NCBI GenBank assembly: GCA_018650645.1
Contig: JABIFP010000020.1
Span: forward strand, 8,385-72,384
DNA: 64,000 nt
Origin: Candidatus Magasanikiibacteriota bacterium
Lineage (GTDB): Bacteria; Patescibacteriota; Patescibacteriia; Magasanikbacterales; UBA922
Reading direction: 5' to 3'
The position numbers and the translations under genes were made by a program. The notes under the pieces are model-generated. The model made no database searches. It worked only from the letters and a program-made list of their open reading frames with translations, and was not told the origin of the DNA. This document shows positions 1-64,000 of the stretch, one piece after another. The number at the start of each line of letters is the position of its first letter. Positions within the stretch are counted from its first letter, which is position 1.

Positions 1-919
1 ATTTTTCATTCAAGTTACACGCTCGTTCAAGAAGACGTGAATGCAAGTAGAATACATCTCCAGGATACGCTTCTCGACCCGGTGGTCGTCTTAAAAGCAG
101 CGACATCTCTCGATACGCCCAAGCTTGCTTTGTAAGATCATCGTAAATTACTAAAACATCTTTTCCCTTGTCTGCAAAATATTCTGCAATTGTTACACCA
201 GCATATGGTGCAAGGTAACTCATTGGTGCAGGTTCTGATGCACCAGCAGAAACTACTGTAGTGTATTCCATTGCTCCTGCTTCTTGCAGTTTAGCAACAA
301 TTCTGGCAACCTTTGATTCTTTCTGCCCAATAGCTACGTATACACAGATCATGTCTTGTCCTTTTTGATTCAAAATTGCATCGATTGCAACCGCGGTCTT
401 TCCTGTCTGACGGTCACCAATAATAAGCTCACGCTGCCCACGTCCAATTGGAATAAGTGCATCAATGGCCTTAATACCAGTTTGCATTGGTCGGTTTACC
501 GGTTCACGTGTCATTACACCAGGAGCAACGCGTTCAATTGGATATGTCTCTTTTGTTTTAATTTCTCCTTTTCCATCGATTGATTTACCAAGCGCATTCA
601 CTACGCGTCCAACCATGCCTTCTCCAACAGGGATAGACATAATTTTTCCGGTTCGCTTTACCGTATCTCCTTCTTTAATCTGTCTTGATTCTCCTAAAAT
701 AATAGCACCAACTGTTTCTTCTTCAAGATTCAGGGCAAGTCCCATTGTTCCGTCTTCAAATTCAAGCATTTCTTGCGCCTGACATGCTTCTAGTCCAATC
801 ATGCGCGCAATTCCGTCACCAACTTCAATAACAGTTCCAACTTCTGTGACGTCAGCTCCTTTTTTAAATCCGTCGATATTTTTTTTCAGTGATGCAATCA
901 CTTGATCTGTATAACTCAT
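1..919 (-). CDS. atpA: ATP synthase F1 alpha subunit, N-terminal part; gene continues past the window start
   Basis: Minus-strand translation from the ATG at 917-919 reads [20 protein letters not shown]... with a P-loop GDRQTGKT and the alpha-subunit hallmark motifs. It is the last gene of an atp operon. Confidence 0.9.
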
Positions 920-950
920 ATGCAGTGTGTTGTTTTATGAAGATTTGAAT

Positions 951-1334
951 TTATAGTGTGTGTTTCATTCGACTAAGTTGCGCTTTTACACTCGCGTCCA
1001 GAATTTTATTTCCGGCCTGTGCAACCACTCCCCCGATAATTGCACTGTCCTCAGCAACTGTTGTCTCTACTTTATCACCAAATATTTTTTCAATTTGTGA
1101 CACGAGCTGCTTAGGTGCTTTTCTCGCCGTCGTGATTTTGAGATCCACAATCCCTTGCTGCTTCTTACTATATCTGTCGAATGCTTCTATAATGTATGGC
1201 ATTTTTGAGATAAGCTGTTTCTCTTGAAGCAAATGCATAAACTCTTTCGTTGCCGCATCAAGCTCCTTTCCGCTTTTCCCTTCGGTCACCTCGTAGAGGA
1301 TTTTTCCTAGTTGTTCTGGAATTAATGCTGGCAT
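951..1334 (-). CDS. atpH: ATP synthase delta (OSCP) subunit, short form (127 aa)
   Basis: Sits between atpF and atpA in the canonical operon order and has OSCP-like helical composition. It is shorter than typical delta subunits. Confidence 0.7.
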   Translation of the reverse strand: MPALIPEQLGKILYEVTEGKSGKELDAATKEFMHLLQEKQLISKMPYIIEAFDRYSKKQQGIVDLKITTARKAPKQLVSQIEKIFGDKVETTVAEDSAIIGGVVAQAGNKILDASVKAQLSRMKHTL

Positions 1335-1336
1335 AA

Positions 1337-1846
1337 TTATGCTTTAAGTGATCCAAGAATTTCTTGAATGTATGTTTCATCTTTTTTTCCATCCATTCTT
1401 TCTCCAAGAACTTTTTCTACTGCTAATACAACCAATTCAACTGTTTCCTTTCGGAGCGTATCTTTCATGTCTTGCTTATCAATATCGATATTCTTTTTTG
1501 CCTGTGCAATAAGTGATTCGATTTCTGTCTTCGCTTTATTTTTCATGTCTTCAGCCACCTGCTTAGAATCGTCATGTGACTGCTCTACTACTTTATTTGC
1601 AGCTACTTTTGCTTCGTCAATGATTCCTTGCGCTTTCTGCTCTGCCATTTGCAATTCAGATTGAGATTTTTTGTAGTTATCCATTCCTTCTTTCATTTTC
1701 TCTTGGCGCTCATTAATCACTTTCATGATTGGCCCAAAGGCATACCTTTTCAGTACCCAATAAATGATAAGGAAGTTAATAAGGTTAAATAACCCCATTC
1801 TCCAGTCAAACCCGATTTTTCCTAATGTTTCTAAAATAAATTCCAT
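1337..1846 (-). CDS. atpF: ATP synthase F0 subunit b
   Basis: N-terminal transmembrane helix followed by a long charged helix (KAQGIIDEAK...), in operon context. Confidence 0.85.
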   Translation of the reverse strand: MEFILETLGKIGFDWRMGLFNLINFLIIYWVLKRYAFGPIMKVINERQEKMKEGMDNYKKSQSELQMAEQKAQGIIDEAKVAANKVVEQSHDDSKQVAEDMKNKAKTEIESLIAQAKKNIDIDKQDMKDTLRKETVELVVLAVEKVLGERMDGKKDETYIQEILGSLKA

Positions 1847-1925
1847 ATATTTTTCTTTTCTTCTGATAAGAGAGGGTCTGTAGAGCGTTGCTCCACAGAG
1901 CTCCCCCTACAAGAGGGCATGCTTA

Positions 1926-2147
1926 CTATACAATGAAGAAAGCAACCAATGCGTAGATCGCAGTAGATTCTGCAAGTGCTACACCAATGAACATCTTTGT
2001 GAAGAGGTTTCCTTCGAGCTTTGGATTTCTTCCAATAGCTTCGATAGTCTTACCAATGAGGTATCCTTCACCAATACCTGAACCACCCATTGTTACGGTA
2101 CAAAGACCTTTCGCAATAAGTCGTGCTGAGTCTACATCTAATTCCAT
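1926..2147 (-). CDS. atpE: ATP synthase F0 subunit c (73 aa)
   Basis: Two-helix proteolipid with a GxGxGxG motif and a conserved acidic residue in helix 2 (ALAESTAIY). Confidence 0.9.
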   Translation of the reverse strand: MELDVDSARLIAKGLCTVTMGGSGIGEGYLIGKTIEAIGRNPKLEGNLFTKMFIGVALAESTAIYALVAFFIV

Positions 2148-2176
2148 ACGCGTATGGTTATCAATAACTAAGTAAA

Positions 2177-2968
2177 TTATTCTTCAACTTCTTCTGGCTT
2201 CGTCACAGCTAGCGAGTAATACGCAGCAGTTAGCGCCCCAAACACCATCGCTTGTAACACGGCAACAAATAAGTTGAAACCGAGCCACACTGATGGAACT
2301 ACGAGCGCGAACGCACCAAGTAATACTCCTGCCATGATTTCTCCGGCATACATATTTCCAAACAAACGAAGTGAGAGTGAAAACACTTTCGCTAATTCGG
2401 CAATGATGTCGAATAAACCAAGAATAAAGTCAATCAGGCCAAGGAAGCCTTTACCGATTCCTTGACGGAAACCAGTAAAGACACCCTTTATCTTAAAGAA
2501 TTTTCCAAGATGCCCAAAGAAGCCCACCGTTTGCATACTTGCATACTGCGTCAGCAAGATAATACCTAAGGCGACACTAAAGGTCATATTGAAATCATTT
2601 GTTGGGGTTCGGAACATAGTCACTCCATCGTAGGTAAACGATGTTACTCCCGGAAAGAGTGCCATGACGTTTGAGAAACCAAAAAAAACAAAAATGGTAC
2701 CAATAAGTGGCAACATTTTCTTTCCTGTTTCTTTTGAGTTTAAAATTTGTGATGTCAATCCGTAAAATCCTTCGATTGCAACTTCTACAGCAGTCTGAAA
2801 CTTGCTTGGGACGAGCTTTGCTTTTTTACGTACAACCACGGCAAGCACTGTCAAAATTATAGTAGCAATAATTCCCAGTAACATTGCGTTGCTGATTGGC
2901 ATACCAAAAATCTCAAAAAGTGTTTCTGGTTTTACTGGAGCTGGATCAGATGAGTATTGAAACCACAT
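2177..2968 (-). CDS. atpB: ATP synthase F0 subunit a
   Basis: Multi-pass membrane protein with the LSLRLFGNMYAGE motif characteristic of subunit a. Confidence 0.9.
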   Translation of the reverse strand: MWFQYSSDPAPVKPETLFEIFGMPISNAMLLGIIATIILTVLAVVVRKKAKLVPSKFQTAVEVAIEGFYGLTSQILNSKETGKKMLPLIGTIFVFFGFSNVMALFPGVTSFTYDGVTMFRTPTNDFNMTFSVALGIILLTQYASMQTVGFFGHLGKFFKIKGVFTGFRQGIGKGFLGLIDFILGLFDIIAELAKVFSLSLRLFGNMYAGEIMAGVLLGAFALVVPSVWLGFNLFVAVLQAMVFGALTAAYYSLAVTKPEEVEE

Positions 2969-2971
2969 ATA

Positions 2972-3259
2972 CTATTTTTTTTCGTTTAAGAGTTCGTCTT
3001 CCCTTGCGTCTAGCGCACGGAAGTCCTTTGCTAGCTTTCTATACATTTGGATAATGATAACCCAAGACGTAATAAATCCAAGTCCTCCCATGGCAATTGA
3101 CCCAAACGGCCGCATGTCATATGTCTGATCCAAATATGCTCCAGCAAAATAGGCCACAAATGCAGGAACACCAAATACGACGACCACTTGGAGCATCATA
3201 ATGAATGTTTTGTGCATGAGCGCTTCTTTTTTTGCTCTGACCTTATCTAGCTCTGACAT
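2972..3259 (-). CDS. small membrane protein upstream of atpB, AtpI/AtpZ-like
   Basis: 95 aa with two predicted transmembrane helices, immediately upstream of atpB as the first gene of the atp operon. Confidence 0.4.
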   Translation of the reverse strand: MSELDKVRAKKEALMHKTFIMMLQVVVVFGVPAFVAYFAGAYLDQTYDMRPFGSIAMGGLGFITSWVIIIQMYRKLAKDFRALDAREDELLNEKK

Positions 3260-3451
3260 AAATAGGAAAATGAAAACGCGATTATTATAGAGGATTTTGG
3301 CTGTGGAGTCAACAGGTGTTTTGCTTTTGCCATGTTAATAACTTTTGCTAAGCTTAGCCAAATATTGAATTTGATGCAGATTGGCAGGCCGCTGTCAAGT
3401 GTCATATCTATTGACATATCTGATTGATGTTGTTCTCACGTTTTTTTGTAC

Positions 3452-3478
3452 AAAAAAATCGCCCTAAAGCGATTTTTC
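3452..3478. terminator. intrinsic terminator hairpin (AATCGC/GCGATT) flanked by A- and T-runs
   Basis: The stem-loop lies directly after the stop codon (3487) of the minus-strand gene, and poly-A/poly-T runs flank it on both sides. Confidence 0.5.
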
Positions 3479-3486
3479 TGCTGCAT

Positions 3487-3870
3487 TTAGGCAACAAACC
3501 CAAAGTACGCAAATACGAGTCCAAGAATCCAGCACATTGGTGTGACCATTTTTTTGATATTTTCTGCCTTGAGAAACCCTTTGAACATCCCCATTGAATT
3601 TGGAAATGCGAGCAAAAAGACACCTTTAACGAGTGCGAGCCACCCAAGAAGTGTTACAAGCACCGTCCAGTCCCGTTCCCACATGTTGTGGTTAGTGACT
3701 AAGAGCATACCCAAGATCAGTGACATCATGCCTCCAAGGAGCTTAAAGGCTGAATTCTCGATCATCTTACCAAGTTCCTGCTTATAGTACCCAGGACTTA
3801 GCGACATACCTACGGCCATTGATAGGTACGCTACTGCAGCAATTCTTGCTACAAGAAGTGAAGTATCCAT
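3487..3870 (-). CDS. hypothetical integral membrane protein (127 aa, four predicted TM helices)
   Basis: Hydrophobic helices span the ORF. There is a clean terminator downstream and no recognizable motif. Confidence 0.5.
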   Translation of the reverse strand: MDTSLLVARIAAVAYLSMAVGMSLSPGYYKQELGKMIENSAFKLLGGMMSLILGMLLVTNHNMWERDWTVLVTLLGWLALVKGVFLLAFPNSMGMFKGFLKAENIKKMVTPMCWILGLVFAYFGFVA

Positions 3871-3924
3871 ACGACATTGCGTTATGGTGAATGATGGGTA
3901 TAGTATAGCACTTTTTTGCGCAAA

Positions 3925-5406
3925 TTACGCTAGCTTTTCCCACTCTTCTGCCCCCGCCACAAACTCACTCTTAATTTGCTCAAAGTATGCACTTGCACTT
4001 TCATAATCATTTTGCACTTTTCCATCTAAAATTGCTTCTTCAATAGCTTTTTTAATTTTTCCAATTGTTGGACCTGGCTTTAACCCACACTCTTCAATAA
4101 TTTCTTCTCCGCGTACAGGCGATTGGAATGCTCGGAGTTCATCTTTTTCTCTAATTTCTGCAATACGTTTTTCTAACTCATCATAATTTTTGAGTCGTTT
4201 TACTTTTTTCTTTTGATTCCCCGTTGTAATATCTGCGCGGCACAGTGTCAGTAAGTCATCCAAAGAATCACCTTGGTTTACAAACAGACGGCGAACAGCA
4301 CTATCTGTTACGCCATTATCCATTAATGCGATTGGCTGCAAATGCCATCGCACCAATTCACTTACAAAATGCGTATCATTTTTACTAAACCGAAGTTTAC
4401 GCATAATGTCTTTACACATTTTACGCCCTAAATGTTCATGCATATCAAACGTCCAACCTCTTCCCTCTGCAAACTTTTTTGTTGGTGGTTTTGCAATATC
4501 ATGCATAAGCCCCGCAAAACAAAGAAGTGCGTTTCCTCCCTGCTGTGCTATACCATCTACTACCGCAAAGGTGTGTGACAGATTATCTTTATGAGTGTAT
4601 CCAGCAACTTCTTCTACACCTGCTAGCTCTGTCACTTCTGGCAAACACTGATCCATGAGTTTTGCACCATGCATAAGCCATAGCCCAATTGACGGTACTT
4701 TTGCACCCATAAGCTTCATAAGTTCCTCCTGCACACGTTCTGCAGACACAATAGAAAGCCGTTCACGATTTTTATGCATTGAAAGCAGTACTGATTCTTC
4801 AATTGAAAAATCGAGCTGCGCTGCAAAGCGAGCCGCGCGAAGCATGCGCAGTGGATCGTCAAAAAATGTCTCATCCGGATCAAGCGGTGTAATAAGTTTT
4901 TTGTTTATAATTGCTTCCTTACCATTATACGGATCAACCACGTCACCTAGTGACCCATCTGGATGTACTTTCTGCGCCATTGCATTACACGTAAAATCTC
5001 TTCGTGAAAGATCTTGCTCGATTGTCGCAGGTTCTACTACAGGCTTCCGTGATTCACTTCTATACGATTCACTTCGGGCGCCTGCAAATTCCACTTCAAA
5101 AAGTACCTTTGTTTTTTCTCCTTCTGCCTCTTCTATATATACGTATCTTGCTGTATCGAAGTCTTCAAACTCGATGAGTCTTCCCTGCTCTTCTCCTTCA
5201 TACGCCAAATATGCCCTTGCAAATTCAAGTCCACTGCCGGCTACCACTACATCAATATCTTTCTTTTGATTTCTGCCCATAATGGCATCTCGAACAAATC
5301 CACCAACAACATACGCCTCAGTTTGCTGAGCGCTACTAATTTTTCCGATTGTGCTTAAAATATGTGCGTCATTCATAGTGCTGCGACTGTACACTAAAAT
5401 AGCCAA
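3925..5406 (-). CDS. cca: tRNA nucleotidyltransferase (CCA-adding) / poly(A) polymerase family protein with HD domain
   Basis: GGFVRD...DIDV nucleotidyltransferase head, an RRDFTCNAMA motif and a C-terminal HD (HDIAKP) domain. The true start may be the internal Met at about 5376, because the annotated 5' end overlaps uppP. Confidence 0.8.
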   Translation of the reverse strand: MAILVYSRSTMNDAHILSTIGKISSAQQTEAYVVGGFVRDAIMGRNQKKDIDVVVAGSGLEFARAYLAYEGEEQGRLIEFEDFDTARYVYIEEAEGEKTKVLFEVEFAGARSESYRSESRKPVVEPATIEQDLSRRDFTCNAMAQKVHPDGSLGDVVDPYNGKEAIINKKLITPLDPDETFFDDPLRMLRAARFAAQLDFSIEESVLLSMHKNRERLSIVSAERVQEELMKLMGAKVPSIGLWLMHGAKLMDQCLPEVTELAGVEEVAGYTHKDNLSHTFAVVDGIAQQGGNALLCFAGLMHDIAKPPTKKFAEGRGWTFDMHEHLGRKMCKDIMRKLRFSKNDTHFVSELVRWHLQPIALMDNGVTDSAVRRLFVNQGDSLDDLLTLCRADITTGNQKKKVKRLKNYDELEKRIAEIREKDELRAFQSPVRGEEIIEECGLKPGPTIGKIKKAIEEAILDGKVQNDYESASAYFEQIKSEFVAGAEEWEKLA

Positions 5407-6182
5407 AGAATCAAGATACCAATTAATACTCTATATACGGCAAATGGCATAAAGCCTCGTTTTTCTACAAGCTTCATCAGAAATGAAATAGCTGCATATC
5501 CACTCAAAGCAGCTGCAATTGCGCCAGCAAGGAGCATTCCGAGGTGCTCAATAGCTACACCAGAGGTAGCGGCTTCCAAAATTTTCATAACTCCTGCTGC
5601 AGCAATCACCGGCACACTCATTAAAAAAGAAAACTCTGCGGCCTGCTTTCTAGACACTCCTGCAAATAATCCTGCTGTCATGGTAATTCCTGATCTACTT
5701 GTTCCTGGAATAAGCGCGAGTGCTTGTGCACAGGCAATGAAAAATCCTTTTTTTGCGGTAACTTCTTTTCCTTGTCTGCCTTGCTGCAATTTGTCTGCAA
5801 GCGCCAGCATTATTCCCCAAAAAATAAGTGAATATGCCACTATCGAGGGGTCTCTTAGTGTGGACTCAATTGAATCGCCAAATAATACCCCAATAATCCC
5901 CGCTGGAATTATTGAAAGCGCAATAATCCATGCCATTTTTGTTTGCAGATTATTTTGCTGCGTTGGTTTAAATACTGCTTTAATATATTGCAAAAGTGTT
6001 GTACGAAAAAACCACACAACGGCAACAAGTGTTCCCATGTGAACAACAACATCAAACAAAAGCCCTTGATCTGCCCAACCAAATAGTTTTGGTAAAAAAA
6101 TTAAATGTCCTGATGAAGAAACTGGGAGAAACTCTGTAATTCCCTGAACAATTCCTAAAATAATTCCTTGTAATAGTTCCAT
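5394..6182 (-). CDS. uppP: undecaprenyl-diphosphatase (BacA/UppP)
   Basis: The N-terminus GITEFLPVSSSGHL is the UppP signature. The protein is multi-pass membrane. Confidence 0.9.
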   Translation of the reverse strand: MELLQGIILGIVQGITEFLPVSSSGHLIFLPKLFGWADQGLLFDVVVHMGTLVAVVWFFRTTLLQYIKAVFKPTQQNNLQTKMAWIIALSIIPAGIIGVLFGDSIESTLRDPSIVAYSLIFWGIMLALADKLQQGRQGKEVTAKKGFFIACAQALALIPGTSRSGITMTAGLFAGVSRKQAAEFSFLMSVPVIAAAGVMKILEAATSGVAIEHLGMLLAGAIAAALSGYAAISFLMKLVEKRGFMPFAVYRVLIGILILWLF

Positions 6183-6253
6183 AGAATCCTATTGTATCAT
6201 ATTGGCTCTTGACGACCTATAGCCACTATTATAGTGTATACACATAGTCCTGA

Positions 6254-6565
6254 ATGAATCTTTGGAGTGACCACGTGGATAGATTTTTCGTTCCGCTTTG
6301 TTTTGGTGCGATCACCGCTGTTATTGCTTTTACGATGTGGATTGGTGATACCAGTACACCCGTTCCCAAAAAAATGGTGAGCGAGGCGCTAGCAAACGCT
6401 ACTTGCAAAATCGACAATGCGGTACCCGCAGGTACCTGCAAGATTGACTGCGAGCTAGATGAGGCGCTGGCCCAACAGCATCAAAAGAAGCGCATTACGG
6501 TGACTGGAAGAACGTGCTTCAAGCTGAAAAGTCGGCTACATGCCGCATCAGCAGACGCTCAGTAG
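6254..6565 (+). CDS. hypothetical small membrane-anchored protein in a GC-rich islet
   Basis: One N-terminal TM helix and an internal near-duplicate peptide (ATCKIDNAVPAGTCKIDCELD). It is followed by two hairpins, one with a T-run. Coding status is uncertain. Confidence 0.25.
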   Translation: MNLWSDHVDRFFVPLCFGAITAVIAFTMWIGDTSTPVPKKMVSEALANATCKIDNAVPAGTCKIDCELDEALAQQHQKKRITVTGRTCFKLKSRLHAASADAQ

Positions 6566-6583
6566 CCGAGACAATCCATCGCC

Positions 6584-6641
6584 GCGGCGCTCTCACATAG
6601 AGCGCCGCATTTTCAATATTACGCATTATGCGTTTTTTTTA
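6584..6641 (+). terminator. tandem hairpins (GCGGCGCTCT/AGAGCGCCGC, then ACGCAT/ATGCGT plus T8)
   Basis: A perfect 10-bp stem-loop is followed by a second hairpin that ends in eight T. Confidence 0.5.
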
Positions 6642-6658
6642 TCCACTGCTATTAATAG

Positions 6659-6687
6659 TTGACAAAAACACTAATCTGCGCTAGTAT
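6659..6687 (+). promoter_or_regulatory. sigma70-like promoter: TTGACA, 17-bp spacer, TAGTAT
   Basis: Consensus -35 and a good -10 lie about 45 nt upstream of the AAGGAGG ribosome-binding site and the ATG of the response-regulator gene. Confidence 0.45.
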
Positions 6688-6730
6688 TAGTTAATTCACC
6701 CAGACAGAAAATACAAACCAAGGAGGTTTC

Positions 6731-7174
6731 ATGGACGGGGAATTGCGGGTTTTGATCGTAGATGACGATGCGCCAGTGCTCACGTCACTTGAGCGAGGAT
6801 TTCGGTCCTTCGTGCGTAAAGCTGATGGTGAGCTTGTCATCACAGCTGTCCGCGCCAGAGATGGCAAGGAGGCTCTCGAGCAGCTCACCTCATCGCGCTT
6901 CGACATCATGATCACCGATGTCGACATGCCCACCATGAATGGAATTGAGCTGCTGAAGCGAGTCTTTAACGGCGAGCGAGATCACATACCGCCGATCATC
7001 CACGCATGGACCGGTGGCAATCACAACCGGCTGCAGGAACTGGAGAATCCTGCAAACAACTGTGGCGCCGCCTACACCCATGGCGTGAAGGAAGAACTGG
7101 TTCAGCGGGTACGAGAGCTGGCCAACAAGGCCATCGCTTTCAAAGAAAGCAAGGAGAAGCAAGAGGCCGCCTAG
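6731..7174 (+). CDS. stand-alone response-regulator receiver (REC) domain protein (CheY-like, no output domain)
   Basis: Carries LIVDDD...DIMITDVDMPTMNGIELLK, the REC acidic pocket and phospho-acceptor Asp. It has a strong Shine-Dalgarno sequence and is GC-rich relative to its neighbours. Confidence 0.8.
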   Translation: MDGELRVLIVDDDAPVLTSLERGFRSFVRKADGELVITAVRARDGKEALEQLTSSRFDIMITDVDMPTMNGIELLKRVFNGERDHIPPIIHAWTGGNHNRLQELENPANNCGAAYTHGVKEELVQRVRELANKAIAFKESKEKQEAA

Positions 7175-7206
7175 ACCACCCTGGTCTAGGCGGCCGCAAA
7201 CACAAA

Positions 7207-7233
7207 GACGGCCTTCGGGCCGTCCTTTCTTAT
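7207..7233 (+). terminator. intrinsic terminator (GACGGCC ttcg GGCCGTC plus T-run)
   Basis: A GC-rich 7-bp stem with a UUCG loop is followed by CTTTCTTATTTT, immediately 3' of the REC gene. Confidence 0.6.
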
Positions 7234-7234
7234 T

Positions 7235-8419
7235 TTAGAACTGCTGCGCAATGCTCACACCCATTCCACCTAGTAAAAGAAGGAGTAATACTATACTAAG
7301 CACCTTTACACTCACTGCGCGCGAGGGCTTCATATATACATCTCCTATATGCAGTGCTTTGATAAATATAAGCACCACCAAAATCATTTGAATACTAACA
7401 AGGATTCCCCCAACAGCACCAAGCACACCAATAAAACTCGTTATACCCAGTGTAAACAGTAGCAGTGGCAATCCTAATACAACCACACCACTTACTCTTT
7501 TTGAAAAAGACAAATCCCACTCACATGAATGCTTAAGCGCAAGCCCCACAAGCAAAAAACTCGTTGCCATAGCAATAACAGCAAACGCATTCCCTAAATA
7601 CACCATTTGCGGACCAACCACACTGCCAAGGCCAATGGTTGCAATCTGCGTTGTCTGCCCCCCAGTGACAGAAACAATCATAAACGCAAACAGCGCATAA
7701 AGCACCGTGGTAATTGAACCCGCCAAAATGACAGCCTTTGTAAATTGCTTTTTTTTCTTTGGTAAAAGTGCATGCGCTTCTGGCACTGCCGAGACAGCGC
7801 TAAACGCAAATAAACTCACTCCATACGGAATGGCAAACTTTGCTAAATCATAAAACATCAGATTTTCTACAGAAATATGTGGCGCGCTCACGGCAGACAT
7901 AAAAAATATAATCAAGAGCATGCCAAGACTGAGTACAAGCTCGACTGTCTTCATTGTTTTAATGCCACGCATGACAAGGAGCGAAGCAAAGATCCAGAAC
8001 CCGACTGAAAACACAAATGCACTTCCGCCAAACATCGCCGCCAGTGTTTCACCCACACCAATAATATAAATGAGCATGCCGGAAAGCATCGAGACGTAAA
8101 AGGCAAACATCATGATCACCTCTCCTGTTCTGCCAAGATATGTTCTTGCAAGGCCTACAAGCTGTAATGATTTTCCTGTATGTGCGCAGACTGTTGCTAG
8201 TAGCACATGCATAATCATCATCGCAATTCCAAGCGCAACAATGAGTAACACTCCAGGCAGTACTCCAACTTGCGCAACCGCATATGGAATTCCAAGTACC
8301 CCCGCGCCAATAGTTGCGCTCACAATCAGTGCAACAGCCTGCCACATGGTCAGCTGTTTTCTAAAAAATCCTAAATATTGTTTGACAGGCGTATGCATAA
8401 TGCAGAAAGTATACCACAA
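7235..8419 (-). CDS. amino-acid permease (APC/HAAAP-type transporter)
   Basis: About 11-12 TM helices and an IGAGVLGIPYA motif typical of aromatic and hydroxy amino-acid permeases. Confidence 0.65.
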   Translation of the reverse strand: MWYTFCIMHTPVKQYLGFFRKQLTMWQAVALIVSATIGAGVLGIPYAVAQVGVLPGVLLIVALGIAMMIMHVLLATVCAHTGKSLQLVGLARTYLGRTGEVIMMFAFYVSMLSGMLIYIIGVGETLAAMFGGSAFVFSVGFWIFASLLVMRGIKTMKTVELVLSLGMLLIIFFMSAVSAPHISVENLMFYDLAKFAIPYGVSLFAFSAVSAVPEAHALLPKKKKQFTKAVILAGSITTVLYALFAFMIVSVTGGQTTQIATIGLGSVVGPQMVYLGNAFAVIAMATSFLLVGLALKHSCEWDLSFSKRVSGVVVLGLPLLLFTLGITSFIGVLGAVGGILVSIQMILVVLIFIKALHIGDVYMKPSRAVSVKVLSIVLLLLLLGGMGVSIAQQF

Positions 8420-8451
8420 AAAAAGCAGCGTGAGTGCGCTGCCTTTTTATG

Positions 8452-9039
8452 CTATTGTTTTGAAATGTGAATTTGCAGTAATGTTTGATCTAGTTCTTTT
8501 ATCACATCTGCATTTTCTGCTTGTACAAGATCCTCTCCATCCGTAATCAATCCTGCATCCATATTGCGTCCATTTGCAGTTCTATCCTTATCGTCTGGAA
8601 GCGCAAGATTATTGATCATAATATATGTATCATCTTCCCCAAGGAGTTTTGTGACACCACTCATACCGTACAGAGTGTGATCTGTGTCTTCTTCTGGAAG
8701 TGTGATGATAAATTCTTCAGTATCTCCACTCTTTAGTTTACCCTTTACTACAATTACCTGCGCAACTCCTGGAAGTGCTTCTAAATACGCCTTATACTCT
8801 TCTACATTTCCATCCTCTGCGAGTGATCCGAATTCAGTAGGTGCAATTTTATTCTTATAATTCAAGTTCGCCTCTGCTTTATGAAGCATGTATACTGAAT
8901 CAGATAGTGCTGCATCGGCAGAAACGTTTGATACCGTAACTCTAAACTGATGCTCCCCTAGCGCTTCTGGTGTAGATCCACATCCAGTTAGAGCAAGTAA
9001 AGCCGTTCCAATAAGAAGTCCTTTTGTATATGTATTCAT
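8452..9039 (-). CDS. lipoprotein (lipobox LLALTGC), function unknown
   Basis: A signal peptide is followed by a Cys lipobox when translation starts at the internal Met, so the listed ORF start is likely too long. The mature part is acidic and soluble. Confidence 0.5.
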   Translation of the reverse strand: MNTYTKGLLIGTALLALTGCGSTPEALGEHQFRVTVSNVSADAALSDSVYMLHKAEANLNYKNKIAPTEFGSLAEDGNVEEYKAYLEALPGVAQVIVVKGKLKSGDTEEFIITLPEEDTDHTLYGMSGVTKLLGEDDTYIMINNLALPDDKDRTANGRNMDAGLITDGEDLVQAENADVIKELDQTLLQIHISKQ

Positions 9040-9149
9040 ACTAATATAATCGATTATGTCCATATCATAGCGCAGAGCGCTCCTGTGCGCAAGTGTTCTT
9101 GACAGCATGGCTAAAGCTCGATATACTGTTGGGGCATTCAAATTGAAAT

Positions 9150-9223
9150 GCGCGCCTAGCTCAGTTGGTTAGAGCATCTCGTTTACACCGAGAGGGTCAG
9201 GGGTTCGAATCCCTTGGCGCGCA
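9150..9223 (+). tRNA. tRNA-Val (anticodon TAC)
   Basis: Cloverleaf with GCGCGCC/GGCGCGC acceptor stem, a GCTCAGTTGGTTAGAGC D-arm, anticodon loop TTTACAC and GGTTCGAATCC T-arm. CCA is not encoded. Confidence 0.9.
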
Positions 9224-9259
9224 CGAATGAGACCATCGCTACCGCTCATTTATGACGCA

Positions 9260-9288
9260 AAACACAGCCACTCACGGCTGTGTTTTGG
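9260..9288 (+). terminator. intrinsic terminator after tRNA-Val
   Basis: A CACAGCC/GGCTGTG stem is followed by TTTTGG. Confidence 0.5.
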
Positions 9289-9319
9289 TTTGTACGGCCA
9301 CCTCCAGGTCCCAGCATAA

Positions 9320-9350
9320 TAAAAACAGAGCCTCGCAGCTCTGTTTTTAT
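9320..9350. terminator. bidirectional intrinsic terminator
   Basis: A CAGAGC/GCTCTG stem is flanked by A5 and T5. Confidence 0.5.
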
Positions 9351-9364
9351 TTCTTTACGTAATA

Positions 9365-10108
9365 CTACACTCTCTTTCTCTTCACAAACGCCACTGTTCC
9401 ACCAGCTACGAGTAGTCCAGCAATAAACACTACAATTAGTGTTAAAAGTGACTGACGTTCTTCAGATTCGCGCTTTGCAGATTCAACCTGTTCATCAAAT
9501 GATGTCGTTTTAACCATAGCCTCATCTTGATCTTCTGAATCATCTACCACATTCACTGCAGCTGGTTCTTCCACAGCGTCTTCATTAATCAGTACAGGTT
9601 CTGCAACTACATCCTCGTCCACCGCAACAGCTTCATCGCCGTCTACAGCAGGCTCATCAGCTGGTTCTACCACTGGTTCGTTTGCCTGTGCAGCTTCTTC
9701 TACGGCCTCTTGGTTGTTGTTAATAGCATTTCTAATTGCCTCTAACTGCTCAGGAGTAAGGGCAAGTGCATTATTATCTTCTTCAGCAGCTGCTTCTTCC
9801 TCTGCCGCAGCAGGCTCTTCTAGTAGTTCAACTTCAGCATCATCTCTATCTTCTCCATCAACCAAAATGTCGCTTAAATCCATATCCTGAATACGACTCA
9901 AGTCATCCGCACTAATTACAGGAGACTTCAATAAATCTGCAGAAAGATCTACTGAGAAAGCAAATGGATTTGCAGCAGGAGCGGGTTCCTCGTCTTCAAT
10001 AGGAAGGAAGTCTCCCATTTCTCCACTAAAGCTTTCAGCTAATGTCACTTGCGGCATGAGAAGTGCTAGCGCAAGTAGTAGCATCATTGATACAGAAATG
10101 TTCTTCAT
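9365..10108 (-). CDS. acidic low-complexity secreted protein with C-terminal membrane anchor
   Basis: Signal peptide, long D/E/A-rich low-complexity region, and a C-terminal TM helix followed by KRKRV. Confidence 0.5.
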   Translation of the reverse strand: MKNISVSMMLLLALALLMPQVTLAESFSGEMGDFLPIEDEEPAPAANPFAFSVDLSADLLKSPVISADDLSRIQDMDLSDILVDGEDRDDAEVELLEEPAAAEEEAAAEEDNNALALTPEQLEAIRNAINNNQEAVEEAAQANEPVVEPADEPAVDGDEAVAVDEDVVAEPVLINEDAVEEPAAVNVVDDSEDQDEAMVKTTSFDEQVESAKRESEERQSLLTLIVVFIAGLLVAGGTVAFVKRKRV

Positions 10109-10167
10109 ATGTACTTTCTAAGAATATATGTTCAGTGTAGTATGTATTGGTGCAAAAAGCAACGTCT

Positions 10168-11289
10168 CTATAAAAACAGGAATAAAAGAACTCCAGAACC
10201 ACTAATACCCAGCGTCACTAAACTCAGCCCCGCAATAGCGGCCAAAATATATATACACGCGCGGCCAAGCTGAATCATGATTTCTCTCATAATGATATAT
10301 CCAGCAATATCAGTTTTGTTGGCACGCGTATAAGAAATAACTTCAGTTGGCAGAGTGAGTGTGGTCGTAGCAAGACCATGTGCTGAATCGACTGCATAAA
10401 CCTGTGCAGGTGTACCAACTAATAATCTCCCGATCCAAGTCAATACTGAGAATATTACCCCAAATCGCATTACACGCCGCGGATGCTTATCTGTTAACAT
10501 GCCCACAATCCAAGCCCCAAAGACAGACACAATTATTCCCAGTGAAACAATTGAACCGAGCGCGGTATAACTTGTCACGATTGTTAAGTATACAAACAGT
10601 GGCCAAAGCATTTGTGAACCTGATGCTTGTACTCCATATCCCCAAAAAGCAACTACTTCTCTTTTGAATTTAGGATCAATTTCAGAAAGCTTACAATGTT
10701 TCAGCGGCACCTTTCCATCCTTCGTGAGCAGAAGCGGTATACCAGAGAACACCAAAATCACACTCACCACCAAAAATGTAAATTTAAATCCAATCAACAC
10801 CAGTAAAATCCCCCCAAGGACGGGTCCCGCAGCATGAAAGATAGTAGAGATCACTTTTGCCATGCCTGCGGCCCTACCACTTTGAGTGTTTTTACTGAGT
10901 TTAGAAAAGTCTAGATGATAACCCGTATAATACAGTGCCGTCTGCAACCCACTTATAGCTGCCAATAGTGCTAAATTCAGTGGGGTCAAATCGATTAAGT
11001 ATAATAATATAAAAAATAACACAATAATTGGAGCTGATAGCACCATGCCATGCTTATATCCAAATCGACTACAGAAATGTGCGACAGGCAATACGCACGC
11101 CGCATGGACGAGATTCTTTATTGCAAAAAAGAGGAACACCCAGGTCAGCGTCATCCCCTGTTCTAAAAAGTATATAGGCAAAAAAACGGCAACAATTGAC
11201 AGCGCAAAGTTCCGAACTGCAATACTAATATAGAGCTCATCTAATTCTCTATTTTTAAACAGCCTAATTGTTTCAGAAGGATTCCACAT
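10168..11289 (-). CDS. MFS-type transporter
   Basis: About 12 TM helices in a 6+6 arrangement typical of the major facilitator superfamily. Confidence 0.6.
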   Translation of the reverse strand: MWNPSETIRLFKNRELDELYISIAVRNFALSIVAVFLPIYFLEQGMTLTWVFLFFAIKNLVHAACVLPVAHFCSRFGYKHGMVLSAPIIVLFFILLYLIDLTPLNLALLAAISGLQTALYYTGYHLDFSKLSKNTQSGRAAGMAKVISTIFHAAGPVLGGILLVLIGFKFTFLVVSVILVFSGIPLLLTKDGKVPLKHCKLSEIDPKFKREVVAFWGYGVQASGSQMLWPLFVYLTIVTSYTALGSIVSLGIIVSVFGAWIVGMLTDKHPRRVMRFGVIFSVLTWIGRLLVGTPAQVYAVDSAHGLATTTLTLPTEVISYTRANKTDIAGYIIMREIMIQLGRACIYILAAIAGLSLVTLGISGSGVLLFLFL

Positions 11290-11291
11290 AG

Positions 11292-12284
11292 TTAGTGGGT
11301 CATTGTTTCTTTAGCAATATCCCAATACCGTGCATCGTCATGCTGCGTTCTCATAAATTGCCACCACTCTACTCCCCACAGGTACACCCGCTTTGCACCA
11401 ATTCTATTTGCATAATCGATGTGTTTTTGGAGTCTTTCAGGATTCATTGTAAGTTCCTGCTGCTCTATATCCGTGTTTGTCGGATTCCCGTCAGTAAACC
11501 AGGGTTCACCTTGCAGTTCTGCAATAAAGAAAGTTTCTTTATCAACCCCAGTCAAAAAAGCCTTCCAACGGTATACTGCTGGTGGTAGCCAATCATAATT
11601 AATAATTGTGCCGCCAGGAGTTCTTACAATGCGGTATAGTGTGGTACCAAAATAGTCACCAGCCTTAGCAGCTTTTCTCCAAAGCCCCAATTCCCCACTG
11701 TCAGTAACCAAAATTTTATGCTCTGTGTCTAAGGATTTTACTAGCTCGATTTCTTCATAAATGGCATCCTCAAGATATCCCTCACACTCACCAAACGTAA
11801 AATGAATGAACGCTTCATTTTCTATCTGCCAAAGTTCAAGTGCCTCATGCGTTTTATACCGCTCTACAACCGCTTCCACATAAGAAAGTAGATGCTCTTT
11901 TGAAACTTCTTGCCCATAGTCAAGCCACTGCGGCACATGACACTCTGGCCAGCGCGGTGCTTTTTGCCCAACTACCAACGTTACTTTTGTTCCATGTTTA
12001 GCAGCTTCATCCATCATAAAATCAACCTCAGAAAAATCATACACAAATTTTTCTGGCTCAACCTGCTTCCACATAGCTGCAATTCGCACATACTTTGGTG
12101 ACAGTTCCTCAAGCATCGCGGTATATGCCACTCGCCAATCTAATCCAAGAGAACCTGCGTATTCTTGTGAAAAACTAATCCCATATTCTGGCTCATAATC
12201 TTTACTACTGCGTGACCAAGCAAGGAGATACAGTGCCGCAAGGAGGAGTACTATTGCCCCCAAAATTTTTAGAAATAATTTCAT
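11292..12284 (-). CDS. membrane-anchored glycoside hydrolase (TIM-barrel, GH-A-like)
   Basis: N-terminal anchor, an ENE-containing catalytic-like segment (WQIENEAF) and aromatic-rich sugar-binding style motifs. The family assignment is tentative. Confidence 0.45.
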   Translation of the reverse strand: MKLFLKILGAIVLLLAALYLLAWSRSSKDYEPEYGISFSQEYAGSLGLDWRVAYTAMLEELSPKYVRIAAMWKQVEPEKFVYDFSEVDFMMDEAAKHGTKVTLVVGQKAPRWPECHVPQWLDYGQEVSKEHLLSYVEAVVERYKTHEALELWQIENEAFIHFTFGECEGYLEDAIYEEIELVKSLDTEHKILVTDSGELGLWRKAAKAGDYFGTTLYRIVRTPGGTIINYDWLPPAVYRWKAFLTGVDKETFFIAELQGEPWFTDGNPTNTDIEQQELTMNPERLQKHIDYANRIGAKRVYLWGVEWWQFMRTQHDDARYWDIAKETMTH

Positions 12285-12285
12285 A

Positions 12286-13203
12286 TTACAATACAAATAA
12301 AGCTGATCCAATTACCACGAGTACTATTGCAAATGTCTGCACCCACAGTTCTCTTTTTGTAAAACACTCTTTGAAAATCTTTGGTGTAAATCTGCTTAGC
12401 AAATAAATCATCACAAACATAAGTGCATATTGCACGCCCGTCATTGCAAATACTGGTGTTGTTTTACCAAGCGAGCTAGCATATTGAACAAGTATTACGG
12501 CAACTACACCGATGACTTTATCTAGTGATATAATTGCAACCGTAGAAAGAGTCTGTCGCTCTTGCTTCTTGGTACGTTTTTTCTTTTTTCTTTTTTTAAA
12601 AGATGCACGAACAGACGGAGCAAGCAGTGCAAAAATTGCTACTAATCCAACAAACCCTCTTGTCCACACAAATCCGGTGAAAAAATCATATGCATCGTAT
12701 ACATATTTTGCGCTAACATGAGATAGCCCAAAGAGTACACCAGAAAGGATACCCCACAAAAACCCTTTATGAAATCCTGTGTGCTTTGCCGTTTTTTCAA
12801 ATGAAAGCAAGAATGCCGCAATAATCAAAATCGCCATTCCAAATACTTGCATTTGAGTAAGCGATTCACCAAGAAGCCATGATGAAAATCCAAAAGTAGC
12901 AATAGTCACAACTCCACCAATAAATGGATCTACATGGCTTGCCTCACCAAGCGATACGGCCTCATACATGGTCCACAGCGCAAATCCAAAGGATAACCCT
13001 GAAATAAGTGCCCAGAGCCAATCGATTCCTTGCAATAGCTGCGCGCCAAAGGGAAATGCCAAAAGCGCAGCAAACATAAAAATGGTTGAGTAAAATGCGT
13101 ACACTGCCGGTGTTGATACTGACTTTGTCAGAATCATCTTATCAAGAACAAACACGACCGCGAGTAAAAAATATCCGACAAGAGCAATCCAAAACCACAG
13201 CAT
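12286..13203 (-). CDS. DMT/EamA-like transporter
   Basis: Ten predicted TM helices with a duplicated 5-TM pattern and an internal polybasic loop. Confidence 0.5.
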   Translation of the reverse strand: MLWFWIALVGYFLLAVVFVLDKMILTKSVSTPAVYAFYSTIFMFAALLAFPFGAQLLQGIDWLWALISGLSFGFALWTMYEAVSLGEASHVDPFIGGVVTIATFGFSSWLLGESLTQMQVFGMAILIIAAFLLSFEKTAKHTGFHKGFLWGILSGVLFGLSHVSAKYVYDAYDFFTGFVWTRGFVGLVAIFALLAPSVRASFKKRKKKKRTKKQERQTLSTVAIISLDKVIGVVAVILVQYASSLGKTTPVFAMTGVQYALMFVMIYLLSRFTPKIFKECFTKRELWVQTFAIVLVVIGSALFVL

Positions 13204-13212
13204 ACGTGCAAA

Positions 13213-14577
13213 TTACAATAAATGACCTTCTTCAATTTCGCTTCGCTTTCCTTTTAGAACAATATCTTCTATATGATACGCACCATTTCTTGGCGCATCT
13301 AAATACCCTTCCATTGCCGCTTGCGCAAGCCAACCAGAATCCAGCCAGTCAAAAAGCCATTCATGCGTATATTTTGGATCCTCTTGCTCAACACCCGAGC
13401 CAATATCATGAAGCCACTCTCTGTTAAAATCTTCTTGAGAACCAATTGTTGGTGCCATAATAACCGGAATTCCAAGCGCACTATAAAATGATAGTTCACT
13501 TGGTTTAGTCCAAAGCAAATCCGTTGTTAACATGACTTGGTTAAACTTCTGGAAGTATGCGTATTTTGATTCATCATAAATAATGTTTACGCAACCACCA
13601 TGCGATTTTTCCAAGTGAAGTCGTTTCACTTCTTCTTGAAAGTATCGATATACATCTTGGCGTGAACCAGCAACGAGATTCAAAACAACTTCTTTCTTAT
13701 CAATTTTATCGTGAAGACTTTTTAAAATAGCAATTCCAAGATCTTTTTGCGCACCAGCCCCGCCAACGGCAAACGTAATGGTGAGTGGATGCTTGTACTT
13801 AGGCAAACATTTTTTGTTACCCAAATGATGCGCAATGGTATGATGATACTTTTTATGATACACACCTCTTGGATCAAGATTCTCTAATCTGCACCGCAAT
13901 GTTTCTTTTAAAATTTGTATTGTTTTTTGTGTACCAATATTCTCTTTTGGTAACGGAAACCCCGTCACAAAAATATTCGCTGCTTTTACTCCATAGAGCA
14001 TTAACCGCTCGCGAACACGCTTGTTTGGTGCAAGATACTTAATTTTACTTTTTTTAGGATCCAGAGGTGCCCAGGCTCTACTTATATCCGTATCGGTGCA
14101 AAGGCAATAGATCTCTCCTTTATACCCATGTACCTCTGCCATAAATGCGGTACTAAAAAAAGTAGTAACATATGGCAACGGATCGCTGTTTAGTTTTGTG
14201 ATCAAATCCTTTCCCCAGCCTTTCTGAATCATCTTATAAATCTGCGCGAGCTGCATGATGGGTTTTGAAAGATCTCTCCGGGGATAAAAAGCCTCTATAC
14301 GCTGCAAATAATTCATCAGTTTAAACGCATTTGTTCCAAGAAGTGGAATATTTTTGAATCGAGACACTGTTTCATATAACGAACGACCGCCTTCCCACTT
14401 TCTTCTGTCAGATCGAGGAATTCCTCCGTAGGTATTCGCACTAATAATATGAGACTCCCCCTCTGAAGGAATAAGCGCACAAGGTGATGCCATATCATGA
14501 AGTGGATATGATGCACGCTGATGGCCATAGCCCATATCCACCGTCACTACATACGCTTTTTTATTGTTTGGTTTCAT
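13213..14577 (-). CDS. GT-B glycosyltransferase, MGDG-synthase/UgtP-like
   Basis: N-terminal VVTVDMGYGHQRA (G-rich GxGH loop) and a C-terminal half beginning FAVGGAGAQ, typical of GT28/MGDG-synthase-like enzymes. Confidence 0.4.
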   Translation of the reverse strand: MKPNNKKAYVVTVDMGYGHQRASYPLHDMASPCALIPSEGESHIISANTYGGIPRSDRRKWEGGRSLYETVSRFKNIPLLGTNAFKLMNYLQRIEAFYPRRDLSKPIMQLAQIYKMIQKGWGKDLITKLNSDPLPYVTTFFSTAFMAEVHGYKGEIYCLCTDTDISRAWAPLDPKKSKIKYLAPNKRVRERLMLYGVKAANIFVTGFPLPKENIGTQKTIQILKETLRCRLENLDPRGVYHKKYHHTIAHHLGNKKCLPKYKHPLTITFAVGGAGAQKDLGIAILKSLHDKIDKKEVVLNLVAGSRQDVYRYFQEEVKRLHLEKSHGGCVNIIYDESKYAYFQKFNQVMLTTDLLWTKPSELSFYSALGIPVIMAPTIGSQEDFNREWLHDIGSGVEQEDPKYTHEWLFDWLDSGWLAQAAMEGYLDAPRNGAYHIEDIVLKGKRSEIEEGHLL

Positions 14578-14594
14578 ATGACAGGCAGTTAGAC

Positions 14595-16226
14595 TTAGGT
14601 AATGGCCGCTTTGATAAATGCAGCAAATAATGGATGCGGTGACATTGGGCGAGATTTAAACTCTGGATGGAATTGCACACCAACAAAGAATGGATGCTTT
14701 TCAAGCTCTACAATCTCAACCAAATCTTCTTTTTTGTTTACACCCGAAATTTTCAGTCCAGCCTTATCGATTTGCTCTTTGTAATCATTGTTAAATTCGT
14801 ATCGGTGTCTATGTCTTTCTGAAATCGCGTTTTGTCCATATGCTTTTTTAGCAACAGACCCTTTTTTCAAATCACAATCGTACGCTCCTAATCTCATTGT
14901 ACCACCATATCTATCATTTGTAATATTCTTACGCTGATTTGGATTTACGTGAATCACAGGATGTACCGTTGCATCATCTACTTCAACTGTATGCGCTTCA
15001 GGTTTTTTTAGCACATTTCTTACAAATTCAATACACGCTAATTGCATGCCATAACAAATTCCCAAATACGGAATATTTTTTTCACGTGCGTATTTTATTG
15101 TTGAAATAATTCCTTCAATCCCTCTGGTTCCAAATCCACCTGGCACTAAAATACCATCATAGTCTGAAAGTGTTTTCAATTTGGCTGGATTATTTTCAAA
15201 ATCCTCTGAATCAATCCAAACTAATTTTGGTTTTGCGCCATTTGCCCATGATGCATGCTTCAGCGCTTCAATAACAGAGATATAACTGTCTGAAAGTGTA
15301 TATTCGCCGGTACCAAAGTATTTTCCAACCACTCCAATTTTCACTTCCTTTTTTGCACTTGAAATCTTTTTATTCAGTTTTAGCCATGGAGTTAAGTCTG
15401 ATTTCCTGCTACTCATGCCGAGTAGCTTTAAAAGCTTATTTCCGATTTGCTGATCATCCATCTTTTGAGGAATCTCATAGATAGACTCAACATCAGGAGC
15501 CGAAATACACATTTCTTTTGATACTCCACAAAATCTTGCTAATTTTTCTCTTCTTGGTGTATCTAGCTCATATTCTCCTCTGGCTACAATCATGTCTGCA
15601 TTAATACCTGTGTGATTTAATGCGCGCGCAGCATGTTGTGTTGGCTTTGTTTTCATTTCACCGATATGTTTTGGAACTGGTAAATAACTAACCAAAACAA
15701 CCGCAACATCTTGCGGGTTCTTTAACTTGAGTTCTCTGATTGCCTCAAGAAACAAAATATTTTCGTACTCACCTACTGTTCCTCCAATTTCCATGATGGT
15801 AATATCCGCATCATGCAATTTTCTTGCAACGTTAATGCGTCTAATGATCTCTTCAGGAATATGTGGCACAACCTGCACACATCTTCCTTTATATTTCATT
15901 GACCGCTCATTTTCAATGACACTCTGATATACACGCCCTGTTGTCATGTAATTGGTGCTGGTCAAATCGATTTCTAAAAAGCGTTCATAATTCCCCATGT
16001 CTTGATCCGTCTCGTCTCCGTCATCAGTTACAAATACCTCTCCGTGTTCAATCGGATTCATGGTACCAGCATCGACGTTTACATACGGATCAGCTTTCAA
16101 TGCCGTAGCTTTATATCCCTTTGATCTCATGATGGCCCCAATCGAGGCGCTGGTTACTCCTTTTCCCACTCCACTTAGTACTCCCCCCACAACAAAGATA
16201 AACTTTGGGCGCAATTTTTTTGCCAT
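14595..16226 (-). CDS. pyrG: CTP synthase
   Basis: The N-terminal synthetase domain VVGGVLSGVGKG and a C-terminal glutamine amidotransferase with its GICYGMQ motif. Length is 543 aa. Confidence 0.95.
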   Translation of the reverse strand: MAKKLRPKFIFVVGGVLSGVGKGVTSASIGAIMRSKGYKATALKADPYVNVDAGTMNPIEHGEVFVTDDGDETDQDMGNYERFLEIDLTSTNYMTTGRVYQSVIENERSMKYKGRCVQVVPHIPEEIIRRINVARKLHDADITIMEIGGTVGEYENILFLEAIRELKLKNPQDVAVVLVSYLPVPKHIGEMKTKPTQHAARALNHTGINADMIVARGEYELDTPRREKLARFCGVSKEMCISAPDVESIYEIPQKMDDQQIGNKLLKLLGMSSRKSDLTPWLKLNKKISSAKKEVKIGVVGKYFGTGEYTLSDSYISVIEALKHASWANGAKPKLVWIDSEDFENNPAKLKTLSDYDGILVPGGFGTRGIEGIISTIKYAREKNIPYLGICYGMQLACIEFVRNVLKKPEAHTVEVDDATVHPVIHVNPNQRKNITNDRYGGTMRLGAYDCDLKKGSVAKKAYGQNAISERHRHRYEFNNDYKEQIDKAGLKISGVNKKEDLVEIVELEKHPFFVGVQFHPEFKSRPMSPHPLFAAFIKAAIT

Positions 16227-16285
16227 ACATCAGGTTTAGACAAGATTATACTGACAAGAGTATAGCACATTGAACAAATTCTGTT

Positions 16286-16315
16286 TATGGAAAAGCCCGG
16301 CTCTGAAGCCGGGCT
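16286..16315 (-). terminator. intrinsic terminator for the GC-rich minus-strand islet gene
   Basis: An AGCCCGGC/GCCGGGCT stem is followed on the minus strand by TTTTCC. Confidence 0.4.
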
Positions 16316-16338
16316 GTGTGGGGCGCCTGCGCGCGCGT

Positions 16339-16632
16339 TCATTGTTTGAACGCGTACGCAATTGAGAACGCGGCCATCGCCACGAAGATGACAGGGAACC
16401 AGACAAACCGGTACTTGTCGACCGGGTCAATCACCCAGTGATCGAACCATGTTTTCGGATTTGGACGCTTATTTTCCACAGATCCTCCCTTATGTGGTAC
16501 AGCAGTAATATCACATCTACAAAAAAATGCAACCCTATTCCTTATCTCATCCTGAACAACCACAACTGAAAGTTTGGGGCGTTGAAGGATCCTTCGATGC
16601 CCCGGCTGCGCCGAGGTTACTCTGGATGACAT
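16339..16632 (-). CDS. hypothetical small tail-anchored membrane protein in a GC-rich islet
   Basis: A basic N-terminus and a single C-terminal TM helix (FVWFPVIFVAMAAFSIAYAF) in a roughly 60% GC segment. Start is set at the internal ATG. Coding status is tentative. Confidence 0.3.
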   Translation of the reverse strand: MSSRVTSAQPGHRRILQRPKLSVVVVQDEIRNRVAFFCRCDITAVPHKGGSVENKRPNPKTWFDHWVIDPVDKYRFVWFPVIFVAMAAFSIAYAFKQ

Positions 16633-16707
16633 TTTTTCTTGCGACCTGCCTAACGGCCTGGCTACCTGCAAACGGCAGGCAGGCTCTGAATGGTCCAGTT
16701 TGCAACC

Positions 16708-17154
16708 CTACGCCGAAACGGTCACCTTCACAGCAACCCGCACACCACTACTCAAAACAAGAGTCGGTTTATACGATCCGACCTCTTTCATACCACCTAC
16801 CGACTCAACTTTTTTAATAGTCACGCTCCCAAGCGTATCAGCAAGGGCTGCCTGCAGATCTGATGCCGTTATAGCAGCATACAGCTTTCCACCCTCATTT
16901 GCCGTCCTCTGGAGCTTCACATGCACTGAAGCTAGCCGTTTTTCCACAGTTTTCTTCTCTTTTGACTGCCGTTTCTTCAGTTTTTCTTGCTTTTGCTTCA
17001 TTGCGGCAATTTTAGCCACTTTTCGGGCTGCTGCGACCGTAGCGAGGCCCTTTTTTATCAAAAAATTGTTCGCATATCCGTCAGATACATCGATTACCTC
17101 CCCCTTCTTTCCTTTTCCAGCCACATCGGCCAATAAAATTACTTGCATAGACAC
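16708..17154 (-). CDS. rplI: 50S ribosomal protein L9
   Basis: N-terminus [31 protein letters not shown] matches the L9 N-domain, and the C-domain is also present. Confidence 0.9.
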
Positions 17155-17209
17155 TTGATTTAATTCGAGTTTTAGGCTATATTAAGCGCATTCAACCAAT
17201 CATCACATT

Positions 17210-18076
17210 ATGAAATCAGGTCTTGTTGTCCTTGTTGGACGATCAAATGTCGGAAAATCGACACTCATGAACACGTTAGTCGGCACAAAAATTGCTGCCA
17301 CTTCTTTTCGGGCGCAATTAACCCGTCACATTATCCATGGTGTCATGAATAATCCAGAAGGGCAAGCAGTCTTTGTTGACACCCCCGGTATTTTCAAAGA
17401 TAAACGAAGCGAGCTGACTGCAAAATTAACACGAAAAGCGCAAGCAGCTGTTGTTGATATTGATGTCATTGTATACGTCGTAGACCCAACCCGTGAAATT
17501 GGTACAGAGGAGCGAGCGGTATTTGGTATGATCCGATACATTAATAAACCAAAAATCATGGTTATTAATAAATCAGATCTTCATTATGATGATAAAAAAC
17601 ACTACGCAGAATATGAAAAGTGGGCTGATGAGTTTGATGAAGTGTTCCACTTGTCTGCTCTTAAAGGATCTCACATTACCCCACTCAAAAATGCCGTCAT
17701 CGATTTTCTTCCAGAAGGTGAACAGCTGTATCCAGACGATCAGCTGACAAATATTGATAACTATTTCTGGATTGCTGAACTTATCCGTGAAAAAATCTTT
17801 AGTGTATTAGACAAAGAACTTCCATACTCAGTATCTGTAGAGGTAGACAATGTAGAAGATAAACCAGAACGAGATGGAAAACCACGCACAATGGTCATTA
17901 AAGCGCGCATCCTTACAGATGAAGAGCGCTACAAAAAGATGATTATTGGAAAACGTGGAATGAAGATTAAAGAAATTGGACTTATCTCTAGAAAAGAATT
18001 AGAGCAATCAACCGGCACAAAAGTATATCTAGAATTGGAAGTAGAAGTTGATAAGCATTGGGTAGAACGATTGTAA
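17210..18076 (+). CDS. era: GTPase Era
   Basis: G1 motif GRSNVGKST, G3 DTPG, G4 NKSD and a C-terminal KH domain. Confidence 0.9.
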   Translation: MKSGLVVLVGRSNVGKSTLMNTLVGTKIAATSFRAQLTRHIIHGVMNNPEGQAVFVDTPGIFKDKRSELTAKLTRKAQAAVVDIDVIVYVVDPTREIGTEERAVFGMIRYINKPKIMVINKSDLHYDDKKHYAEYEKWADEFDEVFHLSALKGSHITPLKNAVIDFLPEGEQLYPDDQLTNIDNYFWIAELIREKIFSVLDKELPYSVSVEVDNVEDKPERDGKPRTMVIKARILTDEERYKKMIIGKRGMKIKEIGLISRKELEQSTGTKVYLELEVEVDKHWVERL

Positions 18077-18086
18077 CAAAAAATGA

Positions 18087-18108
18087 AAGCCGCATCATGC
18101 GGCTTTTT
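18087..18108 (+). terminator. intrinsic terminator after era
   Basis: GCCGCA tca TGCGGC followed by T5. Confidence 0.6.
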
Positions 18109-18154
18109 GAATACCACAGACTTATGATACCCTACCTGCACTTAACTATAGTAT

Positions 18155-18835
18155 ATGAGTCAGGAACCCTTTGGAGGAGATAAAAAAGTTGGCCCAGCAT
18201 CAATTTTTGGACCACTTGAACGACGTGCAATCGACTGGACAGTTCCAAAACTCCCAAAATGGATGACAAGCGCAAGACTGACCATGACCACCGTGCTTTG
18301 GAGCCTTATGATAGTATTAGGAAGTTTCCTTGCCGAGCATATGAATATTCATTGGTTGTGGCTTGTTTCAGCAACGATTCTTATGCAATATATAACAGAT
18401 TCATTAGACGGCTCATTGGGAAAATATAGAGGAGAAGGTCTTGTGAGATGGGGTTACTATATGGATCATTTTTTGGATTATATATTCCTCTGTTCGATTA
18501 TTGTTGGATACGGCTTTTTCCTTCCTGATGATCAGAAATATTTATTATTTTTTGTTTTTGCCCTGCTCACAGCATTTATGGTTAACGCCTTCCTAGCAAT
18601 GGCAGCAACAAATAAATTTAGAATCACGCACATGGGCATTGGGCCAACAGAAATTCGATTGCTATTCATTGTTATCAATACCCTTATCATGTTATTTGGA
18701 AAAACGCATGTCGCCTTCTTACTTCCATATGTATTAGGACTTTCTTTGCTTGGACTTTTGTATCTTGTCTACACCACGCAAAAAGAAATATGGGCAATGG
18801 ATATGCAGGTGCTTAAAACAAAAAAAGACCTCTAA
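18155..18835 (+). CDS. CDP-alcohol phosphatidyltransferase family membrane protein
   Basis: D(x2)DG(x2)GR-like motif ITDSLDGSLGKYRGEG...DHFLD embedded in a multi-pass membrane protein. Confidence 0.7.
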   Translation: MSQEPFGGDKKVGPASIFGPLERRAIDWTVPKLPKWMTSARLTMTTVLWSLMIVLGSFLAEHMNIHWLWLVSATILMQYITDSLDGSLGKYRGEGLVRWGYYMDHFLDYIFLCSIIVGYGFFLPDDQKYLLFFVFALLTAFMVNAFLAMAATNKFRITHMGIGPTEIRLLFIVINTLIMLFGKTHVAFLLPYVLGLSLLGLLYLVYTTQKEIWAMDMQVLKTKKDL

Positions 18836-18843
18836 AGTCTCCT

Positions 18844-18872
18844 GAGCAGGTGGGTTTCCCCACCTGCTCTTT
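18844..18872. terminator. GC-rich hairpin (GAGCAGGTGGG/CCCACCTGCTC), putative terminator
   Basis: An 11-bp perfect stem lies between convergent genes, but the T-run is weak. Confidence 0.4.
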
Positions 18873-18891
18873 GGTTGCTGCATGTGTTCAC

Positions 18892-19425
18892 TCAATGGCG
18901 GAGCCCCGAAATTGGCCGCATGGTCTTGTTCACCGGATCGATGATCCACCCCGTAGCAAAAGGGAGCGTCTCTTCGAACCGGATGTCTTGCGGCATATTC
19001 AAGGCACGAAGCATGTAAATGATGAGCCACGCGCCGATGCTTCCGTGCATCACGAGTACCCGCAGACACTGGTGGGACTGCGAATCAGCAACGAAGCTCT
19101 TTGCATAGCGCTTCAGCAACTCATTGCTGGGCCCATCACCCGATGTCTCGTTCAACTGAGCATCAGCTGAGCAAGCTGGAGTTCCCTCAAGCGCAGACGC
19201 AAGTGCGTTCCGGCTGTGGAGCACATGCGGTGTGCTTGCCGACATCAGCATGATCTCATTGCATCTGCCCAGCTGCTCTGAAATACATACCCCGAGATTG
19301 CGCATCTGCTCCTCCCCCGCAGGAAGCAGATGGCAATTAATGTCCCGCGCGCCATGCCGCACCACTATAATGCAGCCCTTCAGGCTTTGCCCAGCCTGAG
19401 TATTAATCTCCTGTTCAGCAACCAT
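18892..19425 (-). CDS. histidine phosphatase superfamily protein, SixA-like phosphohistidine phosphatase, in a GC-rich islet
   Basis: The RHG catalytic motif in IIVVRHGARD and a second His motif (VMHGS) late in the protein. GGGAGGG Shine-Dalgarno before the ATG. Confidence 0.55.
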   Translation of the reverse strand: MVAEQEINTQAGQSLKGCIIVVRHGARDINCHLLPAGEEQMRNLGVCISEQLGRCNEIMLMSASTPHVLHSRNALASALEGTPACSADAQLNETSGDGPSNELLKRYAKSFVADSQSHQCLRVLVMHGSIGAWLIIYMLRALNMPQDIRFEETLPFATGWIIDPVNKTMRPISGLRH

Positions 19426-19477
19426 TGAACCCTCCCGTTGATGTGTGCTATCTTAACTTTACTTATGAATAGAAAAC

Positions 19478-20848
19478 ATGTCAAATATGATTCACCTATA
19501 TAATAGCTTAAGTAAGCAAAAAATCGCTTTTACTCCCCTTCATGCTGATGAGGTTGGCCTGTATAGCTGCGGCCCTACGGTCTACCACTATGCTCATATT
19601 GGGAACCTCAGATCGTATATATTTCAGGATGTGTTGAAACGTACACTCAGAGCAAATGGGTACAAAGTGCGCCATGTCATGAATATTACTGATGTTGGCC
19701 ATCTCACTGATGACGGCGATGATGGAGAAGATAAAATGGAAAAAGGTTCGGCCAGAGAAGGAAAAACCGCCTGGGATGTTGCGCAGTTTTACACTGATGC
19801 ATTTTATGCTGATATTGCACAATTGAATATTATTGAACCAACAATTTGGTCTAAAGCAACTGATCACATTCCCGAGCAGATTGCGATGGTAGAAAAGCTC
19901 ACTGAAAAAGGACATACCTACCAAACAGAGGACGGTATTTATTTTGACACCACATCGATTGATGATTACGGAAAGTTAGTTGATGTAGATAAACAGGAGT
20001 TGCAAGCTGGCGTACGCGTTGACATGGGAGGAAAAAAGAATCCGCATGATTTTGCACTCTGGAAATTTACTCGAGCAGGAGAAACCCGACAGATGGAATG
20101 GGATGCGTTTATGAGAAAAGGATTTCCCGGTTGGCACATTGAATGTAGTGCCATGGCGCAAAAGTATTTAGGCGATCAGTTTGATATTCACTGCGGTGGA
20201 ATTGATCATAAACCTGTACACCACACAAATGAAATTGCACAAACTGAAGCTTCAACTGGCAAAAAACCGTCAGTGCAGGTTTGGATGCATAATGAATTTT
20301 TAGTGCTTCAAGGCGAAGAAAAAATGTCGAAATCTGGTGATAATTTTATGACACTTTCAAAGATTACGGAAGATGGCATTCCTCCACTGGCGTATCGATA
20401 TTATTTGCTCCAGGCACATTATAGAAAGCAACTTGCCTATTCAACAGAAGCATTGCAGGGAGCAGCGCAAGGACTAAAAACGCTGAAGCGTCTTGTTGCG
20501 GCGATTCCTGACCGTTCCCCAGGCGATTTAACTGTTACTGAAGCGTTTATGCAAGCTGTGAATGATGATCTCAATACTCCAGAGGCACTTGCAGTCCTTT
20601 TTACGGCATTAAAGCGGGGATCAGTGAGCAAAGAGCAAGTCATGCAGTTTGATAAAATATTGGGACTTGATTTGTTAAAGCAATCGATTGTTAATATTCC
20701 CGATGACGTGCAAGTACTTGTAGATAAGCGAGCTGCCGCAAGAACAAAAAAAGACTTCGCTCTCTCTGACGCACTTAGAGATGAAATTGCAACTCACGGA
20801 TTTTCTGTGAAAGATGGAAGTAACGGCCAAGAAATAACACCTGCATAA
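19478..20848 (+). CDS. cysS: cysteinyl-tRNA synthetase
   Basis: HIGH-class motif (HIGN), KMSKS, Zn-binding Cys residues and a DALR-like C-terminus. Length is 456 aa. Confidence 0.95.
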   Translation: MSNMIHLYNSLSKQKIAFTPLHADEVGLYSCGPTVYHYAHIGNLRSYIFQDVLKRTLRANGYKVRHVMNITDVGHLTDDGDDGEDKMEKGSAREGKTAWDVAQFYTDAFYADIAQLNIIEPTIWSKATDHIPEQIAMVEKLTEKGHTYQTEDGIYFDTTSIDDYGKLVDVDKQELQAGVRVDMGGKKNPHDFALWKFTRAGETRQMEWDAFMRKGFPGWHIECSAMAQKYLGDQFDIHCGGIDHKPVHHTNEIAQTEASTGKKPSVQVWMHNEFLVLQGEEKMSKSGDNFMTLSKITEDGIPPLAYRYYLLQAHYRKQLAYSTEALQGAAQGLKTLKRLVAAIPDRSPGDLTVTEAFMQAVNDDLNTPEALAVLFTALKRGSVSKEQVMQFDKILGLDLLKQSIVNIPDDVQVLVDKRAAARTKKDFALSDALRDEIATHGFSVKDGSNGQEITPA

Positions 20849-20849
20849 T

Positions 20850-21338
20850 ATGGCAATCTATACCGACGTTTATAATAATCCACATGAAAAGCCAGAAAAC
20901 ACACCTATTGTGTGGCGGCCTTCAGCGTATACGCTTATTGTAGAAGATGGAAAACTCCTTATGATTCAGCCTTCTTGGCACAAGCAATGGGAGTTACCTG
21001 GCGGTGGTGTAGAAAAAGAAGAACTACTACATGAAGGAGGTGTCAGAGAAACACTTGAAGAAACCGGCTACACGGTAACTATTGATAACATTGAACCTTT
21101 TTTTGTAGAAAGCTGCAGATTCTATATTGATCTGATTACTAAAAACACCTTCTGCAACTCGATTAAAGCATTTTACCTTGCAACTCGCACAGACGATGCA
21201 CAGCAGGAATTACACCAGAATCCTCACGGAATTAATGAAACAGAACAAATGAAATGGATCCCACTCACGGAACTTACTGATAAAATTGTACTGCACGCAC
21301 ACTGGCCAGCAGTGAAAAAACTTCTTGAAAAAAAGTAA
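20850..21338 (+). CDS. NUDIX hydrolase
   Basis: Nudix box GGGVEKEELLHEGGVRETLEETGY. The start codon is 1 nt after the cysS stop. Confidence 0.8.
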   Translation: MAIYTDVYNNPHEKPENTPIVWRPSAYTLIVEDGKLLMIQPSWHKQWELPGGGVEKEELLHEGGVRETLEETGYTVTIDNIEPFFVESCRFYIDLITKNTFCNSIKAFYLATRTDDAQQELHQNPHGINETEQMKWIPLTELTDKIVLHAHWPAVKKLLEKK

Positions 21339-21339
21339 T

Positions 21340-21549
21340 ATGCCGTACAAACACTACAAAGGACATCTCTACGAGATTGTTACAGAAGGAACACACAGCG
21401 AATCGCATGAAGAAATGGTTGTGTACCGTTCACTGGAACAAAACGGCCCGTACCCAACAGGAACCATATGGGTGAGGCCAAAGGAAATGTTTTTTGAGGA
21501 GGTTGAGGTGGATGGTGAGAAAAAGAAGCGCTTTACTCGAATAGATTAG
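21340..21549 (+). CDS. DUF1653-like small protein
   Basis: HYKGHLYEIV...VYRSLEQ...WVRPKEMF pattern typical of DUF1653. The likely start is the internal Met just after the NUDIX stop. Confidence 0.55.
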   Translation: MPYKHYKGHLYEIVTEGTHSESHEEMVVYRSLEQNGPYPTGTIWVRPKEMFFEEVEVDGEKKKRFTRID

Positions 21550-21555
21550 AAAAAT

Positions 21556-21760
21556 AATTACAAGCCATCTGACGAGTGAGACATGAAGCGGGTAATGTCC
21601 GAATGTCCCGTAGGGCAAGAGCAGCTGTTTGAGCACTGAAAAGTGCGAGTCCTGCGAGTGAATGAAAGACACTGCCCGGTGAATGCAAGTGAGGAAGCGG
21701 CGAAAAAGTTTTGGTTACCTTTTGCTTCAAAAGGTAAGGATATAGAATAACAATTGAGCC
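21556..21760 (+). ncRNA. candidate structured RNA / unusually GC-rich ORF-free segment (strand uncertain)
   Basis: A GNRA-capped hairpin GCACT-GAAA-AGTGC (21633-21646), a tandem AATGTCCG/AATGTCCC repeat, repeated GTGA(A/G)TG motifs, and higher GC than the flanks. No convincing ORF. Confidence 0.2.
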
Positions 21761-21761
21761 T

Positions 21762-21791
21762 AAAAAAAGCGCTTTACGCGCTTCTTTTTTT
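21762..21791. terminator. bidirectional intrinsic terminator at the ribH 3' end
   Basis: A7, then AGCGC tttac GCGCT, then a T-run. It overlaps the ribH stop codon. Confidence 0.55.
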
Positions 21792-22251
21792 ATCCCTTCA
21801 TCATACTCGCCATCTCCACCGCAGAAAACCCCCATCCCCTGCCGTGATTATGCTCACCAACAGATCTACTATGTGCCTGCTCTTCGGTTGCGGTATTAAG
21901 CACGCCATATATAACCGGAATATTTGTATCGAGTTGTAATCGCATAAGTCCCTGCGTTACCGCTTCCGAAATATATTCAAAATGGAGCGTCTCGCCTTTA
22001 ATCAGAGTACCAATACAAACAACTGCATCTACTTTTTTACTTTCAATAAGATACTTTCCACCAAGCACTACTTCATATGCGCCAGGGACTTCCTGAACAA
22101 TTGTATCTTCTGCAGCAACACCACATTCCTTTAGCGCTTCTAACACACCATCTCTAATAGCATACGTATATTCACTATTCCAGCGTGCAACAACAATACC
22201 AATCCGTAAACCGGTTCCGTTAACTCCTTCAAATGAGATTCCTTTCCCCAT
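21790..22251 (-). CDS. ribH: 6,7-dimethyl-8-ribityllumazine synthase
   Basis: RIGIVVARWN and the lumazine synthase fold motifs. Length is 153 aa. Confidence 0.9.
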   Translation of the reverse strand: MGKGISFEGVNGTGLRIGIVVARWNSEYTYAIRDGVLEALKECGVAAEDTIVQEVPGAYEVVLGGKYLIESKKVDAVVCIGTLIKGETLHFEYISEAVTQGLMRLQLDTNIPVIYGVLNTATEEQAHSRSVGEHNHGRGWGFSAVEMASMMKG

Positions 22252-22259
22252 AGTAGCGC

Positions 22260-22880
22260 TTAAATCTTATTTCTATCTTTCATTACCCTCTCTACTGTTT
22301 CTACCACGACCTGTGTCATTGGGTCAAGCTCAATATTTACGTAATCACCAACCTTCATATCGCCAAAAGTAGTGATGTCTAGCGTTTCTGGAATCAGGTA
22401 CACACTAAACGTACCCTCTGGTGTAGGATCCACAACTGTCAGCGAACAACCATTCACACCAATAAATCCCTTATGAAAAATATACTTCATTGCTTCCGTA
22501 TTTTGAAGTGTAAACGTCAATACAGCATTATTCTCTGGTTTTTTCAGGTCACTTAGCGTTGCCATTGTGTATACATGCCCACTCATTGTGTGACCACCAA
22601 TCTCATCGCCTGCTTTTGCACTGCGTTCAATATTTACAAAGTCACCAGCTCGTTTTGTACCAAGTGTGGTTTTTTCTAACGTTTCTGTCATTGCATCAAA
22701 TACAACAAGCCCTTCTTCTTCCCTAACCACTGTCATACAAACACCATCAAGCGATACACTCATTCCATGCGCAATATTCTGACGCTGCGCCTCATTGATT
22801 GCAACAAAAAAAGTCCACAATCCCTTTTGCTTATCAATCCTCCCAATCTCTGCCTTGCTTTGAACAATTCCTGTATACAT
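22260..22880 (-). CDS. ribE: riboflavin synthase alpha chain
   Basis: N-terminus MYTGIV and the duplicated lumazine-binding half-barrels. Confidence 0.85.
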   Translation of the reverse strand: MYTGIVQSKAEIGRIDKQKGLWTFFVAINEAQRQNIAHGMSVSLDGVCMTVVREEEGLVVFDAMTETLEKTTLGTKRAGDFVNIERSAKAGDEIGGHTMSGHVYTMATLSDLKKPENNAVLTFTLQNTEAMKYIFHKGFIGVNGCSLTVVDPTPEGTFSVYLIPETLDITTFGDMKVGDYVNIELDPMTQVVVETVERVMKDRNKI

Positions 22881-22889
22881 ATGAGTTGA

Positions 22890-23237
22890 TTATTTGCGCA
22901 ATGCCGTACGACACCTGTCAACATCGTCTGCGATTTTTTGCTTGAGCTCTTCCATACTACTTATTGGTTCATACTTACTCACCTGCATCAGCAACGTGAC
23001 CTCCATATTGGCACCATATAAATCAATATCATCTATATCAAGAAGATGTACCTCCACTTTGTTTTTCTTCCAATTTATGAGACATGCTGCCTTATATTCT
23101 TTTCCTAATACTCGTGCGGTCCCTGCATAAATCCCTTCAGAAACGCCCGTTTTCTTTACTGGAATATCAATATTCGCCGTGGGGAAACCTAATGTTTTTC
23201 CCCGTCCATCTCCGTGAATAACTGTCCCCTCAAACAT
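22890..23237 (-). CDS. monofunctional riboflavin kinase (kinase domain only, no FAD synthetase half)
   Basis: GDGRGKTLGFPTANI motif. At 115 aa it covers only the C-terminal RibF module. Confidence 0.75.
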   Translation of the reverse strand: MFEGTVIHGDGRGKTLGFPTANIDIPVKKTGVSEGIYAGTARVLGKEYKAACLINWKKNKVEVHLLDIDDIDLYGANMEVTLLMQVSKYEPISSMEELKQKIADDVDRCRTALRK

Positions 23238-23240
23238 ATT

Positions 23241-24479
23241 CTATGGTGTTAGTAATAATTTTACCGCTTCCTCGATATCTGGATCAATAATTTCACCAGA
23301 ACTATCTTTCTCTAAATTTTCAAAATCAACTTCATTAATATGATCTGGCGTAATTCCACTTCCATCAATCCCAGTGCCATTTGGCGTAAACCATTTTGCA
23401 ATGGTTAATTTAATTGCAGATCCATCTGGCAATACTTCAAATGTTTGCACAGATCCTTTTCCATACGTTTGCCGACCAAATATTGTTCCCGCTCCATGAT
23501 CCTTCAGCGCTCCTGCTACAATCTCTGAACCAGATGCTGTTCCTTCATCAACTAATACCACTGTTGGCACGCCAACGAGCCTGTGTGGCCCCTGAGACAC
23601 ATGTGTTCTCTCTACGCCATTTCTTCCCTTTTCTTCTACAATTACCTCTCCCTCAGGAATCCATTCGCTAGCAACGAGCACCGACATGTTTAATAGTCCA
23701 CCCGGATTTGATCGCATGTCTAAAATAATACCGTCTACATCCCACTCAATGATTTTTTTCACTTCCTTATTGAACGCACCGAGCGTATCTTCATTAAAAT
23801 AACTTACACGCAAATATGCCAAATTATCATCTCGCTGCTCCGCGAGTACAGTTGGTACAGAAATAACATCTCGAATAATTGGAATTTCAACCGGTTCAAA
23901 TGATTCATTCCGAAGAACTGTCAGCGTAACAGTAGTCCCCTGCTCACCACGAATTTTAGTCACCGCAGCACTCAGCGTTGTACCAATAGTCTCATCCCCA
24001 TCAATCGCAACAATAATGTCTTTGGGTCTAAGCCCTGCCGTTTCAGCAGGAGACGACGGAAGCGGTGCAATGACCGTTAACAAATCTTCTCTAATACCAA
24101 TTTCTGCTCCAATGCCTTTAAATTCTCCGCTAATATTTTCTGTAAATGCTTTTGCTTCAACTGGAGGAAAATAGACTGAATGCGGATCATCTAGCCCAGA
24201 TACAAGTCCTTCAAGCGATTTATAAAACAAATCAGGATCGCTCACTCCTTCAGTCACGTATCTTTCGTGAATCATGTCCCAAATATCCCAGTACTGATCA
24301 AAACTCACTTCATCTGATCGAGTTCTTTGATATAAATCGACTATTTTTGCCACTTCAACAATACCATCTTCATTTTTCATTGAAGAAGTGATCGCAGATG
24401 ACGTTCCAATCATGTATCCTGCCCCGAATACGAATACTACAAGCAGGAGTTTGAGAATGACTTTTGACCCTTTTTTCAT
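23241..24479 (-). CDS. ctpA: S41 family C-terminal processing peptidase with PDZ domain
   Basis: N-terminal anchor, a PDZ segment (GIGAEIG...) and a tail-specific protease core with Ser/Lys dyad context. Confidence 0.85.
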   Translation of the reverse strand: MKKGSKVILKLLLVVFVFGAGYMIGTSSAITSSMKNEDGIVEVAKIVDLYQRTRSDEVSFDQYWDIWDMIHERYVTEGVSDPDLFYKSLEGLVSGLDDPHSVYFPPVEAKAFTENISGEFKGIGAEIGIREDLLTVIAPLPSSPAETAGLRPKDIIVAIDGDETIGTTLSAAVTKIRGEQGTTVTLTVLRNESFEPVEIPIIRDVISVPTVLAEQRDDNLAYLRVSYFNEDTLGAFNKEVKKIIEWDVDGIILDMRSNPGGLLNMSVLVASEWIPEGEVIVEEKGRNGVERTHVSQGPHRLVGVPTVVLVDEGTASGSEIVAGALKDHGAGTIFGRQTYGKGSVQTFEVLPDGSAIKLTIAKWFTPNGTGIDGSGITPDHINEVDFENLEKDSSGEIIDPDIEEAVKLLLTP

Positions 24480-24485
24480 AGAAAA

Positions 24486-25784
24486 TTATTCTTCTAGACG
24501 CTCAATTTTTGCGCCAACCGCGGTAAGCCGCTCAACGATTCCTTCGTATGCGCGCTCAATTGGGTAAATGTTTCTTAATGTGCTGGTTCCCTTTGCTGCA
24601 ATCATCGCAATCAGTACGGCCATTGCTGGGCGAATTGCATATGGCGCAACCACTTCATTTCCAACCAGCTCTTCTGGCCCTTGTACAAGTACTCTATGCG
24701 GATCCATGAGAATAACTTTAGCGCCAAGCTTGGTCAATTCAGTATAATAGATTGCACGGTTTTCATATACCCAATCATGTACCAGTGTTTGTCCCTTTGC
24801 CTGAGTCAGCATTGGTAAGAATAGTGGTAACGCATCAATATTAAGCCCTGGAAACGGCCGGCAAGAAAGTTTATCTGGAAGTGCGGTAAGTTCTGACGGC
24901 ACAACTTCAATATCCGCAAGACGGAAATATCCGTTTGTACTCATGCGTTCATTCGTAAGCGTAAACTGCTGCCCCATGAGGCGCATCTTTTCCATTTCTA
25001 ATTCTAAAAAGTCGAGTGGGCATCGCTCAATCACGAGTGGTGACTTTGTTGTAACGGCGAGTGAAATCCATGCCATAGCATCGACTGGATCTGGCATTGC
25101 TGCGTAGGTAATATCGTTAAGCTGCTCTACTCCTGTGATTTTGAGAGTAGTCGTTCCAATTCCTTCGATTTTTGCACCAGCATCTACTAAAAAGTGACAT
25201 AAGTCTTGCACCATGTAGTTTGCTGAAGCAAATTTAATTGTTGTTTCTCCTGAAGCGAGTACCGCTCCTAAAATAGCATTCTCTGTTGCCGTATCTCCTG
25301 ATTCATCCATGATAATAATTCCGCCAGTAAGTTTTGTTGCATCAACTTCATAGGTTTCTTCAGTAGATTCTACTGCAATACCAAGTTTTTGTAGTGCCAA
25401 CATGTGCGGACGAATCGTTCGCTTACCTAATTTACAACCGGCACTTTTGTATAATGTAAATTGCTTTTCTCTTGCCGCCAGTGCTCCCATCAATAATAAT
25501 GAAATACGCATTCTTCCACACGCTTCTTGATCAATACCCGCGATATTTATGTCAGTTGCATCAACAACCAGCGTGTTATGATCTTCCCAGCTTATTTTTA
25601 CTTCTATCGATTCAAATAATTCAAGCAGCCGCTCTAATTCTTCAATATGTGCGACTTGCGTAAATGTTGTTTTACCGCGTACCATAAGAGCACCACAAAG
25701 AAGTGCTATTGGAGCATTCTTTCCAGAAGTCGTTCTAATGGATCCTGAGAGTGGATGTCCCCCTTCTACCTTATAATACGCCAT
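24486..25784 (-). CDS. murA: UDP-N-acetylglucosamine 1-carboxyvinyltransferase
   Basis: EPSP-synthase fold repeats and MurA-like N-terminus MAYYKVEGGHPLSGSIRTTSGKNA. Confidence 0.9.
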   Translation of the reverse strand: MAYYKVEGGHPLSGSIRTTSGKNAPIALLCGALMVRGKTTFTQVAHIEELERLLELFESIEVKISWEDHNTLVVDATDINIAGIDQEACGRMRISLLLMGALAAREKQFTLYKSAGCKLGKRTIRPHMLALQKLGIAVESTEETYEVDATKLTGGIIIMDESGDTATENAILGAVLASGETTIKFASANYMVQDLCHFLVDAGAKIEGIGTTTLKITGVEQLNDITYAAMPDPVDAMAWISLAVTTKSPLVIERCPLDFLELEMEKMRLMGQQFTLTNERMSTNGYFRLADIEVVPSELTALPDKLSCRPFPGLNIDALPLFLPMLTQAKGQTLVHDWVYENRAIYYTELTKLGAKVILMDPHRVLVQGPEELVGNEVVAPYAIRPAMAVLIAMIAAKGTSTLRNIYPIERAYEGIVERLTAVGAKIERLEE

Positions 25785-25855
25785 AAAATTGCTTGTAAAA
25801 GTAAGCGAAATGCGATAGTATTGTACATAAGTAAGCCAAAAAACGCAACTCCTTT

Positions 25856-27184
25856 ATGTATAGACAACCATACCATATTTCCCGCGGCGTTCGCATCACA
25901 ATTATGCTTTCGCTCATAAGTGCATTTTTAATTTCAGCACCTCTTTTGATCGCATACACCTCTGGATACAGATATTCGTTTGATGAAGGGCTTATTAGTA
26001 AGGGATCACTCTCTGTTACAGCCAAACCGATTGATGCCACCATTTTTGTAAATAATATTGCTATTGATCAAGAAGGCGGGCTTGAGAATAGAGACAAAGC
26101 GGCCATTAGCATGGATACACTAGCTGCTGGTATGTATGACGTTCGTATTGAGCGAGATGGATACCTTCCTTTTGAAAAAACAATCGATGTTCGAAGTAAT
26201 GAAGCCTCTTATGTCCGAGATCTTACTCTTTTTATAGATACGCAATTTGAACAAGTAGAAGACGTGTCTTCTTACGATTACGTACAGCTCACCAAACAGG
26301 CTCCAGCACTTCTTCTGCAAGAAGGAGCGACGTGGCACACGAAGTTGCCTGGGCAGGGTGCGTCGCACAGACAAGGAAAGTTTGCTGACCCTGTGATTTT
26401 ACACACACACCCATCACTGCAAGCAGCCGTGCTGTTAGATACCAGCAATGCACCGTCTTCTACGCGAGCAGTAGTTGCCGGGTTTAACGGATTGCAACCA
26501 ACCGCATATACCATTCCGACAGCACTTACAGATACTGCTGATGTCCATTGGAGCGGCAATAGTGACACACTCTATGTACGTGCAAGTTCAACAGTATATG
26601 CAATTTCTCATGATTCATTTACGCAAGTTGGTGTGACAACAGCAACTGAGTGGTTTGTTGATGTGAATAACGTACTCTGGGAGCAGCAAGAGCGCACACT
26701 GGTGCAGACTAAAGACAAAGAGACAACTCGATTTTTACCAAGCACAACAGTACAACCAATTGATGTAAACGAAGCACGCGTTATTTTACAGGGCGCGAAA
26801 AGTGTTTATGTAAGTTTGCATACTGCGTCAGAACAAATCACACAAATTCCCACGCAAGGGCTCTTGTTTGATGCCGATAAAAACTTGTGGTACACCTGGA
26901 GCGAATTTGAGGTATTTTCAATCGATGGAAATGGAACCATTAAACCACTCTACAGATCTTCTCAAGAAATTCATGACATTGCCATTTTAGATGAGTACGG
27001 AGTGATTGGGATTGCTTCTGCGAATGGCGTAAGTGCCTTTCATACTAGATACCTCACTTCTCATACACTCATTAGTGGGCAAAGCGTATCAATGATCAGC
27101 GCTGACATTGCAGGTAGAGTACTCTATGCAATTGAGGAAAATGCAGAACAAGGAACCAAGTCACTCATAAAAAGAAGATACTAA
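25856..27184 (+). CDS. membrane-anchored PEGA-domain protein
   Basis: N-terminal TM helix, a PEGA-like beta segment (YDVRIERDGYLPFEKTIDV), and beta-propeller-like repeats C-terminally. The start is probably an internal Met near 25904. Confidence 0.5.
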   Translation: MYRQPYHISRGVRITIMLSLISAFLISAPLLIAYTSGYRYSFDEGLISKGSLSVTAKPIDATIFVNNIAIDQEGGLENRDKAAISMDTLAAGMYDVRIERDGYLPFEKTIDVRSNEASYVRDLTLFIDTQFEQVEDVSSYDYVQLTKQAPALLLQEGATWHTKLPGQGASHRQGKFADPVILHTHPSLQAAVLLDTSNAPSSTRAVVAGFNGLQPTAYTIPTALTDTADVHWSGNSDTLYVRASSTVYAISHDSFTQVGVTTATEWFVDVNNVLWEQQERTLVQTKDKETTRFLPSTTVQPIDVNEARVILQGAKSVYVSLHTASEQITQIPTQGLLFDADKNLWYTWSEFEVFSIDGNGTIKPLYRSSQEIHDIAILDEYGVIGIASANGVSAFHTRYLTSHTLISGQSVSMISADIAGRVLYAIEENAEQGTKSLIKRRY

Positions 27185-27213
27185 CAAAAAAAGAGGCTGT
27201 TGCCTCTTTTTTT
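27185..27213. terminator. bidirectional intrinsic terminator (A7, AGAGGC tgtt GCCTCT, T6)
   Basis: Perfect hairpin between the convergent PEGA-domain gene and leuS. Confidence 0.6.
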
Positions 27214-27223
27214 GTTTGCTGAT

Positions 27224-30200
27224 TTATACAACAATATTCACAATTCTTCCTGGAATATATATCTGTTTCTTTGGCTCTTTCCCGTCAATAAAGCGTTGCA
27301 CATTCTCTTCTGCATGTGCAGCCTCAAATGCTTGCGCTTCTGTTGCATCAGCTGGCAACGTAATGGTTCCGCGCAATTTTCCGTTTACTTGTACAGCTAC
27401 GGTTAGCGTGTCTTCTACTAATTTTGATTCGTCATATGCTGGCCACTCTGCCAGTGTTGCAGACCCTTCTTTACCAAGCACTTCCCACAGCTCTTCTGCC
27501 ATATGCGGTGCATATGGTGCTAGGATACTTACAAATGTGGCAAAATCATCTTTTGCAATTTGCGTTTCTTTAGTAAATGCATTTGCACATTCCATCATTG
27601 CTGCAATTGCTGTGTTAAATTGCAACTCGGCAGTATCCCCTGTTACCTTTTTAATTGTCTTATGCAGTATACGATTCATTTCTTCTGTACCCGTTTCGGC
27701 AAGCTTTTCTTGCAGCTTCCACACTTTTTCTAGAAATCTTCTTACTCCTTTTACTCCACCGGTGTTCCAGGCTTTTGCCTGATCTAGTGGCCCCATGAAC
27801 ATTTCATACATGCGGACAGTATCTGCTCCGTATTCATTCACCACATCTGTTGGGTTAATCACATTCCCCCACCGCTTACTCATTTTTCTCCCATCTTCAC
27901 CGGAAATAAGTCCCTGATGACGGTTTACTTTAAACGGCTCATCAAAATCGATAAGTCCTTCATCAAAAAGCACCTTTGTGAAGAATCGTGAATACAGGAG
28001 ATGTCCGTTTACATGTTCTTCACCACCCAAGTAGAAATCGATTGGCATCCATTTTTTGAGCTGTTCTTTTGAAGCAAACGCCTCATCATTTTTTGGATCT
28101 AAGTATCTGAAGAAGTACCAGCTAGAACACATAAACGTGTCGAGTGTATCTACCTCTCTCTTCCATCCTTTTCCGTATTTTTCTTCTACCCCATCTTGGA
28201 ATGATGGTGAGTAGTTGAGTGGTGATTGTCCTGTTGGTTTGAAGTCAACATCGTCTGGAAGGATGACTGGGAGGTCTTGTATTGTTAGTGGCCGAAGCCC
28301 AGAAATGAGCGCTTCATCAAGGATGACTTGTTCCTCATTACCATCAAAATGTGGTTTATTTGATTGCGCATAGACCAGCCGAGCATCCAAATCTGTTGCC
28401 ATTTTTTCTAAGTGTTCTTTTTTTATAATTGGGAATGCATTATCTCCAATTATTGTAATTTCAGAACACAACGCTTTTACTTTTTCTGTATCAAACTCCC
28501 ACGTTGTACTGTCTTCTACAACTGTTCTTTTTTTGTCATTGAATTCTGGAACATATACGGGATCCACAAAACACAGCTTTGCAATATTTTTTCCAGATTG
28601 TTCTAACATTCTGAGAGCCACTGCTGCACCGTGACTTTGAGAAACAATAACCGTATTCTCATCAAGTGTAACTTGCTCTAGTGCAAATGTAGCCTGTTCA
28701 TCTGCTTTTGGTTTTTCTGTATTTGGAAGGTCAAATGCCTTGACTATATGACCCTGCAATTCAAGTTCTTGTTTCAACCATGGCCAGAAAATAGCTTCTT
28801 TACCAGAACCGTATCCATGCAAACATACATACAACCTTTTTTTGTTTTTTTCTTCTTCATTTGAAATAACTGGAATTGGCGCACCCCAAAATCGTTGTCT
28901 TGAAACTGACCAATCGCGGAGTTTGTATTGTGTTTTCTTTTTACCAATGTTTTTTTCTTCAAGCCATTCGAACATTCTTGTTTTTGCTTCTTGTGTTGTT
29001 AGATCATTGAGGAATTCCGAGTTTACGACAACACCTTCCCCACTATATGTGCTTGCTTCCACAAACATATTCCATGCAAGAGCGTGTGGATCCCAATTAA
29101 TATCTGTCGCAACCTTTTTCTTATCTTGCCAATACATTTCATGCCTGCCCTCATCAACTTCACATGAGACACGCTCCTCATCTGTCAGCTGTACATGAAA
29201 CCAAACAGAACCTGTTATTTGGTTCTTATTCTTAGTAATGCGATATCCCTGAGCATTAAAATGTTCAATAAATCGGGACCTAATGACATAATTCACATAT
29301 CCACTTTCCTCTTTTATTTCTTTTGTAAGAGCTTCTTCAATACTTTCACCTTCTTCTACACCCCCACCAACAAAATGTACACCGTCGACATCTCTCAAAA
29401 GTAGAAATTTTCCACCATCAGAATTTTCAATGATTACATCTATACATCTACGATTAAGTGTCTCGACTCCATCTTTCATCGCTTTCTTTCCTGTAAAAGC
29501 TACTGACGGAGCAACAACCTGTCTAATCTCCAACCCAAACTTCTTCGCAAACGCAAAGTCCCTCTCATCATGCGCCGGAACGGCCATGATTGCTCCGGTT
29601 CCGTATGTTGCAAGCACGTAATCAGCAATCCAAACGGGAACTTCTTCCCCATTAGCTGGATTTATCGCTTTTACTCCTTTTAGTTCTACTCCTGTTTTTT
29701 CTTGATCTACTTGTCTATCTAAATTCGATTTCTTTTCCGTTGCATGAACATATGCCTGCACTTCATCCCAATTTTTAATTGTTTCTTGCAAGCCCTGTAC
29801 CAAAGCATGTTCTGGCGCAAGTACCATATAGGTTGCTCCAAAAAGCGTATCTGGTCGTGTAGTAAATACGGTAATGTTTTCTTCAGTATCTTTCACGCTA
29901 AACTGCACCTCAGCTCCTTCGCTTCTTCCAATCCAATTTCTTTGCCGAGTAATTGTTTCCTGTGGCCAATCGACTTTATCAAGGTCGTCAATCAACCTAT
30001 CTGCGTAATCTGTTATTTTTAAATACCATTGCTCCATTTCTTTTTGCAAAACTGGAGTATCACAACGTTCACAAGCACCTTCTACAATTTGTGCATTCGC
30101 CAACACTGTTTTACAACTATCACACCAATTCACTGCCTGATTTTTTCTATACGCAAGTCCTCTTTTATACATCAAAAGGAAAAACCACTGTGTCCATTTA

Positions 30201-30601
30201 TAATAATCAGCATTATGTGATCCTACTTCTCTCTCCCAATCGACTGAAATACCGAGCTGCTTAATTTGACTGCGGAAGTTTTCAATTGCCTTATCTGTAT
30301 TAATCCGCGGATGCACATTTGTTTTAATCGCATAATTTTCTGCAGGGAGTCCAAAAGAATCCCACCCAATCGCTTGAAGTACCTTTTTTCCTGTCATTCT
30401 CTGATACCGCGCAAAAATATCACATGCGGTGTATACCTCTGCATGTCCAACATGAAGCCCACTCCCAGAAGGATACGGAAGTTGCGGCAGTATATACATC
30501 TTATTTTCTGACGTTGCGTCTACCGGTGTCTTATAGAGCTTCTGCTCTTCCCAACGTGCTTGCCACTTCTTTTCGATTTCCTTCGGATTATATTGACTCA
30601 T
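27224..30601 (-). CDS. leuS: leucyl-tRNA synthetase, 1125 aa, with two inserted extra domains (NUDIX and alpha/beta serine hydrolase)
   Basis: Full class-I LeuRS framework: HVGH, CP1 editing domain (TTRPDTLFGATY...AHDERDFAFAKKFGL), KMSKR and a C-terminal anticodon-binding region. About 330 extra residues make up two inserted modules. Confidence 0.9.
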   Translation of the reverse strand: MSQYNPKEIEKKWQARWEEQKLYKTPVDATSENKMYILPQLPYPSGSGLHVGHAEVYTACDIFARYQRMTGKKVLQAIGWDSFGLPAENYAIKTNVHPRINTDKAIENFRSQIKQLGISVDWEREVGSHNADYYKWTQWFFLLMYKRGLAYRKNQAVNWCDSCKTVLANAQIVEGACERCDTPVLQKEMEQWYLKITDYADRLIDDLDKVDWPQETITRQRNWIGRSEGAEVQFSVKDTEENITVFTTRPDTLFGATYMVLAPEHALVQGLQETIKNWDEVQAYVHATEKKSNLDRQVDQEKTGVELKGVKAINPANGEEVPVWIADYVLATYGTGAIMAVPAHDERDFAFAKKFGLEIRQVVAPSVAFTGKKAMKDGVETLNRRCIDVIIENSDGGKFLLLRDVDGVHFVGGGVEEGESIEEALTKEIKEESGYVNYVIRSRFIEHFNAQGYRITKNKNQITGSVWFHVQLTDEERVSCEVDEGRHEMYWQDKKKVATDINWDPHALAWNMFVEASTYSGEGVVVNSEFLNDLTTQEAKTRMFEWLEEKNIGKKKTQYKLRDWSVSRQRFWGAPIPVISNEEEKNKKRLYVCLHGYGSGKEAIFWPWLKQELELQGHIVKAFDLPNTEKPKADEQATFALEQVTLDENTVIVSQSHGAAVALRMLEQSGKNIAKLCFVDPVYVPEFNDKKRTVVEDSTTWEFDTEKVKALCSEITIIGDNAFPIIKKEHLEKMATDLDARLVYAQSNKPHFDGNEEQVILDEALISGLRPLTIQDLPVILPDDVDFKPTGQSPLNYSPSFQDGVEEKYGKGWKREVDTLDTFMCSSWYFFRYLDPKNDEAFASKEQLKKWMPIDFYLGGEEHVNGHLLYSRFFTKVLFDEGLIDFDEPFKVNRHQGLISGEDGRKMSKRWGNVINPTDVVNEYGADTVRMYEMFMGPLDQAKAWNTGGVKGVRRFLEKVWKLQEKLAETGTEEMNRILHKTIKKVTGDTAELQFNTAIAAMMECANAFTKETQIAKDDFATFVSILAPYAPHMAEELWEVLGKEGSATLAEWPAYDESKLVEDTLTVAVQVNGKLRGTITLPADATEAQAFEAAHAEENVQRFIDGKEPKKQIYIPGRIVNIVV
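28307..28849 (-). other. alpha/beta serine hydrolase (PF06821/YdeN/RBBP9-like) domain inserted in LeuRS (residues about 585-765)
   Basis: LYVCLHGYGSGKEAIFWPWLKQEL N-terminus typical of the Ser_hydrolase family, and a nucleophile elbow VSQSHGAA. Inserted after DWSVSRQRFWGAPIP and before the KMSKS half. Confidence 0.6.
29042..29479 (-). other. NUDIX hydrolase domain inserted in LeuRS (residues about 375-520)
   Basis: Nudix box GGGVEEGESIEEALTKEIKEESGY (Gx5Ex7[KR]ExxEExGY) located between the CP1 editing domain and the ...VVVNSEFLNDL segment. Confidence 0.7.
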
Positions 30602-30674
30602 ATCTTTGCGAATTGAATATAGGCTTATTTTAGCGGATTTGAGGGATTTTGCAACTTATCAACGTCCCTTGCCC

Positions 30675-30703
30675 TTGACAAAGAGCAAATAGTGTGCTAA
30701 TTT
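30675..30703 (+). promoter_or_regulatory. sigma70-like promoter TTGACA, 17-bp spacer, TAATTT at the left edge of a GC-rich islet
   Basis: Consensus -35 embedded in CCCTTGCCCTTGACA. Same spacing as the other islets. Confidence 0.4.
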
Positions 30704-30921
30704 CAACCGTCTGTGTGAACTGCAATAATCGCTATTGCGCTCACACAAACACCTGTATGATGATCATACCCCAACATTTATGGCCTGAATAGACTGCATG
30801 CAATATGTAATTTACTCTGACCATAAATGAAAGGTAAATTGATGCGACATACAATGGGCTAGAGCCCACACGATGAGATGAGGTGAACAGTCAGCCTCTC
30901 TCCTCCTCACCTGCAGTCTTT

Positions 30922-30975
30922 CGCCCGGTCATTCTGACCACGCGGCGAAGGCTGCGTGATTGGAATGACCGGGCG
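30922..30975 (+). repeat. perfect 13-bp inverted repeat (CGCCCGGTCATTC ... GAATGACCGGGCG) in the leader of the CSD-like gene
   Basis: Arms at 30922-30934 and 30963-30975 separated by 28 nt, just upstream of the Shine-Dalgarno sequence and ATG at 31004. Confidence 0.5.
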
Positions 30976-31003
30976 AAGGAACGCCCGGCGAACGGAGGAC
31001 GAG

Positions 31004-31576
31004 ATGGCTGAGAAGATGAACAGAGGATGGGTGACACGGTACAACCGGGAACGCCGATTCGGCTTCGCGGAGGTGCATGTGGATGGCGTTCGTGAAAGCG
31101 TGTTCCTTCACATGGACCAATGCCGGAAGCTGGCTGGCGTCCCGGAGAACCCGCACTTCACCCTCAGAGAAGACAACCAGGAGCCCAGGACCTGCGGGCG
31201 CGATTCCTACAGCATCCGTCTCCACTTGGAGCGGACGTACAAGGGGTTGCGTGCCAAGACGTGGGGCTACTGGTTCTGGTACCATGACCTGGCCAGCAAC
31301 GGCTTCTTCGACCCCGTCATCAAGATGCGGGTCGAGAGAAAGAGCTACGCGGACCGTGCGTTCCGCGTCCAGCAGCAGATGACGGTCATCTCCGTCCAGC
31401 TGGACATCGACACGCTCGTGGTGACCAAAGTTGAAGGCGGTGTAATCCGCCTGAAGCTGCCCAACCGCGTGCAGCAGGAGAGCCTGAGGCGCGAGGAGGG
31501 CTGCCACCCGTTGGCGTTCAGCTACGAAAACGTCGAAGCTGAGTGCGACGAGCGCATGGTCTTTTTGACCAGATAA
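31004..31576 (+). CDS. cold-shock-domain-like protein with C-terminal domain of unknown function, in a GC-rich islet
   Basis: GGAGGA Shine-Dalgarno sequence and ATG. The N-terminus GWVTRYNRERRFGFAEVHVDGVRESVFLHMDQ resembles a CSD (RNP1-like FGFA). The rest is unknown. About 60% GC. Confidence 0.5.
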   Translation: MAEKMNRGWVTRYNRERRFGFAEVHVDGVRESVFLHMDQCRKLAGVPENPHFTLREDNQEPRTCGRDSYSIRLHLERTYKGLRAKTWGYWFWYHDLASNGFFDPVIKMRVERKSYADRAFRVQQQMTVISVQLDIDTLVVTKVEGGVIRLKLPNRVQQESLRREEGCHPLAFSYENVEAECDERMVFLTR

Positions 31577-31880
31577 ACCTGAAAGGAGAACTTCCAGAGT
31601 GGCGATTCTGGACAGCGATTGACGGCCTGACTCCTCACCGAGTCAGGCTATAACGACATAGCGGCCTCAACACGCCGCACAACAGCCGCAAGGCTGAAGA
31701 GAGATGAAGATCTCCGGCAGACGCCAAGTCAGTCATGGGCAAACATGACAAGACGGCAGTCTCCAAAGACTAAAGGGAGGGATTGGGACCCGCACGCACC
31801 GAAGCCGCGCAAGCCGCTGACGTTCACGATGTGGTCCCAACCTCAATTAATTGCACAATGTGTTGTGCGCTTTGAGAGGA

Positions 31881-31915
31881 AAAAAAAAGAACCCGAATAA
31901 ACGGGTTCTTTTTTT
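31881..31915. terminator. bidirectional intrinsic terminator (A8, GAACCCG aataaa CGGGTTC, T7)
   Basis: Perfect 7-bp stem flanked by homopolymer runs between the CSD-like gene and gdh. Confidence 0.65.
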
Positions 31916-31920
31916 ACTGC

Positions 31921-33144
31921 TTACTTCATCGCCTCACTCACCCGCTCAATAGCTTTTACAAACGCAGCCGTTCGCATATCAATACTATGCTGTTCTTTTG
32001 TTTCCCAAATTTCTGTAAACGCACTCACCATAATTTTTTCTAGCTTGGTAAGAACATCTTCTTCACTCCAGTGCTCACCTTTCACATTCTGATCCCATTC
32101 AAAATAGCTTACTGTTACCCCACCAGCATTCGCTAGTACATCTGGTACAACGACAATTCCCTTTTCTTTCAAAATTTCATCTGCTTCTGGAGTAGTAGGC
32201 CCGTTTGCTAATTCTACAACCGCTTTTGCTTGTACACCTGCTGCATTTTCCGCAGTAATCACATTTTCTAATGCAGCTGGCACCAAAATGTCTACATCGA
32301 GATGCAAAATTTCATCATTTGATATTGCTTCTGTTCCAGGTGCGCCAGAAACACTCCTTGTCTCTGCTTTATGCGCTTCAACAGCGGCAACATCCAGCCC
32401 TTCCCGGTTCATTGCTCCTCCTTTTGAGTCTGTAACAGCAACAATTTTATATCCAAGCCCTGACAGAATTTTTGCCATGTGTGAACCAGCATTTCCAAAT
32501 CCTTGCACAGCCACTGTTGTCTCTTCTGGCTGCAATCCTAATTTTTTGGCTAATTCAATGGTGCAATACACACCACCTTGCGCAGTAGAGTAGCTTCGCG
32601 CTTCTGACCCGCCATTTTCAATCGATTTTCCTGTAATCACTCCCGGATCTTCATGCCCAACCAGCTTTTCATATTCGTCACGCATCCACCCCATAATTTG
32701 CGGTGTGGTGTATACATCTGGTGCTGGTACATCTTTATCAGAACCGATATTTCTCCAAACCCCTTGCACGTACCCACGCGAAAGTCGTTCTATCTCTCCC
32801 TCAGACAATTCCTTTGGATTTACAATTACTCCCCCTTTTCCACCACCCATTGGAATGTTCACAGCAGCACACTTTACCATCATCCAGAAAGAAAGCGCTT
32901 TCACTTCATCTTCACTCACGTTCCAGTGGTATCTGATCCCACCTTTATACACCCCAAGAGCGTTGTTAAATTGGCTTCTAAAGCCTTGAAACACCTTTAC
33001 TGACCCATCATCCATTGTGACTGGAATATTCACATGCACCACTCGGTTAGGATACCGAAGTGTTTCATGCATATTAGGATCTAATTTCATGACCGCCGCA
33101 GCTTTATCAAGCTGACTCATCGCGTTTGTATATGCAGAGCTCAT
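31921..33144 (-). CDS. gdhA: Glu/Leu/Phe/Val dehydrogenase family, glutamate dehydrogenase
   Basis: KGGIRYHW...NIPMGGGKGG active-site and GxGxxG NAD(P)-binding motifs. Confidence 0.9.
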   Translation of the reverse strand: MSSAYTNAMSQLDKAAAVMKLDPNMHETLRYPNRVVHVNIPVTMDDGSVKVFQGFRSQFNNALGVYKGGIRYHWNVSEDEVKALSFWMMVKCAAVNIPMGGGKGGVIVNPKELSEGEIERLSRGYVQGVWRNIGSDKDVPAPDVYTTPQIMGWMRDEYEKLVGHEDPGVITGKSIENGGSEARSYSTAQGGVYCTIELAKKLGLQPEETTVAVQGFGNAGSHMAKILSGLGYKIVAVTDSKGGAMNREGLDVAAVEAHKAETRSVSGAPGTEAISNDEILHLDVDILVPAALENVITAENAAGVQAKAVVELANGPTTPEADEILKEKGIVVVPDVLANAGGVTVSYFEWDQNVKGEHWSEEDVLTKLEKIMVSAFTEIWETKEQHSIDMRTAAFVKAIERVSEAMK

Positions 33145-33212
33145 ATATTTCGTATTAATCGTATTTATCTATATTGCTCCTCCTTTTTGGCTTCGTCAAC
33201 TGTGTACAACAC

Positions 33213-34562
33213 CTATGCTGCCAAATCTGTATCCGTAATACCAAGTCTACTTAGTAACGCGAGATGTTCTGGATTAGACGGGTCGTATTTACCCACACTA
33301 AACTGCATAGCAGCATCAGGATCTTCACCTACTAAATTCCAAATATCGATATTCCCTTCTCTATAAATCATATCTTTTGTAAAACACACTCCTGGAGTTT
33401 TGCCGTCCGTACCTCTAAATACTCGAACAGATCTATTATAGGCAAGCGTATCTGCCTTGCCCGATGCCGCAGCAGGATCCATTCCGCTCAATAATTTTTC
33501 TAAGTACATCTGGGCACGTATAATCTCATATACTTCTCTAAATCCTCGTTTCTGTCCATCAACACCTCTCGCGAGTGCAATGCCCAGATGTCCTGCCATT
33601 CCAGCAAAATCTTGGACATCTCCCGTTACCGCTTGCTCACGCATGGTAGCAACGCCCTCTTCCCCGCGCTCATATCTATCAAGTCCAAGCCCCAAAAGCT
33701 GTAACTTACTGTGTTCTCCATTCACACGCCGCGCAACGTGCGTTCCAATTTCATGTACAATAAGTTGCTGCAATTTCTTTGCGGTCATGCTTCTTCCCTC
33801 TGGAACAACTACTTTTTTTTCTTCTTGATTTACACTAATGCTCGTTTTGCCCGTGTCTACCACTTCCACAGTCCATCCGGTTAGCTCTAAAGAACTCATA
33901 GCCTCCCTAAATACCTCCTGAATTTGACCAGCCTCATACTGTTCTACCTTTGTATCAACAGCCGCCATAGCCTCTGAAAATGCATCCAGCGTTTGCACCT
34001 GCATAGCATCAACGATATTTTGTGTAGGAAGCGCAGCTACATCATGTGCTGAACCTTCCGGAAGAATCTCAATCAATTGCTGCGCTGCCGCAGCGATATC
34101 GGGGTTATCAGAAGAAAGTGCATCATGAGCTTTCTTACTTTCTGTTGCCAGCGTATATCCAAAAACCTGTGCAGAAGGTTCACCATATACAAAAGAGGTG
34201 TATTTCGAAAAGCGCTTCATATTCCCATTCAAGGCAGCCTTCATCATCCGTACTTCTGCAATTTTTTCGTTTATCTTCCATCTGTACGCTTGCTTTACAT
34301 CGGGATTTGGTTCTTTATTTAAAATATCTTTTTTCAATGCGAGTAGGTCATCTTCCTTAGTCTGTAAATCACCCATATTCAATTTAGGGTAATCAAGTGC
34401 GGGTGCATCAATTTCCCCATCCATAAATGCACGCTTCTGCTCTGCTCTGGCTTCTCTATCTCCAGAGAAATATTCGTATGCCTGAAAAGATCCAGCCCCC
34501 TCAAATCGACCATACCACTGTGCATCAAGTGGCTCTTGTTCTCTTCTTCTCATGCCTTCCAT
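33213..34562 (-). CDS. DUF1704/QEGLA-motif-like putative metallo-hydrolase
   Basis: HEIGTHVARR plus ...GEEGVATMREQ, resembling the flavohemoglobin-expression-modulating QEGLA family. The assignment is tentative. Confidence 0.35.
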   Translation of the reverse strand: MEGMRRREQEPLDAQWYGRFEGAGSFQAYEYFSGDREARAEQKRAFMDGEIDAPALDYPKLNMGDLQTKEDDLLALKKDILNKEPNPDVKQAYRWKINEKIAEVRMMKAALNGNMKRFSKYTSFVYGEPSAQVFGYTLATESKKAHDALSSDNPDIAAAAQQLIEILPEGSAHDVAALPTQNIVDAMQVQTLDAFSEAMAAVDTKVEQYEAGQIQEVFREAMSSLELTGWTVEVVDTGKTSISVNQEEKKVVVPEGRSMTAKKLQQLIVHEIGTHVARRVNGEHSKLQLLGLGLDRYERGEEGVATMREQAVTGDVQDFAGMAGHLGIALARGVDGQKRGFREVYEIIRAQMYLEKLLSGMDPAAASGKADTLAYNRSVRVFRGTDGKTPGVCFTKDMIYREGNIDIWNLVGEDPDAAMQFSVGKYDPSNPEHLALLSRLGITDTDLAA

Positions 34563-34611
34563 ATGTTTGCATTATATTACATCGATAATATTGTACCAAA
34601 ATTATCCGCAT

Positions 34612-34640
34612 ATCAAAAGAAGCGCATTCCTGCGCCTCTT
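34612..34640 (-). terminator. intrinsic terminator downstream of trxA
   Basis: Hairpin AGAAGCGCA ttcc TGCGCCTCT with a T-run on the minus strand. Confidence 0.45.
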
Positions 34641-34647
34641 CTTTCTG

Positions 34648-34980
34648 TTATGCACTATGTTTATCAAGCAATTCTTGAATTTTGTCTCTTGGTACGCCAC
34701 CAACAAGGGTGTCTACCACTTTTCCATCCTTGAACATAAGGAAGGTAGGAATACTCATAACCTGATATTCACCAGAAATTGCCTGGTTCTCATCAACATT
34801 CACTTTTCCAATTTTGATTTTAGTTGCGTCGGCAGCTTCTGCAAGCTCGTCTACAATTGGTCCCATCATTTGACAAGGTCCACACCATGGAGCCCAAAAG
34901 TCTACTAATACTGGAACATCTGATTCTAATACTTCTGATTTGAAGTTTGCTTCTGTAAATGCCTGTGCCATACAAAACAA
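34648..34980 (-). CDS. trxA: thioredoxin
   Basis: The WCGPC active site. Length is 110 aa. Confidence 0.9.
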   Translation of the reverse strand: MFCMAQAFTEANFKSEVLESDVPVLVDFWAPWCGPCQMMGPIVDELAEAADATKIKIGKVNVDENQAISGEYQVMSIPTFLMFKDGKVVDTLVGGVPRDKIQELLDKHSA

Positions 34981-35042
34981 GTTATTTTCTAAGTGTCTAT
35001 ATAGTAAATGATTCCCTAATGGGAATCAATACTTGATAAGTT

Positions 35043-37094
35043 TTACTCAGGAACTACAGCCGGTTTTGGTTCTTTCTTTACATCAGAGAGTTTTCTGATT
35101 CGTTTCTCTTCTGTATACGCTTCTAATACATCACCAATTTCAACTTTTACTTTCCCAACAAACTTCATTCCACCTTCACTTCCCGCAGGAATCTTTTTCA
35201 GAAGCTGCTGACCGATTTGTACGGTTTCAGCTTCACCAATTCCCTCTTCTTCTCCTTCTCGTTTTACACGAATTTTACATCCCTTAAGAATTTTTCCTTC
35301 AGTAACAAGTCCACCAATAATCATCCATTTCTTTTCTGTACGGAAAATTCCTTTCACTTCCATCTTTCCAATTTCTTCAATAATAATTTCAAATTCAAGA
35401 AGCGCTTCTAGTTTTTCGTTCACCCAATCGAGCAAATGATAGATAACTTCAAACTTTTCAAAAACCATGTTCTTTTCTCTCATCAACACTTCTGCACTTG
35501 AAGAAGGCTTCACATTGAAACAGAGAATTGTTGCATTTGTTGTTTCTGCCTTTGCTACATCATCTTCTGTCGCATTTCCAAGTCCCTTACCTACAATCCG
35601 TACACCCACATCTTCGTGATGAATTTGATTGAGTGACGCAATGATCGCTTCAAGAGAACCGAGTACATCCGCTTTCAAAATAATGTTGAGTGTTTTTTTC
35701 TTATTTTCTCCATTATCATCAAGTTCAACCATGTGTACTTTTTCAGCACCAGTTTGTTCTGATCGTTTTTGTTTCACATCAATTTTATGCGCCGTTTTTG
35801 CTTGTGAAAGATTCAAAATGTCTCCAACTGATGGTGCGACTTTAAATCCAATAATTTGCGCAGGTGTTGAAGGACCAGCTTCTGGCATTTCAACTCCATG
35901 AAAATCTCTCATGGCACGTACTTTTCCGTAAATTTCATTTCCAAGTACAAGTGGTTCACCTTTTTTGAGTGTTCCACCCTGAATAAGTACAGTAGCTACA
36001 GGACCGATATGTTTATCTACATGAGACTCAATAACAGTTCCTACCGCAGGGACATTCGGATCAGCCATAATGCCATCCTCGTTCATATCTGCAACAAGGA
36101 GAAGCACATCAAGGAGTTTATCAATATGCAATTGTTCCTTTGCTGAAATTTCTACCATTGGTACATCACCACCCCACGCTTCAGGAATCAATCCTTTCTT
36201 TGAAAGCTCAGTCATTGTTTTTTGTACATCTGCAGATTCCTTATCAATCTTATTGATGGCAACAACAATTGGCATACCAACTGCCTTCATAATTTTAATT
36301 ACTTCTTCAGTTTGCGGTTTTACCCCATCGTCTGCTGCAACTACCAAAATAGCAATATCAGCAACTTTTGCACCACGACTTCTCATTACGGTAAACGCTT
36401 GATGCCCCGGAGTATCAATGAATGTGAGTGCTCGTTCACTTTTTGTTTTTGGATCGCGCCAAATTGTTTGGTACGCACCAATGTGCTGCGTAATTCCACC
36501 AGATTCGTCGTCAACAATATTGGTTTGTCTAATGGTATCGAGTAATTTTGTTTTTCCATGATCTACATGTCCCATCACAACAATAACCGGTGCACGTTTA
36601 ATTGCGTCCTCAGATTTTTGTGCATCTTCAATTGCTGAAGAAAGCTCAAGCTCTTTTTCCATGTCTACTTGATCTTCTTCTTTCTGTGATACTGAAAATC
36701 CAAGATCCTCTGCCAAAATAGCAGCCGTATCATAATCGACATCTTGGTTCTGATTTGCAAGTACTCCAGCTTTCATGAGCTCCATGATAACCTGCGTAAC
36801 AGGCATGCTAAGCATTTCTGCCAAATCTCTTACAGAGATAATTGATGGCAATTCAACTGCAAGACCACTCTCTTTTCTCATTTCTCTGTCCTTTCGTTTT
36901 TGCTCTTCTAATTCTTTCAATCGCTTGCTTTCTTGGTCTCTCTTAATCTTAGGCCACATCCGCATGATCTTTTGCGCAACCTTATTATCCACCTTAATCG
37001 CTTTTGCACCTACGTCAAAACCATACTCAGGCAAGATTCGCAGGAGTTCCTTTGGGTGGACACGTAATCTACGTGCTAAGGCGGTTACATTCAT
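35043..37094 (-). CDS. infB: translation initiation factor IF-2
   Basis: G-domain GHVDHGKT, DTPGH, NKID and the C-terminal beta-barrels. Length is 683 aa. Confidence 0.95.
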   Translation of the reverse strand: MNVTALARRLRVHPKELLRILPEYGFDVGAKAIKVDNKVAQKIMRMWPKIKRDQESKRLKELEEQKRKDREMRKESGLAVELPSIISVRDLAEMLSMPVTQVIMELMKAGVLANQNQDVDYDTAAILAEDLGFSVSQKEEDQVDMEKELELSSAIEDAQKSEDAIKRAPVIVVMGHVDHGKTKLLDTIRQTNIVDDESGGITQHIGAYQTIWRDPKTKSERALTFIDTPGHQAFTVMRSRGAKVADIAILVVAADDGVKPQTEEVIKIMKAVGMPIVVAINKIDKESADVQKTMTELSKKGLIPEAWGGDVPMVEISAKEQLHIDKLLDVLLLVADMNEDGIMADPNVPAVGTVIESHVDKHIGPVATVLIQGGTLKKGEPLVLGNEIYGKVRAMRDFHGVEMPEAGPSTPAQIIGFKVAPSVGDILNLSQAKTAHKIDVKQKRSEQTGAEKVHMVELDDNGENKKKTLNIILKADVLGSLEAIIASLNQIHHEDVGVRIVGKGLGNATEDDVAKAETTNATILCFNVKPSSSAEVLMREKNMVFEKFEVIYHLLDWVNEKLEALLEFEIIIEEIGKMEVKGIFRTEKKWMIIGGLVTEGKILKGCKIRVKREGEEEGIGEAETVQIGQQLLKKIPAGSEGGMKFVGKVKVEIGDVLEAYTEEKRIRKLSDVKKEPKPAVVPE

Positions 37095-37124
37095 GGGAGT
37101 AATCGGAGAAATATTAATGTCGGC

Positions 37125-37153
37125 AGTATAGGCAAAAAAGGGAAAAAAGTCAA
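37125..37153 (-). promoter_or_regulatory. sigma70-like promoter for infB (TTGACT, 17-bp spacer, TATACT)
   Basis: Read on the minus strand, TTGACT tttttcccttttttgcc TATACT lies about 30 nt upstream of the infB ATG. Confidence 0.45.
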
Positions 37154-37266
37154 TGGTATTGCTGCCCTAGGAGCCAGAATAAGACCCGTCGGGTGAATCG
37201 CTTGATAAAATCCCCTATTAGGTTCACACTATATGTATGAGTCCTTCTACTCATTAATAATGGTAT

Positions 37267-37716
37267 ATGCAGTATAAACACACACAAATTGGCCATCTTA
37301 TGATTGGTGTCCTTTTGGCTTTGATAGCTTATTTTTCTGTGCTGGTCTATGTTTCTGAATACGATTTGGTGGTAATAATCAGCATGCTTGCGGTCATTGC
37401 TATTCTTTCATCGTTCTTATCACTGACTGTGCAAATAAGCCAGGGCATCCTCAAAATCCGATTTGGCTATGGCATTTTTTCAAAAACATTCAATATTCAA
37501 GACATAGCTTCAGCGCGCGTTGCTGAACATCGCTGGTATTACGGCTGGGGTATTAAATATTGGTGGTGGCCACGCACATGGATTTATTCTGTTTCTGGCA
37601 TGCAATCGATTGAGATAATTTTACAAAACGGCAAACGCTATAGGATTGGTACGGATGAGCCGGAGAAAGTTATTGAGGCGTTGAGGAAAGAACATGTGAA
37701 CATTGTAGTAGAGTAA
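37267..37716 (+). CDS. hypothetical membrane protein (2 TM helices plus a soluble C-terminal domain)
   Basis: Two N-terminal TM helices and a WYYGWGIKYWWWPRTW aromatic segment. No known motif. Confidence 0.45.
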   Translation: MQYKHTQIGHLMIGVLLALIAYFSVLVYVSEYDLVVIISMLAVIAILSSFLSLTVQISQGILKIRFGYGIFSKTFNIQDIASARVAEHRWYYGWGIKYWWWPRTWIYSVSGMQSIEIILQNGKRYRIGTDEPEKVIEALRKEHVNIVVE

Positions 37717-37770
37717 AAAAACACCAAGAGTAAAAGGGCGTTTTATGATATAATATAGCCGAATGCTATT

Positions 37771-40446
37771 TTGATATTTATTATGCTCAAAAAGATCTCT
37801 TTTTTCATACTCTCATTCATTGGGTGTATGATCCTGATAACACCAACGTTTGCGGCGTCTACTTATTTTTCTGATGAATTCGATACCGTTGCGCATGCAG
37901 AACTAAGCACTCGCGTTCCAGACACAGGAACAAGTTGGTCACAACTTATTGATAATGGACGAGACCTCTATGTGCGTTCTTATAATGACCATGTTACTAC
38001 TGAATCGAATGGAAGCAATGTTGGGACACTCTATCAAGCAAATGGAACATATGACAGTGCGGATTACGAAATTCTTGCACGTATTGCTTTTTCTGGTGGA
38101 GACAGTAACTACACCCGTTCATTAGCTGTGCGTATTCAAGATGCTAGCAACATGTATTTGCTTAGAGCAGGATCTGGAGCATCCGGACTTGCCATTTATA
38201 AACGAACAGCAGGTACTTGGAGTTTACTCGGATCTACCAGCTATACGCCAACAGGTGATCTCTCTGTTCCATATAATGATGCCGGAGATATTATTGGACT
38301 GCGTGCTGAAGGAAATGACCTTAGCGCACTTGTAAATGGTACCGTGCAGCTTACGGTTACCGATTCAGATCACACGCTTGCAGGTTCTGCTGGTATTGGT
38401 ACGGGATATGTAAATATCTCAACAGATGATTCTGGAACAGGAGTTGGTATTGATAATGTAATTGTTCAAGATTTAGTTGATGACACAGCGCCAACCGTCT
38501 CATATTATAACCCAGCTGATAATGCTACAGGTGTTTCCGCAACATCTACCTTTGAAATTTCCTTTGATGAAGCGATTGTTACCAGTACTGGAAATATCTA
38601 TCTCTACAAAACAAGTGACGACTCGCTTATTGAAACGATTGATATTGAAAGCGCGCTTGTTACTGCTTCAAGCACTACAGCACTTGTCATTGATCCTGCT
38701 GCTGTGCTGATTAGTCAAACTGAATATTACTTTTTTATTGATGCAACGGCAGTAGATGATACCTCTGCCAATAGCTACGCTGGAATAACAGTAAGCACCA
38801 CATGGAGCTTTACTACAGCCGACACCACTGACCCAACACTGTTATATGTTAATCCGGCAGATAACGCAACGGGAGTTGGTGTTACCTCAACGTTTGAAAT
38901 TGCCTTTGATGAAGCAATCGCCACAAGTACCGGGAACATCTACATATATAAGACAAACGATAACTCACTTATTGAAACAATTGATATTGAGGGAGCACTT
39001 GTTACCGCTTCTAGCACAAACGCTCTCATCATTGACCCCGTAGCGACATTAGACAGCAATACAGAATATTATTTCCTTATTGATATCACTGCAATTGATG
39101 ACAGCGCTGGAAACAGTTATGCCGGAATTGCATTAAGCACTGCATGGAGCTTTACTACAACCGATACCGCGGCACCAACTATTTCTGGTGCATCTCCTAC
39201 CGGCGAGCAAGATGTTGGCACAGCCACCGTTACTGTTTCTGTTACAACAGACGAAGCTGCAACGTGCAAATATGCCGCCAGCGCAGGAGCTGCATTTGCT
39301 GCTAAAACAGTCTTCTCTTCTACCGGAGCAACAAGCCACACCACATCTGTATCTACTGAGGATGACACAAGCTACTCCTATTATGTGAGTTGCCAAGACG
39401 GTTCAACAAATGAGAGTACAGAAACAACTATTACTTTTTCCATTGCGGCTCCAGTAACTGGTGGCGGTGGATCTGCCCCTGCACCGGCTCCTTCTGTTGG
39501 TGTGGGTACGAGTGACGCATTTATTCCAATGGGGACTACAAAAGATATTGGACCTGTATCAGTGGAACCACTCAATATTCTAACGCATATCAACTCCCCT
39601 GCTGAATTTGAAGCCCCGGTAAGTGGTAGTGGTGCAATGCAACCTCATAGTTTTGAAATAACCGATTTTGATCTATTTGAAAACATCATTACATTAAAAA
39701 TTCAATCTGAACCGCAGTTTGTTACACTTTCTTTAAATGAAACGGCATCTGTTGATCTTGATGGAGATGGTATTGCTGATGTGTCACTTACATTTGAAGA
39801 TGTGGTAACAAATCGAGCTGAAATTACATTGCAAGTGCTTACCGAAGAATCAGAACTAACCATACCCGTTGAAGAGCTACCAAGTACACCGGTATCCCCT
39901 ACTCCAGTTGTCCCAAAAGAGCCAGCGGTATTTACTTTTACCAGAAACCTCTCACTTGGCATGCAAGGAACTGATGTACAAGAGCTGCAAAAGTATTTGA
40001 ATACGAAGGGATTCGCCGTTGCACAGGCAGGATACGGATCGGCTGGAAATGAAACAACCTACTTTGGTAATGCTACCAAATCGGCTCTTATCAAATATCA
40101 AACGGAGTACCAATTGCCAGCATACGGATACTTTGGCGATTTAACGCGCACGTTTATCATTAGTGGTGACGAACCACTCGCGATAAAGCAAACTGTACAA
40201 CCCAAAACGACCTGGTTGTTTACAAAAGATTTACGCCTTGGAGATCAAGATAGTGAAGTGCAATTACTGCAGCAATATTTAAATGCTCATGACTATATTG
40301 TCGCTGATAGTGGATACGGCTCGCCAGGAAACGAGACAACCTATTTCGGTGCAGCAACGCAAGCAGCTCTTATCAAGTATCAAGAGCAATACCGTTTGCC
40401 AGCATATGGATACTTTGGGCCGCTGACAAGATCGAGTGTAAAGTAA
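37771..40446 (+). CDS. large secreted cell-surface protein with tandem Ig-like (BIG-type) domains and two C-terminal peptidoglycan-binding domains
   Basis: Signal peptide, two full plus one partial repeat of about 113 aa (PTVSYYNPADNATGV...WSFTT), then two PG_binding_1-like modules (LSLGMQGTDVQELQKYLN... and LRLGDQDSEVQLLQQYLN...). Confidence 0.65.
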   Translation: MIFIMLKKISFFILSFIGCMILITPTFAASTYFSDEFDTVAHAELSTRVPDTGTSWSQLIDNGRDLYVRSYNDHVTTESNGSNVGTLYQANGTYDSADYEILARIAFSGGDSNYTRSLAVRIQDASNMYLLRAGSGASGLAIYKRTAGTWSLLGSTSYTPTGDLSVPYNDAGDIIGLRAEGNDLSALVNGTVQLTVTDSDHTLAGSAGIGTGYVNISTDDSGTGVGIDNVIVQDLVDDTAPTVSYYNPADNATGVSATSTFEISFDEAIVTSTGNIYLYKTSDDSLIETIDIESALVTASSTTALVIDPAAVLISQTEYYFFIDATAVDDTSANSYAGITVSTTWSFTTADTTDPTLLYVNPADNATGVGVTSTFEIAFDEAIATSTGNIYIYKTNDNSLIETIDIEGALVTASSTNALIIDPVATLDSNTEYYFLIDITAIDDSAGNSYAGIALSTAWSFTTTDTAAPTISGASPTGEQDVGTATVTVSVTTDEAATCKYAASAGAAFAAKTVFSSTGATSHTTSVSTEDDTSYSYYVSCQDGSTNESTETTITFSIAAPVTGGGGSAPAPAPSVGVGTSDAFIPMGTTKDIGPVSVEPLNILTHINSPAEFEAPVSGSGAMQPHSFEITDFDLFENIITLKIQSEPQFVTLSLNETASVDLDGDGIADVSLTFEDVVTNRAEITLQVLTEESELTIPVEELPSTPVSPTPVVPKEPAVFTFTRNLSLGMQGTDVQELQKYLNTKGFAVAQAGYGSAGNETTYFGNATKSALIKYQTEYQLPAYGYFGDLTRTFIISGDEPLAIKQTVQPKTTWLFTKDLRLGDQDSEVQLLQQYLNAHDYIVADSGYGSPGNETTYFGAATQAALIKYQEQYRLPAYGYFGPLTRSSVK
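38482..39162 (+). repeat. tandem repeat of about 340 bp, two copies (38482-38820 and 38821-39162), about 85% identical, encoding the Ig-like domains
   Basis: Direct nucleotide and protein repetition within the surface-protein gene. A third partial unit starts at 39163. Confidence 0.7.
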
Positions 40447-40484
40447 CAAAAAAAGACACTGCGCATGGCAGTGTCTTTTTTTTT
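40447..40484. terminator. bidirectional intrinsic terminator (A7, AGACACTGC gcatg GCAGTGTCT, T8)
   Basis: Perfect 9-bp stem between convergent genes. The T-run overlaps the ppa stop. Confidence 0.65.
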
Positions 40485-41001
40485 AATGTTTTTCAGTATA
40501 TAGCGCAACCGATTTATCATACGCTGCCATAGCTGCGGCAGCATCTTCAAATCCATTCACTTCCACCTCTTTGTTTTGCAGTTTCTTGTAATTTTCAAAG
40601 TAATGAGAGATGACTTTCAGTGTATGCGGATTAACATCTGATAAATCCTGCACACCATTCCATCGTGGATCTTCAACTGGCACACCAATTACTTTGTCGT
40701 CAGATTCACCGTCATCAATCATACGCATTACACCAACCGGCCGAACAGCTACCAAAATTCCTGGTAAAAGCGGCTCAGTCGTTAACACAATCATATCAAG
40801 TGCATCACCATCATCCCACAGTGTTTGCGGTACAAATCCATAATCAAACGGATATGGCTGCCCAGTGTGAGCAACTCTATCTAACGCAATCATCCCTGTT
40901 TCTTTATCAATTTCATATTTATTGAGCGATCCTTTTGGAATCTCAATAATCGTATTCATTTTTTCTCTAGTCCCTCTTGGAACATCATGCCACAAGTTCA
41001 T
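40483..41001 (-). CDS. ppa: inorganic pyrophosphatase
   Basis: YPFDYGFVPQTLWDDGDALDMIVL family-I PPase signature (DxDxD). Confidence 0.9.
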   Translation of the reverse strand: MNLWHDVPRGTREKMNTIIEIPKGSLNKYEIDKETGMIALDRVAHTGQPYPFDYGFVPQTLWDDGDALDMIVLTTEPLLPGILVAVRPVGVMRMIDDGESDDKVIGVPVEDPRWNGVQDLSDVNPHTLKVISHYFENYKKLQNKEVEVNGFEDAAAAMAAYDKSVALYTEKH

Positions 41002-41064
41002 AGTAATGGTATTAATTCAATGTACTTAGAATAGCAAAATGATGTAAAAAAGCAACCCTAGCCC

Positions 41065-41093
41065 TTGACTCTTTCCCTTATTTTTGTTATTAA
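41065..41093 (+). promoter_or_regulatory. sigma70-like promoter TTGACT, 17-bp spacer, TATTAA at the left edge of the nhaA islet
   Basis: -35 embedded in CCCTAGCCCTTGACT, nearly identical to the motif at 30666-30680. Confidence 0.35.
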
Positions 41094-41224
41094 AGGTGGA
41101 CGACAGGCCTGGAGGATCTGTTCGATCTTTACAGGCAAGTATACAATTTTTCGGAATGCGCTCGTGTTCCAAACAACAAGTACGTTACAAACTGCGTACA
41201 GGAATGAAAGAGAAGGTGCGATAA

Positions 41225-42514
41225 GTGCTGAAACTGCTAGATTCAACCTTGGGGCTGCTTGGAATAAAGCGGCTCAACAAGATGTTCGCTCACAGCGGGA
41301 TCTTCATGCTCGTCGGATTGGCGTGCACACAAGTTCTCCGCTACACCGCGCCGGAAATGCTCGATGGGATTCTACAAGCAGAGTTCCTGAGCAATCACTA
41401 CTTCGGCCACGATCACGGAGATGGACACTACGTCCTCTCGCTGCCGTTCCTCGTGAACGACTTCTTCATTGCCTTCTTCTTTGGCATTGCCTTCAAGGAG
41501 GTGAAAGAAGCGATCTTCCTGCCGGGCGGCGCCCTCCAGGGTAAAAAGGCATACGTGCCGATCTCTGGAACGCTTGGTGGTGTTCTTGGACCTGCGGGAG
41601 TCTTCCTGCTGGCCGTGGCACTCCTTGGGAAGTGGACGTTGATGTGGCGAGGGTTCGCCATCCCCATGGCGACGGACATCGCGTTCACCTACCTGTTCGC
41701 GAAAATGATCTTCCCGGACGTTCAGCAAGCTGACGGCACAATGAAGAAGCATCGCATGGTCTCATTCGGGCTGGCCCTGGCCATCCTGGATGACCTGATC
41801 GGTATGGCGATGATCGCCTTCTTCTACAACGACGGCATCGACATGTTCTGGCTAGGACTCTTCGGGGCGACGATCCCCCTCGGGATCCTGATGAACCGAC
41901 TGAAGGTGCAAGGCTGGGGCTGGTACATTGTGCTCCTCGGCCTGCCCGGAATCTACTTCTTGTTCCACTCGGGTTTGCACCCGTCGCTGGGACTCGCTGT
42001 AGCGGTTTTCTGCATGCCCACTAAGGGGCGTGACGAAGACGGGATAGTGGCAGAAGGGACAGCGGAAAACGTGCACCATTCGGCTACGGCTGACAGGTAT
42101 GAACATCAGACGGCCGTGCCCGTGGAGTACATCCTTGGCGCGTTCGCCTTTGTGAATGCCGGTGTCAACATGGTGCAGGGCTTCAACACCCTCACCTTCG
42201 TGGTGCTTGGCTCGCTGATTATTGGCAAGGGCCTGTTCATCTGGGCCTTCACACGCATTGCGCAGAGGTTCTGGGAGTTCGAGGCAAGCAGCAGCGAAGT
42301 CATGACCCTGGCACTCGCGGCGGGAATTGGCTTCACGGTCAGTCTCTTCGTTGCCAGCTTGGCATACGCCCCTGGGGCTCTCCAAGATGGCGCAAAGATC
42401 GGTGCAGCGCTCTCGCTCATTGCGGGGCCCATGGCGATGGTCTACGCACGCATGTTCCATGTTGGACGATGGAGTCGGGAAATCGATTCCACGCGGCGCG
42501 CTGTGCTCCAGTAG
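41225..42514 (+). CDS. nhaA: Na+/H+ antiporter NhaA, in a GC-rich islet (about 60% GC)
   Basis: WRGFAIPMATDIAF and LAILDDLIGMAMIAFFY match the NhaA TM4/TM5 signature regions. The start may be the GTG at 41225 or the ATG at 41282. Confidence 0.75.
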   Translation: MLKLLDSTLGLLGIKRLNKMFAHSGIFMLVGLACTQVLRYTAPEMLDGILQAEFLSNHYFGHDHGDGHYVLSLPFLVNDFFIAFFFGIAFKEVKEAIFLPGGALQGKKAYVPISGTLGGVLGPAGVFLLAVALLGKWTLMWRGFAIPMATDIAFTYLFAKMIFPDVQQADGTMKKHRMVSFGLALAILDDLIGMAMIAFFYNDGIDMFWLGLFGATIPLGILMNRLKVQGWGWYIVLLGLPGIYFLFHSGLHPSLGLAVAVFCMPTKGRDEDGIVAEGTAENVHHSATADRYEHQTAVPVEYILGAFAFVNAGVNMVQGFNTLTFVVLGSLIIGKGLFIWAFTRIAQRFWEFEASSSEVMTLALAAGIGFTVSLFVASLAYAPGALQDGAKIGAALSLIAGPMAMVYARMFHVGRWSREIDSTRRAVLQ

Positions 42515-42622
42515 CATTCGCTAGCAGTCGCATCATCCAGCACACGGTGTTAGAGCTACCTACGAGTGCTCTCACCACTCCGCTTCAGCGGGGTGGGTTG
42601 GGAAGAGTGTATACTTGCCCAG

Positions 42623-42676
42623 CAAACAGTTATTTGAAGTAATGTTCAGAACACTGTTTGCTGATTACTTCAAAAT
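42623..42676 (+). repeat. two interleaved inverted repeats (A1 caaacagtt, B1 atttgaagtaat, A2 acactgtttg, B2 attacttcaaaat)
   Basis: The arms occur in the order A1-B1-A2-B2, which gives pseudoknot-like or alternative-hairpin potential. They lie at the junction between the GC-rich nhaA islet and the AT-rich DUF805 gene. Confidence 0.4.
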
Positions 42677-42746
42677 TTATTCGATGATATCTGCGTAGTA
42701 TGCTATACTTTGCGCATATTATAGTTATTATTTTTCACCACACTCT

Positions 42747-43118
42747 ATGGGGCACTTCCTTAACGCAATGAAGAAGTACGCGACATTTTCAGGTCGCGCA
42801 AGACGAGCAGAATATTGGTACTTTGAACTCGTTTTCTGTGTTATTTACTTTGCACTACTCTTTCTTGGACCAAGCGTTCATGAATCATTCATGATTCTTG
42901 CTGGATTCTTTGGACTCGCGATGCTGCTTCCTGCATTAGCTGTTACTGCAAGAAGACTCCATGATGTAGATAAAAGCGGTTGGATGATGCTTATCGGTTT
43001 TGTTCCTATCATTGGACAGATCTGGCTCCTCGTTCTATATGTCACTCCAGGAACACAAGGACCAAACCACTACGGACCAGACCCACTCGCTGGGCCAGGT
43101 GCAGCACCACAAATGTAA
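42747..43118 (+). CDS. DUF805 family inner-membrane protein
   Basis: GRARRAEYWYF...RRLHDVDKSGWMMLIGFVPIIGQIWLLVL matches the conserved DUF805 pattern. Confidence 0.65.
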   Translation: MGHFLNAMKKYATFSGRARRAEYWYFELVFCVIYFALLFLGPSVHESFMILAGFFGLAMLLPALAVTARRLHDVDKSGWMMLIGFVPIIGQIWLLVLYVTPGTQGPNHYGPDPLAGPGAAPQM

Positions 43119-43130
43119 TTATCAAACAAA

Positions 43131-43159
43131 AAACAGCGGCACTTGCCGTTGTTTTTTTT
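43131..43159 (+). terminator. intrinsic terminator (ACAGCGGC actt GCCGTTGT, T7)
   Basis: An 8-bp stem with one GU pair and a T-run between the DUF805 gene and truB. Confidence 0.45.
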
Positions 43160-43186
43160 AGTCATTTACGCTAGTATATCTCTACT

Positions 43187-43885
43187 ATGATACAAGAAGC
43201 CCCTTCGGGATTCCTCCTTATTGATAAACCAACCGATTGGACAAGCCATGATGTTGTTGGGTATCTGCGGGGAGTGACTGGTATTAGAAAAATTGGACAC
43301 GCCGGCACACTTGATCCATTTGCCACAGGGCTTCTTATTGTTGCTGTGAGTAGGGCTGCAACAAAACGAATCGATGAATTTCAGGGCATGACCAAAATAT
43401 ATGAAACGACTCTTCAGTTTGGTTCTTCAAGTGATACGCAGGATTTGACTGGTGTTCTTTCTGAAGTTGCTCCACTAGATGACATAACACTCGATGAATC
43501 CGTAGTACTAAAAACACTTCTAGCGTTTACCGGAACAATTCAGCAGATTCCCCCAATGTATAGCGCAAAAAAAGTTGGTGGCAAGAAATTATACGAACTC
43601 GCCAGAGAAGGAAAAGAAATTGAGCGCCAACCGGTTGAGATTAATATAGATACGCTAGAACTGCTCGGCATTGATACAGAGAAAAAAATGCTATCCCTGC
43701 GCGTTGTCTGTTCAAAGGGAACCTACATCCGCACACTGTGTCATGATATTGGAGCTGCGCTTGGGTTTGGTGGGTATTGTGCTACTCTTAGAAGAACGCA
43801 TATTGGTGAATTTTCTGTAGAACAAGCCGTAGAACCAAAATCTTTAGAAAAAACATCCTGGCAAAAACGATTACTTGCGCTGTAG
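43187..43885 (+). CDS. truB: tRNA pseudouridine-55 synthase
   Basis: GFLLIDKP...HAGTLDPFATGLL catalytic Asp motif. No PUA extension. Confidence 0.9.
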   Translation: MIQEAPSGFLLIDKPTDWTSHDVVGYLRGVTGIRKIGHAGTLDPFATGLLIVAVSRAATKRIDEFQGMTKIYETTLQFGSSSDTQDLTGVLSEVAPLDDITLDESVVLKTLLAFTGTIQQIPPMYSAKKVGGKKLYELAREGKEIERQPVEINIDTLELLGIDTEKKMLSLRVVCSKGTYIRTLCHDIGAALGFGGYCATLRRTHIGEFSVEQAVEPKSLEKTSWQKRLLAL

Positions 43886-43892
43886 TTTGCGT

Positions 43893-43959
43893 GTACTCCG
43901 CTGATACGCAATAGCAAACCGATGTGCCTCATCTCTGAGCGCTATACGCTCTTTTTTAT
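43893..43959 (+). repeat. 67-bp direct-repeat copy A, a duplicate of the uvrC 3' end
   Basis: gtactccgctgatacgcaatagcaaaccgatgtgc...tctgagcgctata.gctcttttttat matches 46998-47064 (the real uvrC C-terminal codons) with about 3 mismatches. Confidence 0.7.
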
Positions 43960-44007
43960 TTATCTCTACTTTGTAGTATACTGAACGCAATATATTTACT
44001 TGTTTCT

Positions 44008-44166
44008 ATGGCATCTATTGCACAACAAATCGCTGATCGAAAAGCACTTTACCGCAAAAACATGGGCCAATTGAAAAAAAGGCGCACGTTACTTCTAAAA
44101 CGATTAGCAAAAAAAATTAGCAGTCATAGTTTGCAAAAAACAAAATCATCTATTGAAAAAATATAA
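44008..44166 (+). CDS. candidate 52-aa basic small protein (not in the 60-aa ORF track)
   Basis: ATG...TAA ORF MASIAQQIADRKALYRKNMGQLKKRRTLLLKRLAKKISSHSLQKTKSSIEKI immediately upstream of the coiled-coil gene. No clear Shine-Dalgarno sequence. Confidence 0.2.
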   Translation: MASIAQQIADRKALYRKNMGQLKKRRTLLLKRLAKKISSHSLQKTKSSIEKI

Positions 44167-44175
44167 CTACTTCTT

Positions 44176-46926
44176 ATGGCCTCACCAGAAGAAAACAGCG
44201 TTCATGAAGCTGAAAAATCAAGAAGTGAAGCTGCTGAAGCTACGCCACAAACCTCAGAGGACTTTCGTGAAGCATTAGCCGCAGACATGGGCGTGACCAC
44301 CCAAACATTTGAGCATCTCAAAACTGATGCTGAGCTAGCAGGACTTACTCCAGAAGAAATTGCGGAGTATGGTGCTGCGCTGGATCAGATTCATGAGCAG
44401 ATGAGAAAAGAGACCGAACGGCTAACTGCAGAGTTAGCGGATCTGCATGAACAGCTAAAGGCAGAAAAAGATGCTGCTGACGCTCTGAAGATACTAGACC
44501 TGGATACATCAGAAACAGAAGCCGGTATCTCAGAAAAAGAAGAGTTAACACGTGAACTTGAGCAAACACTTGAAAAAGCAGCACAAAATGCAGCCAAGGT
44601 AACAGAAAACAAAGAGCGGCTTACCGAAATGGAAAGAGGAAAAGTACGAAATATTGAAAAATTTGCAGAACTTGAGCGCGCTCTGCCACGCGCTGGTATT
44701 GATGGTCCCCAGTTAATCCGAAAAGCGTTAGATGCAGATTTTTTAGAAGACTATGCTGATACCCATATTACTCAGCTAGATGCGTACGCTAAAACACTCA
44801 CAGAAAAAAATAAGGCGGCACTTACAGCCCTGCAAGAGAAACATGCAGCGACAGAAGCAGAACGTGTCCAGAAATTTACGGCTTCTGAAGATGTACAGAA
44901 TTTGAAAAGCGCTCTCAAAGCGAAACAAGAAGCCTTCGCAAAGATGCATGCTCAACTTACGCCAGAGCAAATAGCAGCGGTTGAGACAGCGGTTGCCGCG
45001 CTTCAAAAAAACATTGAAACACAAGAGCAGCAGGAGCTGCAAGCATACAAAGATACACACGCAGCGCCCCTTCAGGCTGCAAAACATGAGGCCTTACGTG
45101 CATTCATTAAAAACACTATTCCCGATTCTGAAATTGAGCGGTTAATTGAGACAGGTGAATTACAATCTGATGAATTAGCGCACAGAATTGGAACACTTAT
45201 GGCCCCAGAAGCCATAGAGAATTTTGATCAAAAAATGGCAGTTTTGCTTCCAGAAAAAGTCATTGAGGGTATTCTAGATCAAATTCCTCCTGGACATTAT
45301 AGGGACTCTAGAACTCCTTACAAAATGTCTCACGTCTTATACAACTATCCTGCATTTTTGGAAGAGAAATTGCGACGATCTGAGGAAGGCAATCGTAGTA
45401 TCCAACAATTTATGGATGCATTTGCGCAATTGAACCAGGAATTCAAAGAGGCTGAAGCGTTGTTGATAGATCTACCCAGCAGAGATCGAATATTGAAAAG
45501 TAATGCATTACTCAAAGAACTATGGCCAAAGCTACATAAAGAGCTACAGGCAGCACATGGTTTATCTAGGGACAATATTCCCAATTTAAACCATTATCTT
45601 GACGGAGATATTGAAAAAGCATGGGAAGAATCCGATTCCGGAGTAGGACCAGCTTACTCAACAAGACAGGTGCAGGCTGAGATAGAACAGGCAATAGCAC
45701 TGGGAGTCAAGGCATATCAGGACCGCTGGTGGCATCCAGAAAAGGATGACAGAAAAAAACTTGCCGAGGCAAATGAGAAACAGCGTTCGGATAGCTATGA
45801 TCCACACTATAACTTAACAACCGTTCAGGAATACGAAGCAGACAGACAAGAGATTGGTAGCATAGACGCTACAATTGATGCTACATTCACCAAGGCAAAT
45901 AAGGTGGCCGCTGAAGCCGCTGCTGCATCGGAGCGAATTCAAACAGAGGGTCGGCAAAAGATGGAAGAAATCACAGCCAAGTTCGCAAAAATTCAAGAAA
46001 AGATGGAGAGCAGTGATACTACTGTTGAAGACATGTATGCGGCCCAAAAATGGATTGAGCATGCAACACGTCAGATAACAGACGATATCAAAAAAGATGA
46101 AATGACTACAAAGCAGGATCTGCTTAAAAAGCATCCTATCATCTCTCAGCATGAGCTACGAACACGTGTAGATGAGCTCATAACATTAGGCAAAAGCACA
46201 AAATCAGAACTTGCCGCTGAATACGAGAGCGAACGGTGGAAAGCAGAGGCCCTTGTGTCTCAAGCATTTCCTCTACTTCCTGAAGATTTTTTTAGCGCAT
46301 TTGATAAAGCCAGTTCCAGTGCGGCTAGAGACGCGAAAGAGAAAATTAAAGAAAGAAACCGGGAAATTGAACGTGATAAGCAAAGAGCTATTGAGGAAAG
46401 TGAACGAAAAGCAAAGCAAGAAGAACGCGATGAAAAGAAGCGAATTTGGAATCAAAATGTCAATCAAAATGAAAAAAAGACACTGCTACATGAAATAAAT
46501 CGCTATTCTTTTTCCCAACAAAGAGATCTCGAGGATTTTAAAGAAAAATATGAACCTAAACTAAAGCGTGCTGCTGATTTTATCTCGAGATTGAAAACCG
46601 CAAAAACTAAATTCTCTTTATTTACTAGAACTATAAACCTCCATGATTTAGGTGGAACTGAGGTGGGTATAACCAAAAAAAATGTCGATGATTTCATCTT
46701 ACGAGCTATACAAAATCAGGCTGCTATCATTGAAGAAATGAAACAAGAGAAAAATGCTGTATTGATTACACGTGACGAACGAGTTAAAAAAACTTTAGAA
46801 CAGACAAAAAATAAGTTCGCATCAGAGGAAGGATACGAAGAAGCAAAAAAGCAAGCGTATGAAAATCACAGGGGTAATAGATCAAGATTGGAGAAAGCTT
46901 TGCTTGAATTTATAGATGCAAATTAA
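44176..46926 (+). CDS. 916-aa highly charged (E/K/A-rich) coiled-coil protein, no TM helix or signal peptide, function unknown
   Basis: Continuous ORF with heptad-like periodicity, no enzymatic motif, flanked by the uvrC-end direct repeats. Confidence 0.55.
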   Translation: MASPEENSVHEAEKSRSEAAEATPQTSEDFREALAADMGVTTQTFEHLKTDAELAGLTPEEIAEYGAALDQIHEQMRKETERLTAELADLHEQLKAEKDAADALKILDLDTSETEAGISEKEELTRELEQTLEKAAQNAAKVTENKERLTEMERGKVRNIEKFAELERALPRAGIDGPQLIRKALDADFLEDYADTHITQLDAYAKTLTEKNKAALTALQEKHAATEAERVQKFTASEDVQNLKSALKAKQEAFAKMHAQLTPEQIAAVETAVAALQKNIETQEQQELQAYKDTHAAPLQAAKHEALRAFIKNTIPDSEIERLIETGELQSDELAHRIGTLMAPEAIENFDQKMAVLLPEKVIEGILDQIPPGHYRDSRTPYKMSHVLYNYPAFLEEKLRRSEEGNRSIQQFMDAFAQLNQEFKEAEALLIDLPSRDRILKSNALLKELWPKLHKELQAAHGLSRDNIPNLNHYLDGDIEKAWEESDSGVGPAYSTRQVQAEIEQAIALGVKAYQDRWWHPEKDDRKKLAEANEKQRSDSYDPHYNLTTVQEYEADRQEIGSIDATIDATFTKANKVAAEAAAASERIQTEGRQKMEEITAKFAKIQEKMESSDTTVEDMYAAQKWIEHATRQITDDIKKDEMTTKQDLLKKHPIISQHELRTRVDELITLGKSTKSELAAEYESERWKAEALVSQAFPLLPEDFFSAFDKASSSAARDAKEKIKERNREIERDKQRAIEESERKAKQEERDEKKRIWNQNVNQNEKKTLLHEINRYSFSQQRDLEDFKEKYEPKLKRAADFISRLKTAKTKFSLFTRTINLHDLGGTEVGITKKNVDDFILRAIQNQAAIIEEMKQEKNAVLITRDERVKKTLEQTKNKFASEEGYEEAKKQAYENHRGNRSRLEKALLEFIDAN

Positions 46927-46950
46927 TAAACCAACCTGTAATTCAATAAT

Positions 46951-46980
46951 AAAAACACCAGACCACTTCTCTGGTGTTTT
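46951..46980. terminator. bidirectional intrinsic terminator (ACACCAG ... CTGGTGT)
   Basis: Hairpin between the coiled-coil gene stop and the uvrC stop, with T-runs on both strands. Confidence 0.5.
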
Positions 46981-48250
46981 ATTTCTTTAATTGCCTTGTA
47001 CTCCGCTGATACGCAATAGCAAACCGATGTGCTTCGTCTCTGAGCGCTATAAGCTCTTTTTTATGAGAAGCGACCCAGGCCACAAAGCTTGGGTTTTTTG
47101 ATCCTAAAACAAACTCATTTTTCTTTCTTTCTGCCCCTTTTGCAATGCCCACAACAGGAATCGCAATACGCAAATATGTGAGCACTTTTTTTGCCCTATT
47201 CACTTGTGGCAATCCCCCATCAACCATCACCACAGCAGGATACTGCCATTCGGGATGCCTAAATCTTCTCAGAAGTACCTCTTCTATGCAATCCACATCG
47301 CTCTGCCCTTCTACCGTCTTGATTTTAAATTTTCTATACTGACTTTTTGCCTGTTCGCCGCCAACTGAGACAACCATAGAACCAACTTTCCCAGTATTAC
47401 CAAGATTTGAAATATCGTACCCTTCCACCCTGAGTTCATGCGCATGTTCTCCCATGTCGTCTTGCACAAAGCTTTTGTTAAGGAGCGCCATATCATGGAT
47501 ACGTTCAAGTGCGTGAAGCTGATTGCGCAAACGTGCAGCTTCTTCAAACTGCTCCTTTTTTGCAGCACCTGCCATACGCTTTTTTATATTGCCTAGCAAT
47601 CGCTTCTTTCCTCCCTTAAGTAATGTGATAAGTGGCATAATAACATCTCGCTTGTATGCTGCAGCAGAAATGTCTCCTGTGCACACACCCAAACACTGCT
47701 TCATTTGCCTATACAAACATGGCCGCTTTGCCTCTGGTTTGCATGTAGAGATGGTAAACAGCCTGCGCAGTAATCTGAGTGCCTGTTTGGTATTAAGCCC
47801 TGGAAACGGACCAAACACATGTGAAAATTGTTTTTGCTGCGTTTTACTCAGCAATTGAAATTGGTGAAAGCGGAACGCCTCAAGCCTGGGGTAGTCATCA
47901 TTAGTAATAACTAAATAATTCCAGCTTTTATTGTCTTTTCCAAGCACATTATATGCTGGCTGATATTTTTTGATCCAATTTGCCTCTGCAATAATCGCTT
48001 CAAGTACTGAATCTGTTTCTTTATATGCTATTTTTGTGACCGTCTGCATCATTTGCTCAATAGGCCGCCTCGTTTTTGGCCCAGTAAAATAGCTCCCCAC
48101 TCGTGAACGTAGTGATGTTGCCTTCCCCACGTAGACAAGCTCTTTTTTTGCATTATAAAAAACATAGATACCTGGTGCATCCGGAAACGTCTTCGCCTTG
48201 TTTTTTAGTGCTTCTTGCGTCATACTCTTATGTACTATAGTAACACGCAC
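46979..48250 (-). CDS. uvrC: excinuclease ABC subunit C, short form lacking the C-terminal (HhH)2 domain
   Basis: GIY-YIG N-terminus (GIYVFYNAKKELVYVGKATSLRSR), a UvrBC-interaction region and an RNase H-like endonuclease domain ending in RDEAHRFAIAYQR. Length is 423 aa. Confidence 0.8.
   Translation of the reverse strand: MRVTIVHKSMTQEALKNKAKTFPDAPGIYVFYNAKKELVYVGKATSLRSRVGSYFTGPKTRRPIEQMMQTVTKIAYKETDSVLEAIIAEANWIKKYQPAYNVLGKDNKSWNYLVITNDDYPRLEAFRFHQFQLLSKTQQKQFSHVFGPFPGLNTKQALRLLRRLFTISTCKPEAKRPCLYRQMKQCLGVCTGDISAAAYKRDVIMPLITLLKGGKKRLLGNIKKRMAGAAKKEQFEEAARLRNQLHALERIHDMALLNKSFVQDDMGEHAHELRVEGYDISNLGNTGKVGSMVVSVGGEQAKSQYRKFKIKTVEGQSDVDCIEEVLLRRFRHPEWQYPAVVMVDGGLPQVNRAKKVLTYLRIAIPVVGIAKGAERKKNEFVLGSKNPSFVAWVASHKKELIALRDEAHRFAIAYQRSTRQLKK
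46998..47064 (+). repeat. 67-bp direct-repeat copy B (the authentic uvrC 3' coding end)
   Basis: Partner of 43893-43959. Confidence 0.7.
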
Positions 48251-48265
48251 TCATAGAAATACAAT

Positions 48266-48820
48266 ATGTTAACGTTTAGACAAGCAATTGAGGCCTTCGA
48301 TACAGAGCGAGCAGGAAACCCTACCTGGAATATTGATAATAAGACAGGCATGCTACTACAGGCGCTTATTACAGAGAACAACTATACGAGTGCGCTTGAA
48401 ATTGGTACCTCTACTGGCTATTCAGCACTGCATATAGCAAATGCGCTTTCACAAACAGATGGATCGCTTGTTACTGTTGAATCACACACTGAGCGATTTA
48501 CTATTGCGAAAGAACGATTTGCATCACTGAGTGATTCAGCGCGCATAACTCAAGTACAAGGTCATGCACCAGAAATACTTGATGAGATCTCTGGCACATT
48601 CGATTTCATCTTTTTAGATGCTACCAAATATGAACATGTCTCTTATGTAGAGGCGCTCAAGTCGCGTCTTAAATCCGGTGGAATGATTGTTTCAGACAAC
48701 ATGCTCTCTCATAAAGAACAAATGCAGCCACTACTGGAATTAATGGAAGCAAACAAATCATTCAGCTGCGAACTATTAGAAATAGGCACAGGCTTGCTGG
48801 TATCAAAAAACGAGGCCTGA
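48266..48820 (+). CDS. class I SAM-dependent O-methyltransferase (family 3, TrmR/YrrM-like)
   Basis: LEIGTSTGYSAL SAM motif I and FDFIFLDA motif. Confidence 0.7.
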   Translation: MLTFRQAIEAFDTERAGNPTWNIDNKTGMLLQALITENNYTSALEIGTSTGYSALHIANALSQTDGSLVTVESHTERFTIAKERFASLSDSARITQVQGHAPEILDEISGTFDFIFLDATKYEHVSYVEALKSRLKSGGMIVSDNMLSHKEQMQPLLELMEANKSFSCELLEIGTGLLVSKNEA

Positions 48821-48838
48821 TAGCCTCGTTTTTTGTTT
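48805..48838. terminator. bidirectional intrinsic terminator (A6, CGAGGC ctgata GCCTCG, T6)
   Basis: Overlaps the methyltransferase stop codon. Member of a recurring terminator family. Confidence 0.6.
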
Positions 48839-48840
48839 GC

Positions 48841-50628
48841 TTATTTTTTTCTTCCTGTTCTCTTTCTGTCTGATTCCGTAAGCGCTTGTTTTCTAATACG
48901 AATGCTTAGCGGAGTGATTTCTAAATACTCATCCTCTGCAATTGTTTCGAGTCCGCGCTCTAACGTAATGTCAATCGGTGGAGTCAAGTTCAGTGCATCA
49001 TCAGCTCCAGAAGAACGCATGTTAGTAAGCTGCTTTCCTTTAATAGGATTTACTGACATATCTTCACCTTTGGCAACATTCCCAATGACCATTCCTTCAT
49101 ACACTTGCACAGTTGGTCCAATGTATAACGCGCCTCTATCTTGCAAATTTGCAAGTGAGTATCCGAGCGCCTTTCCGGCACACATAGAAATCATTGATCC
49201 TACAGATCGTTTTTCAATGGTACCTGAATATTCTCTAAACCCAACAGTACGGCTAGCCATGATTCCTTCTCCCTTTGTGTCCATGATGAATTGCCCTCGG
49301 TATCCAAGAAGTCCACGTGAAGGAATTTCGAAGAGCAATCGATTTTGGCCATTTTCTGAAGTCATGTTTACCATGATTCCCTTTCTTTTTCCCATTTTTT
49401 CAATCACAGTTCCTGAAAATTCTTCTGGCACATCAACTGTTACTTCTTCGTATGGTTCCTGTTTCTTTCCATCTACCTCACGAATAATTACTTGTGGTTG
49501 AGAAACTTGAATTTCAAATCCTTCTCTTCGCATTTGCTCAAGTAAAATTGCAATGTGCAATTCTCCTCTTCCAAATACTTTAAATCGATCATTTTCTGAA
49601 AAATCAACTTGCAATCCAACATTTACTTCCAACTCTTTTTCTAATCTTTCTTTAATTTGTCTTGTTGTTACAAATTTTCCTTCTTTCCCTGCAAACGGTG
49701 AGTTGTTTACTAGAAAATCAATTCCAATCGTCGGCTCATCCACGCGAATAGCAGGTAAAGCTTCTTGATCTGCGTTTTCACAAATTGTTTCTCCAATATC
49801 GATGTCTGCAATTCCAGCAAGCATCACAATGTCTCCTGCCCCAGCTTCTTTCACTTCAATGGTATCGAATCCTTTAAACTGTTGAAGCTTAGTAATTGAA
49901 GCAGTTCGAGTTTCTCCATTTGGTTTTTTTACAATAACTTTTGCTCCAGCTTTTACAACTCCTTCATAAATTCTTCCAATTGCAAGTCGACCAACAAAGT
50001 CGTCGTACCCAAGGTTGAATGGTTGCATTTTAAATGGAACGTCTATTTTACTTTCTGCTGCTGGCACATGCTCCATAATCATATCAAGCAGTGGAGTCAT
50101 GTCCGTCGATTCGTCATTCAATTCTTTCATTGCGATTCCAGCCTTCCCGTTTGAGTAGCAATATGGGAATTCAAGTTGATCAGCATCAGCACCAAGATCA
50201 ATAAAGAGCTCAAGTACCGCGTCATATACATATGCCGGTCTTGCTGCTGGTTTATCGATTTTGTTGAGCACCACAAGAGGTTTCAATCCGAGTTCCAAAC
50301 TCTTTTTCAATACAAATTTTGTTTGTGGCATTGGTCCTTCTTGTGCATCTACTACCAAAATCACCGCATCGATTGAACGAAGGACACGTTCTACCTCTGA
50401 ACCAAAATCAGCATGCCCTGGCGTATCCACGATGTTAATTTTTGTGTCTTTATAATAAAGCGTCGTGTTCTTTGCATAAATAGTAATTCCACGCTCTTGT
50501 TCAAGCGCGTTACTATCCATACTCTTCGCTTCGTCGCTAACCATGCCAGTTTGACGTAAAAGCGCGTCCGTTAGTGTTGTTTTACCATGATCTACATGGG
50601 CGATAATCGCAATATTTCTGATATCCAT
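48841..50628 (-). CDS. typA: translational GTPase TypA/BipA
   Basis: MDIRNIAIIAHVDHGKTTL start, EF-G-like domains and a BipA C-terminal domain. The start is set at the Met preceded by a promoter and Shine-Dalgarno sequence; the ORF track extends 52 codons further upstream. Confidence 0.9.
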   Translation of the reverse strand: MDIRNIAIIAHVDHGKTTLTDALLRQTGMVSDEAKSMDSNALEQERGITIYAKNTTLYYKDTKINIVDTPGHADFGSEVERVLRSIDAVILVVDAQEGPMPQTKFVLKKSLELGLKPLVVLNKIDKPAARPAYVYDAVLELFIDLGADADQLEFPYCYSNGKAGIAMKELNDESTDMTPLLDMIMEHVPAAESKIDVPFKMQPFNLGYDDFVGRLAIGRIYEGVVKAGAKVIVKKPNGETRTASITKLQQFKGFDTIEVKEAGAGDIVMLAGIADIDIGETICENADQEALPAIRVDEPTIGIDFLVNNSPFAGKEGKFVTTRQIKERLEKELEVNVGLQVDFSENDRFKVFGRGELHIAILLEQMRREGFEIQVSQPQVIIREVDGKKQEPYEEVTVDVPEEFSGTVIEKMGKRKGIMVNMTSENGQNRLLFEIPSRGLLGYRGQFIMDTKGEGIMASRTVGFREYSGTIEKRSVGSMISMCAGKALGYSLANLQDRGALYIGPTVQVYEGMVIGNVAKGEDMSVNPIKGKQLTNMRSSGADDALNLTPPIDITLERGLETIAEDEYLEITPLSIRIRKQALTESDRKRTGRKK

Positions 50629-50680
50629 ATGTATGATGAAAGAAAAAGCGCTCACCAATGTGAGGCTTTGTATTGGCGCG

Positions 50681-50709
50681 AGTATACTCCCTAGCGCCAT
50701 TTTTGTCAA
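50681..50709 (-). promoter_or_regulatory. near-consensus sigma70 promoter for typA (TTGACA, 17-bp spacer, TATACT)
   Basis: On the minus strand, TTGACA aaaatggcgctagggag TATACT lies about 50 nt upstream of the typA ATG. Confidence 0.5.
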
Positions 50710-50749
50710 TGTCTGGTTGGCCGCCTTTTCGGGCGGCCAGTGGTTTTCT

Positions 50750-50998
50750 TCATCGGCATACCGAACAGGGATAGGATACCCCAAGCCGGTTCACCCTGCC
50801 GCGCCCACAGCACCTCCAACAATCCGGCCCCTCCCTGGGCTTTTTTTTCTCTGAGGTATCAGGCGTTTTCTCCCTCAGTTCATCACTCGAGAGCTCTTGG
50901 CACGAACACGTATACTCACCGCGCACACCATTCTCCTCTCGGATCCCAACCCCGCTGCCACCACAGCTGCGACATCGAGACGTGTTATATCCACCCAT
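50750..50998 (-). CDS. cysteine-rich small protein with DnaJ-type CxxCxGxG zinc-finger repeats, in a GC-rich islet
   Basis: CRSCGGSG and CWRCCGRG match CxxCxGxG, and additional CxC and CxxC pairs are present. A strong GGAGGTG Shine-Dalgarno sequence precedes the start. About 55% GC. Confidence 0.5.
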   Translation of the reverse strand: MGGYNTSRCRSCGGSGVGIREENGVRGEYTCSCQELSSDELREKTPDTSEKKKPREGPDCWRCCGRGRVNRLGVSYPCSVCR

Positions 50999-51110
50999 GT
51001 AACACCTCCTTTCGGTGTATATAGATTATCTCAAATCCTACGCATTCAGTAAATAGATTGAATTCATGTAAAAAAAACGCTATTATGAACCTATATTATT
51101 AATCACGTTT

Positions 51111-51494
51111 ATGTTCAAAGAATTCAAAAAATTCGCAATCAAAGGAAATGTCATGGATATGGCAGTCGGTATCATTATTGGTGCGGCGTTTGGAAAAATT
51201 GTCAGCTCATTTGTTGCTGATGTTGTCATGCCACCAATTGGGTATATTTTAGGTGGAATCGATTTATCTCATTTACATATTGTACTTAAGGATGCAACAG
51301 AAACAGCCGCAGCCATTACCTGGAATTATGGTGCATTCTTTAATACCATAGTCGATTTTGTCATCATTGCTTTTGCCGTATTTATGATGGTCAAACAAAT
51401 GAATAAATTGCAAAAAAAGGAAGAAGCAAAACCAACAGCACCACCAGAGGATGTATTACTGCTAAGAGAAATTAGAGATGCGCTGAAAAAATAG
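51111..51494 (+). CDS. mscL: large-conductance mechanosensitive channel
   Basis: [30 protein letters not shown] signature N-terminus with two TM helices. Confidence 0.9.
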
Positions 51495-51502
51495 CTCAAA
51501 AC

Positions 51503-51534
51503 AAAAAACGAGGCTGTTGCCTCGTTTTTTGTTT
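51503..51534. terminator. bidirectional intrinsic terminator (A6, CGAGGC tgtt GCCTCG, T6)
   Basis: Same motif family as 27185 and 48805. Confidence 0.6.
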
Positions 51535-52926
51535 CTAAATCACTCGTAGTGTGACGGGCCTAACCATTCCCATAGAACACGATATTTTATATGTTCCCTT
51601 TTTTGGCGAACCAATATCAATAACATTCATTCCAGGTTTGAGCGCTACAAATCCATCAAACAATCCTCGCGATGCGATATAAAGTCCGCATCCTTGCATT
51701 CCCTGATTATCTACCTGAAGCTGCGCCCGCTGATTGGCGTTAATCGTCATACTACCCGTTGGTGTATAGGTAAACCCACTCGCCTTGAGTGAAACCACCT
51801 GAACTCCGTTTTGCGCAGCGGCAACTCCTTCTTCTACTGTTGCCGTGCCTACATCAGATAAACTCTTCCATCCAAGCACATTAAATTGCGCATTGATGTT
51901 GTATACCGCAAATACCACCAGGAGCATTCCCGCCACTAAAGAGAAACGCGCACGCCAATGTGGTTTAGATGATGCTTTTACTCCTGCAACACTAATTGCA
52001 AGAAGTGGAATGACTGTTCCAAGTGCAAACGCAAGCATCATGAGCGCACCGGAAATAACATTCCCGGCGGCTAGCGCAACTCCTTGTACAACAAGTGTAA
52101 ATCCACACGGAAGCAGTACGGTTGCAGCACCTATCGCTGATGGTAAACGAGATCCCTCTTTTGTTCCTGCGGCTTTTACAAATCGCTTGGGCAATGAAAT
52201 TGCAAATCGCTGTGCCCAAGATACGCCCGCCATTTGGAGCCCAATAAGCCCCATAATGACTGAGATCATCACAATAAGCGTGGCATACAGACCGGCCGAA
52301 TTGAATGTTAGGAATGATCCAAATCCACCAAGCACTGCACCAAATATGGTATACGCAAGCAAACGTCCACCATAGAATTGCATGTGCGGCAGTAGTCGCG
52401 CTTTAAGTGACGTAGCACCACCCTGCAATTCATCAAATGATTTACTTAAAGAAAGTACAATTCCTCCAATAAGTGCTGCACAGCTTGATAATCCTGCAAC
52501 AATCCCAAAGACAAAGAATACCGGCAGTGATGAACTATCGTCTAGGCTTATAAATTGCCCTATATTGCTTCTTTCAAGCAGCATTGCGGCATAGAGTACC
52601 ACTACGAAAATAGCCGGCGTAGTAAGCCGTTTTTGAAGCTGTTTCCAATCGACTTTTACTCCTTTTTGTCCTGGCACTGTATAAAGCAATGGTTCTTTCC
52701 CCTTCATTTTTTCTTGCTTTTGCAAAGAAAAGGAATACTTTTCTTTCACAAATAATCGATTTAATGATTCCACGCTTGGTCCTTCTCCCGTTACTTCAAG
52801 TCTCACCGTTCCCTGCGCCATGGAAACATCCGCTGCCGTTACATCCGTTCTTTTTAAGAGCTCTTTTTCTATTATAAGCTCACAGCTGGCACAATGCAGG
52901 CCAATTACATATAATTGTTTCATCAT
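51535..52926 (-). CDS. fusion protein with an N-terminal HMA (CxxC) domain, a DsbD/CcdA-like TM region and a C-terminal cupredoxin-like domain
   Basis: The N-terminal GLHCASCE metal-binding motif and a multi-TM core with LPCGFTLVV. The C-terminal beta-rich domain resembles cupredoxin-type folds. The exact function is unclear. Confidence 0.55.
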   Translation of the reverse strand: MMKQLYVIGLHCASCELIIEKELLKRTDVTAADVSMAQGTVRLEVTGEGPSVESLNRLFVKEKYSFSLQKQEKMKGKEPLLYTVPGQKGVKVDWKQLQKRLTTPAIFVVVLYAAMLLERSNIGQFISLDDSSSLPVFFVFGIVAGLSSCAALIGGIVLSLSKSFDELQGGATSLKARLLPHMQFYGGRLLAYTIFGAVLGGFGSFLTFNSAGLYATLIVMISVIMGLIGLQMAGVSWAQRFAISLPKRFVKAAGTKEGSRLPSAIGAATVLLPCGFTLVVQGVALAAGNVISGALMMLAFALGTVIPLLAISVAGVKASSKPHWRARFSLVAGMLLVVFAVYNINAQFNVLGWKSLSDVGTATVEEGVAAAQNGVQVVSLKASGFTYTPTGSMTINANQRAQLQVDNQGMQGCGLYIASRGLFDGFVALKPGMNVIDIGSPKKGTYKISCSMGMVRPVTLRVI

Positions 52927-52928
52927 AT

Positions 52929-55265
52929 TTATTGTACTAGATTACTGAGCACCACAACTGCGCTAATGGCAATTGCAATGAAAAGAAAAAATCGAACATC
53001 AGAGGCATTTTTGTTCTGCATGGTAAGCGATTTGAGACGAACTGAATTCATCACAACAGAGACTGAGCTAAACGCCATTGCGGCTCCAGCGATAGCCGGA
53101 GAAAGCAGTAGCCCAAAACTGTACAGCACACCTGCCGCAAATGGAATCGCGAGCACGTTGTACCCAAATGCCCAGAACAAATTTTGTTTTATTACACGCA
53201 ATGTCAGTTTTGATAGGCCAATAGTATGCGCTACTTTTTCTACCGATCCTTCAATCAGCACAACATCTCCAGATGCAATAGCTACATCCGTTCCGGTTCC
53301 CATCGCAATTCCTACGTCGCTTGCAGCAAGCGCTGGTGCGTCATTAATTCCATCTCCTACCATGGCAACGGAACCATACACTTTTTGTAGACGCACTATA
53401 TGCTTTGCTTTTTCAGCTGGAAGCACCTCAGCAATAACTGTATCGATTCCTAATTCTTCTGCAACCACAGCTGCACTCGTTTGATTGTCTCCTGTCAGGA
53501 TCGCTGTCTTTACTCCCATTGATTGCAGCTGCGCAATACTCGTTTTGGCAGATGTCTTTGGCGTATCAAACAGCGCAAACGATGCTACATGCATCTTACC
53601 AATAGCCATATGCACAAGTGTTTGCCCTTTTGTTTTTGCAAAGGTGGCGATTTCGCTCACAATATCTATTCCTTTCTCCTTCATAAGTCTTGGATTCCCG
53701 ATTGCAACGCGTTTATTGGCATGCATAGCAACTACACCCATTCCTTCCATGTTTTTGAATCCAGATACCGTTACTTTTTTTGCTCCATCTGTAAACGCGG
53801 CAATAGCATCTGATATAGGATGCTCACTGAGTGATTCAACAGCATGAGCAATAGCGTGTAGCTCTTCTTCTTTTGCATCCTTAGCGAACTGCGCTGCCGT
53901 TACTTTAGGTGTTCCGTTTGTAAGCGTCCCTGTTTTATCAAAGACAACCATGTTTAGTGTGTGTGCATGTGCTAATGCTCGTGCATCTTTAATCAGAATT
54001 CCCTGCCCTGCCGCTTTTCCTGTTCCAACCATAATAGCTGTAGGGGTTGCCAGGCCTAAAGCACATGGGCAAGCAATAATTAACACTGACGTTGCAATAT
54101 AAAATGCGAGTTCTATTGATCCGCTTTGCGCAATAAATGCCCAAAAAACAAATGTCAGAACTGCAATTGCAATAACTACCGGCACAAAGATTCTTGAAAT
54201 TTTATCTGCCAGTTTCTGAATCGGCGCCCGAGAACCCTGCGCTTCTTGTACAAGCAAAATGATTTGTGCAAGTAAAGTATCTTTTCCAACCTTTGTTGCC
54301 TTCATTACAATAGACGAGGTCTTATTAATGGTAGCACCAATAACATCAGCCTTTACCGCTTTACTCACAGGAAGCGATTCGCCCGTTACCATAGATTCAT
54401 CAATCGTCGTTTCTCCTTCCGCAATGACTCCATCCACAGGAATTTTTTCTCCTGGCCGCACACGAATCATGTCGCCAGCTACAACTTCTTCTACCGGCAC
54501 TTGTATTTCTTTCCCATTCTTTATAACACTAGCCGTTTTTGCTCCAAGTGAAAGCAGTGCCTTCATTGCAGCACTCGCTTGCCCTTTTGCTTTCGCTTCC
54601 AAAAGCCTTCCAATCAGAATAAAGAGCACAATAAAGACCGCCGCTTCATAAAAGACATCTACCTTCACACTTCCAAATGCATCCGGGAAAAATGTTACCA
54701 CCGTAGAAAATGCCCACGCAGTAAATGTTCCCATGGCAATAAGTGTATCCATGTTTGCCGCCTTGCCTTTAATCGCTTTAAACGCACTGACAAAGAATGT
54801 TTTTCCTCCAATAAATAAAATTGGGGTTGCAACAAAAAACTGCAACAAGAAAAAGATATTGATCGATCCAGACATGCCGAGTGGTGCGTGTGACATTGGG
54901 GTTCCTGTTACTCCAGCATATAACATGCGAGCCATAATAATGGCAAACGGAATAGCAGCTACCGCAATAACTCTCACACGAGTACGTAATAGTGTATATT
55001 CTTTTGCTTTAAGCGCATCAGCATCATGAGCCGAATTGCTGTTATCTTGTTTAGGAATAACCAGCGTATAATCGCCTACTTCTGCCACATGCGCAGCAAT
55101 TTGTTCTACAGTCAGTTTCGTTTCATCAAACGTAATAAGCATTGATTCTGCAGCATAATTAATGCTCACAGATTGCACGCCGGCAACCTCGGTAAGCGCA
55201 TCTTCAATGCGCGCTTTGCAACTGGCACAGTGCATGCCAACAAGTGGATATGTTTGTTTATTCAT
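52929..55265 (-). CDS. copA: copper-translocating P1B-type ATPase
   Basis: N-terminal GMHCASC HMA domain, CPC transmembrane motif, DKTGTLT phosphorylation site and GDGINDAP. Confidence 0.9.
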
Positions 55266-55301
55266 AAAGTCAATAATAATAAATAGTAGCAGCTACTTCT
55301 A

Positions 55302-55718
55302 CTACCATGACTTTGGATGAAGAATTCCTATACGAAAAAGTTGAGAGAGCCAATTACCTGGAGGGGATGTCGCCAAAAACTTCATGAGGCTCGGTAATTG
55401 CCACTTTCTATAATACAGTTGATTTTTTTGACATGTATACGTGCTTGCAAGAACAAGTAAGAGTAGCGTAAAGAGCTGCACCGTTTGTGCCCCCATCGCT
55501 GTACCAGCATCGTGAAATGCGGCCATAATCTTACCAGGCTGCTCCGAATTACTTTGTGCAATTGTGCAACACGCATGCGCACTCATGTCCATTTGTGAAT
55601 CGCCCATATCCATTGCCATCACATGCCCTGTCATACCCAAACCAACACCGGCACAAGAAAGCGCCAGCATGATTACTATACTCAAAGCTAATAGTCTTTT
55701 CTTCATTCTATGATTCAT
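55302..55718 (-). CDS. Met/His-rich small membrane-anchored protein, putative Cu(I)-binding
   Basis: Signal/anchor, then a MTGHVMAMDMGDSQMDMSAH Met/His cluster and a C-terminal TM helix. First gene of the apparent copper operon. Confidence 0.4.
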   Translation of the reverse strand: MNHRMKKRLLALSIVIMLALSCAGVGLGMTGHVMAMDMGDSQMDMSAHACCTIAQSNSEQPGKIMAAFHDAGTAMGAQTVQLFTLLLLVLASTYTCQKNQLYYRKWQLPSLMKFLATSPPGNWLSQLFRIGILHPKSW

Positions 55719-55792
55719 ATGGACATATCATAGCATGAAGAGAATAAAACAAAAAATGAGGCATATGCCTCATTTTTTGCTTACATTCGTTG

Positions 55793-56803
55793 TTATTGTT
55801 TCACGATTCTGATTCCTGCTCGTTTAGCAGCACTATGGTAGTAGTCATACTTTACCGCGTAGGTAGCATCATCGTATGTGAAATAGTGGGTCTTGCCACT
55901 ATATAGTGTGTATACGTGTGTCTTACCTGCATTGATTCGGTATGATACGTAGTTTTTATTTACACTTTTAAGTTTGATGGTTAATCCACTTTCGTGCCAA
56001 ATGACATCATTTGAACATGCTTCGTAGAGTCCATCATCACCGGCACTATCACCACATGAAAATGTTTGTGATACTACTGGTGTTTTTTTAACCGGTGCTT
56101 TCTTGAACACTGGTTGTTTTTTCTTTGGCGTATATGTGCGTTTCTTTGTAACCACACGCTCACTTGTTTTTGTTTTCACAATGGTAAGTGAATCGAGTTC
56201 TTCAGAAAGCATAGTGTTTCCGTAGTCGATAGAAATTTTCGCCATTGGACGAGCGGTCTTGAACGCAATAAATGCGTAGTCTGTGTTTTTCACGTTTCTT
56301 TGCGTGATAACACCAAGTCGCTTTCCTTTTCTATCATAAGCGCGAATTCGCGCTACAGTATTTCCATTACCATTGGCAATGTGGAATCCAACCATATCTA
56401 CGTCGTCTTTGAAATTCATCCAAAGTGCACGATTTTTACTGGTTTTTGGATATACCGCACTATTGGTAATCGACATACTTCCTGATGCTGCCGGAGCATC
56501 ACCACGATTGTAGTCGTTAATAGTGAAAACTTTTGAACCAGATCCATAGAATTTCACACCATGTGAATTCCAGTATTTGGTTTCGACATTTTCACCTGTG
56601 TAGGTATCTTCAAAATCAATTGAGACACCGCTCATACCGAACAGCGTAGTTGCTGAGACGATACTTACACTATTCATGCCACTTGAGACGTAAGCACGAT
56701 TATTTGTAGAAGAATGAGATGCATGTACAGGATGTACAGCTGTTAGTACCGTAAGAGCCGAAATGGCAATTGCAGTCGCTAACGAGACAAGTCTTTTTTG
56801 CAT
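55793..56803 (-). CDS. secreted hypothetical protein (signal peptide, beta-rich)
   Basis: Cleavable signal peptide and no recognizable motif. Confidence 0.45.
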   Translation of the reverse strand: MQKRLVSLATAIAISALTVLTAVHPVHASHSSTNNRAYVSSGMNSVSIVSATTLFGMSGVSIDFEDTYTGENVETKYWNSHGVKFYGSGSKVFTINDYNRGDAPAASGSMSITNSAVYPKTSKNRALWMNFKDDVDMVGFHIANGNGNTVARIRAYDRKGKRLGVITQRNVKNTDYAFIAFKTARPMAKISIDYGNTMLSEELDSLTIVKTKTSERVVTKKRTYTPKKKQPVFKKAPVKKTPVVSQTFSCGDSAGDDGLYEACSNDVIWHESGLTIKLKSVNKNYVSYRINAGKTHVYTLYSGKTHYFTYDDATYAVKYDYYHSAAKRAGIRIVKQ

Positions 56804-56922
56804 AGCTTTTGTTTAGCTAAATAACGGCGTACTATAACACAAAAAAGCCCTTTTGTCAAGGCTTTTCTGTGTGTTTTGTGTTGTTTTTTGGCTAGGTTGA
56901 GCTATTTCTATGAATAGGCTAA

Positions 56923-57471
56923 TTACTCAATTCGTACTCCATGCAGGAATACCATCAAGTTATCCCAATCGGATAGGTCCATATTCTCCCAACCTGGGAA
57001 AAAGAGGAATCGATGTCCCTTTTGTACTATATATATGTGTGAACTAACATATACATCATTCTCTGACGGATATGGAGAGAGATACGTATAGAGAACGTCA
57101 TAGATATTCTCTTCAATCATGGTAATTTCAATTTCTGCATCATTACTTCCATACCGCTGATCTACCGCCATTTCGATATTCTCGGCAATCTCATAATTGA
57201 TGGTCGTAAATGGAAAGAATTCGTTTGGAATCCCATTTGGCCCATGGATCAATGATGGCGTTGCCTTGAATTCATCTGGAATAAGGTATGAAATACCTTC
57301 CTGCTTAAAATTCTCTTGATGCCACCCTAGTGGGACTTCCCTATTTTTAATTTCTTCCTCTACTACTACAGTCCTTTCAGCCTGATACTGTGCAACACTT
57401 CCTTTTACATAATACCCCGCTCCAAATCCCACCAATACTGCCAAAAGCAGCAAGTATTTTTTACTCTTCAT
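56923..57471 (-). CDS. secreted or anchored hypothetical protein
   Basis: N-terminal hydrophobic anchor and an acidic beta-rich body. Confidence 0.45.
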   Translation of the reverse strand: MKSKKYLLLLAVLVGFGAGYYVKGSVAQYQAERTVVVEEEIKNREVPLGWHQENFKQEGISYLIPDEFKATPSLIHGPNGIPNEFFPFTTINYEIAENIEMAVDQRYGSNDAEIEITMIEENIYDVLYTYLSPYPSENDVYVSSHIYIVQKGHRFLFFPGWENMDLSDWDNLMVFLHGVRIE

Positions 57472-57544
57472 ATATTATAGTTATATAAGTTACATATACT
57501 TAATCCTATATGTGGTTTTTCGTCAAGCGGCTTAGTACATCCAC

Positions 57545-58615
57545 CTACAGCGAATTAGCCACTACCTCTGGCATCTGCTCCACCCGCTCCACCCAAAACG
57601 TCTCTCTACCCAAAATCTGCCCAAACGACGTCTCTACCTGTACTCGATACTTCCCTGCTCGCGGAGATCTATCAAAAGAATACCCGCGGAACCCTTCTTT
57701 TCTGCCTCCATATATAGGATACGTGATTTTCCCATCAGAAACCCAGCTATCAGTCTGCTCATTCCACCTATACCAATGATGCACAATATCTGCTGTCAGC
57801 TTCCCCGGCGCAACTATTGAGGTAAATACATATACTGGACCATTTTGCACATGCACAGTCTTTTTAAATGAAAGCTTCTGCATGAATGACTGCTTTTCTT
57901 CTTGGACGAGGTATGCATTCCCCTGCCGCTCGACGCTGTGATACACGCCGCTATGATATACAGAAAGCGGCACTGGAGGAATCGCATTAGCTAAATACAG
58001 CCCTCCCATACATAAAAATAATATTCCCATTATATACACGATCCCATACTGCACCTGCGCAACTCGCGGTGATCTGTTTCTGAGTAGCCAAATGATAAGC
58101 CACACAAATGCCATGGCGAGCGCACCCGAAACAAAAAACCATGCAGGGTGAATCGATCCAACAAAAAATGGTAGCGCAACTGCTAAACTTAAAAAAACTG
58201 CAATATAGAGTAATGGAAAATGAACAAGTGGCCAAACATACGCATGTGCCAATCGCTCGTTTGATACCATAAGCAGCACTACTAACAGTAACAGCGGCCA
58301 TGAAGCAGAAAGTGCGCTACTAAACGAGTAAAATATAAGTGCCCCACTCAGCAGTGCACCAAAACTAAATTGTAAAAAAAATGGAACCGCTCGTCTGAGC
58401 TTCCCTAGCCGTCCTTCTTCAGCAACCAAATGGATAATACTGATAGCGAGAACAACGATACCTACATGTGCTGTGAGCACCCAAAGTGCACTCGTTAACG
58501 ACACTGTGCGAAATGTAATGATATCAACAATAAACCCAAGCACAAGCATGGCCGGTAAATAATACCGCTCATTTTTTTTGTAATATGCTATGGATTTTTG
58601 GATGGCTTGTTTCAT
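57545..58615 (-). CDS. polytopic membrane protein with a C-terminal soluble beta-domain
   Basis: About 9 TM helices followed by a roughly 140-aa extracytoplasmic domain. No motif recognized. Confidence 0.45.
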   Translation of the reverse strand: MKQAIQKSIAYYKKNERYYLPAMLVLGFIVDIITFRTVSLTSALWVLTAHVGIVVLAISIIHLVAEEGRLGKLRRAVPFFLQFSFGALLSGALIFYSFSSALSASWPLLLLVVLLMVSNERLAHAYVWPLVHFPLLYIAVFLSLAVALPFFVGSIHPAWFFVSGALAMAFVWLIIWLLRNRSPRVAQVQYGIVYIMGILFLCMGGLYLANAIPPVPLSVYHSGVYHSVERQGNAYLVQEEKQSFMQKLSFKKTVHVQNGPVYVFTSIVAPGKLTADIVHHWYRWNEQTDSWVSDGKITYPIYGGRKEGFRGYSFDRSPRAGKYRVQVETSFGQILGRETFWVERVEQMPEVVANSL

Positions 58616-58711
58616 GTATCTATAATAGCATAAAATGAATATTTATTTCTTACCCTTGACATGAGCACTTTTTTTTGGTACATTCTTTTGTCCGCACTAG
58701 AGCGGGCAAGG

Positions 58712-58866
58712 AGAATGCTGATGGGTATCCGATACCCGATGTGTAAGTTCTGTTTTAGCACCACCGGCAAGCATGCGGACGATTGTCCCTTGAAGCAACG
58801 GAAGCCGTCGATCTCTCTGATCCTGACGGTTGGTGCCATTAGTCTTGTCGTGATCAAGCTCGCATA
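58712..58866 (+). CDS. candidate 50-aa zinc-ribbon plus single-TM mini-protein in a GC-rich islet
   Basis: AAGGAG Shine-Dalgarno sequence, ATG, CxxC...HxxxC N-terminus, then a C-terminal TM helix, followed by a strong terminator. Confidence 0.25.
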
Positions 58867-58932
58867 GCGCTAGCTGACACGCACCTTGCACAACTCCGTA
58901 GCCGACTGCGAACACCGCGGTCGGCATTGATT

Positions 58933-58966
58933 AAAAGCACACCAGTTTCCTGGTGTGCTTTTATTT
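58933..58966. terminator. intrinsic terminator hairpin (AGCACACCAG tttc CTGGTGTGCT) with flanking A/T runs
   Basis: Perfect 10-bp stem. Part of the duplicated block next to tRNA-Thr. Confidence 0.6.
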
Positions 58967-58984
58967 GAGCCATCATCGGGAATT

Positions 58985-59131
58985 TCACGTCGGCTTTTCA
59001 GCCTCTCCAATGGGGCTTCCGCCCCCTATGGCGCTCAACTCTTCGGTTTCACTGTTACCCCCACAGCAAAAGTGGGAAACTATCGTTTCCCAAACCCTTC
59101 CCGCTTCAATCTCTTGCAGTAGAGCAAAATC
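58985..59131 (-). pseudogene. degenerate tRNA-Thr-like duplicate (pseudo-tRNA) sharing the terminal 19 nt of tRNA-Thr(GGT)
   Basis: The reverse complement retains GGCTG, CCCGATGATGGCTCA and GCGCCATA acceptor-like pieces, but the D and T stems are disrupted. It is flanked by the 54-bp duplicated block (58931-58984 and 59132-59184). Confidence 0.35.
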
Positions 59132-59167
59132 ATAAAAGCACACTTCTCGTGTGCCTTTATGATTTTG

Positions 59168-59240
59168 AGCCATCATCGGGAATTGAACCCGAGACCTCAG
59201 CCTTACCATGGCTGCGCTCTACCAACTGAGCTATGATGGC
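59168..59240 (-). tRNA. tRNA-Thr (anticodon GGT)
   Basis: Reverse complement GCCATCA-TA-GCTCAGTTGGTAGAGC-G-CAGCC-ATGGTAA-GGCTG-AGGTC-TCGGGTTCAATTCCCGA-TGATGGC-T forms a canonical cloverleaf. Confidence 0.85.
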
Positions 59241-59284
59241 TTGATGTGCCAGCAGTATACACGGCACAAGCTCACTCGTCAATG

Positions 59285-60358
59285 CTACCCCTTCTGCATT
59301 TTCACAACCTGCGTTGGGTATGCAAACTCGATTCCTTTTTTCTTTAACGCCTCATGCAGCTCCATATGAATGTGCTGCCTAATATCCATGTACACGCCAT
59401 AATCTGCCTTTTCTACATGATACACCACCTCAAAGTTTAAGCTTGATTCTCCGTACTCAAAGAAGTGAGCACGGCCAAAAGTTGCCCCTTTTGTTTTATC
59501 AATAATCACCTTTATCATTTCTGGTACTGCAGCAATTTTTGCTTTTGATGTTTCGTATATGATTCCAAAAGTAAATACATCACGTCGACGTTTCATTTTT
59601 TTGTAATTCTGCACAGTAGAAGACGTCAGTTCTCTATTTGGAATAATCAATTCTGATCCCTTTAGTGTTTGCAATCGACTCGTTTTCAGTCCAATATGCT
59701 GTACGGTTCCAGAATTTTCTCCCACAATAATAAAGTCACCAACTTGAAACGGTTTATCAATCAAGAGTGAAAACGAACTAAACAAATCGCCCAAAATATT
59801 TTGAAGCGCAAGCGCAATAGCAATACCACCTATCCCTAAGCTTGCAATAAGTGAGGTAACATTAAAGCCACTGTTTGAAAGAATCAGCAGAATTGCCATA
59901 CCCCAAAGAGCTGCAGAAATAACAACGCGAACAAATCGCAGCATGGTCCCAATTTGTGCAGCCTGCTCCTTATTTTTTTCTTGCTTCTGATGCAGGTACT
60001 GTTCTAGCGCTGCAACGAAAAAAGCATTAATGGCACGTATAATTCCATATGCAATACCTATATACGCAAACCCTTCTAACGTTCGCTCTATCCAGTGCAC
60101 AAGGGCAAGCGGTCTCATTGCTACAAGTATTGCCACACCCAAATAAAACAGTGAACTAAGCTGCCCTATCGCAGTAATAGCCATATCGTCTATATGCGTT
60201 TTTGTATGCGATGCCATTTTATGAATTCTTCCAATGACCACTTTCTTTACAATATGCACCAATAGTAGAACAATACAGAACAATCCGATTGCCTTAGCAT
60301 ATGTAAGAACATCATTACCCCAATACGTATCTGATATGAAAAATGGAGCCTGCCACAT
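59285..60358 (-). CDS. MscS-family mechanosensitive channel
   Basis: Three N-terminal TM helices and the conserved MscS beta-domain (GDFIIVGENSGTVQHIGLKTSRLQT). Confidence 0.8.
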   Translation of the reverse strand: MWQAPFFISDTYWGNDVLTYAKAIGLFCIVLLLVHIVKKVVIGRIHKMASHTKTHIDDMAITAIGQLSSLFYLGVAILVAMRPLALVHWIERTLEGFAYIGIAYGIIRAINAFFVAALEQYLHQKQEKNKEQAAQIGTMLRFVRVVISAALWGMAILLILSNSGFNVTSLIASLGIGGIAIALALQNILGDLFSSFSLLIDKPFQVGDFIIVGENSGTVQHIGLKTSRLQTLKGSELIIPNRELTSSTVQNYKKMKRRRDVFTFGIIYETSKAKIAAVPEMIKVIIDKTKGATFGRAHFFEYGESSLNFEVVYHVEKADYGVYMDIRQHIHMELHEALKKKGIEFAYPTQVVKMQKG

Positions 60359-60479
60359 AATGGATATTTGTTATGATTATGCGAAAATTATACCACAAGC
60401 AAGCAAGGTTTGATATCATTTGCGCCTGTACATATTGCTGTTATACTCAAGAGAGACAACTATTCATTATATACAGGCT

Positions 60480-60935
60480 ATGCAACTCACCGGAAAAAAG
60501 GCACCTGCACTTACATTGCAAGATCAAGATGGCGTTTCTATCTCATTAGCCGATTATTTAGGCAAAAAAGTACTTCTCTATTTTTACCCAAAAGATGACA
60601 CTCCAGGCTGCACAAAAGAAGCCTGTAATTTTAGAGATCGATTAAATGAATTACAACAGCACGGTGTACAAGTACTTGGCGTCAGTAAAGATTCAGTCAC
60701 ATCGCATAAAGCTTTTGCAGACAAATTTCAGTTAAATTTCCCGCTTCTTTCTGACGAATCAACTGATACGATTCAAGCGTATGGTGTATGGAAGGAAAAA
60801 TCGATGTTTGGAAAAACGTATATGGGTATTTCACGCGATTCTTTTTTGATTGATGAAACTGGTGTCGTGCAAAAACACTATCATAAAGTAAAACCTGCAA
60901 AGCATGTAGATGAGGTTATAAAAGACCTTACCTAA
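60480..60935 (+). CDS. bcp: peroxiredoxin Bcp (thiol peroxidase)
   Basis: FYPKDDTPGCTKEAC peroxidatic Cys motif. The start is set at ATG 60480; the ORF track begins at an upstream TTG. Confidence 0.85.
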   Translation: MQLTGKKAPALTLQDQDGVSISLADYLGKKVLLYFYPKDDTPGCTKEACNFRDRLNELQQHGVQVLGVSKDSVTSHKAFADKFQLNFPLLSDESTDTIQAYGVWKEKSMFGKTYMGISRDSFLIDETGVVQKHYHKVKPAKHVDEVIKDLT

Positions 60936-61008
60936 ATAAAAGAAGACACAACCGAAATGTGTCTTCTTTTATTTCCTCCTTTTTACGTTAATTTGCTCGG
61001 ACAGATCA

Positions 61009-61347
61009 CTAGTGCAGCATCCTCTGAACTGTCCTGATAATCTGCCAGCCCTGCGGCTCATTGAAGAGCGCACCTTGCGGATACTCCTCCGCCATGTACA
61101 TCTGGTATAGCGCGCGCTCCAGCGCACTGCGCGAGTCTTCATCACTAACCCACGAAACGACCTGCTCCCTGTTCAAAAAGCTATCGTCGATGATGGCGTG
61201 GCAACCGATCAACCTATCCATCCAAGTTGGAAGCCCTCGCCGCTGACAAGGCACAAACGGCCGTGTCCAGAGCTCGATACGAAACAACTCCCCATTATCG
61301 AGGTCGCCTTCATGCGGTACATACGCGAGTACGAATGCTGCCGCCAT
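61009..61347 (-). CDS. hypothetical protein in a GC-rich islet
   Basis: GGGAGGG Shine-Dalgarno sequence and ATG, preceded by TTGACG, a 17-bp spacer and TAATAT. No known motif. Confidence 0.4.
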   Translation of the reverse strand: MAAAFVLAYVPHEGDLDNGELFRIELWTRPFVPCQRRGLPTWMDRLIGCHAIIDDSFLNREQVVSWVSDEDSRSALERALYQMYMAEEYPQGALFNEPQGWQIIRTVQRMLH

Positions 61348-61404
61348 GTTCCCTCCCTTCATTTCTACATTAGGTATATTACCTTTTTTTTCTTGTTCGT
61401 CAAG

Positions 61405-63231
61405 CTACTTTGAGTCTATATACGTATTTTTAAGAGCATGCGGCCCAACAACATACAGCTCATTCATAGCACGAGTAAGCGCTACATAGAGCATATCCTT
61501 TACCGTCCGCTTTTTTTCCTCCCGCATTTCTTCCGAATACTCGCTCCCAAAGTTTGATAGTAGTTCATGCGTCACGCCAACCAAACATACCGCCTCAAAC
61601 TCCACACCCTGCGCCTCATGAATACTCATAATATGCACATGCTCGCCAGCATTTAGCAGGAGTTTATATATGTTCGCAATGTCCTCTGTAAGGGCTAATA
61701 CGCCGATTCTTCCGGTAGATTCATCAATAATTTGCTGCACCTTGCTGACCTGTGCAGCTACTTCCTCTAAAACAAATTCCTGTACAGGCACCCCTTCTCT
61801 CATCTGCTCTGGAATTGAAACCGTATACCCAGCGTCCTCAATATAGCGCATTATTGCTTTTGTATTTCGGTATACTTTTTGCAGTGCTACCACTCTATCT
61901 TCTTTCACGTCCTCTCTTGCCTCACTCCACTCCCGAATAGTTCCAATTTGTGTTTGCTGCGCCATATCACCGACATACATCACCGCATTATGTTCTGGAT
62001 CAAGCACCGATTTTGCCAAAGCGATCTGCTCTGGTAGGTAATTTTGAAACTCGTCAAAAATGAGCAACGAATATTTCATGGCGAATCGTCCCATCTTTTT
62101 TACTGCAGATCCATCTTTTTGTGTTTTATAATATTCTTGCATGATGGTTAACGCGCCTTCATGCTTTTTTTGTAATATAAGCAATACCGTAATATCAAAT
62201 CGATCTAATTGGTGGAGCTGCTCCTGATCTGTAAGTGCATCAAGTACCTCCTGACCAGCTGTTGCATACACTTGCCGCAGTGCTTCATATGGTTTTTTGT
62301 GCCACGCGAAATTGCGAATCTGCTTGAGTGCCTCTCGTTTTGCAAATTCAATGTTATCTTTTTGCACCTGCGATTTCCCTACTCTATATACAAGTTTGGA
62401 ATCAAGTTCCAGCACTCGCATTGCCCACTGTGCAAACGTCGTAATTTTCACTCCTTTAATCCCAAGTTCAGGAAGTAAATGCGAAAAGTACTCGCGGGTC
62501 CCCTCGTCTTGTACAAACACCAAAATTGACGTTGGTGGGAACTTATCAGACACATCCGGTGATTGGGTCAAATACGCTACTCTATGCAACGCTAGGGTCG
62601 TTTTTCCTGATCCAGCAGGACCCGAAATAACCAGAGGCCCCCTATGATTCGCCCTAATCACCTCGTCTTGTGCTTTTTCCATTTGCGCCACAATTTCTGG
62701 CAAGATGAAGCCTTTCTTCTGATTTGAAAAATATTCTTGATAAATAAGTTGCCTTCCCTCCTGCTCCGATTCCGAAGATAAGAAACGAATAGTAGCCTCC
62801 GTAATCATGTACTGATCCTTCTTCTGCAAATTTCCTGTACGCCTGTCCCCATTCGGTCGCTCATATGAAACTGATCCAGGCTTTTCAAATCGAATTGCTG
62901 ATGCCGGGGTAATCCAAGAATAGATATTATGATCTACAGATGAAAACTTTCCAAAATACATATTGTCATGTTCACCACTTCCAAAATCTACCTGGCAATG
63001 CATAAAATATGGTGACTCTATCATCACCTCTAATTCATTCTGCCGTGCCTTTCCATGTTCAAGTAATTTATGCTGAACAATTTTATTGTCTTCATTGAGT
63101 TTTGGAAGGTCTTCTGCCATCTGTATATTTTGTACAGATAGTTTGGTAAATCGATCAGTGATCGAATCTACCTTTTCTTGCAGGTGCTTTGCGGCCGCTG
63201 CAAACAGTGTGTCTTTTTGTGCTTGATTCAT
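61405..63231 (-). CDS. UvrD/Rep-family (HelD-like) superfamily-1 DNA helicase
   Basis: Walker A GPAGSGKTT, DEFQN motif II and a C-terminal VKGLEFEAVCLVG-type UvrD C-domain motif. Confidence 0.7.
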   Translation of the reverse strand: MNQAQKDTLFAAAAKHLQEKVDSITDRFTKLSVQNIQMAEDLPKLNEDNKIVQHKLLEHGKARQNELEVMIESPYFMHCQVDFGSGEHDNMYFGKFSSVDHNIYSWITPASAIRFEKPGSVSYERPNGDRRTGNLQKKDQYMITEATIRFLSSESEQEGRQLIYQEYFSNQKKGFILPEIVAQMEKAQDEVIRANHRGPLVISGPAGSGKTTLALHRVAYLTQSPDVSDKFPPTSILVFVQDEGTREYFSHLLPELGIKGVKITTFAQWAMRVLELDSKLVYRVGKSQVQKDNIEFAKREALKQIRNFAWHKKPYEALRQVYATAGQEVLDALTDQEQLHQLDRFDITVLLILQKKHEGALTIMQEYYKTQKDGSAVKKMGRFAMKYSLLIFDEFQNYLPEQIALAKSVLDPEHNAVMYVGDMAQQTQIGTIREWSEAREDVKEDRVVALQKVYRNTKAIMRYIEDAGYTVSIPEQMREGVPVQEFVLEEVAAQVSKVQQIIDESTGRIGVLALTEDIANIYKLLLNAGEHVHIMSIHEAQGVEFEAVCLVGVTHELLSNFGSEYSEEMREEKKRTVKDMLYVALTRAMNELYVVGPHALKNTYIDSK

Positions 63232-63245
63232 ACAAACGAGTTAAT

Positions 63246-63305
63246 AAAAAAAACTCCTGAATCATTGGTATGTGTAATAGATACACTCCACCTGTGATTC
63301 AGGAG
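63246..63305 (-). terminator. long-loop hairpin (CTCCTGAATCA ... TGATTCAGGAG) followed on the minus strand by T7, probably terminating the tRNA cluster
   Basis: An 11-bp perfect stem with a 30-nt loop, and a T-run on the minus strand toward helD. Confidence 0.4.
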
Positions 63306-63353
63306 TCTTGCATGACGCGCGCTGTGGAGAAAGCTAATTGTGGGCCGGGGAGG

Positions 63354-63517
63354 CGCTTCGCTATTCGAACGCGCGCTTGCAGCGCTTTGGGAAACTTTCC
63401 AGTTTCCCAACCTTCCACCGCATGTAAGGGGCGCTGCCCCTTACCATCCCGGGTTCGAATCTGATTCAATGGCTGCTATTCTATTCAACAACTGATGCAA
63501 ATTCATCTTTTTCTATT
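63354..63517 (-). pseudogene. degenerate tRNA-Tyr-like duplicate sharing the terminal 16 nt of tRNA-Tyr
   Basis: TTGTGGGCCGGGGAGG at 63338-63353 repeats 63518-63533. The internal ATTCGAAC T-loop remnant is retained, but the stems have decayed. It contains GGGAAAC...GTTTCCC and GTAAGGGGC...GCCCCTTAC hairpins. Confidence 0.35.
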
Positions 63518-63520
63518 TTG

Positions 63521-63602
63521 TGGGCCGGGGAGGATTCGAACCTCCGAAGGCTGAGCCAGTGGATTTACAGTCCACCCCATTTGACCGCTCTGGAACCGAC
63601 CC
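63521..63602 (-). tRNA. tRNA-Tyr (anticodon GTA), long variable arm
   Basis: Reverse complement GGGTCGG-TT-CCAGAGCGGTCAAATGG-G-GTGGA-CTGTAAA-TCCAC-TGGCTCAGCCTTCGG-AGG-TTCGAAT-CCTCC-CCGGCCC-A is very similar in architecture to E. coli tRNA-Tyr. Confidence 0.85.
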
Positions 63603-63632
63603 TTCGTTAAAATGTTGCCGGAGCGAACATCT

Positions 63633-63708
63633 TGGAGCCATCTGCGAGATTCGAACTCGCGACCGACGGTTTACAAAACCGTTGCTCTACCAGCTGAGCT
63701 AAGATGGC
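63633..63708 (-). tRNA. tRNA-Thr (anticodon TGT), CCA encoded
   Basis: Reverse complement GCCATCT-TA-GCTCAGCTGGTAGAGC-A-ACGGT-TTTGTAA-ACCGT-CGGTC-GCGAGTTCGAATCTCGC-AGATGGC-T-CCA. Confidence 0.85.
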
Positions 63709-63720
63709 GTATTGGCGTAA

Positions 63721-64000
63721 TTACGCCAGTTCATCAATTCTTTGTTTGAAAGCAGGTAGCTTTGCATTATCGGGATTCACCATCCGTAGATTGGCAAATG
63801 TCTCTTCTGCGAGCTCCTTGCTGGACACCATTATAGCAAGATCTAAAAGATTGTCAAGATATTTTGTATTTTTAGGTTCAAGCTGAACTGCCTGGGTAGC
63901 AGCCTCTAAAGCAGAGTCGTTTTCCCCAGCTTCTTTAAGCAAATATGCCAATTTATCAAATCGCTGTGGAAGCATATCTGAAATCAGAACTGCTTGCTGC
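63721..64000 (-). CDS. TPR-repeat protein, C-terminal part; gene continues past the window end
   Basis: TPR-like helical repeats (AATQAVQLEPKNTKYLDNL...). The ORF is open at the window edge. Confidence 0.5.
   Translation of the reverse strand, partial: QQAVLISDMLPQRFDKLAYLLKEAGENDSALEAATQAVQLEPKNTKYLDNLLDLAIMVSSKELAEETFANLRMVNPDNAKLPAFKQRIDELA

Follow-up and report, generated by a model that had tools for sequence, protein, structure and literature searches.

The loci analyzed here lie in a 64,000-nt stretch of DNA, referred to below as the window, from an uncultured marine member of Candidatus Magasanikbacteria (CPR) with an AT-rich genome. Two GC-rich single-gene islets are present in this window, each positioned back-to-back with the promoter of a housekeeping gene, leuS for islet 1 and ppa for islet 2. 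The principal features are as follows.

30627..30654, minus strand: divergent promoter of leuS (TTGCAA-16-TAAAAT), which the closest relative conserves and at whose -35 homology ends
30655..31908, plus strand: islet 1 variable segment, from the leuS promoter to the gdh stop codon, containing promoter, leader, CDS, GC-rich 3' region and terminator
30708..31003, plus strand: highly structured leader of islet 1 (MFE, -138 kcal/mol; z = -10.3)
31004..31576, plus strand: islet 1 cargo CDS of 190 aa with a divergent N-terminal cold-shock domain (GC3, 0.83)
31882-31915: bidirectional terminator of islet 1
41019..41048, minus strand: divergent promoter of ppa (TTTACA-18-TACATT), separated by 7 nt from the insertion junction
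41056..42696, plus strand: islet 2 insertion of 1.64 kb, as defined against the empty site between ppa and DUF805 in the closest relative
41225..42514, plus strand: nhaA, encoding a Na+/H+ antiporter (Pfam Na_H_antiport_1; GC3, 0.74)

The GC3 values of the two cargo genes contrast with a value of about 0.3 for host genes. In the closest relative, whose IF-2 protein is 85% identical, the site between ppa and DUF805 was empty and a different cargo was present between leuS and gdh. The contents of the leuS-gdh slot were a Sigma70_r2 gene in genome L012 and a 48-aa ORF in L013, with nothing present in L014 and L213. Neither islet was found in the relatives compared, and the combination of foreign composition with absence from the syntenic site in L012 and other relatives indicated that both had been acquired. 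All 10 same-species metagenome contigs were 100% identical to the window and hence exhibited no variation, and a scan of reference genome contigs with IF-2 detected no relative. A tblastn search with the islet 1 protein against plasmids and phages yielded no match as to its origin, and dinucleotide-signature distances, considered as an indicator of a shared donor for the two islets, were too noisy on genes so short. The repeated filling of these intergenic slots in related genomes has more potential as a subject than the motif described below.

The cargo of islet 1 had been labeled CSD-like in a first-pass annotation of this DNA, and profile comparisons bore this out: a profile of the protein family matched cold-shock proteins with an E value of 9e-7 (CspB, aligned along the first half of the domain, plus a weak further segment at the C-terminal strand), and 10 of 11 family members matched Pfam CSD, the best with an E value of 7.9e-6, while the window protein alone was sub-threshold (E = 0.088). 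RNP1-like (FGFA) and RNP2-like (VF(L/F)H) motifs were detected in the islet 1 protein; its C-terminal part has no assigned function, and an AlphaFold model had a mean pLDDT of 31.5 and was unusable. Most automated gene calls wrongly choose an antisense 192-aa ORF at 30929-31507. The hairpin that forms the last leader element is about 120 nt long (30891-31011; -86 kcal/mol; z = -9.6), and folding predicts that CCUCCUC in it pairs with the AUG and the ribosome-binding site GGAGGA, such that this very stable leader would occlude the ribosome-binding site. Both the cold-shock-domain gene locked behind this hairpin and a NUDIX domain inserted in LeuRS hold more potential for study than the shared motif.

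Islet 2 has a left junction that reads GCAA/CCCT and a right junction at about position 42696, before TATGCTATAC, which is accurate to +-3 nt. The start codon of nhaA is either GTG at 41225, after AGAAGGTG, or ATG at 41306, and a perfect inverted repeat of 11 nt surrounds the gene (GGCAAGTATAC at 41134-41144 and GTATACTTGCC at 42609-42619). The best non-self NhaA homologues were only about 40% identical. Two of the closest homologues, located on long contigs, were examined, one of which (L210) is a GC-rich nhaA gene in an AT-rich genome, and the motif was absent at both. The repeated landing of GC-rich ion-transporter genes next to ppa is a further observation of more potential than the motif.

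The feature common to the two islets is a 14-mer, CCCT(T/A)GCCCTTGAC, which occurs on the plus strand at the left edge of each islet and has no other copy in 82 kb of the genome; the window likewise matches CCCTNGCCCTTGAC exactly at these two positions and no others. This 14-mer and the associated promoters are located as follows.

30666..30679, plus strand: motif copy 1, CCCTTGCCCTTGAC, consisting of a tandem CCCTTG-CCCTTG and then AC, 11 nt past the point at which homology to the closest relative stops
41056..41069, plus strand: motif copy 2, CCCTAGCCCTTGAC, occupying bases 1-14 of the islet 2 insertion
30675..30703, plus strand: putative islet 1 promoter, with -35 TTGACA (30675-30680), a 17-nt spacer, TG (30695-30696) and -10 TAATTT (30698-30703)
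41065..41093, plus strand: putative islet 2 promoter, with -35 TTGACT (41065-41070), a 17-nt spacer, TG (41085-41086) and -10 TATTAA (41088-41093)
30827-30855: second, weak promoter-like site of islet 1 (ATGAAA-17-TACAAT), ending at the onset of GC-rich DNA
58653..58684, plus strand: third promoter, which shares only CCCTTGAC, with TTGACA (58656-58661), a 17-nt spacer, TGg and TACATT
58721-58867, plus strand: small GC-rich ORF of 48 aa, putatively driven by the 58653..58684 promoter

The two copies had been reported to share 14 of 15 nt. The 15-mers differ at positions 5 and 15, so the identity is 13/15, or 13/14 for the 14-mer. This identity is sharply bounded, being 13/14 inside and random outside, and nothing common to islets 1 and 2 was found beyond the 14-mer; the spacers of the two promoters match at 4/17 positions (hand count), and BLAST comparison of the islets gave an E value of 0.83. 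Comparison with the closest relative confirmed that the DNA with the 14-mer at its left edge is either missing from relatives or differs in them. The description of the motif as a left boundary held exactly for islet 2, in which it begins with the first base of the insertion, and more loosely for islet 1, in which the end of homology lies 11 nt before it and the rise in GC content starts about 190 nt downstream of it.

Both copies contain the -35 hexamer of a plausible promoter. Promoters throughout the host have the form TTGACA-17-TAnnnT, and TTGAC is therefore expected at any promoter in this genome. The -35 hexamers match TTGACA at 6/6 (islet 1) and 5/6 (islet 2) positions, and the spacing of 17 nt is as first annotated; the -10 boxes that had been proposed are present as weak hexamers, with matches to TATAAT of 3/6 for islet 1 (A2 and T6 present) and 4/6 for islet 2 (T6 absent), and neither site clears a standard sigma-70 consensus scan. 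An extended -10 element is present at both sites (TGc, 30695-30697; TGt, 41085-41087); TG one base before the -10 was found in 8/29 candidate promoters and 11/101 TTGAC sites. In these respects the two sites resemble the extended -10 sigma-70 promoters of E. coli and Bacillus (TGnTATAAT), with TTGAC(A/T), a 17-nt spacer, a TG before the -10 and a -10 whose weakness the other elements offset; they differ in that site 2 lacks the final T of the -10 and in that the starts are predicted from sequence, near 30710 for islet 1 and near 41100, where GC-rich DNA begins, for islet 2. A literature search found nothing on CPR promoter motifs, and an Rfam search detected only tRNAs at the gathering threshold and nothing credible at permissive thresholds in either islet or near 58.6 kb.

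TTGAC accounts for 5 of the 14 motif bases, and the other nine are CCCTNGCCC, of which 8/9 are common to the two copies. As TTGAC is the generic -35 of this genome, the 8/9 upstream match is all that is left to explain. As a bare sequence identity, the motif match is unremarkable: the window contains 1,219 direct 14-mer pairs with one mismatch or fewer, and a pair of unrelated TTGAC sites in its coding sequence agree by chance at 9/9 upstream positions. Among 190 promoter-region pairs compared in register, the 8/9 match ranked first, and it was nominally significant when the comparison was confined to GC-islet promoters (P of about 2-4e-4 for a single pair and about 0.009 for any of 45). The 8-mer CCCTTGAC has 3 occurrences in 82 kb, each at an islet promoter, against an expectation of about 1.7 from base composition (hand calculation). 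Overall, these values placed the question of chance at the borderline.

The stretch upstream of the -35 had also been proposed to be a sigma-factor UP element. An UP element is the binding site of the alpha-CTD and is A/T-rich, extending from about -40 to -60. The position immediately upstream of the -35 is similar, but the stretch in the window is 9 nt long and C-rich, with 7/9 C/G in CCCTTGCCC and 6/9 in CCCTAGCCC, and does not fit this proposal; other strong promoters of the genome have AT-rich flanks. To our knowledge, no promoter element consists of a C-rich tract placed directly before the -35.

A regulatory role could instead take the form of an operator or activator site, overlapping the -35, for one transcription factor that co-regulates two stress-type genes, with CCCTNGCCC selected independently at each. 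The motif occupies about -44 to -31, a region in which class II activators and many repressors bind, and this reading would account for an identity of 13/14 with sharp bounds and unrelated flanks, for the nominal significance among islet promoters and for two cargoes that are both plausibly stress-related (a cold-shock-domain protein and a Na+/H+ antiporter). Against this, 82 kb of the genome contain just two copies, the 9-mer lacks palindromic symmetry, and the 6-nt period of its CCCTTG repeat does not correspond to any known binding geometry. No gene nearby is a candidate for the regulator, the only response regulator of the window having just a receiver-domain match, and there is no conservation to compare, as the contigs of the organism are 100% identical and the relatives lack both islets. 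We consider such an operator unlikely, while still giving it some weight.

A second possibility is that both edges derive from one short promoter piece, either copied within the lineage by repair or template switching or inherited from a shared earlier carrier, and that the 14-mer has only a -35 role. Such an origin is suggested by the unusual tandem in both copies (CCCTTG/CCCTWG-CCCTTG), the third islet promoter having a single CCCTTGAC, and by the promoter segments of both islets, which are AT-rich like the host and unlike the GC-rich cargo. Furthermore, two neighboring islets (about 71.3-72.2 kb) have terminator-to-promoter junctions that agree at 25/28 positions (hand count), indicating that short junction modules can recur. 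The sharing of modules is not general among islet promoters, however, and the spacer and -10 beside the 14-mer are unrelated (4/17), which makes simple descent difficult unless only 14 nt were copied; we regard this origin as quite unlikely.

The common edge had further been taken as a sign of a common insertion or recombination site. On this reading, the 14-mer would be the terminal recognition site of a shared insertion mechanism, for example one that places promoter-bearing single-gene cassettes beside housekeeping promoters. Islet 2 starts with the 14 nt of the motif, the motif lies 11 nt or less from the left end of the islet 1 segment, the homology on the host side ends in GCAA at both sites, and the same intergenic slots repeatedly hold different GC-rich cargo in relatives, all of which would be expected of such a mechanism. 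The remaining junction evidence did not sustain the claim. The empty site in L012 reads GCAA/TATTC and contains no CCCTNGCCC, neither islet had a copy of the motif, direct or inverted, at its right end, and no target-site duplication was observed at the junctions. A Pfam scan of 54 window ORFs detected no integrase, recombinase or transposase domain; the only integrase is present in a strain variant, next to a tRNA at 9150 and far from both islets. At islet 1, moreover, the GCAA "junction" may only mark the end of constraint on the leuS -35. Together with the absence of the motif from 8 other islets and from all occupants of these slots in relatives, these results make a recombination site highly improbable.

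Several related candidates were also compared, and all but the last were rejected. The motif is not the terminal repeat of a transposon or IS, which would have an inverted right-end copy and a duplication, and the 11-nt repeat around nhaA is unrelated and internal. A similarity between the right boundaries, TTT(A/G)CTG(C/A)TTACTTCA at 31913 and 42657, overlaps the host gdh stop in islet 1 and is part of a local hairpin in islet 2. A DNA uptake sequence is expected at roughly one copy per kb genome-wide, and the motif has 2 copies in 82 kb. Integron cassettes (attC/attI) are usually promoterless, have an attC at the 3' end and lie beside an integrase gene; the islets resemble them as single-gene units at a recurrent location, whereas promoterlessness, a 3' attC and an adjacent integrase are all absent. 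Replacement-type flexible genomic islands, known from marine bacterial pangenomes, similarly carry different cargo between the same conserved flanking genes, but the units observed here are single genes of 1-2 kb with a strongly foreign GC content.

In the first-pass annotation, absence of the motif from other islet boundaries had been named as a result that would count against its interpretation, and such absence was observed in the 82 kb examined. A further 8 GC islets in this part of the genome each have a TTGAC promoter, none of which carries CCCTNGCCC, and other GC-rich cargoes in relatives, including the occupants of the same slots, also lacked the motif. Among 119 metagenome matches listed, which represent a sample that does not include the organism's own copies, none had an AT-to-GC islet junction like the two in the window. 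Phage contigs contained 23 distinct matches to the motif, of which 5 had a good -10, while composition-matched scrambled controls gave 13, 14 and 7 distinct matches, with a good -10 in 9, 4 and 1, respectively. As the controls gave the same number of promoter-like matches or more, the phage matches carrying the 14-mer were rejected as an effect of anchoring on TTGAC-N18-TA.

On balance, each copy of the 14-mer is probably the upstream half of an ordinary extended -10 promoter of sigma-70 type, the two promoters being separate and situated on separately acquired islets, with the upstream 9-mer most likely a coincidence. Each promoter would lie at the left end of a GC-rich insertion that carries one gene and was acquired independently, and would transcribe its cargo, and CCCTNGCCC would require no separate mechanism, the 8/9 identity having been noticed because of its position. 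Counting against this explanation are the nominal significance of the match, bounds as sharp as those of a discrete protein-binding site, the exact coincidence of the motif with the start of islet 2 and the three occurrences of CCCTTGAC, always at an islet promoter; the portion of the genome examined was 82 kb. We think it very unlikely that the 14-mer is the promoter-bearing left end of an undescribed class of CPR single-gene cassettes that places GC-rich genes beside housekeeping promoters, or a small-regulon operator for new stress genes.

A published paper on horizontal gene transfer in Patescibacteria was based on aquifer genomes and described no boundary motifs. Deviant genes absent from the closest relative and located between conserved CPR housekeeping genes are common to both data sets. 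The islets in the window differ in being single genes with their own promoter and terminator, far GC-richer than the host and recurring at the same intergenic slots. The motif itself is a minor curiosity and not a new mobile-DNA or regulatory signal. A functional role for the shared 9-mer would have opened a rare view of the way in which foreign genes are integrated or controlled by an uncultured CPR bacterium with a reduced genome; the evidence does not bear such a role out. What the analysis usefully yields is a clear account of two single-gene islets of an ordinary kind, acquired horizontally, together with their promoters.

The host was an uncultured marine Candidatus Magasanikbacteria (CPR/Patescibacteria), a name carried by many of the closest IF-2 homologues in NCBI and by the NCBI protein identical to the islet 1 product (locus tag HOE53_02490). 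Ten independent metagenome contigs matched the window at 100% identity. Host GC was ~42%, with leuS, gdh, infB, ppa and truB all showing a GC3 of ~0.3, and two segments, islets 1 and 2, stood out at ~60% GC. A near-identical 14-mer, consisting of a 9-mer and the TTGAC of a -35 box, was present in one copy at each islet.

Motif copies and islet genes (window coordinates)
30666-30679, plus strand: motif copy 1, CCCTTGCCCTTGAC
31004-31576, plus strand: islet 1 gene between leuS and gdh, 190-aa protein, ATG at 31004, GGAGGA ribosome-binding site, GC3 0.83
41056-41069, plus strand: motif copy 2, CCCTAGCCCTTGAC
Islet 2, between ppa and the DUF805 gene: nhaA, Pfam Na_H_antiport_1, GC3 0.74

The positions and common plus strand reported in the first-pass annotation were confirmed, while the overlap of its 15-mers was corrected from 14/15 to 13/15. 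Exact matches to CCCTNGCCCTTGAC were limited to these two copies, both in the window and in the 82 kb obtained by adding 9 kb on each side; two copies in 82 kb ruled out a role as an uptake sequence. At both sites a 17-nt spacer separated TTGAC(A/T) from a weak -10 box (TAATTT in islet 1, TATTAA in islet 2) with the TG of an extended -10 one base 5' of it, and both promoters were rejected by a standard consensus promoter scan. Sigma-70-like promoters (TTGACA-17-TATACT, TATAAT, TAGTAT and similar) preceded host genes and tRNAs and were also present ahead of every GC islet. As the promoters of this genome are plainly sigma-70-like, TTGAC is expected at any of them, and therefore only CCCTNGCCC, the 8/9 common to both copies, called for explanation. 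The suggestion of a sigma-factor UP element was discarded, as a C-rich 9-mer is the opposite of one.

BLAST of islet 1 against islet 2 detected the 14-mer at E=0.83 and no other similarity. Within the window, 1,219 direct pairs of 14-mers differed at no more than one position, and a comparison of all of its TTGAC sites included one pair from unrelated coding regions with 9/9 upstream identity; as raw identity, the match was unremarkable. Restricted to islet promoters, it was nominally unusual, being the top in-register match of 190 promoter-region pairs, with a per-pair P of ~2-4e-4 and a P of ~0.009 for any of 45 pairs among ten islet promoters, values that need some discount because a reader might have noticed many types of coincidence. 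Our best reading is that two ordinary extended -10 promoters would lie on two independently acquired single-gene islets and that chance most likely accounts for the additional 8/9 identity, a view held at slightly better than even confidence. That the 9-mer is a copied piece of promoter, as the tandem CCCTTG arrangement of both copies might suggest, was judged improbable.

Relatives were collected via IF-2 in order to compare the two slots.

Slot contents in the window and related genomes (IF-2 identity in brackets)
Window: ppa-upstream, NhaA (41056-42696); gdh-leuS, CSD-like protein
L012, closest relative (85%): ppa-upstream, empty (DUF805 adjoins ppa); gdh-leuS, GC-rich Sigma70_r2 gene
L013 (67%): ppa-upstream, different GC-rich NhaA, 37% identical to that of the window (7514-8758); gdh-leuS, 48-aa ORF
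L014 (66%): both slots empty
L213 (68%): both slots empty
L212 (69%): ppa-upstream, GC-rich CitMHS_2 and two ORFs (4302-7764); gdh-leuS, synteny differs
L214 (70%): ppa-upstream, GC-rich CitMHS-like gene (7003-8412); gdh-leuS, contig ends

At the left junction of islet 2, exact alignment gave AAAAAAGCAA|CCCTAGCCCTTGAC in the window and AAAAAAGCAA|TATTCTTTATACTT in L012, and the L012 match resumed at ~42697; islet 2 therefore extends from 41056 to ~42696 and opens with the 14 bases of the motif. At islet 1, L012 homology stopped at the leuS -35 (TTGCAA, 30649-30654) and the motif began 11 nt further on, an end that may reflect merely the limit of constraint on the leuS promoter. Each islet was back-to-back with a housekeeping promoter. 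The description of the motif as a left boundary thus held comparatively, at the L012 junctions, although by composition the GC rise of islet 1 started ~190 nt further in.

The ppa-adjoining slot held differing GC-rich ion-transporter genes in 4/7 related genomes (two NhaA, one CitMHS_2 and one CitMHS-like) and was empty in 3/7; it is a position at which foreign transporter genes have landed repeatedly in marine Magasanikbacteria. The leuS-gdh slot of L012 (6723-7211, 53% GC) encoded a 162-aa ECF-type sigma factor with a Sigma70_r2 domain, and therefore a transcription factor can be among the cargo acquired here. The neighboring LeuRS (27224-30601, minus strand, 1,125 aa) had a NUDIX domain inserted past the editing domain (aa 384-497), as in L012 (944 aa) and L013 (966 aa); the insertion was absent from L014 (806 aa) and L213 (802 aa).

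A common insertion or recombination site had also been proposed. The empty site of L012 had no motif copy, the right ends of both islets had no direct or inverted copy, no target duplication was found at the islets, and Pfam detected no integrase or transposase domain in the scanned window ORFs. These results count against the proposal, and a cassette end or recombination site is considered very unlikely.

At least eight further GC-rich units were present in the 82 kb.

Further GC-rich units (window coordinates; negative positions lie left of the window)
6254-7174
18892-19425
58721-58867
61009-61362
69851-72125 (L016 1107-3381, beyond the right end): three genes
About -6700 to -4300 (L015 15700-18000, beyond the left end): at least two units

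The genes past the window ends had a GC3 of 0.71-0.84 and mostly no Pfam match, with one DUF488; GC-rich, foreign-looking units accounted for about 10% of the 82 kb. Each of the other units had its own TTGAC promoter, several with TGn, and flanks resembling ataTTGACA. CCCTNGCCC was absent upstream of at least eight of them, which argued against a general islet-boundary signal, and the islet promoter at 58653 had only CCCTTGAC in common with the motif. None of the cargoes that fill the two islet slots in the relatives had the motif, nor did two of the nearest NhaA homologues located on long contigs. A shared operator co-regulating both cargo genes would fit the abrupt limits of the identity and the stress-type cargo genes of both islets; we regard it as unlikely. 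Islet promoter regions had a short sequence in common in only one other case, a terminator-to-promoter junction, GGCTGTTTTTTTnTTTGGnGG(A)TATTGA (25/28), found in two adjacent GC-rich islets at L016 960-1110 and 1850-1940 (window ~72120-72270 and ~71290-71380).

An IMG/VR search with the motif plus N18-TA gave 27 matches (23 distinct), and some of those in AT-rich phages resembled perfect promoters. For three composition-matched scrambled 9-mers the counts were 20, 20 and 7, and promoter-like, intergenic matches were at least as frequent among them; the promoter look of the phage matches therefore results from anchoring on TTGAC...TA. In one metagenome scan, no window-like AT-to-GC islet junction was detected among the 119 matches listed.

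Automated gene calls in the three metagenome contigs covering islet 1 had chosen an antisense 192-aa ORF (30929-31507, minus strand), whose GC1 of 0.82 is really antisense GC3; the correct 190-aa protein was present only in the NCBI annotation. Homologues of GC-rich islet genes may thus be systematically absent from protein databases. The protein appeared ORFan-like in an indexed search and had no tblastn match in plasmids and phages. An exhaustive HMMER search recovered 11 distant relatives (158-227 aa), with K-x-FGFA and VFFH conserved in the alignment. The label "CSD-like" was borne out by the family profile, which matched cold-shock proteins at E=9e-7, and by Pfam CSD matches in 10/11 members. 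An AlphaFold model was unusable (pLDDT 31.5). The leader (30708-31010) was extremely structured (MFE -138 kcal/mol, z=-10.3) and fitted no Rfam family. In its terminal hairpin (30891-31011, ~120 nt, -86 kcal/mol, z=-9.6), a CCUCCUC anti-SD is predicted to pair with the GGAGGA ribosome-binding site and AUG, and in this folding model the mRNA as transcribed should be untranslatable unless melted or processed.

Apart from itself, the window NhaA had no homologue above ~42% identity, and the best matches were dispersed among Acidobacteriota, Myxococcota, SAR202 and unnamed contigs. The gene was bracketed by an 11-nt perfect inverted repeat (GGCAAGTATAC, 41134-41144; GTATACTTGCC, 42609-42619; overall 17 nt at 88%), which could have arisen by chance or reflect pairing of the 5' untranslated region with the 3' one.

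The sole integrase detected belonged to a strain variant that came from a different sample, and lay next to the tRNA at 9150. This variant (L015 1-2042) was 99.9% identical until just past the tRNA (9150-9223), where it diverged and continued as an element with genes for a tyrosine integrase and an HTH_17 protein. At this point (9150-9291) the window has unrelated genes, among them one for an MFS transporter and one for a glycosyl-hydrolase-like protein. The tRNA gene at 59168-59240 (minus strand) had a second copy of its 3' end and upstream terminator hairpin ~200 nt away (58927-58985 and 59127-59186; gagccatcatcgggaatt at 58968 and 59168), adjoining the small GC-rich ORF at 58721-58867. Such a duplication is the mark classically left by site-specific integration. 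Between truB and uvrC, a 68-nt direct repeat containing a terminator hairpin (43892-43959 and 46997-47064, 65/68 identical) bracketed a 916-aa ORF (44176-46926) without a Pfam match. These genes were adjacent in L013 and separated by small ORFs alone in L212 and L214, and the region has the look of an AT-rich insertion in its own right, with its target duplicated.

Patescibacteria have already been documented to acquire individual genes horizontally (PMC12455944), and the islets therefore represent a new instance of a known phenomenon.

Follow-up and report, generated by a model that had tools for sequence, protein, structure and literature searches.

Direct Repeats of the uvrC 3′ End around a Coiled-Coil Gene Cassette at the truB/uvrC Junction of a Candidatus Magasanikiibacteriota Bacterium

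Introduction

What kind of event leaves the 3′ end of a repair gene in two copies, one on each side of a 3.1-kb cassette that holds a single transcription unit? The question is raised by the truB/uvrC locus of a Candidatus Magasanikiibacteriota bacterium, which lies within a 64-kb stretch of DNA that was analysed as a whole (hereafter the window, to which all coordinates refer). The genomes of Candidate Phyla Radiation (CPR) bacteria are very small, and the gain and loss of lineage-specific genes among them are poorly documented; the present locus is a concrete case with clear boundaries. An earlier note, made from the sequence of the window, described direct repeats of about 67 bp with about three mismatches, placed the duplicated uvrC end directly after the truB stop codon, and took the arrangement for the footprint of site-specific integration or of a duplication-insertion event, with a decayed or satellite-type element or a recombination scar as possible sources. 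In this report, we describe the repeat, the cassette and the corresponding loci of relatives, and weigh the events that could have produced them. The most likely cause appears to be a recent gain, or re-gain, of the cassette driven by homology.

Structure and Authenticity of the Repeat

The two copies of the repeat occupy positions 43892–43959 and 46997–47064, with a start-to-start distance of 3105 nt. Pairwise alignment, repeat search and direct count are concordant in giving 65/68 identity (95.6% over 68 nt), which confirms the earlier description to within a nucleotide, and the left copy begins 6 nt past the truB stop codon (43883–43885). The mismatches fall at 43928, 43931 and 43947 in left-copy coordinates, and a perfect block of 36 nt (43892–43927, equal to 46997–47032) lies inside the repeat. 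Both edges of identity are sharp: across the ACA|CGC boundary the agreement falls from 36/36 to 8/15 (hand count on codons), and at the other edge it ends abruptly at 43959|43960. A repeat search of the 64-kb window returned this pair as the sole long, high-identity dispersed repeat, the remaining families being in-gene tandem repeats (73–79% identity) or terminator hairpins. No known RNA family reached its gathering score between 43000 and 48500, and there is no tRNA target at the repeat, the closest tRNA gene being more than 12 kb away.

Seven of the contigs obtained from ENA and JGI assemblies contain the two copies, each copy with mismatches of its own. All contigs retrieved via the exact 916-aa or TruB sequence of this lineage match the window at 99.98% identity or more. 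Logan contigs built at k=31 end within the 36-nt perfect block (L044 stops at 43921, and L008 covers 43898–47026), as expected for a genuine two-copy repeat. The two-copy contigs with their private mismatches, together with this pattern of breaks, rule out an assembly artefact as the source of the repeat.

The Cassette and Its Flanking Genes

On the left, the cassette is bordered by truB (43187–43885, plus strand; 232 aa; Pfam TruB_N and TruB_C_2), the last gene of a conserved block. On the right lies uvrC (46979–48250, minus strand), which is of the short CPR type without an HhH domain (Pfam GIY-YIG, UVR and UvrC_RNaseH_dom) and measures 414 aa if the ATG at 48223 is taken as the start, as public gene calls do, and 423 aa with the GTG at 48250; the UvrC proteins of relatives are of equal length. 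The right copy of the repeat (46997–47064, minus strand) is a functional part of this gene and its genuine 3′ end, reading …KKELIALRDEAHRFAIAYQRST-RQLKK-stop in translation. The last 18 nt of uvrC, encoding R-Q-L-K-K-stop (46979–46996, minus strand), lie beyond the repeat and within the inserted segment, as a replacement tail. At the nucleotide level this tail is identical at 14/18 positions to the uvrC tail of the nearest relative, L018, and at 8/15 to the left tail described below (hand count, codon alignment). The uvrC stop codon sits within a bidirectional terminator hairpin of 11 bp (46952–46980), which is common to uvrC and the 916-aa gene, and a homologous hairpin also trails uvrC in L018.

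Between the copies there is a complete transcription unit, which begins with a promoter box of the kind typical of the genome and ends at the terminator, and the GC content of the cassette (0.42–0.44) is like that of its flanks. The promoter-like box, TTTGTAGTATACT (extended −10; 43970–43982, plus strand), lies 10 nt past the left copy and matches the TTTGTGnTATACT-type boxes found upstream of many genes in the window; L018 has TTTGTGCTATACT upstream of its homologous coiled-coil gene. The box is followed by a basic ORF of 52 aa (44008–44166, plus strand), which is called as a gene in public assemblies and is of uncertain reality; it has no family match, is absent from L018 and shows no significant similarity to the coiled-coil gene. 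The idea that it is a relic of the start of that gene (MASIAQQ-IAD against MASSAEQRIAH in L018) was rejected, as local alignments were no better than those of shuffled sequences, and the layout of −10 box plus ATG, which is common to many genes in the window, also weighs against it. A second candidate relic of the uvrC end at 43971–43993 was likewise discarded (p ~0.06 to 0.2).

The main content of the cassette is an ORF of 916 aa (44176–46926, plus strand), encoding a charged, all-alpha orphan protein of coiled-coil type. It has no match in Pfam, PHROG, NCBIfam, PADLOC or PDB sequences, and among 1.84 billion representatives its only homologue is P0122, the product of an 837-aa gene of L018. 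The AlphaFold model consists entirely of helices, at a low-confidence pLDDT of 57.8, and a Foldseek search of it against the PDB gave no fold match (best E 0.8). Apart from this ORF and the one of 52 aa, the cassette contains no gene.

The Ancestral Junction and a Probable Displaced uvrC Tail

Comparison with relatives indicates that, in the ancestral arrangement, truB and uvrC were adjacent and convergent. L039, L040, L041 and L047 share a conserved Trx-IF2-PPase-…-truB block, and in relatives this block meets uvrC head-on. The junction is intact in L039, a distant relative (TruB 65% identical), in which the truB and uvrC stop codons are 16 nt apart; the single-copy junction that had been anticipated for relatives without the gene thus exists, in a distant relative. 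Three further loci (L038, L040 and L041) carry unrelated inserts at the junction, without such repeats. Among close relatives no empty site was found, the closest, L018 (UvrC 82% identical), being occupied by a homologous coiled-coil gene at the same site, and no empty-site variant occurs among the retrieved contigs that span truB to the cassette, all of which carry the filled form. The relatives were found via protein look-ups; scans of genomes and metagenomes with UvrC gave only relatives of at most 56% identity, without synteny.

L018 has no repeat and no left copy, and the tail and terminator of its uvrC are orthologues of those on the right-hand side in the window. The earlier note had named precisely this pattern, the gene without the repeat, as one that would speak against its reading. 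A possible decayed relic of the uvrC end upstream of the L018 gene scored 35, a value equalled in 11/2000 dinucleotide shuffles; other, unrelated intergenic regions with terminators did just as well against the uvrC end (1/500, 0/500 and 19/500), and the signal was rejected because it comes from terminator-like A/T runs.

The left copy (43892–43959, minus strand) repeats the uvrC codons …KKE(L>R)IALRDEAHRFAIAYQRST in a non-functional form, and its position coincides exactly with a truB/uvrC junction of the L039 type. In the uvrC frame it reads …KKERIALRDEAHRFAIAYQRST-RKLQRK-stop in translation, such that the copy, the 6-nt spacer and the last codons of truB together encode a UvrC-like tail, …YQRST-RKLQRK-stop. 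The part beyond the repeat, R-K-L-Q-R-K-stop (43871–43891, minus strand; translation), crosses the spacer TTTGCG and runs antisense to the last four codons and stop of truB, a 15-nt overlap. It fits the tail consensus of 12 relatives, R-[KR]-[LI]-x(0-4)-stop, which was set after looking; the pattern is fitted in both states, the right copy leading to RQLKK-stop and the left to RKLQRK-stop. As a genome-wide chance expectation, 49 of the 127,940 positions show the pattern (0.04%). With the truB end fixed, it is possible solely with a spacer of 6 nt, and a random spacer of that length then yields it with P = 1%. The chance of a family-typical left tail hence lies in the range of about 0.04–1%, in an argument that rests on 6 nt and a post hoc consensus. 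Given the ancestral convergent junction and the in-frame, family-typical tail, the left copy has the appearance of the original uvrC end, displaced by the entry of the cassette.

Age of the Repeat

The two copies differ at 3/68 sites, and the left copy agrees with the right at 8/9 of the sites that separate this lineage from L018; compared with L018, it has eight window-specific states in common with the right copy and two private changes. The fourfold degenerate sites of uvrC are saturated relative to L018 (49/137 identical, d ~1.46). Judged from these divergences, the split from L018 is older than the repeat by a factor of at least about 20. As it is far younger than the gene that the two lineages share, the repeat cannot be the footprint of the first arrival of that gene at the locus. 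Since L018 has the gene without the repeat, a displaced uvrC end would mean that the lineage of the window had either lost the cassette and gained it again or acquired it separately. With the coiled-coil gene in two lineages only, this history is poorly constrained.

Origin of the Arrangement

Our preferred account is that a cassette lacking a recombinase recombined into the 3′ end of uvrC, leaving the original end beside truB, and we give it a probability of about 0.45, somewhat short of even odds. Before the event, truB and uvrC would have met directly, tail to tail, at a site that was presumably empty until then. The cassette would have comprised its own promoter, the small ORF, the 916-aa gene, the bidirectional terminator and the 18-nt replacement uvrC tail, and would have entered by ordinary homologous (RecA-type) recombination, for which the highly conserved uvrC end would have provided the homology. 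A circular copy of the cassette could have gone in by a single crossover, or a cassette already flanked by the repeat could have been imported from a close relative. The insertion, or the last such exchange, would be recent relative to the age of the coiled-coil gene at the locus. The 36-nt perfect block exceeds the minimum length usually quoted for RecA-dependent exchange, and the cassette could probably be lost again: recombination between the 68-nt copies would excise it, and the remaining uvrC would be intact and end in the old tail (…STRKLQRK), the expected empty-site junction being …CTTGCGCTGTAGTTTGCG + 68-nt repeat + GAGAAGCGACCCAGG… and the expected circle junction …TTTCTTTAATTGCCT + 68-nt repeat + TTATCTCTACTTTGTAGTATACT….

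Insertion of the Campbell type yields the same A-B-A layout, in which the repeat is the shared homology and no dedicated recombinase takes part, and when it is reversed the gene regains its original end, here a reading frame that is still intact; in contrast to such systems, neither a circular form nor a donor nor an empty-site variant has been observed here. Homology-facilitated illegitimate recombination during natural transformation, for which the conserved uvrC end would offer a suitable anchor, was considered as another route and set aside. Its usual topology deletes the recipient DNA between anchor and joint, whereas here part of the anchor appears to be duplicated, and the joint would have to fall inside the anchor to give the structure of the window. 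A bolder version of the preferred account, which we regard as distinctly unlikely, holds that the cassette is reversible, the 916-aa unit entering and leaving the uvrC end by homologous recombination or being re-imported from siblings. Either state would give an intact UvrC, with the tail RQLKK or RKLQRK, and periods in the empty state would keep the displaced end and its tail under selection; such selection would account for the authentic, young look of the left copy despite the age of the gene at the locus.

The serious rival to homology-driven entry, to which we assign a lower probability that makes it unlikely in its own right, is a scar of local duplication: the gene came down vertically from a common ancestor with L018, and 68 nt of the uvrC end were later copied, in this lineage alone, 3.1 kb away into the short spacer between truB and the promoter. 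The copying could have been by a templated patch or by template switching, or in two steps, with a tandem duplication of the cassette and the subsequent deletion of one of the two units. That L018 has the gene and no repeat is readily accommodated in this way, as are the youth of the left copy, which bears the synonymous states of its own lineage, the orthology of the right tail (14/18 nt) and terminator to those of L018, and the absence of mobility genes. Like the remnants of tandem duplications, moreover, the left copy is own-genome sequence in direct orientation a few kilobases away and absent from the nearest relative, and a tandem duplication containing the whole cassette must end inside uvrC, because the uvrC stop codon lies in the shared terminator. 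Such remnants, however, are expected at arbitrary positions, unrelated to gene structure, whereas here an authentic-looking gene end has been recreated at the ancestral junction. A scar leaves as coincidence the distance of 6 nt from the truB stop codon, the uvrC orientation and the tail-recreating frame (about 0.04–1%), as well as the match to a junction of the L039 type. In addition, direct reading of the sequence reveals no useful microhomology at either junction, and the tandem-duplication route takes two events with precise end points.

A site-specific element whose integrase was lost, or was supplied in trans, would be of the CIME or satellite type, with the 68-nt copies as attL and attR. 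The insertion geometry seen by the earlier note, into the uvrC 3′ end with a gene end on both sides, is upheld, and the locus shares with genomic islands, ICEs, IMEs, prophages and CIMEs the direct repeats of a target-gene 3′ end around a discrete cargo, a replacement end, borne by the element, that keeps uvrC intact, and an empty junction in a (distant) relative. CIMEs retain their att sites and have lost the genes for integration and transfer (PMC5704250); att-like repeats without such genes fit this definition as a formal match only. Against these likenesses, no recombinase, integrase or transposase was detected, either in the module or among the ORFs of at least 150 aa across the 64-kb window, which extends the earlier statement that no integrase is present. 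No cognate ICE/IME or integrase turned up in the window, the loci of relatives, or viral or plasmid collections; of the genome itself, this covers the 64 kb of the window, which come from a contig of 407 kb. A search for the coiled-coil protein in phage or plasmid contexts, which had been proposed earlier, gave no matches, and neither the cargo nor the repeat core has relatives among phages, plasmids or viral contigs (IMG/VR). Unlike the cargo of islands, ICEs, IMEs and prophages, that of the cassette is a host-like orphan gene, with a composition like that of the flanks, and both members of its family sit at the truB/uvrC locus, in L018 without att-like repeats; the other inserts at the junction in relatives lack such repeats as well. 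The insert is also only 3.1 kb long, with one transcription unit, no related functional element is known, and a 68-nt repeat with a 36-nt perfect block should be long enough for ordinary homologous recombination. Assembled contigs that span the interval show the integrated form only, and no donor or circular form of the cassette is known. A self-mobile, site-specific or satellite element, decayed or otherwise, is thus not supported; we consider the site-specific origin improbable.

Least probable of all is an ancient insertion in the common ancestor with L018, after which the left copy was kept similar by gene conversion or by a co-opted function, candidates for which are a truB terminator or a 3′-UTR segment antisense to the uvrC mRNA. 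One insertion would then account for the gene in L018. The left copy does contain, directly 3′ of truB, a terminator-like hairpin (GAGCG-CTATA-CGCTC followed by T6; 43937–43957, plus strand), in which the mismatch at 43947 (C in the left copy, A in the right) gives a stem of 5 bp rather than 4 bp; the corresponding place in L018 is taken by an unrelated terminator hairpin, and the spacer TTTGCG can pair with CGCAA inside the copy. The hairpin may act as a terminator, but it is weak (−6.9 kcal/mol, z −2.3), and the copy was not kept in L018, which gives no evidence of conservation. Gene conversion, moreover, cannot maintain the 6-nt spacer, for which there is nothing equivalent at the right copy and which still reads R-K despite saturated divergence, and it is unlikely that a 68-nt pair would be homogenised for so long without ever deleting the intervening 3 kb.

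Implications

At this locus, a whole transcription unit lies inside the end of an essential-type repair gene, with a replacement tail that keeps the gene intact and what looks like the original end still recognisable next door, and the same convergent truB/uvrC junction bears different inserts in different lineages. Should the arrangement be only a duplication scar, att-like repeats such as these would be no evidence of mobility. If homology-driven gain is correct and the event is reversible, repeats of gene ends without an integrase can mark accessory cassettes, and automated island finders that depend on integrases would miss them. Either way, the finding bears on annotation and changes no paradigm. 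If the reversible reading is true, CPR genomes, poor in mobile elements, would have a simple way to hold genes of presence/absence type at convergent junctions.

The uvrC-End Repeat and the Cassette It Encloses

The genes truB (43187-43885, plus strand) and uvrC (46979-48250, minus strand) stand tail to tail, and the 3' end of uvrC occurs twice at this locus, as direct repeats at 43892-43959 (left copy) and 46997-47064 (right copy). The repeats are 68 nt each, lie 3105 nt apart and agree at 65 of 68 positions (pairwise alignment, repeat search and direct count), with mismatches at 43928, 43931 and 43947, perfect identity across the initial 36 nt, and sharp breakpoints at both edges. The right copy is the true end of uvrC, reading …KKELIALRDEAHRFAIAYQRST on the minus strand before RQLKK-stop; the left copy begins 6 nt past the stop of truB and, read in uvrC orientation, gives …KKERIALRDEAHRFAIAYQRST. 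A repeat search of the 64-kb window returned this pair as the only long, high-identity dispersed repeat. An assembly artefact was ruled out, since both copies, with their private mismatches, are present in seven retrieved ENA and JGI contigs. The contigs fetched by exact 916-aa or TruB sequence of the lineage are all at least 99.98% identical to the window, and the k=31 Logan contigs end within the perfect 36-nt block. The duplication described in the earlier note is thus confirmed in independent contigs.

The sequence between the copies comprises one complete transcription unit plus the final 18 nt of uvrC. The unit opens with a box resembling a promoter, TTTGTAGTATACT (43970-43982), which belongs to the TTTGTGnTATACT type common upstream of window genes; then come a 52-aa basic ORF (44008-44166), a 916-aa coiled-coil ORF (44176-46926) and a bidirectional terminator hairpin of 11 bp (46952-46980). 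The GC content of this cassette is 0.42-0.44, the same as that of its flanks, and no recombinase family was found in it or in any window ORF of at least 150 aa. Neither ORF matches a family in Pfam, PHROG, NCBIfam or PADLOC. The 916-aa protein, which NCBI lists as hypothetical in a 'Candidatus Magasanikbacteria' MAG, has no PDB relative, and its predicted model consists entirely of helices at low confidence and found no fold match. When 1.84 billion representatives were searched exhaustively with phmmer, the only matches were the protein itself and an 837-aa homologue (P0122), with 34% identity over the N-terminal 360 aa (E 2e-50), 28% over the full length, and a common C-terminal KxxLFTRT motif. 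Phage, plasmid and IMG/VR collections held no relatives of the protein, and the repeat core was not found in viral contigs.

The truB/uvrC Junction in Relatives

Like every relative retrieved, this lineage has the short CPR form of UvrC, which is about 415 aa long and lacks the helix-hairpin-helix domain. The nearest relative, L018 (GCA_041294365.1; UvrC 82% aa and 76% nt, methyltransferase 57% aa, TruB C-terminus 67% aa), shares the gene order methyltransferase, uvrC, 837-aa gene (P0122), truB, and has no 52-aa ORF and no uvrC-end copy beside truB. In more distant relatives, a conserved block thioredoxin-IF2-pyrophosphatase-…-truB meets uvrC head-on, with the right side arranged differently in locus L047. 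Their gaps contain a 152-aa ORF (L040, TruB 62%), RNase Y, HU and a 66-aa ORF (L041, TruB 61%), or, in L038 (UvrC 63%), 766 nt of yet another insert. In the latter, small hydrophobic membrane proteins are encoded by GC-rich ORFs at L038 4040-4480, and a 146-nt nested palindrome (4603-4748; outer arms 17 nt, perfect inner arms 18 nt) adjoins its truB. The gap is empty in L039 (TruB 65%), with stop codons 16 nt apart, which bears out the expectation in the earlier note of an intact junction in relatives lacking the gene. No uvrC-end duplicate was found in any of these loci. The comparison indicates that truB and uvrC were ancestrally convergent neighbours; their junction is a variable spot, and the coiled-coil gene is an insert specific to the clade of the window and L018.

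Age of the Repeat and the Two uvrC Tails

Between the window and L018, only 49 of 137 four-fold degenerate uvrC sites are identical (Jukes-Cantor d ~1.46, i.e., saturated), whereas the two copies show only 3 differences in 68 nt. In a three-way comparison, L018 stands alone against both copies at 8 sites; two changes are private to the left copy, among them the replacement of a universally conserved Leu by Arg, and one is private to the right copy. The left copy therefore derives from the lineage's own uvrC or was last homogenised with it, an event estimated to be at least about 20 times more recent than the L018 split. As L018 shares the coiled-coil gene, so young a repeat cannot record the gene's first arrival. 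Despite the saturation of synonymous sites elsewhere in uvrC, the 11 codons that close the repeat (33 nt, CATCGGTTTGCTATTGCGTATCAGCGGAGTACA) show no difference between the right copy (46997-47029), the left copy and L018 (1923-1955), which could reflect codon bias, nucleotide-level constraint or past exchange.

Two observations on which copy is original point different ways. L018 has orthologues of both the 18-nt tail (AGG CAA TTA AAG AAA TAA) and the terminator that follow the right copy, the tails being identical at 14 of 18 nt (hand count, codon alignment). The left copy, in turn, continues in frame past the repeat edge as R-K-L-Q-R-K-stop, through a 6-nt spacer (TTTGCG) and then antisense to the truB stop codon and last four codons. 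This fits exactly the UvrC tail that follows YQRxx in 12 relatives, R-[KR]-[LI]-x(0-4)-stop, a pattern found at 49 of 127,940 window positions; with the truB end fixed, no spacer length other than 6 nt can produce it, and at 6 nt its probability is 1%. The left copy also lies against truB in uvrC orientation, as in the empty junction of L039. From this fit and position, the left copy with its spacer looks like a genuine former uvrC end. RQLKK and RKLQRK are similar as protein and identical at only 8 of 15 nt (hand count on codons), against 36 of 36 within the repeat up to the boundary with the tails.

Other Features of the Window

The gene of an NhaA-type Na+/H+ antiporter (41225-42514, plus strand) stands out sharply as a compositional island of 1.4 kb, with GC 0.57-0.60 against 0.40-0.45 around it, and was probably acquired by recent horizontal transfer. 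It lies between the pyrophosphatase gene and truB, where relatives carry different transporters or none. The 1125-aa leucyl-tRNA synthetase (27224-30601, minus strand) carries a NUDIX domain after its editing domain (residues 384-497), and L041 has a comparable 1141-aa enzyme with NUDIX and Ser_hydrolase matches. Two tandem units of about 342 nt (38484-39179; 73-75% identity) lie within the gene of an 887-aa Big_5/PG_binding_1 protein. Near-identical bidirectional terminator hairpins, AAAACAAAAAAnGAGGC…GCCTCnTTTTTTG, follow unrelated genes at 27169-27217, 51486-51534 and 55734-55782. A 203-aa ORF with no Pfam match is immediately preceded by a GC-rich 30-nt inverted repeat (30917-30980; 4-nt loop, arms 83% complementary), which extends into the ORF. 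In most window genes (e.g., 7235-8398, 14595-16226, 43187 and 48223) the ATG follows a TATAAT/TATACT-like box, often TTTGTGnTATACT, at a distance of a few to about 30 nt, and a Shine-Dalgarno sequence is lacking, which suggests that the mRNAs of this organism have very short leaders or none.

Origin and Significance of the Cassette

The most likely explanation, to which we give a tentative probability of about 0.45, is that a self-contained cassette recombined into the 3' end of uvrC at a direct truB/uvrC junction. Its entry would have displaced the original uvrC end, and the replacement tail that it supplied would have kept uvrC intact. Because no recombinase is present and the repeat includes a 36-nt perfect block, homologous recombination on the conserved uvrC end would be the simplest route, either by a single crossover of a circular cassette copy or by import of an already repeat-flanked cassette from a close relative. 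Since L018 has the gene without the repeat and the repeat is young, the cassette would have entered the lineage recently, for the first time or anew. If the repeats recombined with each other, the cassette would be lost and a uvrC that ends …STRKLQRK restored.

The recombination-scar option of the earlier note, here a local duplication within a locus inherited vertically, agrees with the age of the repeat and with L018, a relative carrying the gene without any repeat, a finding that the note had named in advance as counting against its reading. It would, however, turn the position, orientation, frame and tail of the left copy into coincidences at the 0.04-1% level, and we regard it as less likely, while keeping it in play. 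The insertion topology at a gene 3' end proposed in that note also stands, whereas its mobile or satellite element is not supported. A site-specific element deprived of its integrase would formally match a CIME, in which att sites are kept while integration and transfer genes are lost (PMC5704250). Yet the window has no integrase, there is no related element, the cargo is host-like, and other inserts at this junction lack repeats, so that such an origin seems improbable. Slightly less credence still is given to an ancient insertion with gene conversion or co-option of the left copy. Just 3' of truB, this copy has a weak hairpin followed by T6 (43937-43957; -6.9 kcal/mol), whose stem has 5 bp through the mismatch at 43947, against 4 bp in the right copy, which speaks for this reading; gene conversion, however, could not preserve the 6-nt spacer, and L018 has not kept the left copy.

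That repeats of a gene end frame inserts is well established for integrase-driven elements. What is new here is a variant from a CPR genome in which the cassette is recombinase-free and a single transcription unit, and in which the gene end that was displaced is still intact. The cassette is neither proven mobile nor mechanistically surprising; its relevance is to the acquisition of accessory genes by reduced genomes and to the annotation of att-like repeats.

Follow-up and report, generated by a model that had tools for sequence, protein, structure and literature searches.

Why does the 3' end of a tRNA-Thr(GGT) gene in an uncultured Patescibacteria genome occur a second time, in the same orientation and a short distance downstream of the intact gene, and where does the DNA between the two copies come from? 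[quoted passage not shown] Here, we describe the architecture of the locus, the DNA between the copies, and the state of the locus in related genomes and in the sampled population, and we weigh the explanations against each other.

The tRNA-Thr gene and its second 3' end

The intact tRNA-Thr(GGT) gene, whose presence the first-pass annotation had correctly recognized, occupies 59167-59240 of the minus strand (ARAGORN and Infernal). ARAGORN folds it into a cloverleaf, and the Infernal match (59168-59240, 69.7 bits) covers the Rfam tRNA model RF00005 over its full length. The gene has no encoded CCA; a gene for a CCA-adding enzyme is present at 3925-5406 of the window. A promoter scan places a sigma-70-like promoter, TTGACG-17-TATACT, in front of the tRNA at 59254-59282 on the minus strand (10/12 matches), and the neighboring genes encode an MscS-type channel (59285-60358) and a DUF2914 protein (57545-58615). 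The remaining three tRNAs that the window contains do not have duplicated ends.

The 3' part of the tRNA gene takes part in an exact direct repeat of 21 nt, TTTGAGCCATCATCGGGAATT, which is found at 58964-58984 and at 59164-59184 with a spacing of 200 nt and which reads AATTCCCGATGATGGCTCAAA in the sense of the tRNA (59184-59164 and 58984-58964). By chance, a repeated 21-mer within ~1.2 kb has an expectation of roughly 1e-7. Core copy A (59164-59184, minus strand, 100% identity to its counterpart) is the one at the end of the intact gene, and core copy B (58964-58984, minus strand) is an equally exact, displaced 3' fragment of the tRNA without a tRNA body upstream of it. Identity between the two begins at the AATT of the T-loop TTCAATT and extends 3 nt beyond the discriminator, such that the core comprises the 3' half of the T-loop, the 3' strands of the T-stem and of the acceptor stem, the discriminator and 3 nt of trailer. 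The first-pass annotation, in which the last 19 nt of the block were the exact 3' end of the tRNA, needs correction with respect to this length, since 17-18 nt of the repeat are intragenic and the other 3 nt belong to the trailer. Allowing up to 6 mismatches, we found no third, decayed copy of the core within 4.3 kb.

Each copy of the core adjoins a hairpin. Hairpin A (59125-59167), which was detected as an inverted repeat, in a terminator scan and by folding, is a terminator located directly after the tRNA; its 19-nt arms are 95% complementary and contain an inner GCACAC/GTGTGC stem, which is followed by a T-run. Hairpin B (58932-58963), an inverted repeat of 100% complementarity that also folds, has a perfect 14-bp stem between an A-run and a T-run and represents a bidirectional terminator. 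The two hairpins are homologous, as the block that extends from AATT to GTGTGCTTTT aligns with 45 identical columns out of 56, the remainder being 2 mismatches and 9 gap columns. They have the base of the stem in common, AAA(G/A)GCACAC...GTGTGCTTTT, and differ in the loop, in the upper stem and by an indel of 4 nt; these differences preserve the hairpin, and the 4-nt indel lengthens the stem of A. In the entire 64 kb, the motif GCACAC-N3-14-GTGTGC is present at these two sites only, with 0.03 occurrences expected. Together, the restriction of the motif to two sites and the alignment demonstrate that the duplicated ~54-nt block with its hairpin, as initially annotated, is real and homologous throughout.

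On its other side, hairpin B forms the 3' end of a convergent transcription unit on the plus strand (58656-58931; promoter scan, translation and folding), which has a GC content of 55% and a fold z-score of -5.7. The elements of this unit are a promoter, TTGACA-17-TACATT, at 58656-58684, a Shine-Dalgarno sequence, AAGGAG, at 58708-58713 and an orphan ORF of 48 codons at 58721-58867, the product of which has a CxxC motif and a hydrophobic tail. The ORF has no Pfam match, and a search of 1.84 billion representative proteins with the 48-aa product returned itself and low-complexity Cys-rich matches and no homolog. With its GC content and its fold z-score, the region of this ORF may instead encode a small RNA. 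Separately, tmRNA, permuted or split tRNA, RNase P RNA, 6S RNA and SRP RNA were considered for the GC-rich stretch 58690-59131, and all of these lacked support from ARAGORN and Rfam.

Hairpin B is probably the native terminator of tRNA-Thr and common to the tRNA and the convergent plus-strand unit; which of the two terminators is the native one is something that we infer. If the 200 bp between the cores were cut out, hairpin B would follow the tRNA immediately, and the result would be a convergent gene pair with one common bidirectional terminator.

The spacer between the copies

In agreement with the first-pass annotation, the segment between the two duplicated blocks (58985-59131) is 147 nt long. 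Its unique part, the spacer (58985-59124; analyzed by translation, promoter scan and GC content), has a GC content of 52% compared with 42.6% for the 64-kb window. Six-frame translation of the spacer gave no ORF with a ribosome-binding site, the promoter scan gave no promoter, and no credible ORF is present in the 179 nt between the cores. The spacer has several hairpins, including GGGGC-GGAA-GCCCC and GGCT-GAAA-AGCC, both with GNRA loops, and an internal, terminator-like 8-bp hairpin on the minus strand, TGGGAAAC-GATA-GTTTCCCA, which is followed by CTTTTG (59073-59092; terminator scan and folds). The folding z-scores of a 168-nt segment are modest and nearly equal between the strands (-2.65 and -2.52). 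No homologs of the spacer were detectable in viral contigs, phages or plasmids. We interpret the spacer as a residue of inserted DNA.

The same segment had been described as a decayed tRNA-like copy, and this description is not borne out by our searches. ARAGORN detected no pseudo-tRNA with default or -ps settings, and Infernal gave no second Rfam tRNA match at E<=10; the tRNA finder check on the locus thus returned the one true tRNA that had been predicted and not the low-scoring pseudo match that had been predicted along with it. A "tRNA-Pro" at 59052-59129, which was called by ARAGORN at the -ps80 setting, is noise, as it is not anchored on copy B or the repeated 3' end; at this setting, ARAGORN reports 21 extra matches per 64 kb, equal to the number in shuffled sequence. 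In local alignments, the similarity of the spacer to the 5' part of the tRNA, or to the tRNA plus 100 nt upstream, was like that of shuffles (p=0.39-0.48), and global alignment of the 49-60 nt before copy B with the 56-nt 5' part of the tRNA gave p=0.13-0.41 against shuffles and p=0.05-0.18 against genomic segments. Moreover, CCCGATGATGGC, which had been listed among the tRNA-like pieces of the spacer, is merely part of the exact repeat.

Identity between the two copies falls from 21/21 in the core to background (20-43% in register) abruptly and inside the T-loop. Uniform neutral decay cannot yield such a drop, and the reading as a decayed copy is unsupported. The best ungapped identity in register is 24/56 at offset +1 (CCATTGGAGAGGCTGA vs CCATGGTAAGGCTGA), compared with 11-16/56 elsewhere, and a GCCAT located 49 nt upstream of core B is able to pair with the ATGGC of the tRNA fragment. 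This faint in-register resemblance suggests at most, and does not demonstrate, that some of the spacer derives from a tRNA. Judged as a pseudogene, the segment fails both in detection by tRNA finders and covariance models and in similarity of the body, in which the last 17-18 nt are the only match.

The locus in the population and in relatives

At least 14 independent contigs, which come from different samples, projects and assemblers, have the two-copy structure without a single difference over the 669-nt intergenic region or the portion of it available in each contig. The structure is therefore not an assembly artifact. Assemblers can be misled by short repeats close to tRNA genes, and the contigs L006, L119 and L121 break inside the tRNA; against this stand the identical contigs, and collapse or expansion by an assembler is contradicted by the two blocks themselves since they differ outside the 21-mer. 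We therefore regard a false duplication introduced by assembly or sequencing as hardly conceivable.

In a search for structural variants by exact look-ups of four ORFs that flank or overlap the region, everything was identical with the exception of one contig of a variant strain, L115 (ENA ERZ4200991, 1585 nt, 1.9x coverage). This contig corresponds to 58984-57428 of the window with 1 SNP, and to the left of the core it has a different stretch of 28 nt, TCGAACCATCCTCATTTAAGATCTCCAC, with the break located exactly at 58984/58985. Neither the window nor the viral contigs contain this 28-mer. Read on the opposite strand, it gives GGAG-N7-ATG..., which may be the start of a gene directed away from the core. 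If real, L115 would represent a second, different occupant of the same recombination point. The junction may also be a mis-join through the shared 21-mer because L115 is a single contig with 1.9x coverage and because the length of the core, 21 nt, is a common k-mer size of assemblers.

NCBI lists the neighboring MscS-type channel under Candidatus Magasanikbacteria. Relatives of this channel with more than 48% identity were found neither among 5.8 billion proteins nor in the GTDB representative genomes, and the lineage is, as far as these sequence searches tell, isolated. The closest syntenic genome, L112 (GCA_041294365.1), has 67% identity in the DUF2914 protein and 71% in the helicase; beyond L112, matches to these two proteins come from non-syntenic genomes and have at most 57% identity. 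L112 keeps the gene order TPR-helicase-AhpC-...-tRNA-Thr(GGT)-...-DUF2914 and has a single tRNA-Thr(GGT) without the repeat. The tRNA with its promoter (59283-59167 of the window) aligns to 4431-4546 of L112 with 79% identity over 117 nt. Only this segment and the start of the DUF2914 gene align to L112, while 59166 to 58636 is unalignable, and the DNA between the tRNA and the DUF2914 gene in L112 is unrelated and comprises an IMP cyclohydrolase gene and a 107-aa ORF. This comparison indicates that the 5' part of the tRNA and the promoter were inherited vertically and that the downstream flank is a variable region. The comparison with relatives that had been proposed for this locus thus supplied a genome without the repeat and no clean empty site, because the downstream region of L112 is wholly different.

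Among 25 other distinct tRNA genes in the retrieved loci, one has the same architecture, the tRNA-Ile of the Patescibacteria-like MAG L020. Here, a 69-nt block that starts exactly at the T-loop is repeated 124 nt downstream with 65/69 positions identical, and the spacer is 55 nt long and unrelated in sequence to that of the tRNA-Thr locus. L035, a relative of L020, does not have the tRNA-Ile repeat. A scan of metagenome contigs with the 18-mer returned only chance matches without a tRNA as well as unrelated, CCA-encoding tRNA-Thr(GGT) genes, and no second copy was present in any of them.

Searches for an integrase or a parent element were negative throughout. There is no integrase gene or other element gene between the repeats or within about 6 kb of them, and no integrase domain was detected among 20 ORFs (229-493 aa) tested across the window. 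The 21-nt core, two segments of the spacer and the 28-mer of L115 have no exact match in viral contigs; a search for the parent element with a 17-mer gave only four chance matches, none of which has a tRNA and three of which are clearly in unrelated sequence; and among GenBank phages and PLSDB plasmids, blastn detected chance matches only. A parent element was thus found neither among the viral contigs nor among the phages and plasmids.

An insertion model and its alternatives

Taken together, we lean toward a model in which a Campbell-type insertion into the 3' part of tRNA-Thr(GGT) left this locus behind as a scar; the insertion would most likely have been site-specific and the work of a tyrosine integrase. 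The insertion event, the role of the integrase and a later deletion are steps that we infer. In this model, a circular DNA with its own tRNA-Thr 3' end and terminator, i.e. an attP in the form of a ~54-nt block homologous to the host, would have entered the chromosome by recombination at the T-loop or immediately 3' of it. A complete tRNA would have been regenerated, consisting of the native promoter and 5' part, the core and then the incoming terminator A, while the original 3' end and the native bidirectional terminator B would have been displaced 200 nt downstream as a fragment. The chromosome would accordingly have contributed the promoter, the 5' part of the tRNA, copy B and hairpin B, and the incoming DNA the present 3' end of the tRNA together with hairpin A and the spacer. 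The rest of the inserted DNA would have been lost since, or would never have existed, and ~180 nt without genes would be what is left. The tRNA at 59167-59240 would then be the regenerated target gene on the attL-like side, which includes core copy A, and core copy B would be attR-like, if the two indeed functioned as att sites.

Several features of the locus argue for this model. The 3'-end fragment lies downstream of the intact tRNA in the same orientation, the block of identity extends from inside the T-loop to beyond the end of the tRNA with an abrupt left boundary, and to the right of the core the copies are homologous yet diverged. Diverged right arms are expected if the terminators evolved on the incoming DNA and in the host, respectively, and terminators that were selected in different replicons would explain why the differences between A and B preserve the hairpin. 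Likewise, a second junction at one and the same breakpoint, as in L115, is as expected for a recombination site, and the matching arrangement at the tRNA-Ile of L020, which its relative L035 lacks, also speaks for the model. The integrase-type footprint put forward in the first-pass annotation thus fits the fragment, its orientation, the boundary in the T-loop, L112 and L115, with the integrase itself as the presumed agent. Against the model is that no integrase or element body was found at the locus, within ~6 kb or among the 20 ORFs of the window, that the viral, phage and plasmid searches gave no parent element, that no clean empty site was recovered, and that the insert of 200 bp is far smaller than any known autonomous element. 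Because of this size, one must assume a deletion that removed nearly everything and left both att sites in place, and the tRNA-Ile of L020 makes this assumption necessary a second time. In a variant that we consider quite unlikely, the 200-bp unit and the 124-bp unit of L020 would not be remnants of deletions and would instead belong to a class of miniature inserts that bear att sites and no genes and that are captured or mobilized in trans at the T-loops of Patescibacteria tRNA genes.

The concept of att sites of islands and prophages in tRNA genes is reportedly that of Reiter in 1989 and Williams in 2002. Islands integrated in tDNAs are delimited by an intact tDNA and a downstream 3'-end fragment in the same orientation (PMC4383910). 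Their att repeats are 15-221 bp long, attB often extends from the T-loop onward, and the canonical sublocations in the tDNA are the anticodon loop, the T-loop and the 3' end (10.1101/2020.11.02.365908). Similarly, a piece of the 3' end of tRNA-Thr lies downstream of the intact gene in the same orientation, the block of identity extends from the T-loop, a canonical sublocation, past the end of the gene, and the repeat, with 21 nt exact and about 54 nt homologous, falls inside the range of 15-221 bp. Unlike in these islands, the bounded segment is 200 bp from core to core and has neither integrase nor cargo. Islander covers sizes of 2-200 kb and rejects candidates under 2 kb (PMC4383910), and the smallest islands of a Klebsiella survey are about 3.5 kb, compared with 200 bp here.

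Another counterpart is the CIME, an element that retains attL and attR and has lost its genes (PMC5704250). As in a CIME, gene-less DNA lies between two att-like copies of a tRNA 3' end, the att function of which is presumed here, and as in accretion arrays the locus adjoins lineage-specific DNA. The CIMEs described so far, however, are kilobase remnants with recognizable homology to ICEs or IMEs, and a helper integrase has been shown to excise them, whereas the segment described here has ~180 nt and no homology to any element. With the integrase and the body of an element missing, the structure resembles a minimal CIME that is far smaller than the described ones. With a tRNA pseudogene or a tandem duplicate it shares the nearby, exact, same-strand copy of the 3' acceptor strand and half of the T-arm; unlike in a tRNA pseudogene, the other 56 nt are not detectably derived from a tRNA and are not scored by any finder or covariance model.

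Tandem duplication of the tRNA-Thr gene together with its terminator, followed by decay or remodeling of the 5' two-thirds of the downstream copy, is consistent with two blocks 200 nt apart that have the same orientation and include the terminator, with the weak in-register resemblance (24/56 at offset +1) and the possible pairing of GCCAT and ATGGC described above, and with the period of the L020 repeat, which at 124 nt is near the length of a tRNA plus trailer. Nevertheless, we consider this explanation unlikely and disfavor it because the similarity of the spacer to the 5' part of the tRNA is not significant (p=0.39-0.48 in local and 0.05-0.41 in global alignments) and because the boundary is abrupt: the loss of similarity over 56 nt with all 21 adjacent bases kept has a probability of about 0.5^21 under neutral decay. 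Furthermore, there is no tRNA-model match at E<=10 and no ARAGORN pseudogene that ends at copy B, the 90 nt that should match the region upstream of the tRNA fail to do so, and the break of L115 at the same nucleotide is left unexplained. We are similarly skeptical of an integrase-independent uptake of DNA from the tRNA-Thr locus of a related strain, either through RecA-dependent single crossover of a small circle or through homology-facilitated illegitimate recombination. In such a process, the ~54-nt homologous block with its exact stretch of 21 nt could have anchored the recombination, the failure to detect an integrase would be natural, the GC content of the spacer (52% vs 42.6%) would be compatible with a foreign origin, and terminator A has the look of an orthologous terminator that came from another lineage. 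However, the left boundary lies in the T-loop, a canonical sublocation for integrases, it is common to the second, different junction in L115, and a boundary in the T-loop is seen again in L020, while separate illegitimate joins are not expected to reuse one nucleotide position. Also, no donor-like region downstream of tRNA-Thr was present among the retrieved tRNA-Thr(GGT) loci.

A functional explanation would make the spacer and the tRNA-like 3' end, with or without terminator B, a small RNA that is transcribed independently or by read-through and that is under selection as a mimic of the acceptor and T-arm of tRNA-Thr. Such selection could account for the conservation of 21/21 positions in the 3' fragment amid differing surroundings and for the fixation of the structure in the sampled population. 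The spacer also has a high GC content by the standard of this genome and neat hairpins with GNRA loops. Yet, the spacer has no promoter and is separated from the tRNA by a strong terminator, its folding z-scores are modest and without strand specificity, there is no Rfam match and no homolog in any of the searches, the spacer of L020 is unrelated in sequence, and L115 has another sequence in place of the 3' end of the spacer. All copies are identical and hence show no covariation. We therefore view a functional RNA module as very unlikely, and we retain site-specific insertion into the tRNA gene as the reading toward which we lean.

The tRNA-Thr locus leaves the established concepts unchanged and represents a familiar type of feature, here in a phylum that has been little studied. 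As the scar of an insertion, it would mark tRNA-Thr(GGT) as an integration hotspot in Patescibacteria/CPR, in which integrative elements are poorly charted. It accounts for the spurious "hypothetical proteins" of 63-76 aa that public gene callers place over the region, and island finders with size filters of >=2 kb would miss such scars. Finally, if the inserts at the tRNA-Thr locus and in L020 were indeed miniature att-bearing units, the downstream flank of these tRNA genes would be a recurrent, cassette-like insertion point, and both the alternative junction of L115 and the wholly different genes that follow the tRNA in L112 would be other states of one hotspot.

Variability of the tRNA-Thr(GGT) downstream flank

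The interval between tRNA-Thr(GGT) and the DUF2914 gene is wholly unlike between the window (58636-59166) and the closest syntenic relative, L112 (GCA_041294365.1; 4547-6000): that of L112 contains a gene for IMP cyclohydrolase along with an acidic ORF of 107 aa, while that of the window contains the repeat and a small plus-strand unit. Because the two intervals are entirely different, the downstream flank of tRNA-Thr(GGT) is a variable region. Comparison of the elements upstream of DUF2914 (L112 5881-5958 vs window 58656-58672 and 58932-58963) revealed a 15-nt element, AAGTGCTCATGTCAA, that is kept in both genomes and serves as the -35 region of the window's plus-strand promoter (58656-58672). 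L112 also carries a hairpin, ACAAAACACACC...GGTGTGTTTTGT, 43 nt before DUF2914 that is similar to hairpin B of the window (58932-58963); this may be orthologous to hairpin B, or else a regulatory element common to both genomes.

A different junction is seen in L115, a strain-variant contig (ENA ERZ4200991 NODE_34609) with 1 SNP in 1557 nt, in which a differing 28-nt sequence (L115 1-28) meets the displaced tRNA fragment exactly at the core boundary. The reverse complement of this sequence, GGAG-N7-ATGAGGATGGTTCGA, is a possible gene start; the sequence itself is absent from both the window and the viral contigs searched.

The tRNA-Thr(GGT) gene (59167-59240) has no encoded CCA end (GGCTCAAA), and tRNA-Thr(TGT) (63633-63708) encodes one. 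The gene for a CCA-adding enzyme, with PolyA_pol head, tRNA_NucTran2_2 and HD domains, lies at 3925-5406.

Coding potential beside the tRNA fragment

Next to the fragment, a self-contained plus-strand transcription unit (58656-58963) comprises a strong TTGACA-17-TACATT promoter whose -10 is preceded by TG, a Shine-Dalgarno-like AAGGAG 7 nt ahead of an ATG at 58721, an ORF of 48 codons (MGIRYPMCKFCFSTTGKHADDCPLKQRKPSISLILTVGAISLVVIKLA), and a 3' hairpin (~58900-58930) followed by the bidirectional terminator. Its GC content is 55%, compared with 42.6% for the genome, and its fold z-score is -5.7. Searches of Pfam and Rfam gave no matches, and no homologue was found among 1.84 billion proteins. 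The unit encodes either a small, orphan membrane protein or a small RNA of no known kind.

Across this part of the window, public gene callers have deposited "hypothetical proteins" of 63, 74, 76, and 68 aa, including calls at 58697-58927 (-), 58985-59209 (-), and 58661-58867 (+). These calls are probably spurious because their clusters have members from this population only; the region under the 63-76-aa calls is non-coding or RNA-rich. Elsewhere in the window, a 449-aa protein (33213-34562, minus strand) matches Pfam MATCAP (E=2.4e-27), the microtubule-associated tyrosine carboxypeptidase, a family name unusual for a bacterium, here in a Patescibacteria genome.

A second case at tRNA-Ile

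The architecture of a tRNA with a repeated 3' end recurs in L020, another Patescibacteria-like MAG (JAADHB010000036.1, 718-965). Here, the block running from the T-loop of tRNA-Ile(GAT) (718-790) to its 3' end plus a ~48-nt trailer occurs at 770-838 and again at 894-963, with 65/69 identity between copies that are set apart by a 55-nt unrelated spacer, and the repeat is followed by a ~1.2 kb lineage-specific segment carrying a pair of small genes, whose products are 152 aa (Cys-rich) and 189 aa long. With MscS and an upstream block of 710 nt as conserved flanks for reference, the tRNA-Ile gene lies in opposite orientations in L020 (718-793) and its repeat-free relative L035 (3803-3878), and this inversion between related MAGs suggests recombination-driven rearrangement at that tRNA.
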